Assembly (NCBI RefSeq): GCF_026210795.1
Contig: NC_089435.1
Span: forward strand, 5,208,001-5,272,000
From: Rhizophagus irregularis
Taxonomy: Eukaryota
Direction of reading: 5' to 3'
DNA: 64,000 nt
The notes beneath the pieces were generated by a model, which had not been told where the DNA came from, ran no database searches, and saw nothing but the letters and a program-made list of their open reading frames with translations. Below are positions 1 through 64,000 of the stretch, one piece after another; positions within the stretch are counted from its first letter, which is position 1; every line of letters starts with the position of its first letter. The position numbers and the translations under genes are program-made.

Positions 1-430
1 GTCATCAATATCTTCCACCACCTCTACAATATCATCTATCAACACGGTATACACAGGATTAACAAGTTATATTCAATTACCTACTCTTTTCATGCTTCAA
101 ATTCTTTTAAAAATGAATAAAATTTCAAATACAATTTCTTCAGAATTGTTTATTTCAGATGAACAATGGCCCGATGTAGGAAATAAAGTCTAAATCTCGA
201 AATAAACTATTAAAACAATTTGATGAACAGCAATTAATAAAAATAGTAACTTTTTTTGTTTCAGTATTAATTGGAATTGCGTTTCCATACTTGCAAGTTT
301 GGTTTACTAAAGTACTTTCGAGTCTTAGTAGAAAACCAAAACTCAATCAACAATTCCAGCGTCTTCTTTCTACTTTGCAAATAAGTGGACATACAGACGG
401 TCAAGAAAGAAAATTAGAAAAGGTTCGAAT

Positions 431-1947
431 AGGACCCCGAAAAATACATATAAAAGTCAGAGATGATCGGCAAAATTTTGCCTTAAAATAAGCAAATGTT
501 TTTACTAAGATCAATACGCAAAGTTGACTTCTGACTTTATAATTTATATTAGAATAAGCAAAATTTTTTTATGACATTTGTATATTAAAAAAATGAAATC
601 AGGTACTTTTTTGTTAATTTAATTAGTTGTATTTAAAATATACTTCCAGTATAATTGATTTTCAATTGCTAGCATAATGCCAAATTGCATAAATTAATTT
701 GTACTGACATATTTATTTATACTACTATATTTAATTATTTGATAATTCAAGTATTAACACTAAAACAAAAAGATTGTTCATTATTTTTTTATAAATTATA
801 ACAAAAACTTAGAATATTGATAACATTTTAAAGTTAAAGAAAAGTCAATATAATTTATAAAATCATTTCTAAAAGAAGATCCTATTTCTAAAGAAAAAAA
901 ATATTAATACTACTTTCACATATAAAACAAATTCCACCCTGTTCTCAACTTACTAAAAATTTCAGTTTAGTTTTAATCTAAAAACCAAAAAACAATAGAA
1001 ATGTTAATAATACTTCTAAAATAAACAAAATAAAGCTAAAAAATTCTTTACTTACAGTGAGCATTGGAGTTCCAGTCTGAATTCCAAGTTCCTAAGAAAA
1101 AAGTAAAAGGAATATTAGTATGGTAATATTCCCAAAAAAATTGACTATACTTTTCTCTTAACTCATATTTTTCCAAGATATTGGTATCTAAAATAATAAA
1201 TTTTAGATTTAAGAAGTTGCTTTTAAAGAAAAATAATAAAAAAGGAATATTAATAACATTCTAAACCGAATATTTTTTTTTAATAAAATGGCCTGTTGTT
1301 AAAAAAATATAACAGTAAAGGCCAAAAAAAAATTTTTATTGAATAAAACGGTTTGTTACAGACCAAAAAAAAAATATTTTATTTTTTTCTTTCAATAAAA
1401 CGGTCTGTTAAAAGTCAAAAAATTGAAAAAAAAATTATCTATTATCAATCAGATTAGCCGTCAATTACGTATTTTCAAAAATTTATGTATTATACTATGC
1501 GTAATGCTGCTTATTAGGGAATTCAAAGGCATTATGCTGCTAATTAGTAGAAAATCGCTGGAATTCCAAGGCGTTATGCTGCTAATTAGTAGAAAATCGC
1601 CGGAATTCCAAGGCGTTATGCTGCTAATTAGTAAAAAATCGCTGGAATTCCAAGGCGTTATGCTTCTAATTAGTAGAAAATTGCTGGAATTCCAAGGCGT
1701 TATGCTGCTAATTAGTAGAAGACTGCTGGAATTATATATATATATATATTTTATTAAAAAATACTGTTAACTACGCAAATTAAAATATATGACATATATA
1801 AAAATGATTGTTATTACGCAAACTATATATATAACCTTTTAAAAAATCTCAAAATCTATGCAAATAAAATTTTATGACTTTTGGAAATTTTACTAATATG
1901 GTTAAGCAAACTTACATGTGACCTTTATATATATTTTTCGGGGTCCT
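431..1947. mobile_element. Non-autonomous TIR element with 8-bp TSD (hAT-like)
   Basis: TIRs aggaccccgaaaaatacatataaaagtca / tgacctttatatatatttttcggggtcct; perfect TSD gttcgaat at 423-430 and 1948-1955. Confidence 0.9.
1497..1733. repeat. 42-bp tandem repeat, about 5 copies
   Basis: Unit ggaattccaaggcgttatgctgctaattagtagaaaatcgct; explains ORF 1423-1770. Confidence 0.9.
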
Positions 1948-4738
1948 GTTCGAATGAAATCCATAAATCCATGTCAACGTCTTAATAAGAGTGAAAATAT
2001 TTGGAATTTAGGTGTTATAGATAACATAGATTTTAAGGAAGCAACTTTTAGATATGGAAATATATTTGATATGACACGTACCAGTACACATACGACGCTC
2101 AGAATGGTTTTTCAACACCAAATGCCTTTTAATTTGTATGAAAATAAGAATGATGAAAACCAAAATAGTTCTCCACTTGAGTTATTTGGTATGAATCAAA
2201 TGATAAGTAATACTTTGGATATTTTTGATTCTGCTTTAGATAACCTCATCTGAATGTTCAAATTAACTCTGAAGGCGATTGCAATTTATCAGACAAATTT
2301 TGACATGGCCATTGTACATGATGAAATCTTGAATCGTGTTGAACATGGATGTAAAGTAGAACCTCCAAATGTAGTTATTTTAGAACCTGGTGGAGTTCCA
2401 AATTCTGACAAGGGTATTTTTGAATCTTTAGAAATGTACAAAAAAGATTTTGAATTAACATCAGAACAGTATTTAGATGTAGTTGCTGATGAAGCAATAT
2501 TTCGAAGAATAATTAAATTAACAGATCAATGGCCTTACCTGCGTCCTATTCTTAGGCAATGGCATACGTCCAAGGATATGTGCAGTGTTTTGATTATTCT
2601 TTTTTCAAGTTATGGAATTTTTGATCTTGCAAATTCACTTGGAGTTAAATTTTTGGAAAAATTGGAATCTGTTGTTGATTATAGGTCCACTGTTCGTATT
2701 CTTGAATTAATATGGACTGCAGTATCTTTAGCAATACGAATCTACATTAAAAAAAAAATATTAGTAAGCATGAAATTTGGGAAAATGCAAATTTGGCGCT
2801 TCAAATCTGGTACCTTTACTATCAATGGGCCAGAATATTTAAAGCTCATCGTATTGGCATTCGAGTTGGAAATTATGATTTACAAAAAAATGCTTTAGCT
2901 GCATTTGGTGGTTTATTTGCTTCAGCAGCTAAAACTCGGTATGCTAGTTCTGTATGTCATTTTCTTGGTATTTTGGAAAAGTTTTCTAAACTAGAAGATA
3001 AATTGCGTTATGCAGCTTCTATTAAAATAGATAATAATAAAAAACAAAAAGGACATTTTTTTGCATACGACGAAGCTCTGGAGACTTTCAGAGTGAAATT
3101 CATAAAACAAAATATAACAGGAAACGTAGTTAATATGAAAAATTTAAAAATGCAAATAAAATCAGTACAAACGGAACGTGATAGAATTAAAATCTTATTA
3201 TCTGAATACCTTAATGATCCAACAGCATCTACCGAAAATCATGCAATAAATCAAAGATATGATGCAATGTGGAATTTAGTCAAAATTCTCCTCCAAGAAT
3301 TTGACCAAACAAATGAATCATTTTTAAATAGTAATACGTGGAAAAATGTTTACCGATCACAACTAACAGTTGAAGGAGTAATTCAACTTAAGAATTGCTT
3401 CTCTGATGGAATAGTCCGCATGCAAGCAATTTATTATGAAGATGTTCTTAAGACCAGACCAACTCAGCCCGGAAGAAGCAAATTGGGCACATCTAGATTA
3501 AAAATATTGAATTTTCAAAAAGAACTCAAAGAAGCAAAAAGAAATAAAAAACAATGGAACATTCACGAACTATAGAATCACGATCACAGCCTCAAAAAGA
3601 ATCTTCTGATCAACGTGATATTATAATGCAAGAACAACAAGAAAATGAAACAGGTAATAAACGTAAGCGAAAAGCTAAAAGGATTCCTAGTTTAAAAGGA
3701 GAAACTCTTTTAGAACCTTTAATTCTGAGTCAGAGTGAACCTACGAACGAAGAAATGAGAGAAAAATTAAATACCTTATCAGATGAATGGGATTTAAGTC
3801 GAATTAAGCAACACGTCCAATACCGAAGAAAGAAAAGAGCAGTTGAAAATGCCCATTAATGCAGTTTAATATAGCTTTATTAACAATCATTATTACAAGT
3901 TATAATAAAGTTTTTGACAAGTTTAATATATATACATGTATATATATAAAATACAATGCCACTTTTCTTGAAAACTGTTGTATTAACAACTTTTGAAGAA
4001 AACATTTCTGGAAACAGCGTAAAATATTACGGATATTTGAATATAAAATTTTTTGTTAGAAGTCGCTAAAGTAAAGAATCTCTCGAAAATATGTCAAAAC
4101 GTACTAATCTTTATAGTGTATATAGATCATGTTATTACAAAGTTTTCACAAATAAAATAATACCTATATTAGGTTGAATAGGTATTTATTTACCAACTGA
4201 GATAATTTTTTTTGTTAGAAGAAGTATAACTTTAATCGTTTACAATACGTCAAAAGAATAGCGATTTACGGTAGTACAAGAATTTTAATTATAATTGGCA
4301 TGTAAGTGTGACATGCACATCGACTGATATATATGTTTATTTGTTTTAATAAATTTATTATTTTTTTTATTGGTTTGGCAGGACTGGTGAATATATTAAT
4401 AATATATATAATATTACGAATTAGTAATTGATATGTACAATTTCAAAAAAAAAAATACCCCACTCTTCTAAATTTTATAAATTAAATTTATTTGATAATC
4501 ATTTAAAAGAGCATCTCTCTTCAAAAAATAAAAACAAATCAATAAATTTTACGTTTTTGCGATTAATTTATATATAAAATTTTATTAATTTTTTTCTCAT
4601 TTGGCTGATAACTGTTAAACAATAAAAGAATTTTTATATATGAAACACAAAAAATTATTTTGAATTTGATCGCAATTTTGTTAAAATTCACTATTTACAA
4701 TGATTCGTAAATTGTTCTATTTTTTATTGGTTAGAGTC

Positions 4739-5504
4739 TAAGGTTGCTTGGCTAAACTCATTTTAACTTTTAACAAAAGTCTAAACTTTAATTAGTAATA
4801 GTTTAAACTATGACAAAAGGTTTCGACAATAGCTAAATGTCTAAACTATGTCTAAAATTTCTAATTAATAAAATTTAAAATAAATAATCATTAATACATT
4901 ATTATATATATTTAAATAAATTTTTTATAAATAAATATTATATATTAATTAATAATTATTAATAAATATAGTTAGACTTCTATATAGTAACATTCCATAT
5001 AGTTATATCATATAAAATTTCTTTATATAATCATACCTTTGGGAAAAACTAATTTATATACTTATTATATAAAAAAATCTTTATATAATTACATCATAGT
5101 AAAAGCCTCTATATAGTTACTAATTTTTGCAGAATCGATTAGATAACTATATAAAGATCTGACTGTACTAATAATAATATATAAAAAGTAAAATTATAAA
5201 ACTAATTATTAATTAAACTTACTATATATTTTAATATTTATATATAATGATTTAAATAATTAATATAATGTATATTAAATTTTATAATTGCAAAACTGGT
5301 TAAATTTATATTAAATCATATAATTTATTATAATAAATGGTAAACTTTATTAATTACTATGTAAAAATATGTCTAAACCTTTCACAGTTTTACCAGTTTC
5401 ATCAGTTTCGCAGTTTCGCAAATTTTTAATTTTTTAATAAAATGTTTCAACTAGTTTCGATTTCAACAATTATCTAAACTACTTAGTTTTGCCCAGCAAC
5501 CTTA
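4739..5504. mobile_element. hAT MITE, TAAGGTTGC family, present only in unit 1 of the triplication
   Basis: TIR taaggttgct.ggc / gcccagcaacctta. The empty site ttattggttagactggag is seen in units 2 and 3. TSD ggttagac is exact on the right and has 2 extra bases on the left. Confidence 0.85.
4969..5165. mobile_element. Nested Tc1/mariner-like MITE
   Basis: TA-flanked imperfect TIRs tagttagacttctatatagt / actatataaagatctgactg. Confidence 0.6.
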
Positions 5505-6830
5505 GGTTAGACTGGAGTTTATTGTCTGATCGGTCACATCAACTAATAAATTCGTGATCAAAAAATGCTGATCAAACAACCCTGACTAATATATAATGAG
5601 TTGGAATTTTATTTCACTCAGGAGTGTATCATTAGATTTTTTATAATGTGTATGCATGCTTATGTTTTTGAAATTATACAAATTTTTTATCGTACAAAGA
5701 AAAACTTCAATGTTTATTGTTTCCATGTAGGATACGACTGACATAATTATTACTATTAAGTATGCGAAGGTTTTGTCAGTTCCTGCGAATTCTACTTTAA
5801 TGACTTGTATGAAAAATTGCTAGGTTTTTTTAGTACTATAATGAGTAAGTATCGAAATCATACGAATTTCTATCCATAATAATAAAACTCATGTTCACGT
5901 GTTTATGTTTTATTTCCATATAGGATACAACAATGATATAATTATTAAATATTCGAAGGTTCAAGGTTCCTGCGGATTCTACTTTAATGACTTGTACGAA
6001 AAATTGCTTGGTTTAGTATAATGAGTAAGTGTCGAAATCATGCGGTTTCTATCTATAATAATAACAAGGAAAAAAACTCATGTTTACGCGTATTTATTTA
6101 TTTCCATATAAAGTGATATAATTATTAAATATTTGAAGATTTCTGCGGTTACTGCTTTAATGACTGGTACGCCTAGTTTAGAATAATGAGTAAGTAATCA
6201 AAATTATCCTTATGTTCACGTGCGTGTTTTTATTTCCTCAACTGACATAATTATTACTAAGAAAGTTTCTGCGGTTCTACTTTAATGACTGGTATGAAAA
6301 AATTACCTGGTTTAGAATAATGAGTAAGTAATTGAAATTATGCGAATTTATCCTTATGTTCATGTGCATTTGTTTTTATTTCCTCAACTGACATAATTAT
6401 TACTAAAAAAGTTTCTTTGCCTGGTTTAGAATAATGAGTAATTATGCGAATTTATCCTTATGTTCACGTGCATGTGTTTTTATTTCCTCAACTGACATAA
6501 TTATTACTAAGAAAGTTTCTTTTCCTGGTTTAGAATAATGAGTAATTATACGAATTTATCCTTATGTTCACATGCATATGTTTTTATTTCCTCGACTGAC
6601 ATAATTATTACTAAGAAAGTTTCTGCGGTTCTGCTTAATGACTGGTACGAAAATTTGTATGATGTAATTATTAAGTATTCGAAAGTTTCTGTTAATGACT
6701 GGTACGAAAAATTGCTTGATTTGGGGTTAAAGAGTTTTTTTTTTCATAAATAAGGGCCAATTTTTTTTCTTCAGAAATATTTCTTTTTTTCTTAAATTGT
6801 AAGAAAGTCCACTTTTTCAAAAGTATCATT

Positions 6831-8102
6831 ATGGAATCAGGAAATAAATTGAGAGAATCCTCTCGTAAGAAAATTGAGGAATTGCTAATTGAAGGAAATC
6901 ATAAGCGCAGTGATAGAAGCCAAAGCCGAAGCAGAAACAACAGCAGTAAAACTAATATCAACACCAGCGAAACCATCAATGACGAAGTTAACGTTCTTAA
7001 AACTAAGAGATGGCTTCCTGCAAATTCAAAAATTGAAGGTATTTGCAAATATTTAAGAAATTAATAAAATTATCTTGTAATTAATTAATATTTATTGTAA
7101 TTATGGTAGATCGATTAACAAAGATTGAAAATAAAATTGATACTTTAAGTAAAGAAATACAAGAGTTTAAATCTGAGTTAAAAACTTTACTTTCTGATAA
7201 AATAAAATTGTCATTAAGCGTTAAAGAATCATTCATAGCGGTAAAAATATCTTTGAAATATTTAATTTTATTATTTATTTACATTCTAATTATTTTGAAT
7301 TTCGACTAATTTTAGGATGTTGTGAAAAATGTTTCCAAATTATTAATAAAAGTATCGATTATTTACCCAACAAAAGATGAATGTTGTGGAGCGGTTGAAG
7401 GATATTTATCACTGAACCATGCGAGTTTTTTCTTTAATTTTACTGAAGACGATTGGATCGTGTTTTACAACGAGAATATACATAAACAAGTAAGTCCTTA
7501 TTCGATAACAAAATGTTTAATAAAATAAAATAAAATATTAAGTATTAACTTTTTTCATAGTTAACAAAACAAGTACAGTTCGTAAGAGGAACATTGTCCT
7601 CGAAATCAAGAGAGGCTATTTTTTCTATATTCGGATCCCGTTTATCACCTATAAACACAAATGCCAGGCCGTCTGAAATAGCAAAATGGAAGAGAAAATC
7701 TGAAGTTAAAGATTGTTTTAAAGGCTTGTTCAAAAAAATGAATTCCAAGGACAAAAATTCTTCGATTGTTTTAGCAAGCGTTATTGGCAAAGTCCTCCAA
7801 AATGGCCATTCTAATGCAGAACTTGCATATGTTCTTGCGATCTGCTCAACAATTTTGAACCCAAATCATGACGAAATAATGTTGAAAAAGAATATCATGA
7901 AACAAAAAGTTAAAAAATTTTTAGTAAGTTTGTAATTTTATAGTAGTATTTAATAAAATATCATTTCATGGCTAATCATATTATCTTTAAAAAAAAAATT
8001 AGCAGTCAAACGGGCATAATTTATTCCGATTTTGAAGATAATAGCTATGAGGAATAAGAAAGTGGAAATGAAACTGAAGATGATGAAGAAGATGATGTAT
8101 AA
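6831..8102 (+). CDS. Five-exon hypothetical protein (coiled-coil N-terminal half, acidic tail), copy 1; probably TE cargo
   Basis: Exons ~6831-7038, 7111-7240, 7316-7489, 7561-7923 and ~8000-8102 with GT-AG borders join the ORF-track fragments. The acidic tail has a premature TAA relative to copy 2. Confidence 0.6.
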
Positions 8103-9912
8103 TAAGGTGAATTTTATTATATGCATAAGATAATTATATATATGTTTATTTGTTTTAATAAATTTATTATTTTTTTTTATTGGTTTGGCAGGACTGGTGA
8201 ATTCATATTAATAATATAATATTACGAATTAGTAATTGATATGTACAATTTCAAAAAAAAATACCCCACTCTTCTAAATTTTATAAATTAAATTTATTTG
8301 ATAATCATTTAAAAGAGCATCTCTCCAAAAAAAACAAATCAATAAATTTTACGTTTTTGTGATTAATTTGTATATAAAATTTTATTAATTTGAGTTTTTC
8401 TCATTTGGCTGATAACTGTTAAACAATAAAGAATTTTTATACATGAAACACAAAAAATTATTTATTTTGAATTTGATCGCAATTTTGTTAAAATTCATAG
8501 TTACAATTTAATGTGTAAAATTGTTCTATTTTTTATTGGTTAGACTGGAGTTCATTGTCTGATCGGTTACACCAACTAATAAATTCATGATCAAAAAATG
8601 CTGATCAAACAACCCTGACTAATATATAATGAGTTGGAATTTTATTTCACTCAGGAGTGTATCATTAGATTTTTTATAATGTGTATGCATGCTTATGTTT
8701 TCAAAATTATATAAATTTTTTATCGTACAAAGAAAAACTTTAATGTTTATTGTTTCCATGTAGGATACGACTGACATAATTATTACTACTAAATATGCGA
8801 AGGTTTTGTCAGCTTCTGCGAATCCTACTTTAATGACTTGTACGAAAAATTGCTAGGTTTTTTTAGTACTATAATGAGTAAGTATCGAAATCATGCGAAT
8901 TTCTATCTATAATAATAAAACTCATGTTCACGTATTTATATTTTATTTCCATATAGGATACAACAATGATATAATTATTAAATATTCGAAGGTTCAAGGT
9001 TCCTGCAGATTCTACTTTAATGACTTATACGAAAAATTGCTTGGTTTAGTATAATTAGTAAGTATCGAAATCATGCGGTTTCTATCCATAATAATAACAA
9101 GGAAAAAAACTCATGTTTACGCGTATTTATTTTATTTCCATATAAAGTGATATAATTATAAATATTCGAAAGTTTCTGCGGTTACTGCTTTAATGACTGG
9201 TACGAAAAAATTGCCTAGTTTAGTAAGTAATCGAAATTCGAAATTATCCTTATGTTCACGTGCGTGTTTTTATTTCCTCAACTGACGTAATTATTACTAA
9301 GAAAGTTTCTGCGGTTCTGCTTTAATGACTGGTACGAAAAATTATCTGGTTTAGAATAATGAGTAAGTAATTGAAATTATGCGAATTTATCCTTATGTTC
9401 ATGTGCATTTGTTTTTATTTCCTCAACTGACATAATTATTACTAAGAAAGTTTCTTTGCTTGGTTTAGAATAATGAGTAATTATGCGAATTGTACGAAAA
9501 AATTTCCTGGTTTAGAATAATGAGTAATTATGCGATTTATCCTTATGTTCACGTGCATTTGTTTTTATTTCCATACCGACATAATTATTACTAGAAAGTT
9601 TTAACTATGGTTTAGAATAATGAGTAATTACGCGAATTTATCCTTATGTTTATGTGTATATGTTTTTATTTCTTCAACTGACATAATTATTACTAAGAGA
9701 GTTTCTGTGGTTCTGCTTAATGACTGGTACGAAAATTTGCATGATGTAATTATTAAGTATTCGAAAGTTTCTGTTAATGACTGGTATGAAAAATTGCTTG
9801 ATTTGGGTTTAAAGAGTTTTTTTTTTTTCATAAATAATGGTCAATTTTTTTCCTTCAGAAATATTTTTTTTTCTTAAATTGTAAGAAATCCCACTTTTTC
9901 AAAAGTATCATT

Positions 9913-11183
9913 ATGGAATCAGGAAATAAATTGAGAGAATCCTCTCGTAAGAAAATTGAGGAATTGCTAATCGAAGGGAATCATAAGCGCAGTGATGGAA
10001 GCCAAAACCGAAGCAGAAACAACAGCAGTAAAACCAACATCAACACCAGCGAAACCATTAATGACGAAGTTAACGTTCTTCAAACTAAGAGATAGTTTCC
10101 TGCAAATTCAAAAATTGAAGGTATTCGCAAATATTTAAGAAATTAATAAAATTATCTTGTAATTAATATTTATTGTAATTATGGTAGATCGATTAACAAA
10201 GATTGAAAATAAATTGATACTTTAAGTAAAGAAATACACGAGTTTAAATCTGAGTTAAAAAATTTACTTTCTGATAAAATAAATTTGTCATCAAGCGTTA
10301 AAGAATCATTCATAGCGGTAGGAATATCTTTGAAATATTTAGTTTTATTATTTATTTACATTCTAATTATTTTGAATTTCGACTAATTTTAGGATGTTGT
10401 GAAAAATATTTCAAAATTATTAATAAAAGTATCAATTTATCCAACAAAAGATGAATGTTATGGAGCGGTTGAAGGATATTTAATACTGAACTATGCGAGT
10501 TTTTTCTCTAATTTTACTGAAGACGATTGGATCGCGTATTATAATGAGAATATACATAAACAAGTAAGTCCTTATTCAATAACAAAATGTTTAATAAAAT
10601 AAAATGAAATATTAAGTATTAACTTTCTTTGTAAAGTTAACAAAACAAGTACAGTCCATAAGAGGAACATTGTCCTCGAAATCAATGGAGGCTATTTTTT
10701 CTATATTCAGATTCCGTTTACCACCTATAAACACAAATGCCGGGCCATCTGAAGTAGCAAAATGGAAGAGAAAACCCGAAGTTAAAGATTGTTTTGAAGG
10801 CCTATTCAAAAAAATGAATCCCAAGGACAAAATTCTTCGATTGTTTTAGCAAGCGTTATTGACAGAGTCCTCCAAGGTGGCAATTCTAATGCAGAACTCG
10901 CATATGTTCTTGTGACCTGCTCAACAATTTTGAACCCACATCATGACGAAATAATGTTGAAAAAGAATATCATGAAACAAAAAGTTAAAAAATTTTTAGT
11001 AAGTTTGTAATTTTGTAGTAGTATTTAATAAAATATCATTTCATGGCTAATCAATCATATTATTCTTTAAAGGAAAAAATTAATAATCAAACGGCCATAA
11101 AATATTCCGATTTTGAAGATAATAGCTATGAGGAAGAAGAAGGTGGAAATGAAACTGAAGATGATGAAGAAGATGATGTATAA
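9913..11183 (+). pseudogene. Copy 2 of the triplicated gene
   Basis: Same exons as copy 1; TGG>TAG stop at 10093 and 1-bp deletions. Confidence 0.75.
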
Positions 11184-12735
11184 TAAGGTGAATTTATATG
11201 CATAAGATAATTATATATATGTTTATTTGTTTTAATAAATTTATTATTTTTTTTATTGGTTTGGCATGACTGGTGAATATGTTAATAATATAACAAATAT
11301 TACGAATTAGTAATTGATATGTACAATTTCAAAAAAAAAAACGCCTCCACCCTTCTAAATTTTATAAATTACATTTATTTGATAATCATTTAAAAGAGCA
11401 TCTCCTTCAAAAAACAAATCAATAAATTTTACATTTTTGCGATTAATTTGTATATAAAATTTTATTAATTTGAGTTTTCTCATTTGGCTGATAACTGTTA
11501 AACAAATAAAAGAATTTTTATACATGAAACACAAAAAATTATTTTGAATTTGATCGTAATTTTGTTAAAATTCATAGTTACAATTGATTCGTAAATTGTT
11601 CTATTTTTTATTGGTTAGACTGGAGTTCATTGTCTGATTAGTCACACCAACTAATATCAAAAATGCTGATCAAACAACCCTGACTAATATAAAATGAGTG
11701 TGAATTTTATTTCACTCAGGAGTGGTATCATTAGATTTTTTATTCTGTGTATGCATACTTATGTTCAAAATTATACAAATTTTTTATCGTACAAAGAAAA
11801 ACTTTAATGTTTATTGTTTCCATGTAAGATACGACTGACATAATTATTACTACTAAGTATGTAAAGGTTTCTGCAGTTCCTGCGAATTCTACTTTAATGA
11901 CTTGTACGAAAAATTGCTTGGTTTAGTATAATGAGTAAATATCGAAATCATGCGAATTTCTATCCATAATAATAAAACTCATGTTCACGTGTTTATGTTT
12001 TATTTCCATATAGGATACAACAATGATATAATTATTAAATATTCGAAGGTTCAAGGTTCTTGCGGATTCTACTTTAATGACTTGTACGAAAAATTGCTTG
12101 GTTTAGTATAATGAGTAAGTATCGAAATCATGCGGTTTCTATCCATAATAATAACAAGGAAAAAAACTCATGTTTACGCGTATTTATTTTATTTCCATAT
12201 AAAGTGATATAATTATTAAATATTCAAAGTTTCTGCGGTTACTGCTTTAATGACTGGTACGAAAAATTGCCTGGTTTAGAATAATGAGTAAGTAATTGAA
12301 ATTATGCGAATTTTCCTTATATTCACGTGCATTTGTTTTTATTTCCTCAACTGACATAATTATTACTAAGAAAGTTTCTTTGCTTGGTTTAAAATAATGA
12401 GTAATTATGCGAATTGTACGAAAAAATTTCCTGGTTTAGAATAATGAGTAATTATGCGATTTATCCTTATGTTCACGCGCATTTGTTTTTATTTTCTCGA
12501 CTGACATAATTATTACTAAGAAAGTTTCTGCGGTTCTGCTTAATGACTGGTATGAAAATTTGCATGATGTAATTATTGAGTATTCGAAAGTTTCTGTTAA
12601 TGACTGGTACGAAAAATTGCTTGATTTGGGTTTAAAGAGTTTTTTTTTTTCATAAATAATGGTCAATTTTTTTTCTTCAGAAATATTTTTTTTTTCTTAA
12701 ATTGTAAGAAAGTCCACTTTTTCAAAAGTATCATT

Positions 12736-14111
12736 ATGGAATCAGGAAATAAATTGAGAGAGTCCTCTCGTAAGAAAATTGAGGAATTGCTAATCGAAGG
12801 GAATCATAAGCGCAGTGATAGAAGCCAAAGCCGAAGCAGAAACAACAGCAGTAAAACCAACATTAACACCAGCGAAACCATCAATGACGAAGTTAACGTT
12901 CTTTAGACTAAGAGATGGCTTCCTGCAAATTCAAAAATTGAAGGTATTCGCAAATATTTAAGAAATTAATAAAATTATCTTGTAATTAATATTTATTGTA
13001 ATTATGGTAGATCAATTAACAAAGATTGAAAATAAAACTGGGTGGATATAGCTCATGATAATTTGTTTGTATGGTATATAAACTTAATATCAATAAAGCT
13101 TATATAAATCATTAAAAAAAAAAAAAAAAAAAAAGATTGAAAATAAAATCGATACTTTAAGTAAAGAAATACACGAGTTTAAATCTGAATTAAAAAATTT
13201 ACTTTCTGATAAAATAAATTTGTCATCAAGCGCTAAAGAATCATTCATAGTGGTAAGAATATCTTTGAAATATTTAATTTTATTATTTATTTACGTTCTA
13301 ATTATTTTGAATTTCGACTAATTTTAGGATGTTGTGAAAAATGTTTCGAAATTATTAATAAAAGTATCAATTTACCCAACAAAAGATAAATGTTATGGAG
13401 CAGTTGAAGGATATTTAGTACTGAACCATGCAAGTTTTTTCTCTAATTTTACTGAAGACGATTGGATCACGTATTACAACGAGAATATACATAAACAAGT
13501 AAGTCCTTATTCGATAACAAAATGTTTAATAAAATAAAATAAAATATTAGTTATTAACTTTCTTCGTAAAGTTAACAAAACAAGTACAGTCCATAAGAGG
13601 AACATTGTCCTCGAAATCAAAGGAGGCTATTTTTTCTATATTCGGATCCTGTTTACCACCTATAAACACAAATGCTGAGCCGTCTGAAGTAGCAAAATGG
13701 AAGAGAAAACCTGAAGTTAAAGATTGTTTTGAAGGCCTGTTCAAAAAAATGAATCCCAAGGACAAAAATTCTTCGATTGTTTTAGCAAGCGTTATTGACA
13801 GAGCCCTCCAAAATGACCATTCTAATGCAGAACTTGCATATGTTCTTGCGATCTGCTCAACAATTTTAAACCCAAATCATGCCGAAATAATGTTGAAAAA
13901 GAATATCATGAAACAAAAGTTAAAAAATTTTTAGTAAGTTTGTAATTTTGTAGTAGCATTTAATAAAATATCATTTCATGGCTAATCATATTATTCTTTA
14001 AAGAAAAAAATCAACAGTCAAACGGGCATAAATTATTCTGATTTTAAAGATAATAGCTATGAGGAAGAAGAAAGTGGAAATGAAACTGAAGATGAAGATG
14101 ATGATGTATAA
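12736..14111 (+). pseudogene. Copy 3 of the triplicated gene
   Basis: Same exons; TAG stop near 12904 and a poly(A) insertion in exon 2. Confidence 0.75.
13038..13131 (+). mobile_element. 5'-truncated poly(A)-tailed retroposed insertion
   Basis: ~76-nt body with AATAAA at 13092 and an A-tail of about 20 nt. The ~17-bp TSD aaagattgaaaataaaa flanks both sides. Absent from copies 1 and 2. Confidence 0.9.
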
Positions 14112-14473
14112 TAAGGTGAATTTTATTGTATGCATAAGATATTTTTTTTTTATTGGTGTGGCAGGACTGGTGAATTTTATGTTTTTGCGATTAATTTGTA
14201 TATAAAATTTATTAATTTGAGTTTTTCTCATTTGGCTGATAACTGTTAAACAAATAAAAGAATTTTTATCCATGAAACACAAAATTATTTTGAATTTGAT
14301 CGCACAAAATTTATCAATTTTGTTAAAATTCATTTTTTTTTCCTCTTTCGCAATATTTGGAAAGTTAAATTTATTTCTATCAAGTCTGATGCCGAGTGCC
14401 GACCATAAGAAATTATAAATTTATGAAAAGTGTTACAAATTAACTTCTAGTTATTTGTTATATTATTTATATA

Positions 14474-14752
14474 CACTGGTAAAAAAATGGTCTATCTTAC
14501 ACATATCCTACACATATCTTACATATATCGGGTACTCAAAATGTAGAAAATCATACACAAATAATACACATATCATATACATATCAGGTACTTATATATA
14601 TAGTATACCTATCAGGTACCTGATATATGTATGATATATATATTAGTACCCGATATGTGTATGATATGTGTATTATTTGTGTATGATTTTCTACATTTTG
14701 AGTACCCAATATGTGTAAGATATGTGTAGGATAAATCATTTTTTTACCAGTG
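14474..14752. mobile_element. CACTG-ended palindromic MITE (CACTA/CMC-like)
   Basis: TIR cactggtaaaaaaatg / catttttttaccagtg; 3-bp TSD ata. Confidence 0.85.
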
Positions 14753-14894
14753 ATAGTATATATTATCAACACGTCATGCATATTTCTCTTAATTTTATAT
14801 TTATCATGCAAGAATTTTTTTTTAATAGATCAAAATCTGATTTCAATTTGATTTAATCGAGGTCATAATTCTTTAGGACTCTACCAAAATCATA

Positions 14895-15312
14895 CAGTGC
14901 ATACAACCTAGTCCCAATAAAAGAATTTTTAAGCGGCCAAATTTTTTACATTATGTAATACTTAATCCTGTAATTTTATTGGTCAGATTTATTTAATTTA
15001 AGTTATAATTCTTAATTCTAGTCAAATTTATATAGTTAATAATTAAACGAAAGTAATTTTGGCCAGATTTACATGTAATTCTGGTCAGAATAAAATGGCC
15101 AAATAATTAATTTAATAGTAAAATATTCCAACTTTGAATTGTTACTACTTTATTAAAAAATACTTTATAGGAAATTTAAAAACATAGTTTTATTAAACTT
15201 AATCTGGTTTATCATTGTATGTTTATACTTTATGTTTATCCTTTTTTTTGAATGAATAGTAGTAATTTAAATTTCATCAAATTTAATTGCTAGGACTAAG
15301 TTGTATGCACTG
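14895..15312. mobile_element. Tc1/mariner-like MITE
   Basis: TIR cagtgcatacaacctagtcc / ggactaagttgtatgcactg; TA TSD. Confidence 0.85.
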
Positions 15313-16609
15313 TATAATTCGACTCACAGATTACGAATTAATTTTATAAATCTAGTAAATTTGATAAATTAACCTATTATGGCATATACATGTATTCATG
15401 TGATCATCTAAAAATAGCTAAACACGAATTAAATAAACAAACTTAATATTCTCTATACGCTCTATTTTGCAAGGACCGCTCATTGTACATTTGCGTAGCA
15501 GAAGACTAAGCAGAAGTATCATGAAAAGTATTTATATATATTCATAGGCTTTATGAATATTTATAATATTAATAAATTATACATGAAAAAGCTTTGCAAC
15601 AGCTGCTGGAAAAATGAACGCGTACTTTCAATATAGTAGAAGTATGGAAGTTATTTATATTTCATAATTTCATTAATATTCGTAGGTTTACGACTATTTC
15701 ATAATATAAATAATTGTTCATGGAAAGTTTTGCGTACAATATAATAATAAAGGTATGGAAAGTATTTATACTCCATAATTTAACTATTTTATACAATATT
15801 AATAATTATAACTGTTGGTCTAACTTTTGAACTTATAAAGTAAAAATAAAATTAACGCGTGCTCTCAATGTAGTAGTGTAGAAGGAATGGAAGGTATTTG
15901 TACTTTGTAATTTCGTTAATGTGTTTACATCTTTTTTATAAAAAATATTAATAATCACGCATAATGAACTGTTGGTTTAACTTTTTGAACTTGTAGAAAT
16001 AAAGTTAACACGTGCTTTCAATGTAATAGTGTAGAAGGAATGAAAGGTATTTGTACTTTATAGTTTCGTTAATATTCGTATGTTTACGTCTTTTTTATAA
16101 AATATTAATAATCACATAAAATGACAACTGTTGGCCTAACTTATTGAACTTGAATATTCGTTGATGCAGAAATGAATTTAACGCTCTCAACGTAGTAGTG
16201 TAGAAGGAATGGAAGGTATGTATTTCACGATTTTGTTAATGTTCGTATGTTTACGTCTTTTTTTATAAAAAATATTAATAATCACGCATATTGAAACTGT
16301 TGGTTTAACTTTTTGAACTTGTAGAAATAAAGTTAACGTGTGCTCTCAACGTAATAGTGTAGAAGAGATGGAAGGTATGTATTCCTTAATTTCGTTAATG
16401 TTCGTAGGTTTATGACTTTTTAATAATAATCACAACTGTTAATCCAACTTTTTGAACTTGTAATTGTTTGTTTGACATAGTAGTGTAGAAGGAATGGAAG
16501 GTATATACTTCATGATTTCGTTAATGTTCGTATGTTTACGTCTTTTTTATAAAAAATATTAATAATCACGCATATTGAAACTGTTGGTTTAACTTTTTGA
16601 ACTTGTAGA

Positions 16610-16786
16610 TATACATGCTGCCCAAATTATTTTGGGATGCCATAATTATAATTTGGAATGTCATAATTTATTCAGTTTATATATAATTTACTATGTAAAA
16701 TGCCAAAATAATTTGGGATGCCATAATTGAATTTGGGATTTTACTTATAATTACGGCAGTCCAAAATAATTTGGGTGGTATGTATA
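16610..16786. mobile_element. MITE with 8-bp TSD inserted in the array
   Basis: TIR tatacatgctgcccaaattattttgg / ccaaaataatttgggtggtatgtata; TSD cttgtaga. Confidence 0.8.
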
Positions 16787-16856
16787 CTTGTAGAAATAAA
16801 GTTAACGCGCTTCTTAACGAATAGCCGTAGTGTAGAAGGGATACAAGGTCCCTCTA

Positions 16857-17801
16857 TAGTCACTCCCGTTATAGTCACATTCTACTATATAGTCACACTA
16901 GTTGAATGTTCAAAACACTTTATTATTAAAATCTATCCTATATAGTCACAATCTATCTATAGTCACTATCACACCTATCCTCAAAAATCTTATATTAAAA
17001 AGAACTGTTTATAATCACAGTTATATAATGAATATATTAAATAACTTGGCATCTAATAATCGTACAAAGATGTATCATAGCTTGTTAGAATCGTCTTACT
17101 GAGACGAATCGAATGGTGGTAGTTTTATCCTTTTCCGATCACTAGCTGACGAGTTATTCAACAAAATGTCAAACATCGGGATTATAATATTTCTTGATTT
17201 ACGTTTACTGCGCCATTTAACATTTTACTAGATTTCTCAGTACTTAGTGATTGTAAAAAGACGATTTATAGCTCGTTGGAATCGCCTCATCGAGACGAAT
17301 CGAATGGTGGTAGGCTCATCTCTCTGTGATCAATATTGACGGAGTTACTACTTAAAAACTATTTAATATTTTTTAATTTCGGAAATTGATCTAGTGATTG
17401 GATTTCAATGTATTTTATACCATTAGATTCGTCTCATCAAGACGAATCGAATGGTAGTAAGATCGTCTTTCTAGGATCAATATTGGCAGAGTTACTACAC
17501 AAAAACCATTAATATTTTTTTAATTTCGGAAATTAATCTAGTGATTGGATTTCGACGTATTTTATACCATTAGAACCGTCTCATCAAGACGAATCGAATG
17601 GCGGTAAGATCATCTCTCTACGATTAATATTGGCAAAGTTACGATACAATAAAGTTTTAAGTATAATTCTAGCTAAAATTATGTTAATTTTTGGCCGGAA
17701 TTATGATATACAAATATAAGAAATTTTTTATATAGTCACATCTCTTTATAATCACCAAATATGGACTGTCCCAAATGTGTGACTATAAAGAGAGTTGACT
17801 G
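16857..17801. mobile_element. Tc1/mariner(pogo)-like MITE carrying four GAATCGTCT-N5-AGACGAATC sites
   Basis: Ends tagtcactcccgttatagtcaca / tgtgactataaagagagttgactg, TA-flanked; the host array resumes after it. Confidence 0.75.
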
Positions 17802-18714
17802 TATTCCTTAATTTCGTTAATGTTCATATGTTTACGACTTTTTAATAATAATCACAACTGTTTGGTCCAACTTTTTGAACTTGTAATGTTTGTTTGATGT
17901 AGAGATGAATTTAACGCTCTCAACGTAGTAGTGTAGAAGGAATGGAAGGTATGTACTTCACGATTTCGTTAATGTTCGTATGTTTACGTCTTTTTTATAA
18001 AAAATATTAATAATCTTGCATATTGAAACTGTTGGTTTAACCTTTTGAACTTGTAGAAATAAAGTTAACGCATGCTCCCAATGTAATAGTGTAGAAGAAA
18101 TGGAAGGTATATATTCCTTAATTTCGTTAATGTTCGTAAGTTTACTTTTTTTTTTATAAAAAATATTAATAATCACGCATAATGATAACTGTTGGTCTAA
18201 CTTTTGATCTTGTAATATTCGTTGATGCAGAAATGAATTTAACGCATGCTATCAACGTAGCAGTGTAAAAGGACTGAAGGTATGTACTTCATAATTTCGT
18301 TAATGTTCGTATGACTTTATTACAATTATGTTTATAGGTTAAGTTTTAATAACAATTTGTCTTTACAACACATTTTTTTGATATTAACAAATAATGTTAT
18401 CCAAATGACTTTTATTTTATAATATCAGATATAACAAAATATTAATCACAGATGAAATAGAAGTGAAGTTGAAAAATAAAAAGTCAAAGAACGAAAGTCA
18501 AATAAATGAAGATGAGCGACAAATAAGATTAAAAAAATTCTATTGACGAGATTGAACGCAATATTATGATAGTTTTAAATACAAATTATTTATTGTAGCT
18601 ATATTTTGAATAAAAATACAAAAATTACATAAATTTATAAAATATTACGTGTAAGTTACAGTGAAAAATATTATTTTGTAATTACATATATTAATCACTT
18701 GAATTTGTGAAAAA

Positions 18715-19262
18715 AGTTCGCGAAATAATAATATTTTGGAAAAGTTTCAAAATATTGTACCGTAAACCTGTGAAATTCTGCGATGTAAAATTACGAAATG
18801 TTATACTTTCAGAAAAGTTTCGAAATATTATACCGTAAACCTACGAAATTCTGTGATGTAAAATTACGAAATATTATACCTTCAGAAAAGTTTCGAAATA
18901 TTATACCGTAAACCTACGAAATCCTACGACGTAAAATTACGAAATATTACACTTTCAAAAAGTTTCAAAATATTGCACCTGTAAACCTACGAAAATCCCA
19001 TGACATAAAATTACAAAATATTACACTTTCGAAAAGTTTTGAAATATTGCACCGTAAATCTAAGAAATTCTACGATGTAAAATTTACATACATGGCAATA
19101 TTACACTGTAATTCTACGAAATATTACGCGTAAACTTACGAAATATTGCGTTGAACTTACAAAATATATCTGTTACGTAATTTTTTGAAGGTCATGTAAA
19201 TTTACGGAGTATTTCGCAGGTGTAAATTTTCGTAATATTACGTCGTATTCAATTTGCAGATG
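18715..19262. repeat. ~62-bp subterminal-type tandem repeats ending in a CATCTG-type terminus
   Basis: Unit gaaaagtttcgaaatattataccgtaaacctacgaaattctgcgatgtaaaattacgaaatattatac; ends aatttgcagatg. The partner end was not found. Confidence 0.6.
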
Positions 19263-20404
19263 AATTTAGTGTAAACGTTATAACAATTTAAAACATTGAT
19301 TTAATAATTTTACATAATTTATTACAATATTATTTATTAACAAATGCACAATTATTATTTAACGATGAGAATCTATATTAATCTATATTCATCAGATATC
19401 CAATGATCCATGGGTAATCCACACCTCTAATTCATTCATGTATCTAATGTCCGATGCCAAAGTAGAAGCTAGTGAAAACCTACAAGAAGGAAGAAAAGAA
19501 ACGTCAGTTAACGTTTCTTAAAAAAAATAATAATTAATTAAGTTTCGCAACACAATGTTGCGAAACTCACTGGTTCATTTTGATTTCCATTATCCAAACG
19601 TCTGGAACCTACAAAAAGTAAAAAAGAAATGTTAGGTAATGTTTCTTTTTAAAAAAAAAGAATAAAAATTAAGTTTCACAACACAATGTTGCGAAACTTA
19701 CCGGTTCGTTTCGATTTCTATTATCCAAACGTCCAGAACTTACAAAAAGTAAAAAAGAAACGTTAGTTAACATTTCTTTTAATAAAAAAAAACAAAAATT
19801 AAGTTTCGCAATGTAACATTGCGAAACTTACCGGTCGTTTCATTCATTCTGACGTCCGGAACTTACAAAAAGTAAAAGAAAAAAACGTTAGTTAACGTTT
19901 CTTAAAAAAAAATAAATAAAAATAAAGTTTCGCAACACAATGTTGCGAAACTCACTGGTTCGTTTCGAACTCCATCATCCAAACGTCCGGTGTTTCTACA
20001 AAAAAAAAAGGAAACTTAAAAACGTTTCCTTACAAAAAAAATTTAAAAAATATTTTTTTTTAAAAAAGTTTCGAAGCGAAAAACGCTTCAAAACTTACCC
20101 TTTTGGTTCCTTACTTCCTGAAGTCGAATACCGAAAACCTACACAAAAGAAAATAAAGGATCGTTAAAACGTTCCTTATAAAAGTAAAAAAAAAAATTTA
20201 AAGTTTTGAAGCGAAATGCTTCAAAACTTACCATCATTTCATTTTCTCGTTTCAGTAAAAGCATCGAAAATCTTACAAAAAAGAAGAAAGGAAACGTTAG
20301 AAACGTTTCTTTACAAAAAAGAATTAAAAAAAAGATTTTTTAAAAAGTTTCGTAATGAAATGAAACTTACTTAACGTTCTGAACACTCTGATCCTACAAA
20401 AAGG

Positions 20405-23400
20405 CACTGGTCAAAATAGTCCAAATCGGCTAGAAATCGGATGTCCGATTTTAGGCTGAATTTGGTGATAAATATGGCCGATTTATTAATTTAGGCAAAG
20501 TTCTGATTGGCAGGCCGATCGATGCCGATCAGAATGTCTGAATTGTATCTGAATTGCTTAGTATTTTTAATCCGAATTGTTTAAAAAATATTATTCATAA
20601 ATTTACCGAATTGCAGTGAATTTATTCTGAATTATGGTAAATTTGTGACAAAAGTTTCTGAATTGTAGTAAAATTTATTCCAAATTGTAGTAAAATTTAT
20701 TCCGATTTGTAGTAAAATTTATTCCAATTTGTAGTAAAATTTATTCTGATTTGTAGTAAAATTTATTCCGAATTGTAGTAAAATTTATTCCGATTTGTAG
20801 TAAAATTTATTCTGATTTGTAGTAAAATTTATTCCGATTTGTAGTAAAAAATTTATTCTGATTTGTATTCTGAATTGTATCGCAAATTACAGTAAATTTT
20901 ATTCTGAAATTTAAAATATTACATATACATATAAAACAATTTCACCAAAAATCATCCCAACTTTCTAACAAATCCGGTATATGTTAAATTCCTTAATTCC
21001 CATTTGTTTCTACAAATTGGAGATGATTTTCCTACAAAAAAAAAAAGAAAAAACATTAAAATAACGTTTTTTTTTAAGTTTCAAGTTTCAAAAATCAAAA
21101 CGTTACCTGTAGGATGGCAAATCGAAGCCAATTTCCATACAAAAAAATAAATAAAATATAATAAAAAATGTTAAATTAAACATTTTTATTAAGTTTCGTC
21201 AAAAAGTTTCGAAAAATCGAAACTTTACCTGCGGATTCTGGTACAATTTGGAGCTGATTTCCTGCAAAAAAAAATAATAAAAAATAATAAAAAAAACGTT
21301 AAATTAAACGTTTTTTTATTAATTTGCGTCAAAAAGTTTCGACGAAACTTTACCTGCGGGATTCTGGTACAATTTGGAGCCGATTTCCCTGCAAAAAAAA
21401 TAATAAAATCTAATAAAAAAATGTTAATTTAAACGTTTTTTTATTAAGTTTCATAAAGTTTCGAAGTTTCATAAAGTTTCGAAACTTTGAAACTTTACTT
21501 GCGGGATTCCGATATCCAATTTGGAGCTGATTTCCTGCAAAAAAAATTAATAAAAATAATAAAAAAAACGTTAAATTAAACATTTTTTTTATTAATTTGC
21601 GTCAAAAAGTTTCGAAAAATCAAAACTTTACTTGCGGGATTCCGGTATCCAATTTGGAGCTGATTTTCCTGCAAAAATATTAATAAAATATAATAAAAAA
21701 CGTTATATTAAACATTTTTTTTATTAAGTTTCGTAAAGTTTCGAAACTTCGAAACTTTACTTGCGGGATTCCGGTATCCAATTTGGAGCCGATTTCCTGC
21801 AAAAAAAAAATAATAAAAATAATAAAAAAACGTTAATTTAAACGTTTTTTTATTAATTTGCGTCAAAAAGTTTCGAAAATCGAAACTACTTGCAGGATTC
21901 CGATATCCAATTTGGAGCTGATTTCCTGCAAAAAAAATTAATAAAAATAATAAAAAAACGTTAAATTTAAACGTTTTTTTATTAATTTTTTCAAAAAAGT
22001 TTCGAAAAATCGAAACTTTGCATGTGGGACCGGTATCCATATTGGAGCCGATTTCCCTGCAAAAATATTAATAAAATATAATAAAAAACGTTATATTAAA
22101 CATTTTTTATTAATTTTTTTCAAAAAGTTTCGAAAAATCGAAACTTTGCATGTGCAATTTCGGTATCCATATTGGAGCCGATTTCCCTACAAAAATATTA
22201 ATAAAATATAATAAAAAACGTTATATTAAACGTTTTTTATTAATTTTTTTCAAAAAGTTTCGAAAAATCGAAACTTTGCATGTGGGATTCCGGTATCCAT
22301 ATTGGAGCCGATTTCCCTGCAAAAAAAAATAATAAAATATAATAAAAAACGTTATATTAAACGTTTTTTATTAATTTTTTTCAAAAAGTTTCGAAAAATC
22401 GAAACTTTACCTGCGGGATTCTGGTATCCATATTGGAGCCGATTTCCCTGCAAAAAAAAATAATAAAATATAATAAAAAACGTTAAATTAAACGTTTTTT
22501 ATTAATTTTTGTCAAAAAGTTTCGAAAATTCGAAACTTTACGGTATTCCTACAATAATATTAAAAAAAAACGTTAAACGTTTTTTTCAAAGAAGTTTCGA
22601 AAATGCGAAACTTATCTGGAATATCGGCGTCCACGTTGGAGCCGATTTCCTATACAAAAGTAAAAAAAAACGTTTTTAGTAATATTAAAAAACGTTTTTT
22701 AAAGTTTTTGAAACTTTTGTTTCGAAACTTACCTTTGGAAATCAGTATCCAATAGGGAGCCGATTTCCTATATAAAAGTATAAAAAAAATGTTAGAAAAC
22801 GTTTTTTTTTATAAAGTTTCGAAGAAATTCTTCAAAACTTACCTTTGGAATTCGGTATCCAAGTAGGAGACGATTTCCTATATAAAAGTATAAAAAAAAC
22901 GTTAGAAAACGTTTTTTTTTATAAAGTTTCAAAGAAATTCTTCAAAACTTACCTTTGGAATTCGGTATCCAAGTAGGAGCCGATTTTCTATTTAAAAGTA
23001 TAAAAAAAAAATGTTAGAAAACGTTTTTTAAAGTAATAGTTTTGCAAAAAAAAATTAATAAAATCAGAACGTTAACTAATGTTCTGATTGAAAATATTAA
23101 ATGAAAAGTTAAAAAACGTTTTGTAAAAAATAAAAATGTTAAAAATTGGAACATTATTTCCGATAAAAAATTAAAAAAAAATCCCAAAACGTTTAAAACC
23201 GTTTTGTTTAGGAATGAAGTTAGATGAAGATAAAGTTTCGAAACTTTAGTTTAAATAAAGTCTAAATTCGGTAATAGATCAACTAATTGCCAGATTAATT
23301 TTACTGTGGCTGCGGCTTAGTACATCATAAGTTGATTTTGAAAAATCGTTTATTCGAATAACTTCTAAAATTGAGACAATTTTTCCATGCCCAAAAGTTT

Positions 23401-24280
23401 TGATTTCGACCAGTGCAATTTGATATAAAAGTGCCATAAATCAGACAATATTAGGCAAATTTTAAGCTGTTAATCAAATATGATAATTTTTTGCTAAATT
23501 TTTATTGAATTTTTATTGAATTGTTAATTTTCCATAAATCTGAAGTACATATTTGAATATTGTAAATTTTAGGTTGATTTACAAATTTGTCAGATTTTTT
23601 TTTTGATATCAATCAGCCGTCAATCAAATATAATGATTTTTTAACAAATTTTTGTTGGATTTTTATTGAATTTTTATTGAATTGTCAATTTTCCATAAAT
23701 CTGAAGTACATATTTGAATATTGGGTAAATTTTAGGTTGATTTGCCATTTTGTCAGATTTTTTTTTTTAATTTCAACCAGCATCAATCAGCTGTCAATCA
23801 AATATAATGATTTTTTGCTGAATTTTTATTGAATTTTTATTGAATATTTATTGAATTGTCAATTTTCCATAAATCTGAAGTACATATTTGAATATTGGGC
23901 AAATTTTAGGTTGATTTGCTATTTTGTCCATTTTTTTTTTAATTTCAACCAGCATCAATCAGCCGTCAATCAAATATAATGATTTTTTGCTGAATTTTTA
24001 TTGAATTTTTATTGAATATTTATTGAATTGTCAATTTTCCATAAATCGGAAGTGCATATTTGAATATTGGGCAAATTTTAGGTTGATTTGCCATTTGTCT
24101 ATTTTTTTGATTTCAACTAGCATCAATCAGCCGTCAATCAAATATAATGATTTTTTGCTGAATTTTTATCAAATTGTCTGATTGGCATCAATCAGATGTG
24201 CCGATTTATAATGTTAGTCAATTTTGGTCTGATTTTTGGCCGATTTTCCATATGTCCGATTTTTTTAATTTCGACCAGTG
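20405..24280. mobile_element. 3.9-kb non-autonomous CACTG element (CACTA/CMC-like)
   Basis: TIR cactggtcaaaat / atttcgaccagtg; 3-bp TSD agg; removal restores a host array unit. Contains a 21-bp tandem (20640-20900), array B (21030-23030), an extra internal right end at 23415 and a ~122-bp tandem (23470-24180). Confidence 0.9.
21030..23030 (-). repeat. Array B: about 18 intron/micro-exon units of ~100-120 bp
   Basis: Minus-strand donor GTAAAGTTTCG or GTAAGTTT (GCAAAG in some units), TTAAC in an AAACGTTT hairpin, TTTTGCAG/TAG acceptor; exon ~gaaatcggctccaaattggataccggaatcccgcag (35-37 nt). Confidence 0.8.
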
Positions 24281-25258
24281 AGGATAAAGGAAACGTTTTC
24301 TAAACGTTTTCTAATAAAAAATTAAAAAAAAAAATTGAGTTTCGAAGTGAAAGTGTTTCACTTTGAAACTTACCATATCGAAGTAAATGCTTCGAAACTT
24401 CATGGTTTACCGAACTTGAAGACAAACCATACTCCTCTTTGAAGGTTTTCCTTCACCTCGTCTACTAAACATAAGAATTCCACGCATCGACCCAAAAATG
24501 AATAGACCATATCTTGGGACCCTTCTCAACAATGTGAATTTTACGGCAAAACTCATTTTCCAAAATCGAATACGTTAAATATCTACAAAAAAACAAGTAT
24601 AGGAGTCAGTTTCTAAAAGATATTAAAAACACAATTTTTAAAAAGTTTCAAAGCGTTTCGCTTTGAAACTTACCATTATTTTTCTGAAAGACGATTCTGG
24701 GAAGGGAAAAGGGAAGGGGAAGGGAATGAAAGAGAAAGGGGGAAAACGAAATGGGAAGGGAGAACGAAGGAGAAAAGGGAGGGGAACGAAATAGGAAGGG
24801 AGAACGAAAGAGAAAAGGGGGAAAACGAAATGGGAAGGGGAGAACGAAGAGAAAAAGGGAAGAGAACGAAATGGAAATGGGAAAAGGCGAAAGAAATTGA
24901 AAGATCATAAGAAAAAATTAAGCTTTTACTAAAAAAAGCTTAATTTTTTTTCGCTATACCGCAGCAGGCGCAGCTTCAGTTACGCCTGCTGCGGTAATTA
25001 TTAGTAATATCACGTGATATACGTGATATATATTTTTATATAAATAGGGGCATTTTCCCTGAAAAAAATTTTTTTTTTTATTATAATTTTTTTGATAGAT
25101 GTATATATATACTTATATATATACATATATATATATCTATCTAATAAATATAAGTAATTTTATGGGGTTTAGGAATATCAGGGTTTTTTTTCTGAAGGAA
25201 AAAAACTATGGTATTCCACCCACATGAAATTACTAAGTTATACCCAGAAGCGTGTGAC

Positions 25259-25502
25259 TAAGGTTGCTTGCCGAAACCTAGGGGTTTAGGCAAGATGGCG
25301 TTTCGCCGAAAAGCGAAATTCTGCCGAAACTATATTAAAGTTATATTAAAAAACTGGCGAAACTTTGGAGAAAGGCGAAACTGCCAAAACTTATTATAAA
25401 TGCCGAAACTGCTGAAACTCTGCCGAAACTATAATAAATCTATAGTAAACTTTTGACGAAACTAATCGTAGGATTTTGAAGAGGTTTAGACAAGCAACCT
25501 TA
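25259..25502. mobile_element. hAT MITE, TAAGGTTGC family
   Basis: TIR taaggttgcttg / caagcaacctta; perfect 8-bp TSD cgtgtgac; gccgaaac subterminal motifs. Confidence 0.95.
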
Positions 25503-25685
25503 CGTGTGACTTATGATCACTGTATTATCACGTGTATGATTATAAACTTTTTTACTTTTTTTATACTTTTTATACTTTTACTATCACACGTACAAATTAT
25601 TTTATTTTTTTCCCTTAAATATTTTTCTACGTTCTTTAAACAAATAATTTTCTTTTACATACAACTGAAGACTGAAAGGATAAAG

Positions 25686-27214
25686 ATGGTAATTAAAAAG
25701 CATATTTCTATTTTCTTTTTTTTTTGAAATAAATAGATAAACTAATAAAAAAAATTGATATTTTAAGGAAACCTTATCAACTAGCTCAAATAATTCTACT
25801 AAAACGAACAAGTTAACAACATATGAACGATTTGTTATTCCTACAAATAAAGATTTACAAGCTATTCAAGCTTATTCTCACGTTGCTAATACAGATGATA
25901 GTACTAAAACTTGGATGAATCTTTTTAATTCCTATAGAGAAGCAGCCAATTTTACTAATTCTCTTGAACTATTGGATGATACTACATTATAAGAACAGCT
26001 TTGTCAATTTTTTTGTGGTGTTAGAAAATCAGGAAAAAAAGAATATGCACCTTCTTCATTACATGTAGGCTTTGCTGCAATTGCTAGAGGATTGTCAGAT
26101 ATTTTTTATCCAAATAGAATTATTAATATTCGATGATAAACACAAATGGAAACGATTACATGAAATTTTTGATGGTCGAATTAAACAAATTCAAGACAAT
26201 CAAGATACATCCCGTAAGAAAACTGATGCACTTGAAATGTGTGAGATTAAAACTATCCTTGATTCACCAAATATACAAACTGATACACCAAAGGGTCTTA
26301 CATACTGTGTTTGGTTTTGGTTAACACTTCTTTGCAATCTGCGTAGTGGTGATCCAAAAAGACTAAAAAATTCCTGGATTGTTCTCAATGAAGATCACAG
26401 TATTGAAGTAAATATACCTCGTGAGAAAAATAATGCAGGAGGTGCCAAAAATCCTTACAATTCTGGTCAGCATAATTATATTCCTCCAGATCTACCAAAT
26501 AATTATTCACCAGTGGCAGATATTCTATTATATCAATCTAAAAGACCAAAAAACTGCAAAACTTCAGAGTTTTTTTTAAAAATAAATACACCACGAGAAA
26601 TATATCATGGTAATTGGTTTTCTGATTTAAAACTTGGCAAAAATTCTCATGATAATATGCTTAAAAATATTGTGGCAGATTGTAAAATTGATGCAAATGG
26701 ACGTAATCTTGTCAATCATTCAATGCGTTCAACTGGAATTTCTTTATGGATGTTACTTGGTATATCTCATGCAGAACAGATGGATATTACAGGACATAGA
26801 ACACTTGCTGGGATTTCTGCATATTCAACTTCAACTGCTCAACAAAGAAAAAAAAATGTTTCACTTCTTATTCCCCAAAAAAGAAATGCGGATGATCTTA
26901 ATGAAGAATGTTTAACTAAAAATTTTTCTAACAAAAAACAAAATCCTTTAAAAGAAAATACATCGGGAAATCAAGGTACCATAATTTTCCATATTTATTT
27001 TTTTACTTTTAATCTGAAAAATTACATATTTTTTTTAGGTTTTATTCCTGCTTCTCAATTATTACGATATGATCAACTTGAAATACAATCTTTAGAACAA
27101 GACCATAAAATAACTCAAGATTCATCAAAATTACCAATAATTAATATTGAAAATATTAATATTCAAAATTGTAATAATATAAAAGTAGAAGTTATTGTTA
27201 AACCATTTGAATAG
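25686..27214 (+). pseudogene. Crypton-type tyrosine recombinase (DUF3504-like)
   Basis: ATG at 25686; introns 25689-25767 and probably 26976-27038. N-terminal NTDDSTKTW...LCQFFCGVRKSGKKEYAPSSL. Catalytic set LRSGD, EKNN, HSMR, GHRT and AY (R-K-HxxR-H-Y). One TAA at 25990 and a frameshift near 26130. Confidence 0.85.
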
Positions 27215-27699
27215 TTAAATAAATAGTGTAGTAATGTAATTTTATATATTTGTAATAATGAAAAAATAATTTGAGGAGTATAAAAAAGTTTATTGCTATG
27301 AAAAAAACCGTATAAAAATTTCATGGGAAAAAAAAGCTTATACTTTTAATTAGGGAAATTACAATGTTCTATATCATAAGTCACACTTAGTGCGACAGGG
27401 TATAACTTTACGAAAAGCCCCTCCTTTGTAAACAGGTAGAGGCCATAAAGTACCTATAGGGGGAGAGCCATTGCTGCTCCCTCCGCCTGTTTATAGTGAC
27501 AAAAAGAGGGAATCTTCAGTAGTAAGGTTTTGTATAAATTAAACAACACATCGTGTTGATACATTGTTAATATTAACAATGTGAATTTAATGTTAAATAA
27601 TGCGTTAGAATATAAATATTATAAATTTAATAATGTCCGTAATTTTACAAATAAATAAAAATTATCCTAACAATTTTAATGTAATTAAGTGTAATGCTA

Positions 27700-28640
27700 C
27701 ATTATCCTGTGTAATTGTAGTATTTTTTTGTGTTTTTTAGTGCAATTCCACGTTTTTTAGTGCAATTTTGCGTTTTTAGTGCAATTCTGCGTTTTTTAGT
27801 GCAATTCCACATTTTTTAGTGCAATTCCGCATTTTTTTAGTGCAATTCCGCATTTTTTAGTGCAATTCCGCATTTTCTAGCATAATGTTACATAATACGA
27901 AATTTTCTAAAAAATATGATAATTGTGGTACTTTTTAGCGTAATGCTACATTGTCTAGTGTAATTGTGGTATTTTTTAGTGCAATGCCGCATAATTTAGT
28001 ATAGTGCTACATTTTTTAGTATAATTTAATGTAATGTGGAATTTTCCAAAAAATGTGATAATTGTGATGCTTTTTAGTATAATTTGGTGAAATGCTAAAT
28101 TTTCCAGTGTAATGCCATATTATTGAGCATTTTCAAAAAAAAAATGTAACATTTTAACATTCTGACGAAAGTGAAACATTTGACCAAAAAAACATAAAAT
28201 TTGCTAAAAATATGCAACATTTGACAAAAAATATAGAATTTTCATAAAAAAATGCACCATTTGCTAGGAAATCGAAATATTTGATAAAATTTGATTTTAA
28301 TTGACAATGTTATAACAATTTTATGAAATGTTGTTATAATGATATCACATTGGAGATAAAATGTGGAATTTTCATAAAAATGCACCATTTGCAAGAAAAT
28401 TGAAACATTTAACAAAAAAAAAGCAAAATTTAATTTTAATTGACAATGTTATAACAATTTTATGAAATGTTACAAAATGTTACATTTGAGATATAATGTA
28501 GCATTTTCCCAAATTTTCATAAAATTTGCTAAATCGGACAATGTTGTAATAATGCTATTCCAAAAAATTGCTCAGCGTAATGCAGCATTTTCCACAATTT
28601 CCCACCATTTTCCAGAAAAATGTGGAATTTGCATTTTTTG
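27700..28640. repeat. 20-bp tandem / subterminal repeat region
   Basis: Unit gtgcaattccgcatttttta at 27735-27880 with diverged derivatives downstream. Confidence 0.7.
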
Positions 28641-29485
28641 AATTTTGGACAATGGTGCCCCTTCGACCTGTGATCTTTATGAAACGCCGAAAAGCTATGT
28701 AGGAAAAATAGAAGAGGAATCACGTGAACAACAAACAACAACAGTCTCACCCTTAGCTTTGCTGGATGATCATTCAATGGAAATAAAAATTTTAGAGGAA
28801 CCCAAACACCAATCACCAGTGGTACCCTTGTGACATAAACAAAATTTAATGTATAAACTCAGCTGTATATCCCAAGAGGAAAGAAGTGTGTGACATATGC
28901 TGAAATCACAAAAGGTTCTAGTTCTGATAATTTTCAGCTTACATTACCATTCTCTTTAAAAAAATGGAACACTCAAAAGACTTCACCCAAAAGTAGTACA
29001 GTAGCAGCAGAATACCAAGAAACCTAAATTTATACTAGAAAGAATGATTTCGACTGTTATGACTGGATATCTGCCACAAAATAAGACTTGTGTCTGTGAA
29101 ATAGTCATTTATGATATCCCCTCAACCATGTCGCAACTTGATATTCTTATGAACCTAGGGAAATGGGGTCAAGTAATTGCATTCAAAGTTAAGATGTAAA
29201 AGAAGTATTCAACTGTAACTGTGTCTATAGACTTCAACAAGTAAACTTTGCTTAATTGGAATAACAGAGTTTGGACTGCTCCATTTGGAAGACTGCCTGT
29301 ACGATAGTTTTCTGCATCCTGGAATTTGAAGCAACGCAAAGAGCAAAAAAAATTCCAGGCCGTTGTTATGGATGTACCCAAATCTGTTACTAACAATATT
29401 ATTTACAATGCAGCGAATCCAGCCTAATCAATGCTATCACAATTAGATGGTACTTTAGCATTCAAAATTATTTAAGATCATGGAC

Positions 29486-30376
29486 TAGAGCTCCGAACAG
29501 GTCAGCCAAATTCAGGTAATCTGACCTGACCTGACCTGACCTGAAATTCAGGTCAGGTATGAGATTTTTAAAAAAAATTCAGGTCAGGTATGAAGATTGA
29601 CCTGACCTGATTGACCTGTTAACCTGAAACTATTGATTCTACTATATAATAAAAGTGAGTTGCGGTATTGCGATTCACTTTTTTATATAGATTCTATATA
29701 ATAAAAGTGAGTTGCGGTATTGCGATTCACTTTTTTATATAGATTCTATATAATAAAAGTGAGTTGCGGTATTGCGATTCACTTTTTTATATAGATTCTA
29801 TATAATAAAAGTGAGTTGCGATATTGCGATTCACTTTTTTATATAGAATCTATATAATAAAAGTGAGTTGCAATACCGCAACTCACTTTTGTTATACAAA
29901 ATCAATATAAAAAAGTGAATTGCAGTATTGGGATTCACTTTTTTATATGATTTTAATATAAAAATGTTGAATCACAATATTTTGAGAAAAAACGTTGCGA
30001 AAACGTTTTTTCATAATATTATATTAAAAAAATGTTTCGTAACATTTTTTTTTTGATATTTCAATATTAAATAACGTTGCGAAAACATTTTTTTCATAAT
30101 GTTATATTAAAAAAAACGTTTTGCAATATTTTTTTCAATATTTTAATAAAAAACGTTGCAAAAACGTTTTTTTTCATAATATTATATTAAAAAAAAAAAG
30201 GTTTGTACCATTTTTTTTCAATACTTTAATAAAAATAGTCCTGAAATTTTTCAGGTTTCAGGTCAGGTCAGATCAAACAGACAACCTGATATAACCTGAC
30301 TTGACCTTACCTGAAAAAAAATTTCAGGTCAGGTTTATCAATTAACCTGACCTGACCTAACCTATTCAGAGCTCTA
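29486..30376. mobile_element. hAT MITE, TAGAGCTC family
   Basis: TIR tagagctccgaa / ttcagagctcta; perfect TSD tcatggac; cctga subterminal repeats; internal ~54-bp hairpin tandem at 29640-29950. Confidence 0.95.
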
Positions 30377-31139
30377 TCATGGACGAAAGAAGTTGATTGT
30401 ATATTTTGACACTTAGGTTAGTTTGGATAAAACACTCAATACAGAATTCACTTTGAAGAATTTAAAGGTATTTGGACTAGATATTTTTCGTCCACCTTGA
30501 ATCGGCTTAAAAATAAACTACCAAAAAAGACAGATTCTACTCAAAAGTAGAACTAAGAGAAGATTCTGAATGTTATGCAGAATGTGAATAAATCCAATAA
30601 TAGACAGCTTAAGAAAGGGAAGTCTTTTGAAAAAAAAAAGCAATCTACTTCAAATAACAAGGCTTCAATGGTAACGACAAACTTATGATTTTGGCTGAAA
30701 TTCAAACGTTGCTAAGATCATTGACCAACTGACGAGAATACTAGGCCAAATAAGGAAAAATGGGATTATGGAATGCTCGCTATTATATATATAAATATTA
30801 ACCCTTTTTTTTTACCCTGTTTTTTTTTGTTTAAATCCTTTTTTTTTTCTACTGTTTCATAATGGGTCTTGCTGAAATTTCCTTATAGGTGTAAACTGAG
30901 AAGAGGGAATCCCCTCTAAGAACAAATATACACTTAACACAGAAAGTACTCTCATAGCCTAAATTCTACTTGACAGTGTACATGTGGAATCCTTTTCAGG
31001 ATGATGAGTGGTTTAGTTTCTACTGATTATTAGTTTACTCTTTTCATTTTCATTTGTATGATGTATTATGATTATATTATTCTAATAAAGAAACTAAATA
31101 TGTTGCAGTAAAAAAAAAATAATAAATAAAATGTTTTCA

Positions 31140-32190
31140 CATTTTCATTACAACTACTACATAATGGATATACTAACTTAAAATTTTCTTGTAAATTTTG
31201 AAGTACAGTTACAAAATCATTATTCGTAAAGTTCCAAACAGGTTGACTAAATTCAGGTAACCTGACAGGTTGACCTGAATTTTTCAGGTCAGGTTTAATA
31301 ATTGCAATTCAGCATCAGTTCAGATTATAACATCAATATAACCTAAATGACCTGTTAACTTGAAACTATAATTTTATATAATAAGAAGCATACGGTATTA
31401 TAATTTACTTTTTATATTGATCTTATATAATAAAAGTGAATTGTGATATTGGGATTCACTCTTTTTTATATTGATTTTATATAATAAAAATAAGTTGCGA
31501 TATTAAAATTCACTTTTTTATATCGATTTTATATATAAAAAGTGAATTGCGGTATCAGAATTCACTTTTTTTTATATTGAAAAGTTAGTTGTGGTATTGT
31601 GATTCACCTTTTTATACAATTTTAATATAAAAAACTGAATTGCAATATTTTAAAAAAAATGTTTTACACCATTTTTTTTTTGATATTTTAATATAAATCC
31701 TGAAAATTTTCAGGTTTCAGTTCAGATTAGGTCAAACAGATAATCTGATATAACCTAACCTGATCTGACCCATTTGGAACTCTAATTATTCACATCACAC
31801 CAATAGCAGATAGGAATATTTTCTGCTTTTTTTGAGATATAATAAAGCAATTCAATAAGCGAATCACAGGAAATTTGAATTTTAACAAAAACCTTTTGTA
31901 CTAAACTATAATCATCCAAAAAAATTAGGGATCCACAGAAATATGTGTTAATTTGTAGCGTAAATTCTAAATCTTGTTTTTCTTGTTCTGTTAATTTTAA
32001 TTCACTATAAAGGCATTGTATTTTTTCATATGAATTACATTTTATATAATCTTTGATTTTGGTAGAAATAAGGATATTACTTGGTGCTAGCTCAGTTTTA
32101 GAATTTAAATTAATTAAAGAAGAACAGAATTTTTCTGTTGTAAGTTTGCCATATAAATTTGCAAATGTTTCATAATGATCAGAATTATCT
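31140..32190 (-). pseudogene. Cys-rich C-terminal remnant of a DNA transposase-like protein
   Basis: Minus translation HYETFANLYGK...DYIKC...CLYSELKL...YFCGS...CDSLIELLYY...ICYWC|...YPLCSSC, continuous across the 31227-31784 MITE. Family uncertain. Confidence 0.45.
31227..31784. mobile_element. hAT MITE, TAGAGCTC-related, more decayed
   Basis: TIR taaagttccaaa / tttggaactcta; TSD attattcg / attattca. Confidence 0.85.
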
Positions 32191-32449
32191 ATTTAAAAAG
32201 TAATATTTTAATAATATTTTAGTAATATTTTATTGTTGAATATAAATATCACAAAGAATACCTTATGAAGTTATGATAGTATTGGATCAGACAAAAAATA
32301 TAAATTCTGAAAAACATCAATTGGAATTTTGATGGGATAATAAACTTTGCAGGAAGGTTAATTACATTTTTTAATCTAAAAAATTTGAAAATACAGTTAA
32401 ACCTTGATATAGCGAACTCTTGATATAGTAAATTTTTCAGACAACTATA

Positions 32450-32971
32450 CATCAGGAAATTTGTTTAGGCGTAATTTAGTATAATATTTTGGAGGTGATG
32501 TAAAATTTTGAAATATTACACTAAAAACGTAATATTACAAAAGTTTACACTCTTAAATTTGAATAATTATAGTAATTTAATAATATCTCGCTATCTATTG
32601 ATCAAATCAGGATGATCTATAGCTCATCGGAATCAGCTCATCAAGACGAATCAAATGGTAGTAAAATCACATTTTTACAGCTGATAGAATGCTCTATAGT
32701 ATGCAATAAATAAAGTTTTAAATTTATAGAAAGTCATCTATCAAATGTAAAGATATGATTTTACTACCATTCGATTCGTTATAATGAGCTGATTCCAATG
32801 AACTATAGATCGTTTTGATTGGATCAGTAAATAGCGAGATATAAATTACTATAATTATTTAAATTTAAGAGTGTAAACTTTTGTAATATTACGTTTTTAG
32901 TGTAATATTTCAAAATTTTACATCACCTCCAAAATATTACACTAAATTACGCTTAAACAAATTTCCTGATA
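32450..32971. mobile_element. Foldback MITE, CATCAGG family
   Basis: Near end-to-end palindrome starting catcaggaaatttgtttaggcg; second copy at 55208-55718. Confidence 0.9.
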
Positions 32972-34474
32972 TTTGAAGTTCCTTTTTTTTACTTTTTTTA
33001 ACAATCATTATACTAATAATTATTTATTCTTTTATGTTTAAATTCTGGATGCTAGATTATATATTTTAAAGCTACTTGCTTCAAAATTTTTTTCATTTGT
33101 AGGTCTCCATTGTTTATTGGAATTAAACCAATTGGAACAATGTCCAAACTATTAACAACATATAAATTTATAATATAGAATAATTAATGTAATTTAATTG
33201 ATTTGTACATATAATTTGTAATGCTTTTATTAAATAAATTAAAAAGTTGACACTAGTTAACATTTAATAGTAGATAACTGAACTTAAGTTGTTTTGAAAA
33301 ATTTTGAAGATTTATTTTTAAAATTCTACGCAGATTTTTTAACATTTGCAAATCTGCGCAGATTTTAATAAAAATTTTTCTCCAACATATATTAACAGGG
33401 TAGTAGATCTGCACAGAAATTTAGGCCAAAGATCTTTACACTTTTTACCCTAAAAAATTTACTGATGATTTGTAATACTTTTGTGAAATGTGAATATGTA
33501 CAAAAAACTTAGAATTTTTTCTATTTTATTTGTTATTTGTTAAAATCAAACCAACTGAAATAATGTTCTAAACTATTAATAATATATGAATTTGAAGTAA
33601 AAAAGATGACGGAACTTTGATTTTAATGCATTTAATAATTTTTTTTCTTTGATAACCTTCAATATGTAATAGATTTTCATATAATTTTTTTTAATTTTGT
33701 AAATATTATTAAATATGGTTTAATAAAAAGATTTCAGTTTATAAATGAATTAATTAAAACTTTAAATAGTCTGGATTGATTTGGATTAAAAAAACCTGAG
33801 ATCAGACTAAAAAAATCAGTCCAGTCCCAGATTATCTTTTAACATAAACTGGACTAGACCAAAATAAACCAATTATTTTGATCCAGTTTGGTCTAGTTTT
33901 ATAATAAAAAAATATTTGCATTTTTTTTATAATAATATATTAAAAAAAATGTTTTCACAATATTTTTTCATTAAATTAATTAAAAAAATATTGCATGAAT
34001 ATTTTTATAATTAAAATTACTTTGAAAAAATATTTCATAACATTTTTTTATTAAATTATTATAGAAATGTTGTGAAAACATTTTTAATTAAAATTACTTT
34101 AAAAAAAATTTCACAATGTTTTTTGTTAAACCATTTTTTTATAATAATATATTGAAAAAAACGTTTTCACACGTTTTTTTATTAAATTAATTAAAAAAAA
34201 TATTGTGAAAATAGTTTTTTCATTTTTTTCATTAAATTAATTATAAAAACATTGTGTAAATATTTTTTATAATAATATATTAAAAAAAAAACATTTTGCA
34301 CCATTTTTTTTTATTTAATAATTAAACAATTGAACATTTATTGATTAGATTTATAACCTGAAATCGGATCAGATTAGACTGAATATTTTGATTCATATTG
34401 AAACATCAACCCAGACTAGTGGTCCAATCTGGATATCCATTTATCTGTGAACAGATAATTCGTGACCTCCATCA

Positions 34475-34836
34475 CATTGGTCAAAAACTAATATATCGGG
34501 TAGCAGATATATATCAAATATGTACCCGATATGTATAGTATTAATGCAGAAAATTGGGTACCCAATATGTGTAAGATATGTGTAAATATATATATTATAT
34601 ACGTATTATTTACGTATAAATATACGTATCGATACAGATATGTATATGATACGTGCAAAATCGCACCCAATATGTAGCATACGTGTAAATATATATATTA
34701 TATACATATTATTTACATATCATATACATATCGGTACCCGATATGTATATGATATATATATATACATATATCTTACACATATCGGGTACATATCTGATAC
34801 ATATCTGCTACCCGATATATTGGTTTTTGACCAGTG
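34475..34836. mobile_element. CACTG-family palindromic MITE nested in the hAT end
   Basis: cattggtcaaaaac / gtttttgaccagtg; flanks tca / tta; interior related to 14474-14752. Confidence 0.8.
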
Positions 34837-35157
34837 TTACAGATATGGATTTCTACCAATAAAAAATCTGGATAAATTTGTGTAGATAAATTCAATTCAC
34901 AGATAATCCAGATTGCAGATTTATCCAGATAATAACATAATAAACAGATAATAACGGATAAAACGGATAAAAAAATTTATTATTATAATTGAAAAGTTGA
35001 AACAATAGTCAGTATGGTTTATTATTTTATTGTTGTTTATTATTTTATTATCCATTATTATATCACAATACGATGTAAAAAATAAAGTTTCAAAAAAATA
35101 AAAGAATGAAAAGATTTAAATACTTTTTGTGTAACTTTGTCATATTAATCGGCATAA

Positions 35158-37531
35158 TTAATATTTTAAAGGAAAAATCCCTCCAACTAAACGCCAATTC
35201 TTCTTACAAAACACCAAATTTTCCAACATATTTGATGCCAACTGTGTTCTTTTTATGGTCATAACATTGCCAGCTTCGCTAAAAAGTCTTTCACTTGGAG
35301 TGGATGTGGCGGGAATGGCCAAATACTTTCTTGCTAATTTTGATAGTACCGGAAATCTTGTTTTATTAGTTTTCCACCATGTTAAAGGACAATCGTCATG
35401 ATGAATCTTAGGTAAAGCTAAATAATTAGCTACTTCATTAACGTGAGTAACATTATCTTGAAATATTCTTGCTAATAATGAATTTAATGAAACTGGTTGT
35501 AATTCAACTTCTTGATTTTCACCAGTTAATATCCTTATATCTTGATATGCATTTCTTAATTGCTCTTGAGATCTAAGGTGCAATGAATTAGACGTAAATC
35601 CAAGTTCTTTAAATCGTGAATCCAATAAAGCAGCCAACATCCCTTGTTCCTGTGGAACTTCCCAATAATGATTCATTGCTTAGTATAATGCTACTTTAAC
35701 ACGCTTATCAAGATTGATGCAATTTTGTGGCATATTAATATTAATTTTTCTACGTATAGGTTGTCCAGAAATAGGTTCATCTTCTGGTGCATCTTTATAG
35801 CCAACATCATCATCAAATGCCATATTTTGACTGGTTAAATCTATAACTTCCACATCTGAATTATCATCTGGTAAAATTTTTTAATTAATTATTGTTAATA
35901 CATTATACATTAAACTAATGGTTGTGTATTTACTCCCGCCTAAATATTCAGTTGCTCTGGCAAAATCTTTCAAAATTATAATTAATTTACTGATTTTTTG
36001 CCATTCATTTTCTGTTAAATTTATTTTTTTTAGTCATTTTTCCATCACGCCGTGTTGAAGCATCAGGATCAATCAACATAGTAGATGCCAGGACATCAAT
36101 AAGATCTTTGATTTTTATTAAACGTTTCCATGCAAGATAGCTAGAATTCCACTGAGTTTCTACATCAGCAATCATTTGGAGGTATTCATCATTATTTTCT
36201 AAATTCTATAATAAAATAATTTTTTGAAGAAAATACATTAATTAATACTAAATAAATTGATTTAATAAAATGGAGTGCATTTTTTTAGCATAATAGAGTA
36301 ATAAATAATCTAATAAATTAGTAATAAATAAAAATTTAATTACCTCATTATTATTAAAATGGTTGGTATTTTTTTGAATCTCCAGTAATTTTTCCGTTTA
36401 TTTAGGTGATGTAAAAAAATTTATTAGTCTTTTAGCTCGTGCAATTAAAACTTCTGCTGGTATTAATCCTTTACCTACAACAAGCTGTAATGTATGAGCT
36501 GTACAGGGGAGTCTTGTAAGTTCATTCATTAATTTTTCAGCTTTTACCATATTGGGTCGTCATTGTAAAGACTTTACCATTTAAATTTCAATTTGAAATA
36601 ATATCACGTAATACTTCATAAATATTATCACCTGTATGAGAATATGGAATGTATTGAACTGCTAAAATTGCTTCGCAGATATTAAAATTGTTATCAATAA
36701 AAGAATACGTAACACCAATATATCCATCTATTTCTACTTCGTGCTGTCCATAAGTCCGTTATGATAGAATAAGAAATAACATCTTTACTAAATTTTTTTG
36801 TTAAAACAACCTTGATTTGATTGTATGACTCAGCTATTAGTTGTTGAATTGTTTTATCACTTGGAATTTGATAGTTTGGATCAAGTTCTGAATAAATTCG
36901 ACAAAACCGTTCATCATTATATACTGGAATGTCATTATCTTTAATCAATATTCCAACAAACTTCCGTCCTGACTATTTTTAATGTAGGATTATTTCAAAT
37001 AATTTCATCATACGGGTTTGTGATAGCTGATTGTTATTTCGTATTTCACTCATCCTTCTTCTATGGCTTTCTTCAGTAATTCTATGTGTAGAAAGATGAA
37101 CAATAAAATTGCCAGTAGAATTATCAGAACCCATAAAATGACTACATGATTCTACACCATTTTTCTGTTGAACTTGAACTAAACACTTTACAATCCTTCT
37201 ATATTGTTCAGTTGGTTCATATTGTTCAAAGTAACTCCATATCCAACTCTATCCTGGTGGTTTAGCATTTGGAATTAAAACTAGTTGGTTAGCTATTTTA
37301 TTTAAATCAGTTTTGTTGAAACTTTATTGCGTTTCTTATTATTCTTGCCAGTTTTATGCTGGTTATTTGTAGAATCCGTGTCTGACTCTGGCTCAATTAA
37401 AGGTCCATTTGGAGCTAAATTTTGCTGATTTAATAGTTCACATACCTTTCGCCTTCGGCCTTTTTGAACCACAAGTTAAGTGGTTTTAAGATTTTCTGGC
37501 TGCGAATATCTGCCAACTCCTCACTAGACAT
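35158..37531 (-). pseudogene. hAT transposase pseudogene (BED finger, catalytic core, C-terminal dimerisation domain)
   Basis: WIWSYF...KC...C...HLSTH BED finger; ITDLWT; PCTAHTLQL; WWK...FPVLSKLARKYLAIPATSTPSERLFS; multiple frameshifts. Confidence 0.9.
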
Positions 37532-38647
37532 TATTATAACAAAGACTAGACTATAATAAGCCTTTTTTTAATCACTGACGCGCATTTTTTGATCAACAAA
37601 GTTACACAAAATTAATATATATCTGTATAGATATCCATGGATATTTGTATATCTGTAATCTTTTATCTGTTATTTAAAATTAATATTCAGATATCTGTGT
37701 ACCCGTATGGATATCCAGATTTCATATTCACAGATTAAACCACTAACCCAGACCTGACCAATCTGAATTTTCAGGCCAGATTGCCAGATTAGGACTGGAC
37801 CAATTAGAGCTTTAAAATTAATTAATGCAACATTCAATAATAATTTTTGTTTAATATTTTGAAGATTTATTTTTAAAATTCTGTATAGATTTTTTAATAT
37901 TTGCAGATCTGCGTAGATTTTATTAAAAATTTTTCTCTGATATGCATTGACAGGATAGCAAATCTGCGTAGAAATTTAGACCAGAGATCGTTGCAAATTT
38001 TTACCTTAAAAAATTTACTGATATATCTTTTTATTTCTGTATATTATAGAGGTTTAACAAATTTTAAAAATAAATGAAAAATGGTTAAACTTTATTTTCT
38101 ACAAATTTAATAAGATTTTAATTTAATATATTAATAATAGGCTAATTTATTTAATATTTTAATATTTAAATTTTATTTAATATTTGTATAATTATACAAA
38201 CATTTATGTAATCTGAAATCAATCAATTTGCCAATAAATTTGTCTACCAAATTATATTAAAATACTAAAATTCATACCATCCATAAGTAGTTATTTTAAG
38301 CTCTTCTAATTTAATATATATTTGAATAATAGTAAGGTATGAAATACTAAATTTTGTATATAAAAAGAATGCATAAATATTATCCAAATTTTTTATTACT
38401 AGTTAAATTAGCTAAATAGAATAAAAATAATCTAAGATATAGGAATTAGGATTTAATAAAGTTTGAAAATATCCATTTAATTTCAATAAATCACTCTATT
38501 TACTTTTATATTTTTTGTTCTATTGATTTAATAACAATATATGGTCATAATATGATTTATATGTACTAATTTTTTCCACTAATGTTAAATAAAGGTTTGA
38601 TAAGAAGATTGCTATTTTTAGTATTTTGATTATAATCATGAATTATT

Positions 38648-39426
38648 ATCTTTACAGAAACTTTAAGTTTTCAAATGATATCATATTGATATCATTTTAA
38701 TATTGATTCAATATCAATTTAATATCAATATGATATCAAAATAAAATATTATCATTTTAATATTAAAATAATATCAAAATAGTATCAAAATGATATTAAA
38801 ATGATAATTGAAATAACATCGAAACAATATATTTAAGTTTAACTTAAAGATATCATTTTGATGTCATTTCAGATATTATTTTGATATTAATTTAAGAGTG
38901 AATTTATTTACCGCACCCTGTGTTACAACACATCCTTCCTTTTTTGTAAATTGTTTATGTCGATCTTTAGTTTATACACCGCACCCCTTAAAATGGCAAA
39001 TGATAAACATAAAAATATATATAAATTTGTAACGCAGAGTGCGGTAAATACATTATTTCTTAATTTAATATTGATTCAATATTAATATGATATTAATTTA
39101 TTTTGATATCACATCGATATTAAATTGATATTAAATCAATATTGAAATAATGTTAAAATAATACTGTTAAGCAGTGGGAAATTCCAGTTTCCAATGAAAA
39201 TTTTACTGGAATCTGGAATCTGAAACATTGGAATTTTGATTCCAAATTGATTCCAATGGTTTCTGGAATCTGGAAATTTGATTTCAATGCTTCCAAAACC
39301 ACTGGAATTAATCTGGAATACATGTTTCCAGATTCCAGATTCCAGAAAATGCCAACACTGCTGTTAAGATAAACTTAATGATATCAATTCTATATTGATT
39401 AAAAATGTTAAGTTTCTGTAAAGATA
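38648..39426. mobile_element. AT-rich foldback element with two nested MITEs
   Basis: IR tctttacagaaactt / aagtttctgtaaaga. Nested 38896-39059 (9-bp TSD ttaatttaa, MULE-like) and 39172-39360 (cagtg...cactg, 8-bp TSD ctgttaag, hAT-like). Confidence 0.75.
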
Positions 39427-39494
39427 TAGATTTACTTTAATATTGTTCTTTTTTTCAAAAACATTTTAAAATTATTTACAAAATTATTTTATTA

Positions 39495-39975
39495 CACAGG
39501 TCAAAAAGTAAAAAATCAGGCATCAATCAGTCACCAATCGGCATTTTTGCCAAATACCGTTACCAATCAGGCAGTTTGCTAACTTTTGATCCAGTGATCA
39601 GAAAAAGATAAAATATAACTCATTGGAATCGTCTCAACAAGACGAATCTAATGGTAGTAAAATTGCATTTCTAGGATTAATACTTGATGAGAAATTAAGT
39701 AAAATATAAAAATAAAAATGTATCAATTATATTTTATTTAATTTTTTATTAACTATTAATCATAGAGATGCGATTTTACTACCATTAGATTTGTCTTGTT
39801 GAGACGATTCCAATGAGCTATATTTTATCTTTTTCTGATTACTGGATCAAAAGTTAGCAAACTGCCTGATTGGTGACGGTATTTGGCAAAAATGCCAATC
39901 AGTCACCAATCAGTCACCAATCAGCTACCTGATTGGTGACCAATTGGTGACTGATTTTTCACTTTTTGACCTGTA
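39495..39975. mobile_element. Foldback MITE, CACAGG family
   Basis: TIR cacaggtcaaaaagt / actttttgacctgta; 3-bp TSD tta. Confidence 0.9.
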
Positions 39976-40763
39976 TTAGTTTATTCACAATATTGTATAG
40001 TAATTCTAAAATTTACATTTTTAACATTAACCTACTATTCTAATTTAAACCTCACTTTTAATTTTCGATTCCTAATCTCTTAAGCCTATACAAAATTCTA
40101 AGTTTTAAATGTCTTTACTTAACTCTTCTTTCATATTTTCCATAAAGTAGTTTACATTTAATATTAATAAAAAAAATATATTTATATTCAATATTAGTAA
40201 TAAAACAGAATTTTACATTTAAATATTAATGAAAGGAATAGTTAAAATAAAAATATTTTAAGAGAAAAAGAAAGAAGCTGTAGGAAATACTGATTTACTT
40301 AATAATTGAAAGTTTATTAAAAGTATAATTTATGTAATTATAGTTTATTTTACATTATTACAATAAAAAAATTACACAAATCTTATGACTACTATTATAT
40401 AATTAAATTAATCAAATCACATGACAAATGGGTATAATGATAAATCACATATATGACAAATCATAATTTTTTTAATTATATTTAAAATTAAATAATTGTT
40501 TTAAAAAAAATAAAAATCTTTACATTTTACTAAACAACTAGATAATTGTAATTTTAATAGTGTTATTTTAATACAATCAAAATCCTATTAATAAATCATA
40601 TTATATATATATTAAAAAATAAAAAATAAAAATAATTTATATACAAATCTATATTACCTATTAATTAGATTTATAACTAATATATTTTATTTAATTTAAT
40701 TTATAAAAATAAAAATAAAAGAATAATAAATTAATAAAAAAAATGAAATGAAATTGTTTTTAT

Positions 40764-43700
40764 TTAAGAATTATATGATAATATCTATTATAAAAAAAAA
40801 ATATTAGATTTATATAGTATTAAAATTAATAAATTATAATATTACTTACATTAATAATAATACCAGCAGCAATTGTTTCTCCACCTTTTCTTAACATAAT
40901 TCTTCCTAATTCTTTATTTTCCTTATAAGTTTCAAAAGGAACTGGTCTATTAGTAAGTTTAATTTCAACAGTAGCAGATGATGCTTTAGGAAGACATCTA
41001 TTAATTTTATTAAAATAATAATTAATTTTTAAATTATTGGAAATTAATAAATTATTAAATGTTTTACCTTGGATTTTTCTTTACAATTTCTCCTGTACTT
41101 TTATCTAAAATAGTAACTAATTTGGTTATAATAGCCGGTTCATTAAGACTTTGTCTATGAAGAATAACCTAAATATATAATAAGTTAAATAATAAAATTA
41201 AAGAAAAATTTATACTATCATTTATATATGACTTACAGGAAATCCTTTTGTAATTGGAACTTTAATATCAAATACAACAATTTGTGCTAAAATATATGAT
41301 GTTACAGGAACTGGATGTGATACTGAACACAAAATAGATCCAACTCTATATATAAAAAAGTTAATAATTAATGGAAATTTTTATAACAAATAAATATATT
41401 GCTTACTTAAGTTGGAGAATGTCTAATCCAGATAATGTCATTAAAATAGAATCTCCAGCAGCTGCCCATTTTGAAGATTCATCATTTGCTTCCAAACCTT
41501 TAATTATTAATATTTCATTATATTTTAATATTCAATAATTTCCATTTTTATTTTTTTTAAAAAATAAATTATACCTTTTATTACACCATATTCACCACCA
41601 GGAATAACCAAAACATCATCTCCAATCTGAATAGTTCCTGCTTCTATTTTTCCAGCAACAGTAATACCTCCCATACCACTTATTCCTCCTTTAAAAAAAT
41701 CTGAAACTGAAAGTCGAAATGGTTTATCTAAAAGTCGTATAGGAGGTTCAAACTTATCTATAGATGTATTAAAAGTTATATTATATTAGACGGTCAAAAA
41801 CATAGTTATGTTAAACTGTACAAACCTATTTGTTGAAATAAAGTTGGTCCAGAATACCACTCCAAAATATTTTGAGATCTCTTTAACAAATTTTCTCCTG
41901 TCAATCCACTACAAGGAATATATATTACTTTATCCTTTTTAAATCCAGCTTGATTCAAAAAAGGACTTAACTTGGTTATGATCTCATTAAACCGATCTTG
42001 TGACCAACCTACCTGTGGATCAAAAAAAAAAAAAATTATTTATTTATTTTAAATCAATGTATTCTTATAAACTAATATATACACTTACAACGTCTAATTT
42101 ATTAATTGCTACAACCAATTGTTGTACACCCAAACTTCTAACAAGTAATGCATGTTCTTTTGTTTGACCATTTGCTTCAAATCCAGCTTCAAATTCACCA
42201 GTAGTAGAATCGATTACAAGAATAGCAACATCTGCCTAGTATTTAAAAATGGTAATCCATTTATTAATAAAAAAAAAATAATTTTTTTTTTCTGAAAACA
42301 ATTTCATCTACCTGAGCTGCTCCCGAAATCATATTTGGAATAAAATCTCGATGCCCTGGAGCATCTAATAATGTAAATCTTCTATGTTCAGTTTCAAATT
42401 TGGTGATTGCAATATCCATTGTGATACCTCTAGATTTATAAAGTATTTGAATAAACTAATTGTATATATAATATACTAATTAATATGCTTTGAAAATTTA
42501 TAATTCATGCAAACATCATACCTGGCACGTTCTTCACCCGTTTCATCAAGAATCCACGCATACGCAAAAGATGACTTTCCAATTTTTGAAGAGTCTCTTT
42601 CATATTTTTTCATAGTCTTTTCATTGACTTCACCAAGTAAATACAATAAGTGACCCATTAGTGTACTTTTTCCTGCATCAACATGTCCTTTATATTAATA
42701 CATAGGTATAAATAGTTAGCCTATATAATATCCAATATTAATCACAAAGTACTATGTAAGTTTATACACTTACCAACAACCACTAAATTTAATGCCACTT
42801 TATTATCATTCCGTTTCTTGTATTCTTCAAGAACATTAATACGCTTATGCTTAGGTGATATTTTTGGTGGCAATTTTGTTACTTTTTTAGAAGAGGTATT
42901 TTCAACGTTAAGATTAAGCGCTTCCATATCAAATCTCAGTTGTTTATCAACATTATTATCATATAAAACTTCAGCGCCGTTATCTTCTTCAAGTAAAACA
43001 GTTGTAAGTTGTTTTTCTTTGGATTCTGGCTTTTGTGCTGTTTTTAATATGGGACTTGATGCTGAAGCATTTGATGATGTAGAAGAAACATCTTGTTTGG
43101 CTTTATCTAATCATTAAATAAACAAGATATTAATAATATAAAATGGTTGGAATATGACAAAAAGGATTAAAATACCTTTTAATGTACCAGTATTTCTTTG
43201 ACGTTGTGCCTTCAAAGCAGTATCATCAGGGCTTGGTGTATTAAAAGCAAACCCACTATTGTTTGAGCCTGCTGTGTTAAGTTCAAAAGTAATTAAATCA
43301 TTAGAAGGCACTAGATTATCTTGAAGTTGTTCAAATATGGAAGTAGCGAAAATGGATGGCGGTGCAATATGAGGATTTAATAATAATTGATGTGAATTCT
43401 GAATGAATTCCTTAGATTGAGTAATTTCTGAAATTTGGTCATTCATTATAGTCTGAGACACCTCATTAACTATTTCGCTTGATGAAGATAATGTTGTTGA
43501 ATCATGCAAGCAATTTGTATCAGATGATAAAGTTTTTGATTGTTTGGAAATTATAGGGGTCATTGTTTTTTGCAATGGGGATCTATTATCTAATTTTTTT
43601 GACGCAAGTCTAGTTAAAGAAACACGTCCAGAAGACTGTAAAATAGATTTTTGAGCTAGAGATGATAAAGATGGAGCTTGACTGTTCAACTGCAAGCTAG

Positions 43701-45060
43701 AAGAAGTTTGAGATTTGGATGACTCTAATTTTAACGTGGTATTTGTTGCCATGCTAGATAATGATGGCCTAATTGATTGTTTCATATTCAACTGAGCCAG
43801 AGATGACAGTGATAGTTCAGATGAGCGTATCTCAGGTTTCGAAAATGAAGACTCTCCTACGTTGAGCTGGCTATCAATATTATTATTAATTCTGACTGAG
43901 AAACGTTTATGTTCATTTGTCGTTCTAGTTGAAAACATATCATTAGTGGAATCCAACTGGCTATGCAAACTCGAGAGTTTCGATTGTGTTGATTTGGGCT
44001 TTTCAGAATCTGCACCACCTAGTAACCCGCCATAATGCAAATTTTGTTGCATTTCATGAATTGAATTTTCTGCAAACATTAATTTATTAGGAGTAAGACT
44101 ACACCATTTTACGTCATGTCCCATCCAAATGTCATTGGGGGAAACACAATTTGCAAAAATAGTTCTAGTTTTGTTTTCTAATAAATGGTGACTTTCAGGA
44201 TTTCGCTGATTTGCACCAAAGACCACAGGGCTCGGATATCGTTTCCCATGATCCACATTAGACAATAGATCTGTTGAGTTTGAGAAGATCAAAGCCGAGA
44301 GAAGATTCTCGGTTAATGTGAATGACCAAGAAAATTATTTGCTTGTAATTTCATTAATATTAGTCATTCTTAATAATAGAATAAAATAACCGCCATCCAC
44401 TTCTAAAAAAAAATAAAGTAAAATAAGAGATAAAGACTCGAATCACCTTTCTTTACGGGAATAGTTTTATTAGAACCCAATTTCTTTTGTGATTTTTTAT
44501 TTGCTTTGGATTTATGAACCTCGTCTAAGAACAAAATTAATTCTAATGGTTATTACCGTAGAGATCACGATGGAACTCAAACATAATCTATACCAATACA
44601 AACAACTAACGTACCTAATAAGTACGCTATTGTATCCTCTGTATTATAATAATAATTCCATAAAGCATTTTCGATATCTTTATCAGATATCCCTTCTACT
44701 TGTCCGATAACATTTCTAACAAACATTTTCCCTTTGTCCATTTGTGCTAGGATGTTTATAACAGTATAAATGTTTCGATTCAATCAAAATTCATTTTACT
44801 ATTTGTCAAACCTTTATCTTCCGGAGTCATTTCATAATTTTCTTAGAATATTAAATCAAAATTAATTAATTTATATTTGAAATATCAACCTAGGAAAGAA
44901 ATTTGTAGTTACCATCATCATAATCGTCATAATCATAGTCATAATTCTCTGTTTCTGCAAGTATATCTGAAGGAGAATTAATTAAATTAGCATATAAAGT
45001 CAAAGCATACAATAAATTACCTGCAGCATTCAGGCTTCTAACCACTCTATGTCGAGACAT
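40764..45060 (-). CDS. HBS1: HBS1-like translational GTPase (Hbs1/Ski7 family), multi-exon
   Basis: Starts [11 protein letters not shown]1 N-domain [21 protein letters not shown]1 GHVDAGKST, switch ERARGITMD, G3 DAPGHRDF, G4 NKLD, then EF-Tu-like domains II/III ending TIAAGII. Canonical short GT-AG introns; last exon 40764-40784 inferred. Confidence 0.93.
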
Positions 45061-46138
45061 TATTTCTGATCAGCTTATTCGAGAATTATTTCTTTTTAAA
45101 AAAACGATTTTCGTTCCGCGTGACAGGTTACACATCTGTGCACATGATTCGGATGATTATTTTTGGTAATTATACAGTACATTGATATTTATTTATAATA
45201 AACTATTAAGGTATTATATCTTACTTTCTTTTGCTAATAGATTGTTAATATTATAATTGTTGACTTTCTTAAAATAGTTTTGTTTAATTATTTTGATACT
45301 TTACAAATATGATATAATATTATTCCTAATACATTGCATTATGGTCCAAATCTCTCCAAATTCTTAGTGTAGTTTGGCGATTTTTTAGTGCTTTAATATT
45401 ATCATTCATCTTTTCCAATAATTTAAAATTTGGCCAAATATTTTTTTAACCATAGATGACATTTAGCTTAAACTTGATATTATTTCAATGTTTATTAACC
45501 TTTTACAATGCCAGTACCATTTTTAAATAAGTGGAAGTATCACTTTTTTTATCTAACAATAAATGTTTGTTGGTTGTTTTTCAAGAAGAAGAGAGCCCTT
45601 TTTCTCACTATAAGAAATAATATATAATGCCCAATTTTACAATTAATATTTTCAATATTATCACTACTATTATTTTTTAAAATTGCATTAACTAATGTTG
45701 ATAATTCAATATCAAAATATATGTTTAATTCAGTATTTTCTCCTTCATAAAATTTAGGTGTGATGAAAAATATGTGACAAATAGGATTTCATTTTGAAAA
45801 AAAACTGGCAAAGTCTTTCAGATAAATATAAATAGTGAAACTCAGATAGTACACAAGTTTTGCAGGTGTAATTTTTTGTGTCATAGGGGTAACAAATAAG
45901 TTTTTGATACTGAAAAAATTCTGTGTCTCTCAGATAATTATAATAGTATTTTTGAACTCATAGCTGCACATGTGACAATTTAAAAATGATTTATCCCATT
46001 TACCTCAGCATCACTCCAAGATTTTCCATTCCCACGTGACTTGTAATTTTAAGTAAAATTAATTGTTTGAAATTACTAATATTTTCGTAAAAATGAAATT
46101 AATATTTTTGTAAAAAAAATTTTTTTGTATAATAAATC

Positions 46139-46585
46139 CACAGGTCGAAAAGTGAAAAATCAGTCACCAATTGGTGACCGATTGGCATTTTCGCCAAATA
46201 CCGTCACCAATCAGACAGTTTACTAACTTTTGATCCAGTGATCAGAAAAAGATGAAATATAGCTCATTGGAATCATCTTAACAAGACGAATCTAATGGTA
46301 GTAAAATCGCATCTCTAGGATTAATAGTTAATAAAAAATTAAATAAAATATAATTGATACATTTTTATTTTTATATTTTACTTAATTTCTCATCAAGTAT
46401 TAATCCTAAAAATGCGATTTTACTACCATTAGATTCGTCTTGTTGAGACGATTCCAATGAGCTATATTTCATCTTTTTCTGATCACTGGATCAAAAGTTA
46501 GTAAACTGCCTGATTGGTGATGGTATTTAGCGAAAATGCCAATCAGTCACCAATTGGTGACTGATTTTTCACTTTTTGACCTGTG
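46139..46585. mobile_element. Foldback MITE, CACAGG family (second copy)
   Basis: TIR cacaggtcgaaaagtg / cactttttgacctgtg; 3-bp TSD atc. Confidence 0.92.
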
Positions 46586-47029
46586 ATCTTAACATTTTTA
46601 TTTATATTAGAAATTTTAAATTTTTCTTATTACATAAAAATTTTGTAAATTTACGTGCTAATTTTTTCTCCTTTTTGGATAAATCTTTAATAGTATTTAT
46701 AAGCAAAAATGTAAAATTTTAAGAAAACCATTAAAAAAACAAATTGAAAACCTTTCATATCACACAGAAGTTTGATATATAGTTTTTTTGTTTCTATATC
46801 CCTAAATTTCATAATTACAAATTTCTAATATCATCCAATTCATATAAAACTTTTGCTTCCTGTTAAAATAATCTAAACTAATAAATAAACTACTTTTGCA
46901 TAAGTAAATAACTATGACTGAAATACCATTTACAATTAAGATGCATTAAAAATCTAAACATGGTAGTTAGTTTATTGTTAGTAGTTAAAAAATAAAGTAT
47001 TATAAGAACTATCTTTAAAGGTTCGAACT

Positions 47030-50000
47030 ATTGTTCTTCTTCTTTTGTAAACTATAATTTCAGTCAACATTTTTTCAATTGGTTAAACATTTTTTTCAAC
47101 ACTTTTCACCCATTTAAAATTTCCTTTATCTTGTTGATCTATTAGACCATTAATAAAGAATTACATTAAACTTAATTTAATTAATTATAAATCAATTACC
47201 TTTAAGAATATCAAGTACTTTTTCTGTTGTACTAATAAGTCTTTTATATATCTCTTTACAAACTTGTAAATTTTCATCTTCAGCAACTTCAAAAATTAAT
47301 GCTATTTGTAAATTATGAGTATTAGATCATTCAAAATCAATAATTTGAGAAGATATTGTATTAATAAAAGGATATTGATGATAACGATAAACTATATCAA
47401 AAAATAAAGTATTCACTATTCCTTTTTGTTGCATAAGATATTTACAAATTAAAAAATGGCTAGTAAGAAAAGATAGGTATCCACAAAACCAATTATTAAT
47501 GTTAGTTAAATATAAGTCATTATTAAGAACTCGTAATGAAAGTTCCTTCCATTCCCTTTTGAATGCTTTTTACCAATCAGCTTTCTCTCGTTTTACAACA
47601 AAAATTTGATTAAATTTTTTTCATTATATGGAACCACTTGCTTCATGATAATAAAGACAACTAAATCCAGACACGAGTGAAAGAATTTGTATAGAAAATC
47701 ATGCTTTAGTACTTTTCAGTAAACTTTCACAAACATATTAGTTTTCATAATTGAAAATTTATTACTACATCCTACCCAAAACCATAGAAACCACTGGTCT
47801 ACACTATACCATTCATTTTACAGATAAACTCAAAGCCATGATAATAAATGCTGCTAACAAAAATCATAAATTTCTTTTACAGCTTCTTTCCAAATTTGAT
47901 TTAATAAACGAAACTGTCCATTGGCCATTGAAATAAGTGAATGTTCATGTAAATGTTTATTTATTTTTTTCCAGACTATAGAACATAATTCTTTTGGACA
48001 AAAAATAACTTTCTTCTTAGTTAAATTTATGGGCTAAAATAAAGGATCAATAAAAGAGAATCATAATTTGTGTACTACCTCGCCATTATAGTTAATTTGT
48101 ATTGGTTTTTTATTACTTGATAGTCTTACTTTTACTGCCTTTTCAATATACCAAAGATAGAGTTGTACCTTTATGTTTTTCCAAATAAAATGAATAGCTG
48201 ATATTTGAACAAAATTCTTATCACTTATAAAAAACTCTGATTCTAATTCATCACATTCTTTTAGTTGTACTAGAAAGTCAATTAAGATTCCAGTATGTAT
48301 TCTATTGCCACAATTTCCATTATTCTTCATGAACAAATATGCCAATAAAAATTTCATGCCATCGATTTCGGCTAGGACTCTGATCAGTTCGGTTCAGTAT
48401 GGTTTTTGCCAAAACTAAAACCGAACCGAATTGATCAGTATCGGTATTGTTAATTACCGAAACTGACTGGTAAATACTGAAAACTGAACTGATTTACTGA
48501 TTCATTATCAGTTCAGTTTTTAACGTTTTTGCAACGTTTTTTATTAAAAAAACGTGCAAAAACATTTTTTTTAATTAAATTAACTAATAAAAACGTTTCG
48601 CTAAATTATTGAAAAAAAATGTTGTGAAACATTTTTTTAAATTAAATTAACTAATAAAAAACGTTTTGCAACATTTTCTATTAAATTATTGAAAAAAAAT
48701 GTTGCGAAACATTTTTTTAATCAAATTAATAAATAAAAACATTTCACAACGTTTTTATTAAATTATCAAAAAAAAACATTGCGAAACATTTTTTTTTAAT
48801 TAATTAACTAATAAAAAACTTTTCGTAACGTTTTCTATTAAGTTATTAAAAAAAACGTTGCGAAACGTTTTTTTTAAAAATAAATTAACAAATAAAAATG
48901 TTTCACAACGTTTTTATTAAATCATCAAAAAAAAATGTTGCAAAACATTTTTTTTTAATTAATTAACCAATAAAAAATGTTTCACAACGTTTTCTATTAA
49001 GTTATTGAAAAAAAACGTTGTGAAATGTTTTTTTTTAAAATAAATTAACAAATAAAACCGTTTTGCAACGTTTTTATTAAATTATCAAAAAAAAATATTG
49101 CAAAACATTTTTTTTAATTAATTAACTAATAAAAAACGTTTCGCAACATTTTCTATTAAGTTATGAAAAAAATGTTGCATAACGTTTTTTTTAAATAAAT
49201 TAACAAATAAAAATATTTCGCAACATTTTTATTAATAAATTATCAAAAAAAAATGTTGCAAAACGTTTTTTTTAAAACAAATTAACAAATAAAAATGTTT
49301 CGCAACATTTTTATTAAATTATCAAAAAAAAATATTGCAAAACGTTTTTTTTAATTAATTAACTAATAAAAAACGTTTTGCAACGTTTTCTATTAAGTTA
49401 TGGAAAAAAACGTTGCAAAACGTTTTTTTTAAAATAAATTAACAAATAAAAACGTTTCACAACATTTTTATTAAATTATCAAAAAAAACATTGCGAAACA
49501 TTTTTTTTAAATAAATTAACTAATAAAAACGTTTCGCAACATTTTTATTAAATTGTCAAAAAAAATGTTTCATGACATTTTTTATCAACGTCATGAAACG
49601 TTCAGCAAATCAGTTCAGTAAATTTACCGAAATGATCAGTAAAATTTACCGAAGTGATCAGTAGAAACTGATACCGAAAATATCAGTTCGGTAAATCGGT
49701 TCAGTAAATCGCAAAACCGATACCAAAACTGAAGTTACCAAAACTGATCAGTAAATTTACTGAAAGGTTCAGTTCGGTAAATCAGAATACCGAAACCGTT
49801 CCGATACTGAAACTGATCGGTTCGGTTCGGTAATTACTGAAACCGATCAGAGCCCTAATTTCGGCATGTATTACATATAACTCAATTACTCAAACTTCAA
49901 ATTATTCGTATTATTTAAAAAAGAATAAATATAATTTATCAAATGTATTATAATTAAATTATACAAAAAAAAATACTTACATATAGTATCAACTCCAATT

Positions 50001-50400
50001 TCATGTATTTTGAATTGAGAATTCTTCAATACATTCCATAATTCTGTTAAAAAATCAAGAGAATTTGGACAGTTTTTTTGAAATATAACATGATATGAAC
50101 CTTCTTTAAGCCATTTTTAAGCAGATATAAAAGGATCTTTATCTCGTTTGTATTTATGCTGTCCGATTGCTGTCTACCAATAATGTATTTGTTTTTGATG
50201 AATATTAAGATCTAAACTACATTCAACAAGCTGCTTGTAAATTTCTCGTGAAAGTAAATTAATATTATCTGATATAAAAAGTTTAAGTTCAGGTGAAATA
50301 TTCTTATAGAATGTAAAACATGGTGTATTTCTATATCAGATCTTTATTAAAGCATAGCAGACTTTCCAATTTTCAAATAATCACATGACGATTGGTAAAT
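47030..50400 (-). pseudogene. MULE (Mutator) transposase pseudogene with SWIM-like C-terminus
   Basis: IHEIGVD, ELYVIHAEIDG (continuous across the MITE), FFISDKN...QLYLWYIEKAV, WFCGY..FLTSHFLICKYL; many stops. A possible N-terminal remnant lies at ~54800-55150. Confidence 0.8.
48373..49857. mobile_element. hAT MITE with internal AT-rich array
   Basis: TIR taggactctgatc / gatcagagcccta; perfect TSD atttcggc; accgaa subterminal motifs; internal aaaacgttgcgaaacgtttt repeats at 48520-49580. Confidence 0.95.
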
Positions 50401-50672
50401 GTTATTTTTACTTAAATAACAAATAAAATTTAAGTAAATCATCAAGTTTTCAAGTAATTTTAAATGATGTAACGGTCATAACACTGACATAATTGTTTGT
50501 TATATAGATATAAAAATCGATTCTTCAGGTTATATTTAAACGTATTACAAAAGAATCTGGCTATTGGAAATGGAATCCAGAAGTTATAAATACTTGAAAA
50601 CTTCTTATAAAACAAAAATAAGCATAGTACATTTTCTTTCAAATTGTAATAAGCTGAAGAAACAAAGAAATA

Positions 50673-53527
50673 CATCAGTAAATTTTTTGGGATGTGGATC
50701 CCTAAGGATTCTATAAATTACTATAGAATCTTTAGAGATCCAGTATTTTATGGATTTCTCAAAAATCCTATAACAAATTTTAAGGATTTTTTTGGATTCT
50801 GCAGCTTATAGGATTCATAAGGATTTCCAATAAAAAATCTTTAAGGATTCTATACTAAAAATCAATTTTACTTTTCACGTAAAATGATCTACAAATATGT
50901 GTTACAAAATTATTGATGTCATATGACTTGTTCGATTTCAAAAAAAATGGTTTCTTTTTTTAAAATAAACTTTAACAATATCTTTTCTTTACCACTCACA
51001 TGTAATTTTCCTTCCTCTTCATATGTTTCCCCTTTTACACGTTCTTTCCTATATATTTTTCTCTTCCCCTTTCACTCTATGTACTTTCTTTTTTTTTCCT
51101 CTTTCCAATGTTAATATAGAATATTTTTTTGGAAATTAACATTTTTTTTTCGATTTAATTTTCAAAGCTTTTTTTAAAAACTTTCTAACGTTTTTCTATA
51201 TTTTTAGATAGCTTCTTAAGCTCTTTGGTCGATGGCATTTTGGTAGGTATTTTTTTTTATTTTTTCTTTATTTATTTTAATGAACATTACTAATTCATTT
51301 TTTTTTCTTTTTTTAGAATTTTTTTCAATATAGAAATGCAGTATATATATATATATATATATATTGAGTAAAAATTTTTTGTTTTGATGAATATTATTTA
51401 CTAATTGTTTGTCTTCTTTTTTTTAGGTATTTTGTTGAGACTCTTAACATAAACGAAATTGAGTAAGTAAAAAAATTTTTTAATGATTTTTTTATTTTTT
51501 TTTTATTTTAAAATTTATTAATTGGTTTGTTTTATTTTCCTTAGATTTTTTCAACATGAATATTCAATAAGTAAAAATGATTTTATAGTTTTTTTATTTT
51601 AACGAACATTACTAAATATTCATTTTATTTCTTTTTTCTTTAAGCAGTTTCTTAAAATCTCTCTGGGTGTTGATGGGAATGACAGGTATTAAAAAAAATT
51701 TTTTTTTTCTTTTTTCTTAATGAACATTTCTAATTGTTTGTTTTTTTCTTTTTTTTAGGTATTTTTTGAGACTATGGACATGGGAATTTGGTAATTAAAA
51801 ATATATATACATATATAATTTTTTATTTTAACGAATATCATTATTAACTTTTTATTTTCTTTTTTTTTTAGCAGTTTCTTTGAGTCTTTCTAGAAATGAT
51901 GTTGTGAAATACTGGTGAGTAAAAGAAAAATATTTTTATATTCTTTTTAATATTAATAAACATTACTACCAAACTGTATTTTTTTTATTATAATATTATC
52001 GAAACATTACATACTACAGATAAATCTGCAATTTCAGCATAGATCATATGACTTATTGATTTGATTTACCGATTGATAATCTTTTTTTAAAGTTTTTTTT
52101 TAACTGAATTATTTAAAAAAATTTATTTCCTTTTTATAAATCATTTTTTTTTTTAAATCAAATATTTTTTTAAAAAATTATTTTCTGAATTTATTTAAAA
52201 AGAAACTTTTTTTAGCCTGAGTGATTTTTTATCAGTTTTTAAATCAAATAATTTTTTTAAAAAAATATATATTTTTTTTTTCTTTGGACTTAGTTTTTAG
52301 CATAGAATGGTAAGTTGAGGAGTACAGTACATATTTTTTTTATTATAGAAATGTTTAATACTAATGTTCCTTTTCATTTTTTTCTTAAAGACGGCGAACT
52401 TCAGTCTGGAACTTTGGAATGGTAAATTGAGAGGGGGGTTGTGTCTTTTAAACAGTTACTTATTTCTTTTTTCTCTTTTTAGAGGGTTGTTCTTCAGCTT
52501 TTTAGACGTAAAATTTGGCGAGAATAGTTTTTCAGTGAGGTTAAATAATTTTCGTTTTTTATTTTGTTAATGAATTATTTCTAACAGTTCAATTTTTCTT
52601 TTGTAGATGGGCTTGTTTATTTGGATATTAGACATGTGAAAGTTGGTAATGGGGTTACTTTTAATAATAATTTTTTTAACAAAACTTAATTAAAAGAATA
52701 AAACTAATAGCATTTTTAATTCTCTCCTGTAGATATTAACTTTAAACTTGGATATTGCTTGAGATCAGATATTTTGACATGAGATCAGGTACATACTGTT
52801 TATTTAAAGAAATTTCTTTGATTTTGTTTTTATTCAAAGATATTAATGATGCTTTTTTTTATTTTTTTTATAGATATCTGGCTTTGGACTTTAGATATGG
52901 AGTCAATACCAAAATTTGATGCAACTAATGGGAATTGTAATAATAATTTTAAAATTAATAAAATTAGACACATTTTAGTATTTAATTATTGAAGCTATTT
53001 TTATTTAATACTTTTGATTAATTAGCTTTAAAAAGAATATATAATAATGCATGGAATATAATAAATAGATGTATTAATAATAATAAATAAAATATAACAC
53101 ACGTCGAATGACCAAAAACAGGCAAAAAAAAATGGCTAGAATTGCATAAACTATTCGCAAATTTATATAAACTATTTACAAATAGTATAGGTTAATTCGC
53201 AAATAGCCAAAAACAGCCAAGAATAGCTAAAAATAGCCAAGAATAACCAAGAATATCTACTGCTTTTCATGCCATTTTTTTGCTGATTTTTAGCATTTCG
53301 ACCTGTGTAATAAATAAAATTAATAAATTTAATGATATAATAATAGACAAATATAAATAAAAAAATACTTTAAGGATTTCTTATTGGCGAACTTAGGATC
53401 CTTAAGGATTCTATAAAAATTTTATGATAGGGAATCCTCGCTGGTGGGAAAGGTTCCTTAGGAATCTTTACTAATTACAGGATTTTTGGAATCCCTAAGA
53501 ATCTGCGCTCCAAAAAATTTACTGATG
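50673..53527. mobile_element. Non-autonomous CATCAGT element
   Basis: TIR catcagtaaattttttgg / ccaaaaaatttactgatg; TA flanks; aaggattc subterminal motifs; contains array D and an orphan CACAGG right end at ~53308. Confidence 0.85.
51200..52900 (+). repeat. Array D: about 14 diverged intron/micro-exon units
   Basis: Repeated poly-T-(T/A)AG | 20-45 nt | GTA/GTGAG ... (A)CTAA(T/C) ... poly-T-TAG on the plus strand. Confidence 0.65.
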
Positions 53528-55207
53528 TATGAGATCTATTTACAACAATGGAAACAGACATATTCAAAGGTTTGTTTTTACTTAAGCTTTTTAATTTACT
53601 ATATGTTTATTGAAATTTATGATAGAAGAACCCTTTTGAAGAAGCTCTTTTCTTTGTATATTTAACAACTTCTTAAAAAACAAATTTTTTGGGTTTTATA
53701 ATAAATTATTTACATGATTTTTCTTTGTTAGAAACTGATCTATCTATTATTTTATTTTCTTTGAATAGTGAATGACTCTTTTTCATTCCTTTAAATAAAA
53801 TACAAAATCTTAAAAATAACTTATTGGTAAGAAATTTTATGATGTAATATTAGTAATATAGTATTATTTTCTCAGTGTATATATTGGCTAAACAAATAAT
53901 TTTACATTTTAAAAGATTAAATCACTCTAATTTTGGAATCAAAGATCTTTCCAATTGATTCACTACATATAGAAATATTGACAATCAAATTCATAATTAG
54001 GAATAAATGTGTTGAACGCATTTATTCATCAACCAATGATTCAACTAAAGTAATTTTTAATTTGTTGGATAGGTCTTGGACTCTTGGTCTATTCTTTAAA
54101 GTAAATATAAAAATGTCAGTCTAGTTTATATGTAAGTTAAATTATTTGCATTTTTTTTATAAGAATTATGTTTGATTTTAATTTTACACAGATGATATAT
54201 ATTAAAGTTCTTTATTTTACATCCATATTCAGTAAAATTTTGAATACAAGTATATCAAGTTGCTATTTATTAATTTGGAAAGTTTGAGTTATAATTATTA
54301 TGTAGAATTTTAAATTCACCAAATATTTATATCAAAAAAATGTATTGATCACGTTAAATTAATAAGTTGTTATATATAAAAGTTAGTCAATAATAATCTG
54401 ATTTTAATAAAAATTGGTATAATTAAAATTTAATATAGAACATATATATTAATAGAATTTAAGGATATATTAATATGCCATGTTGCATATTGGAATTGTA
54501 TATCACGTGATAAAATCAAAAAAATTCGTGTGATAAAATCGAAAGCCTGCTATGCTCTTTATTAATAATGATTTTTATGCAACTTTTACACAAATACTGA
54601 ATCATCAATTGATTATCACAATGCTTATTAATATCTGAATGTTTTTTTGATTTTTCTTTTAAGCAATCTCTCTGAGAATAATAATATCGATAAGTTATAT
54701 TTTTTCTTTTTTTTCATTAAAAGTATCGTGAAATCTTTATTAAAAAAATAATAAAATTAATAATAAACACCTATAATCAAATATTGTAAATAAATTCAAC
54801 TCACATCCAGGTATATTTGTCCACATCAAATATTATTTTTACAAATACAATTGGCTTATTCCTTTAAATCACCTTCCAGTTTAGTACTTTTTATAGTACA
54901 AGAAAGTTTAAATTCATGATTTTCTTTGTTCTTACTATTATTCATATTTTCAAATAAATCTGCTATATAGTCATCAAATCCACCATAATGCAATCAACAT
55001 CTGCATTATTTTGCATTATTTTTCACTGATAAACTTTCTTATTTGTAATGCGACATGTATTGCAAGTACAAAAGGATTTTCCATTAACAGTAAATAAGTT
55101 AAGAGGTAAAGTTTTTTTACCTTCTTTACAATACTACTTGTTATTGTCATTTGTCATAAGAATTTTTGAAGTCATTATAGTTCTATAAATATTTTAAATG
55201 AATATTA

Positions 55208-55718
55208 CATCAGGAAATTTGTTTAGGCGTAATTTAGTGTAATATTTCGGAGGTGGTGTAAAATTTCAAAATATTACACTAAAAACGTAATATTACAAAA
55301 GTTTACATTCTTAAATTTGAATAATTATAGTAATTTAAGAATATCTCTCTATTTACTGATTCAATCAAGATGATTTATAGCTCATTGGAATCAGCTCATC
55401 AAGACGAATCGAATGGTAGTAAATCGCATTTCTACAGTTGATAGAACGTTTTGTAGTATGCAATAAAGTTTTAAATTCATCTATCGAACGTAAAGATATG
55501 ATTTTACTACCATTCGATTCGTCTTGATGAGCTGATTCCAATGAGCTATAGATCGTCTTGATTGGATCAGTAGATAGCAAGATATTTTTAAATTACTATA
55601 ATTATTCAAATTTAAAAGTGTAAACTTTTGTAATATTACGTTTTTAGTGTAATATTTCAAAATTTTACACCACCTCCGAAATATTACATTAAATTACACC
55701 TAAACAAATTTCCTGATA
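55208..55718. mobile_element. Foldback MITE, CATCAGG family (second copy)
   Basis: Palindrome catcaggaaatttg...caaatttcctgata; TA TSD. Confidence 0.9.
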
Positions 55719-55721
55719 TAT

Positions 55722-56898
55722 TAAAGCTCTGAATGGTTTTGGTTTAAACCAGGAACCAATCTGAAACTGACCAAAAATTCAGTTCAGTTTTCAGTTTGGT
55801 TCAGTTCTATTTTATTTTAAGAAAAAGTGTGAAAATCAGAATAACTCAACAACCAGTAATCATATAAAGACGTGCAATAGCTCATTAGAATCGCCTTATC
55901 GAGACGCATTGAATGGTGGTAAGATCATATCTCTAGTCTTGATATATCACGAGATAATCAATGCTAAACAATTTTTAAGAAACTAGTACTAGAATTGTAT
56001 TTATTAATCCTAGAGAAATAATCTTAGCATCATTTGATAAGCCTTAATGAGACGAATCTAATGAGCCTTTTTTCATTTTTTTATGATTACTACATAACGA
56101 GTTAACTTAATTTTTGCATTTTTTTAAATTTTTAAATGTCAAAAAATAAAAATTCCAATCTAAAATATAACCCATCATCTACTGATTGCATTGGAATGAT
56201 CTTTAGCTCATTAGAACCATCTCAATGAGATGAATTGAATGACAGTAAGATCATGTCTCTAGCATCAGTGATCAGTATATCACGAGATAAACTATGCTAA
56301 GCAGTTTTAGAAAATTAGTATTAAAAGTATCTATCGATGCTAAAGACATGATCTTACTGTTATTCAATTCGTCTCATTGAGACGGTCCTAATGAGCTAAA
56401 GATCGTTCCAATGCAATCAGTAGATGATGGGTTATATCTTAGATTGGAATTTTTATTTTTTGACATTCAAAAATTTAAAAAAATGCGAAAATTAAGATAA
56501 CTCATTATGTAGTGAGTATAAAAAAATGAAAAAAAACTCATTAGATTCGTCTCATTAAGACCTATCAAATGATGCCAAGATCATTTCTCTAAGATCAATA
56601 GATACTATTCTAGCACTAGTTTCTTAAAAATTGTTTAGCATTGATTATCTCGTGATATATTGAGGCTAGAGATAAAATCTTACTACCATTCGATGCGTCT
56701 TGATGCGGTGAATCTAATGAGCTATTGCTTGTTTTTATACGATTACTGGTTGCCGAGTTATTCCGATTTTCACATTTTTTTTTTAAAAATTAGATAAAAT
56801 CGAACTGAACTGGACAGTTCTGGTTCAGTTTTCATTCAGTTTTGATTCCTACCTGAACTGAAAAAAAACTGCACTGAATTGACCCATTTTGAGCTTTA
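55722..56898. mobile_element. hAT MITE with a ~1-kb foldback interior
   Basis: TIR taaagctc / gagcttta; TSD aatattat, left copy split by the CATCAGG insertion; interior is an inverted repeat centred near 56300. Confidence 0.85.
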
Positions 56899-57315
56899 AA
56901 TATTATCAATAATTAATAATATAAAATAAATAAAACTCAATAAAGTAATAATTTATTTAAAGTAATTTTATCGTTATTATATATATTAATATTAAGGTTG
57001 CTTGCCGAAACTAGAGGGTTTCGGCAGAATGGCGTACGCGAAACTGCCAAAACTAGTTTTGCGAAATCATCAAGAAATGCCGAAACTGCGAAACCTATCA
57101 AAATCGCGAAACTGCCGTAACTTGCCGAAACTGTTTCGGCGTTTCGGCAATACTTTCTATATGATTTAATTAGAGTTTCGGCATTTAAACAATTTATAAG
57201 AATAAAGATTAAAGACAATATGATTTTTTGTATGTAAATATTTATTTTATAATATTTAATATTAAACTAATAAAATACACGATTAAAAATATAATAAAAA
57301 TTAAAATTTAATAAT

Positions 57316-57993
57316 ATCTTTATCTTCTATGTGGGGACCTGCTTCTACCTCTTCTTCTATCTCTACTTCTGTCCCGTCTTCTATCTCTACTTCTATCTCG
57401 TCTTCTATCTCTACTTCTATCTCATCTTCTATCTCTACTTCTTCGATCTACTTCGATCGGAGACCTAGATCGCGACCTTCTTCTTTCCCTTCGCAATCTA
57501 TATTCATATCGACGTCGATCATGCGCAGCATGCTGCCGTCGATACTCTCGTCTAAACAGATCTAAAATCCAATAAAAATATTAATGAATTGAATGAATTG
57601 CCTAAATAAAATTAATTTAAAATAATAATTAATAATAATTACCGGTTTGTAACCAGAATTCATCGTTCATATCAGCAAAACACGCTCTATCGAAACTATT
57701 TGGGCTTATAATAGGAATGTCGTCATCATTATTATTTATTATCCTACTGAGGTTTTCATAACCTCGTTTGAGGGCATTCCATTTTGTTTGGCATTGCCTG
57801 GGTGTCGCTGCAAATCCCGTTGCAACGAACACCCTATTTGCTATTATTGTCCATGCATTTACATGATGACGGTTTGCAATTCTTTCGAATTGCTGATGTA
57901 AGCTTTCCGCTCCGCGATTAATTGCCTAGCTGCGTTAATCGTCCATTGGAATACTGGTGGTGGCGGTGGGACAAAAGGTACTAATGCTGCCAT
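57316..57993 (-). pseudogene. Myb/SANT-like (trihelix-type) DNA-binding protein with RS/RD-rich tail, frameshifted
   Basis: MAALVP...QWTINAARQLIAER / ...AWTIIANRV...TPRQCQTKWNALKRGY; intron ~57562-57642; second exon RSRSRSP...(DRSRDRRR)n; 1-nt frameshift near 57900. Confidence 0.7.
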
Positions 57994-58329
57994 TTTTTAT
58001 TTTTATGATTTTTTCGTAACTTGAAATTTGAAAATTAAATACAATTTGAAAATTAAAATACAATTTGGTTTTGAATTGCGAAAAAAAAATTCAAATTTCA
58101 TAATATTTATAATAATTTTAAAATTCGTTATAATGTTTAAAACATGAACTGATGAACATAATAACATTCTACATAATTAAAGTATTTGTAACAAAATAAA
58201 CACAGTTTTGATTCTAATGTAATAAATTTAATTAACGCAGTTCTAAATTTTTTTTTGTAACGCAGTTCTTAAAATTTATTGATCTAATGTAATAAATTTA
58301 ATTAACAAAGTCCTTAAAACTTATTGATT

Positions 58330-58490
58330 CTAATATAATATGCTTATCCTTATTCCTTAATTAAATTGCACTATTTTTAAAATATAATATGCTTATCCTT
58401 ATTCCTTAATTAAATTGCACTATTTTTAAAATATAATATGCTTATCCTTATTCCTTAATTAAATTGCAATGTTTTAAAATATAATATAAA
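58330..58490. repeat. ~50-bp tandem repeat, 3 copies
   Basis: Unit tataatatgcttatccttattccttaattaaattgcactatttttaaaa. Confidence 0.9.
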
Positions 58491-58662
58491 ATTACAATTG
58501 CCTGCATTGCCTGCATAATTATATGTTAACTGGACTTTGATCGCGAATATTTTGCCCTGCATAATTACATCATTTATTTCCTAAATAGTATCATTATTTA
58601 AATCACATGATATTAGAATTAATTCTCATTGGATTAACTATTGTAATTATTTCTCATTATTA

Positions 58663-61600
58663 TTATTCCTCATTATCATCATAATTATCGTCATTATTAT
58701 CACCGTCATCCATACCTAATACATCATCTATATCATAATCATAGTCACCTTCTCCGGGTCTCTTGTTATTACCACTATCATCAACTTCATCATCTTCCGC
58801 ATTATTTTCATCTGAATCATCCAATATATCTCTTGGAATATCGCCGATTTCACTAGTAATTGAATCATGCGATAAATTAACAAATTGATCAATCCATAGA
58901 CTTTCGATTACTACACGGCAATTGTCTTCGGGTATTGTTTCACCGCTTGTAGTTAATCTCTGAGTAGAAGCTTGCTCCTCATTATATTCCTCATCGTCAT
59001 CTTCTGCAAAAGCTTCTGCAATACGTATATTGATCTCATCATCACTAAGACGAGTATTCACTGGTCGAATGAAGGGCTACCGGGTAAATTTCATATACCC
59101 GATAGCCCTATTATATGTTTTCGATTTTAACCTGAATGGCAGCTGATCGATCCACCCGATTTGTGACCGGTTCTCGGTGCAGATCAGGTATAAGTCATGT
59201 GACTTTCAGGTTAGAACATAACGGTAAAGTGCTATATGAATATCGGGAGAATTTCAGCAATCCGATATTTCTCCGAACTATTTATAATATTAGATGTATA
59301 TTTGCTACATCGAAACCCGAAACTTATTATTTATTTATTTATATATACTATATATTATTCATTTATTTATTTATTTAACATAATAACATATATATATATT
59401 TATTTTATTATTATATTTTTAAAAATTATATTCGTTAATTTATCCTATTCTATCTATCTACATTATGTTGTTAATGGTTTGGAATATTATTCCAGTTGGT
59501 TCGATTCCAACAAACAACTATTTTTCCCAAAGTTTTTATGCCAACTCTTCCGAACTATTGCCTACTAATACCAAACGAATTAAGCAGAAGATGGATATTA
59601 GATTGTGGTGGATTAGGTTGATTTTGACTTGGTAAAATTGTGAGTGAAATATTATTTCGTTCTCTATAAAAAAAAAGAACGTTTAGTAAACGTTCTTAAC
59701 GAAAAATATTAAAAAAAATAAGTTCTGGTACCTTGTGTCAATTTCATCTTGAGCGAATTACCTACAAGAAAACGAAAAAAGTAACGTTAAAAATGTTACA
59801 AAAAAAAATAGAAAAACCCTTCTATTTACCTTTCGTCCAAAGTCCAGTTCGTAATCTTGTCTGGCGTTCCTACTAAAAAAGAAAGAAACGTTAGTACGTT
59901 TCTTTAAAACAATTAAACACCATACACCGCATTATCCCATATACCTAAGTCCAGGTTCTCCCAAATTCCTAGGAGTCCGGTAATCTAAAAAACAAAAAAA
60001 GAAACGTTAATACGTTTCTTTAACATAATTAAACACCAACGCTATACACTTCCCCATATACTTTACCGGGTTCTTCCAAATTCCTAGGAGTCCGGTAACC
60101 TAAAAAAATGAAAAAAAGAAACGTTAATACGTTTCTTTAATACAATTAATGCCATACACTCCTCCCATATATTTTACCGGATTCTTCCAAGTCCGGTAAC
60201 CTAAGAAAATGAAAAAGAAACGTTAGTACGTTTCTTTAACACAATCAAACGTCATACGCCACCCATATATTATACCGAGACTTCCAAGTTCCTAGGAGTC
60301 CGGTAACCTAAAAAAATTGAAAAAAGAACGTTGATACGTTTCTTTAACAGCCCCCATATATCTAAATCCGATTTATTGAAAAAAAAATATTTAGTTTCGA
60401 CAAAAAAACTTACCGAATTTAAATACCGAGCTCAACAAATCCTACAAAAAAAGAAAAAGAAACGTTAAAACGTTTCTTAATAAAAATAAAGTTTCGTAAC
60501 GATTTTCGTTACGAAACTTACCATTTCGACCTTAGAGTACCGGAGCGGCGGAGCCTACAGATTCTACAAAAAAAATAATAAGAACGTTAGAAACGTTCTT
60601 TGAAAAATAAAAAAAATATTGAAAGTTTGAAACTTACCCTCTCTTAGGCCTTAGCATCCCAGTCCGGTATAAAAGTCGAAGGGAGCCTACAAAATAAATA
60701 AAGAAACATTAGTAACGTTTCTTTAAAAAAAAAATAAAAAAAGAATCGAAGTTTCAAAACGAAACTTCGAAACCTAACCGAAATCCAATATCCAGAGAGT
60801 ATCTACAAAAAGAAGAAACGTTAATATAACGTTTCTTACAAAAAAAAGAATAAAAAAAGATTGTTTCGCAACGTTTAAACTTACCGTTTCGAAACACCGA
60901 GCCGAACACTTGAACCTACAAAAAAAGAGAGAAACGTTAATATAACGTTTCTCAAAGAAAAAAATTTTTTTAAGTTTCGTAACGTAACTAAACGTCGCGA
61001 AACTCACCGTCATTTCGAATTTCACAAGGCCGAAATACTTGAACCTACAAAAAAAAAGAGAGAAACGTTAATATAACGTTTCTTACAAAAAAAATAAATA
61101 AAAAATAAGTTTCGCGTTGTCAAAACTTACCATTCGAAAAGTTGCCATTTGACAAGCCCCCACTAACCTACAAAAAGAGAGAAACGTCAGAATAACGTTT
61201 CTCAAACTCAAAAGAAAAAAAATTCAGTTTAAGCTTGAACGCTGCGAAACTTACCGTTCGTTTCGTTGAAAAATGAAAAAAGATATTTCGAAGTATACTT
61301 GAAGTATATCTTCGAAATGTCGAATTTAATTTCGTCCGTCTAAGGAGCCGCCCAAAAGAAACCGAACCTAAAAAGAAAAAAAACGAAACGTTAATAAACG
61401 TTTCGTTGAAAAAAAACAAAAAAAAATATATTTCGAAGTATACTTCAAGTATACCTTCGAAATGTCGAGTAAGGAGCCGCCCAAAGAAGTCGAACCTAAA
61501 AAAGCAAAAAACGAAGCGTTAATAAACGTTTCGTTGAAAAAAAAAAACCCAAAAAGAAAGACATTTTGAAGTATATATACCTTCAAAATGTCTTATTGAT

Positions 61601-64000
61601 TTCCGTCCGTCCAAGAAGCCAAGAAGCCGCCCAAAGAAGCCGAACCTAAAAAGAAAAAGAAACGAAACGTTAATAAACGTTTCGTTAGTCGAAAAAACAA
61701 AAAAATAATTATTTCGAAGTATACTCGAAGTATACCTTCGAAATATCGAGTTCCGTCTCCAAGGAGCTGCCCAGCCGAACCTAAAAAAGCAAAAAAAACG
61801 AAGCGTTAATAAACGTTTCGCTAGTCGAAAAAATAAAAAAATAAATTATTTCGAAGAAGTATACCTTCGAAATGTCGAATTCCGAACCTATACCTTCGGC
61901 GTTCTGGACCTAAAAAATAAAAAAAGAATATTAGTGCTAACGTTCATTAAAACAAATAAAAAAAAATTTTTTGCTTACTCCGGAAGACTGGAACTAATTT
62001 AGATACCGGTATATGTCTTCGGCTTCCTTAAAGTCTCCAAGAGTCCGGCGTTTCCTTCAAAAGAAAAGAAGTCCGGAGACTACTAAAGTGAAACTTTTTA
62101 ATCCGTTTCTGCATGTTGCAGATTATATTCCGAACGTTGGACGAGCTTGCCAGAAGTTAGAAATTTGATTTCGAGTTAAATATTTGGTTCTTCAAAAGGT
62201 GTGATAAAAATTTATTTATTTAAAGTATTGTAAGAAAAAAGTTAAAAAAAAATTAACTTTAAAGTGTAAAAAAAAAAAGTTTATCAATTAAAAAAAAGAT
62301 CAAAGATTTTTGTGGGAATAGAAATAATTACATGCCGTAAATTATTCCAATGACCTATCAGACTACTGATAGGTATAATAAAATTTTCTGATATTTTAAT
62401 GATATGTCTTTAAAAAATCAGATTTTTTTCATAAAATATTATTAAACATTTCGGATTACCGATACTTGTAAATGTTTAATATTGCCTATCATGCCATATC
62501 GGGTTTCTGATTATTTCCTGATATTTGACCAATACGTTATTACCCGATATTTCATCATTTGACCAGTGATTCTTTTTTTGATCAATTCCATAAAATCCAA
62601 GTTCAGTTTTTGAATTGGATTTCCAATACAAAATTAATTTGCACATGGATTCTAGTTTATCCACATTAAGATTTAAGCGACGTTTATGAAATAGCCATCC
62701 TAAAGTCGAAAATCCACGTTCGCAAGTTGCTGAGTTAGGACATATTGCAAATAGATAACTTGCAATTCTTGGCAGGACATCTGGTTCTGGTTCGGTATTA
62801 ATATATTTCCACCAATTCACGGGATTATCTTTAGCAAAACCGATATCTAGGTCAAATGGCTCTTGCTCATTAATATATTTCTGTATTTGATCACATAAAG
62901 TTTCAGCTTCGTAACGGTCGAAACCTAAATTTTTCCCGATTGAAGCTGCACATTTGATAATTCTCATGAGGGCGCATTTTTTAAGTGGCGCGTTTCTAAA
63001 TCTGGGATCCATAAAAAAACAAGTAATATACTTATCATCATCGAATTCATCAAATCTTTCATTTATTACTTTGATACAATGACTTCGGAATGCAGGATTT
63101 AATGATTTGGGTAACTTTTTTAATGTAGCTGCAAGTCTTGCCAAGCTCAGGAAACAATCTGCAAGTGTAGCTCTTCTCGATTCTAATGAAAGTACCGCTT
63201 TTCTTAGAGGATCCAGAACAAACCCAAGAACTCGTAAATTTGAAAAAAAATTTCTCGATTGAATAATCGGTTTTATTTTATCATTTGTTAGCACTTTATC
63301 GTGATCGCTGGCCATTTCTTCTAGTGCTGATTCCAAATTTATTACTGAATTTACGGATTCACTAGCAGTAGTCCAGCGTGTCTTGCAATATAATTTTAAT
63401 CCTCCTCCACTAATTCCTTTTTCTTTAATTATTTGAGCAAGTTTTGCATTAGCCTGATGAGAACTTCTAAAAAAGGTTGTCAAAATATTAACACGTTTTA
63501 ATAAACGTTCCCCAAACTTCTCCTTGACGATGTCGCATGCAATTAAATTGATAGAATGTGCAACGCATCGCACATTCTCAATCTTTGGATGATTCTCATG
63601 TATAATTTTTCGTGCATTACGAACATTGGCCGCATTATCGGAAACTACAGCACATATTCGATCTTCTCCAATACCTTCTATAACCTTTTCAATTACCGTA
63701 ACTAGATATTCTGCAGTGTGCGAATTTTCAGACAAATCAGAAAGTTGATAAAGATATTCTTTACGCGACGGAGTCATTACAATGAAGTTCCAAATTGAAC
63801 GATGTGTACCAGACGTCCAACCATCAAAGGCTAAATTATAAATTAATATTATATAGTAAGTAAGATTAAATAAAAATGACGTATGATAGCCTATTTAATT
63901 TAACAAACCTAACGTTAAATTCGTTTCCTTTTCAAGCTCAGAATTAACTTTGAAGTTCACTTGAGCTAATTCACGTTCAAGTAGTTGATTTACTAATACT
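58663..64000 (-). CDS. hAT transposase (DUF659-type), interrupted near its C-terminus by a CACTG element
   Basis: LAFDGWT across intron 63831-63908, VVSDNAANV, RCVAHSINL, CKTRW, CPNSATCERGFS. Removing 59059-62568 and one TSD copy joins DQKKN-TRLSDDE in frame to the acidic tail ORF 58663-59061. Confidence 0.9.
59059..62568. mobile_element. 3.5-kb non-autonomous CACTG element (CACTA/CMC-like)
   Basis: TIR cactggtcgaatga / tcatttgaccagtg; 3-bp TSD att; no ORF of note; carries array C. Confidence 0.93.
59660..61980 (-). repeat. Array C: about 19 hairpin-intron/variable micro-exon units
   Basis: Example intron 60916-61007 (92 nt): GTGAGTTTCGCG...ACGAAACTT...GAGAAACGTTATATTAACGTTTCTCTCTTTTTTTGTAG. 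Exons checked are 24-49 nt, GC-richer and variable. Confidence 0.85.

What the first reader, a model, noticed from the sequence alone, without database searches (positions are those of the whole stretch)
59660..61980. Transposon-borne array of ~19 hairpin-locked spliceosomal introns separated by variable micro-exons
Seen: on the minus strand the conserved repeat is shaped like a complete intron of ~70-100 nt, similar in size to the HBS1 introns in this window. It has a GTAAG/GTGAG/GTATA donor, a CTAAC/TTAAC branch motif, a U-tract and TAG. In many units the donor pairs into a stem (GTAAGTTTCG..CGAAACTT), and the branch motif lies in a second stem (GAAACGTT..TAACGTTTC). The spacers are short and diverge much more than the splice signals, giving a repeat-spacer architecture. 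Manual joining of five consecutive exons gave stops in all three frames (longest run about 55 codons). The carrier is an otherwise non-coding CACTG element that inserted recently into an intact-looking transposase ORF. Inference: splice signals are being retained in a non-coding transcript. Possible roles are a source of structured intron RNAs or mirtron-like small RNAs, a spliceosome-stalling RNAi trigger (known in Cryptococcus), or a multi-intron disguise against silencing. I know of no description of this architecture.
Basis: partly seen in the sequence, partly recalled or inferred. Interest (0 to 1): 0.9.

Follow-up and report, generated by a model that had tools for sequence, protein, structure and literature searches.

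The report
Transposon-borne non-coding intron arrays
A jumping DNA element of a plant-root fungus carries a string of 19 short, mostly hairpin-forming predicted introns between tiny exons that spell no protein, similar strings recur several times nearby, and they may serve to load the element's RNA with the splicing machinery, although no spliced RNA was seen here.

Summary
On the minus strand of 59664-61978 lie 19 GT-AG units of 68-106 nt between exons of 23-113 nt. Donor scores far exceed shuffles, 17 of 19 have a branch motif, and 16 of 19 fold a branch-zone hairpin (0 of 14 host HBS1 introns). The joined exons have stops in all frames. The carrier is a 3.5-kb CACTG element with a 3-bp target duplication that splits a hAT gene. 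Fifteen deposited Rhizophagus irregularis gene models join these exons at 13 of the 19 introns, in mixed frames: a multi-copy, non-coding unit mis-annotated as orphan genes. Three more arrays and a relic lie in the window, not all in CACTG elements; the oldest keeps splice signals but has lost its hairpins. Against the reading: poly(A) reads showed intron-containing RNA and none of the 15 displayed joints matched a predicted intron; similar palindromes also occur without splice sites. Mirtron and snoRNA roles are not supported. Best guess: a slowly spliced transcript that gives the element a gene-like, spliceosome-loaded RNA (0.35); a passenger relic is close behind (0.3). No description found in nine literature searches.

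The parts
59059..62568 (-). Non-autonomous CACTG...CAGTG DNA transposon (CACTA/EnSpm-type ends) that carries the array; no ORF of its own with a known domain
   Evidence: (I23); ORF list
62540..62568 (.). Terminal inverted repeat, upstream end of the array
   Evidence: pair I23, 80% complementary over 30 nt
59059..59087 (.). Terminal inverted repeat, downstream end of the array
   Evidence: pair I23
59056..59058 (.). 3-bp target-site duplication, copy 1 (copy 2 at 62569-62571)
62572..63894 (-). 5' part of the interrupted host hAT-type transposase frame (DUF659, Dimer_Tnp_hAT)
   Evidence: 572 open codons across the empty site
58666..59058 (-). 3' (acidic) part of the same host frame
59664..61978 (-). 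Array A: 19 predicted U2-type introns and 18 internal micro-exons, non-coding
61910..61978 (-). Intron 1, weakly structured; resembles introns of the old array D
   Evidence: 81% over 59 nt to 51261-51316
61255..61864 (-). Sub-array 1: introns 61864-61781, 61735-61646, 61580-61496, 61454-61368, donor in or beside an exon-intron stem; then a broken unit (AT donor at 61309)
   Evidence: introns 2-4 used by 8, 7 and 6 of 15 gene models
60308..61254 (-). Sub-array 2: introns 61254-61168, 61130-61045, 61007-60916, 60884-60803, 60778-60687, 60637-60564, 60521-60442, 60413-60308, GTRAGT donors, often with an intron-internal donor stem; about 70% alike to array B
59873..60275 (-). Sub-array 3: introns 60275-60201, 60177-60100, 60066-59985, 59944-59873; near-identical duplicated exons, no donor stem, branch hairpin present
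59664..59829 (-). Last two introns 59829-59762 and 59731-59664
19480..20400 (-). Array B, 3' part (5' part at 24281-24700); split by another CACTG element, so not itself that element's cargo
21030..23000 (-). Array C, inside the CACTG element 20405-24280 (3-bp target duplication)
51110..52900 (+). Array D: older, CpG-poor, splice signals kept, hairpins mostly lost

Best explanation
A non-autonomous CACTG-ended DNA transposon of a Rhizophagus fungus carries a non-coding string of duplicated exon-plus-intron modules that is likely transcribed, is predicted to be spliced slowly because hairpins cover its splice signals, and would thereby keep the element's RNA loaded with spliceosomes so that it passes as a host gene and is less easily silenced. 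Shown: the splice signals and their strand, the lack of a frame, growth by local duplication and fusion of sub-arrays, the recent insertion, multiple copies. Inferred: transcription from this element, recognition by the U2 spliceosome, slow splicing. Untested: any effect on silencing or transposition.
For: Splice signals far above chance and on one strand only in four arrays whose exons have diverged to chance level. No frame: stops in all frames, 6 of 18 exons multiples of 3, and 15 gene models cross introns 3 and 15 in all three phases. The unit rides on an element that moved recently and has further copies (9 gene ids in one annotation, 5 in another), so it has not stopped the element from spreading. 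Outer stem pairs co-vary: 104 of 120 Watson-Crick against 81.4 +/- 3.6 when arms are permuted among 24 units. The three sub-arrays differ in donor-side sequence, two of them keeping a stem of different build. CpG is kept (observed/expected 3.1, 2.2, 2.6 in A introns, B, C; 0.6-0.7 in HBS1 and D). Poly(A) reads carry intron modules joined to exons, and intron places are no thinner than exon places (median depth 39 and 51 against 14.5 and 24), as expected of retained introns. Precedent for introns as a barrier to nuclear RNAi: abstract of PMC5554785; for cumulative need of introns for RNA accumulation in a fungus: abstract start of PMC3744415.
Against: No junction read at any predicted intron among the 15 joints displayed. 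The reads are from both strands alike, come largely from other family members (63-71% run on unlike the window), and no silent or spliced control was laid, so DNA carry-over or antisense A-rich priming is not excluded. In Cryptococcus poorly spliced introns trigger silencing, the opposite effect (passage of PMC5851062). Array D keeps splice signals without hairpins (branch zone 2 of 11), and AACGTT-core palindromes form arrays with no splice sites at 48520-49590 (0 introns called on either strand), so the hairpins may be a DNA-level habit of these elements. The covariation count ignores shared ancestry and palindrome correction by template switching. High CpG may just mean youth. The gene models are predictions and I saw only their proteins.
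Confidence: 0.35

Rival explanations
1. Passenger relic: the element captured, or inherited from a multi-exon tnpA-like or host gene, a few exon-intron modules that then multiplied by slippage and unequal exchange. The frame decayed, splice signals look kept because copies are young or homogenised, and the hairpins are DNA palindromes with no role in RNA.
For: Neighbouring units are more alike than distant ones; the array is a fusion of sub-arrays with a broken unit; palindrome arrays without splice sites exist in other elements; no junction read; CACTA elements are known to carry captured, splice-competent exons (abstract of PMC1947982) and multi-exon tnpA regions (passages of PMC2613891).
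Against: Distant exons are at chance identity while GT, branch and AG persist in 19 of 20 units; the decayed array D keeps splice signals; no protein relative outside the element's own gene models was found, and exon lengths keep no frame.
Confidence: 0.3
2. Silencing trigger: stalled spliceosomes on the hairpin introns feed the RNA into RNAi, as with SCANR in Cryptococcus, and yield small RNAs that limit the element's family; the benefit is to the host or to a self-limiting element.
For: Predicted weak accessibility of branch and donor sites; intron-containing poly(A) reads; mechanism known in Cryptococcus (passage of PMC5851062); 41% of R. irregularis small-RNA loci come from unannotated regions and 10% from genes, mostly without known domains (passages of PMC8647823).
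Against: The arrays sit on elements that are still multiplying and are CpG-rich rather than decayed. No small-RNA data were examined.
Confidence: 0.17
3. Host-serving spliced long non-coding RNA or spliceosome sponge: the transcript or its excised introns tie up splicing factors, for example in dormant spores, and the transposon is only a vehicle.
For: Four arrays and a relic in 64 kb; D has no recognised carrier and keeps splice signals; the intron 3' module is the conserved part.
Against: Joined exons are not clearly structured (-237.9 against -226.6 +/- 7.9 kcal/mol in 25 shuffles); read depth is low (tens) even summed over family members; no stable intron was looked for.
Confidence: 0.1
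4. Host gene for mirtrons, snoRNAs or other intron-encoded small RNAs.
For: Introns are more conserved and more structured than exons.
Against: 0 of 19 introns pair their two ends, no RTGATGA box in any, stems are about 10 bp; the only Rfam match was 22.9 bits against a gathering score of 60.
Confidence: 0.05
5. A real protein-coding orphan gene family, as annotated.
For: 15 deposited protein models of 87-211 aa.
Against: The models start at different places, skip different exons and read the same junctions in different phases; stops in all frames of the full join; no Pfam domain precomputed and no relative outside R. irregularis models in 1.84 billion representatives.
Confidence: 0.03

Closest known systems
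Fungal introner-like elements (ILEs; PMC3609843, passages read)
   Same: Multi-copy, sequence-related spliceosomal introns with stable predicted structure and compensatory changes, which decay into ordinary introns (compare arrays A and D).
   Different: ILEs are about twice the usual intron length and sit singly at new positions in unrelated coding genes. These are of ordinary length (68-106 against 54-92 nt in HBS1), stand in tandem with their exons, lie in a frame-less unit and spread as transposon cargo.
Same-gene intron duplications by duplication of exonic repeats (SGD class in PMC3609843)
   Same: Growth by local duplication of exon plus intron.
   Different: SGDs were reported as no more structured than other introns and are few; here there are 19, mostly structured, with no protein.
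Gene-fragment-carrying CACTA elements, Tgm-Express1 of soybean (PMC1947982, abstract) and the multi-exon tnpA region of En/Spm (PMC2613891, passages)
   Same: CACTA-type ends and 3-bp target duplication; multi-exon, splice-competent cargo in a non-autonomous element.
   Different: Cargo there is recognisable host gene fragments or a protein gene; here the exons match no protein family and the introns are the repeated, conserved part. Arrays B and D are not cargo of a CACTG element.
SCANR-targeted, poorly spliced transposon transcripts of Cryptococcus (PMC5851062, passages)
   Same: Transposon RNA with introns predicted to splice poorly.
   Different: There the introns lie in coding transposon genes and mark them for silencing; no array, no hairpin module, and the small-RNA outcome is untested here.
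Introners as MITE-like DNA transposons (PMC11282704, passages)
   Same: Link between non-autonomous DNA transposons and intron multiplication.
   Different: There each intron is itself the element, with terminal inverted repeats and a target duplication; here 0 of 19 introns pair their ends and one element holds them all.

Membership tests
U2-type spliceosomal introns | GT donor consensus, branch motif, pyrimidine tract and YAG in order on one strand | tested here: met
U2-type spliceosomal introns | Removal from RNA (junction reads or lariats) | tested here: inconclusive
   0 of 15 displayed joints match, 19 not displayed; short exons, other strain or copies, no positive control. Gene models use 13 of 19 introns but are predictions
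CACTA/EnSpm (CMC) non-autonomous element (carrier) | CACTR termini with terminal inverted repeats | tested here: met
   that CACTG ends with a 3-bp duplication mark this superfamily is recalled knowledge
CACTA/EnSpm (CMC) non-autonomous element (carrier) | 3-bp target-site duplication and an intact empty site | tested here: met
CACTA/EnSpm (CMC) non-autonomous element (carrier) | A cognate autonomous element with the same ends | not testable with these tools
   no whole genome held
Introner-like elements | Near-identical multi-copy introns with stable structure and compensatory changes | tested here: met
   (ancestry not corrected for)
Introner-like elements | Single introns gained at new positions in unrelated coding genes | tested here: inconclusive
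   within the window all structured units are in arrays and 0 of 14 HBS1 introns have the module; genome not available
Introner-like elements | About twice the length of ordinary introns | tested here: not met
   68-106 nt against 54-92 nt
Introners (MITE-type) | Each intron bounded by its own inverted repeats and target duplication | tested here: not met
   no end-to-end pairing in 19 of 19; target duplications per intron were not searched separately
Mirtrons | Whole intron folds into one pre-miRNA hairpin joining its two ends | tested here: not met
snoRNA host genes | Box C/D or H/ACA RNAs in the introns | tested here: not met
   no box C motif, no Rfam match; H/ACA boxes were tested only through Rfam
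SCANR-type RNAi substrates | Spliceosome-stalled transcripts that yield siRNAs | not testable with these tools
   no small-RNA or spliceosome data laid
Protein-coding orphan genes | One conserved reading frame across copies | tested here: not met

The most novel reading that the evidence does not exclude
Mobile elements of arbuscular mycorrhizal fungi carry a dedicated, exchangeable, genome-wide class of non-coding cassettes whose only product is engagement of the spliceosome: strings of hairpin-gated introns that set whether the element's RNA is read as a host gene or sent to RNAi. They would number in the thousands, account for a share of the genus's 'orphan genes', and be a nursery of new introns.
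Probability: 0.27. Interest if true: 0.88.

Novelty: new variant of a known kind. Interest (0 to 1): 0.66.

Why it matters
If spliced or spliceosome-bound, these arrays give a natural, high-copy test of an open question: do introns shield a transposon from silencing or betray it. Copies with young (A, B, C) and decayed (D) arrays can be compared in existing methylome, small-RNA and long-read data of a model symbiont. Whatever their role, they show that at least 15 deposited R. irregularis 'hypothetical proteins' are frame-inconsistent readings of one non-coding repeat unit, which bears on counts of orphan and lineage-specific genes in this fungus. They also offer a route of intron multiplication (tandem modules moved by DNA transposons) that differs from introners.

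Tried and rejected
No whole genome is held, so copy number, methylation and conservation across DNA copies could not be measured. Run search: no RNA holder listed by the index; this is no evidence either way. An exon motif in metagenome contigs gave 3 chance matches in GC-rich bacterial-looking genes; hairpin motifs in viral and prokaryote contigs gave 0. First protein search with an unspliced frame: 0 of 25 candidates. Rfam: nothing near threshold. Exons against the rest of the window: only chance-level 13-14 nt matches outside the array, so no sign of CRISPR-like acquired spacers within this small space. Perfect-stem count for donors did not separate array from host introns; the energy test did. 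Covariation used 24 of the 34 units of A, B and C that were offered; 10 without a five-pair core were dropped, and the T-A closing pair is forced by the anchoring. The automatic intron caller was trained partly on array A, so its score for A is not independent. Depth comparison used 39 of the 40 displayed variant rows (one place was listed twice) out of 230, and these places were chosen by the tool for showing differences; 0 of the 39 fell on a GT or AG, which has little power. PMC13465315 (passages) concerns coding Crypton elements and is unrelated. The supplement of PMC10234402, which may list junction support per gene model, could not be read.
Full report
Setting. The window is AT-rich fungal DNA. 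No genome is held for it. Exon-derived peptides are identical to deposited Rhizophagus irregularis gene models, so it is this species or a very close relative (inference).

The observation. Reading the minus strand I placed 19 GT-AG units between 61978 and 59664, 68-106 nt long, between 18 internal exons of 23-113 nt; introns are 25% GC and half T, exons 46% GC. A donor matrix from 14 HBS1 introns of this window scores the windows upstream of the 19 acceptors at 141.3, against 45.6 +/- 16.0 for shuffles (0 of 500 reach it) and 32.0 for the other strand; 17 of 19 units have a YTRAY motif 18-25 nt from the end. The introns fold better than shuffles (14 of 19 with z below -2, 1 of 14 host introns, p = 0.0004). 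By zone: branch hairpin 16 of 19 against 0 of 14, donor hairpin 10 of 19 against 0 of 14; a cruder perfect-stem count did not separate donors (9 of 19 against 7 of 14). In the 24 units of arrays A-C that have a five-pair core (of 34 offered), the outer stem pairs are Watson-Crick in 104 of 120 cells against 81.4 +/- 3.6 after permuting arms (0 of 5000). Units share ancestry and palindromes can be corrected at the DNA level, so this is suggestive, not proof of selection on RNA. The branch A closes the stem and the bases before it mostly lie in the loop.

No protein. All exons joined give 13, 10 and 9 stops in the three frames; the longest run from ATG is 53 codons; 6 of 18 exons are multiples of three. 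A search with an unspliced frame found 4 proteins among 80 candidates, a profile found 10 among 3047, and cluster look-ups raised this to 15 sequences: 9 gene ids of one annotation, 5 of another, and one older record, all 'hypothetical' or 'uncharacterized' R. irregularis models. Exact 8-9 residue junction peptides show that they use 13 of my 19 introns; 91 of 116 junction matches have both ends at my sites (matches are redundant where exons are repeated); introns 3 and 15 are crossed in all three phases. So independent predictors see the same introns in other copies but agree on no frame. One R. irregularis annotation was made with BRAKER on RNA-seq alignments and refined with Nanopore reads (passages of PMC10234402); that the OCT59 models come from it is my recollection, and per-gene support could not be read. 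The search of 1.84 billion representatives returned only two of the same models.

Carrier and growth. The array lies in a 3510-bp element with CACTG ends, about 30-nt inverted repeats and a 3-bp target duplication; without it the host frame is open for 572 codons and has DUF659 and hAT domains, so the insertion is recent. CMC elements are among the recently expanded families in this fungus (passage of PMC8647823). The array is a mosaic of sub-arrays with different donor sides and one broken unit at the seam. Neighbouring exons are more alike (0.53) than distant ones (0.44; shuffled 0.42), while the last 40 intron bases stay alike (0.81, 0.75; shuffled 0.59). This is tandem duplication of exon plus intron followed by exon drift, not uptake of foreign spacers.

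It is not alone. Array B (19480-20400 and 24281-24700) is about 70% like the middle of A and is split by another CACTG element with its own target duplication; array C (21030-23000) is that element's cargo; array D (51110-52900, plus strand) and a relic at about 830-1260 are older. The caller found 8, 10 and 11 introns in B, C and D and 0, 2 and 0 on the opposite strands. D is CpG-poor (0.71 against 3.07 in A introns), has lost most hairpins (2 of 11) and keeps donors, tracts and acceptors. Conversely, AACGTT-core palindromes form a long array at 48520-49590 with no intron called on either strand. Splice signals and hairpins can therefore be uncoupled: the signals are the lasting part, and the hairpin may be partly a DNA-level habit.

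RNA. The index listed no run on record as RNA (no evidence). Two poly(A) raw-read runs of the same species label gave 1006 and 1207 reads on 59600-62200 out of 11 million each; 63-71% run on into unlike sequence, both mate directions are about equal, and the commonest loose ends are intron 3' modules joined to other exons. None of the 15 displayed joints (19 more hidden) lies at a predicted donor and acceptor; depth at 33 intron places (median 39 and 51) is not below that at 6 exon places (14.5 and 24). Contigs of a run guessed to be RNA tile 59668-62009 unspliced and have no depth beyond 62036. This shows intron-containing sequence in RNA libraries and no spliced product. It counts against efficient splicing, but short exons, strain differences, decay of a stop-rich product and the lack of a spliced or silent control limit it; DNA carry-over is not excluded.

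Mechanism. Mirtron and snoRNA roles fail their tests, and the joined exons are not clearly structured. What is conserved is the ability to be seen by the spliceosome, many times over, on a mobile element. I put 0.35 on a gene-like disguise: introns hinder nuclear RNAi in worms (abstract of PMC5554785) and add up to support RNA levels in Cryptococcus (abstract start of PMC3744415), and the array-bearing elements are young, multi-copy and CpG-rich. A passenger relic gets 0.3, an RNAi trigger as in Cryptococcus (passage of PMC5851062) 0.17, a host-serving RNA 0.1. No step beyond the sequence anatomy is shown.

Known relatives and novelty. It works most like fungal introner-like elements in being structured, multi-copy and decaying (passages of PMC3609843) but fails their length and placement; it resembles cargo-bearing CACTA elements (abstract of PMC1947982; passages of PMC2613891) but the cargo is repeated introns, and it is not a MITE-type introner (passages of PMC11282704). 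Nine full-text searches (listings read) found no description of such arrays; the R. irregularis transposon paper PMC8647823 has no occurrence of 'intron', 'splic' or 'hairpin' in its main text. The library lacks most subscription papers and Repbase-type records. Earlier AI notes of this scan report exon-intron repeat arrays in other fungi; they are unchecked and suggest the architecture may be wider than this genus.

Verdict. Real, non-coding, multi-copy and apparently undescribed; splicing and function unproven. New variant of a known kind; interest 0.66.

Noticed in passing
window 19480-24700 (-): Array B is interrupted inside an intron by a CACTG element (20405-24280, 3-bp target duplication) that carries its own array C; a further CACTG end at 23415 suggests nesting.
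   Followed up: partly
window 51110-52900 (+): Older, CpG-poor exon-intron array with splice signals kept and hairpins mostly lost, preceded by a pyrimidine-rich stretch like the one before array B.
   Followed up: partly
window about 830-1260 (-): Relic of a fifth array: three or four intron-like units with decayed hairpins.
   Followed up: no
window 48370-49860 and 29480-30380: Elements with inverted ends that hold tandem AACGTT-core palindromes in alternating orientation without splice signals.
   Followed up: partly
window 26069-27214 (+): 381-codon frame with a weak DUF3504 match (E 7.5e-5, below the curated cut-off), probably a Crypton/Glomhopper-type tyrosine recombinase.
   Followed up: no
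   Followed up: partly
window 59600-62200: Reads and contigs show extra A's at many A-runs (table 4), so homopolymer lengths in the window's assembly may be short by a few bases; nearly all lie in introns.
   Followed up: no
window 55203-56787: Two long inverted-repeat (foldback) elements, arms of 221 and 452 nt, 90-93% complementary.
   Followed up: no
window 57340-57992 (-): Small two-exon gene, Myb/SANT-like by eye, ending in an Arg-Ser-Asp 12-nt tandem repeat.
   Followed up: no
proteins P0001-P0015: Fifteen public 'hypothetical proteins' are inconsistent readings of this one non-coding unit; many other low-complexity orphan models of Rhizophagus may have the same origin.
   Followed up: partly
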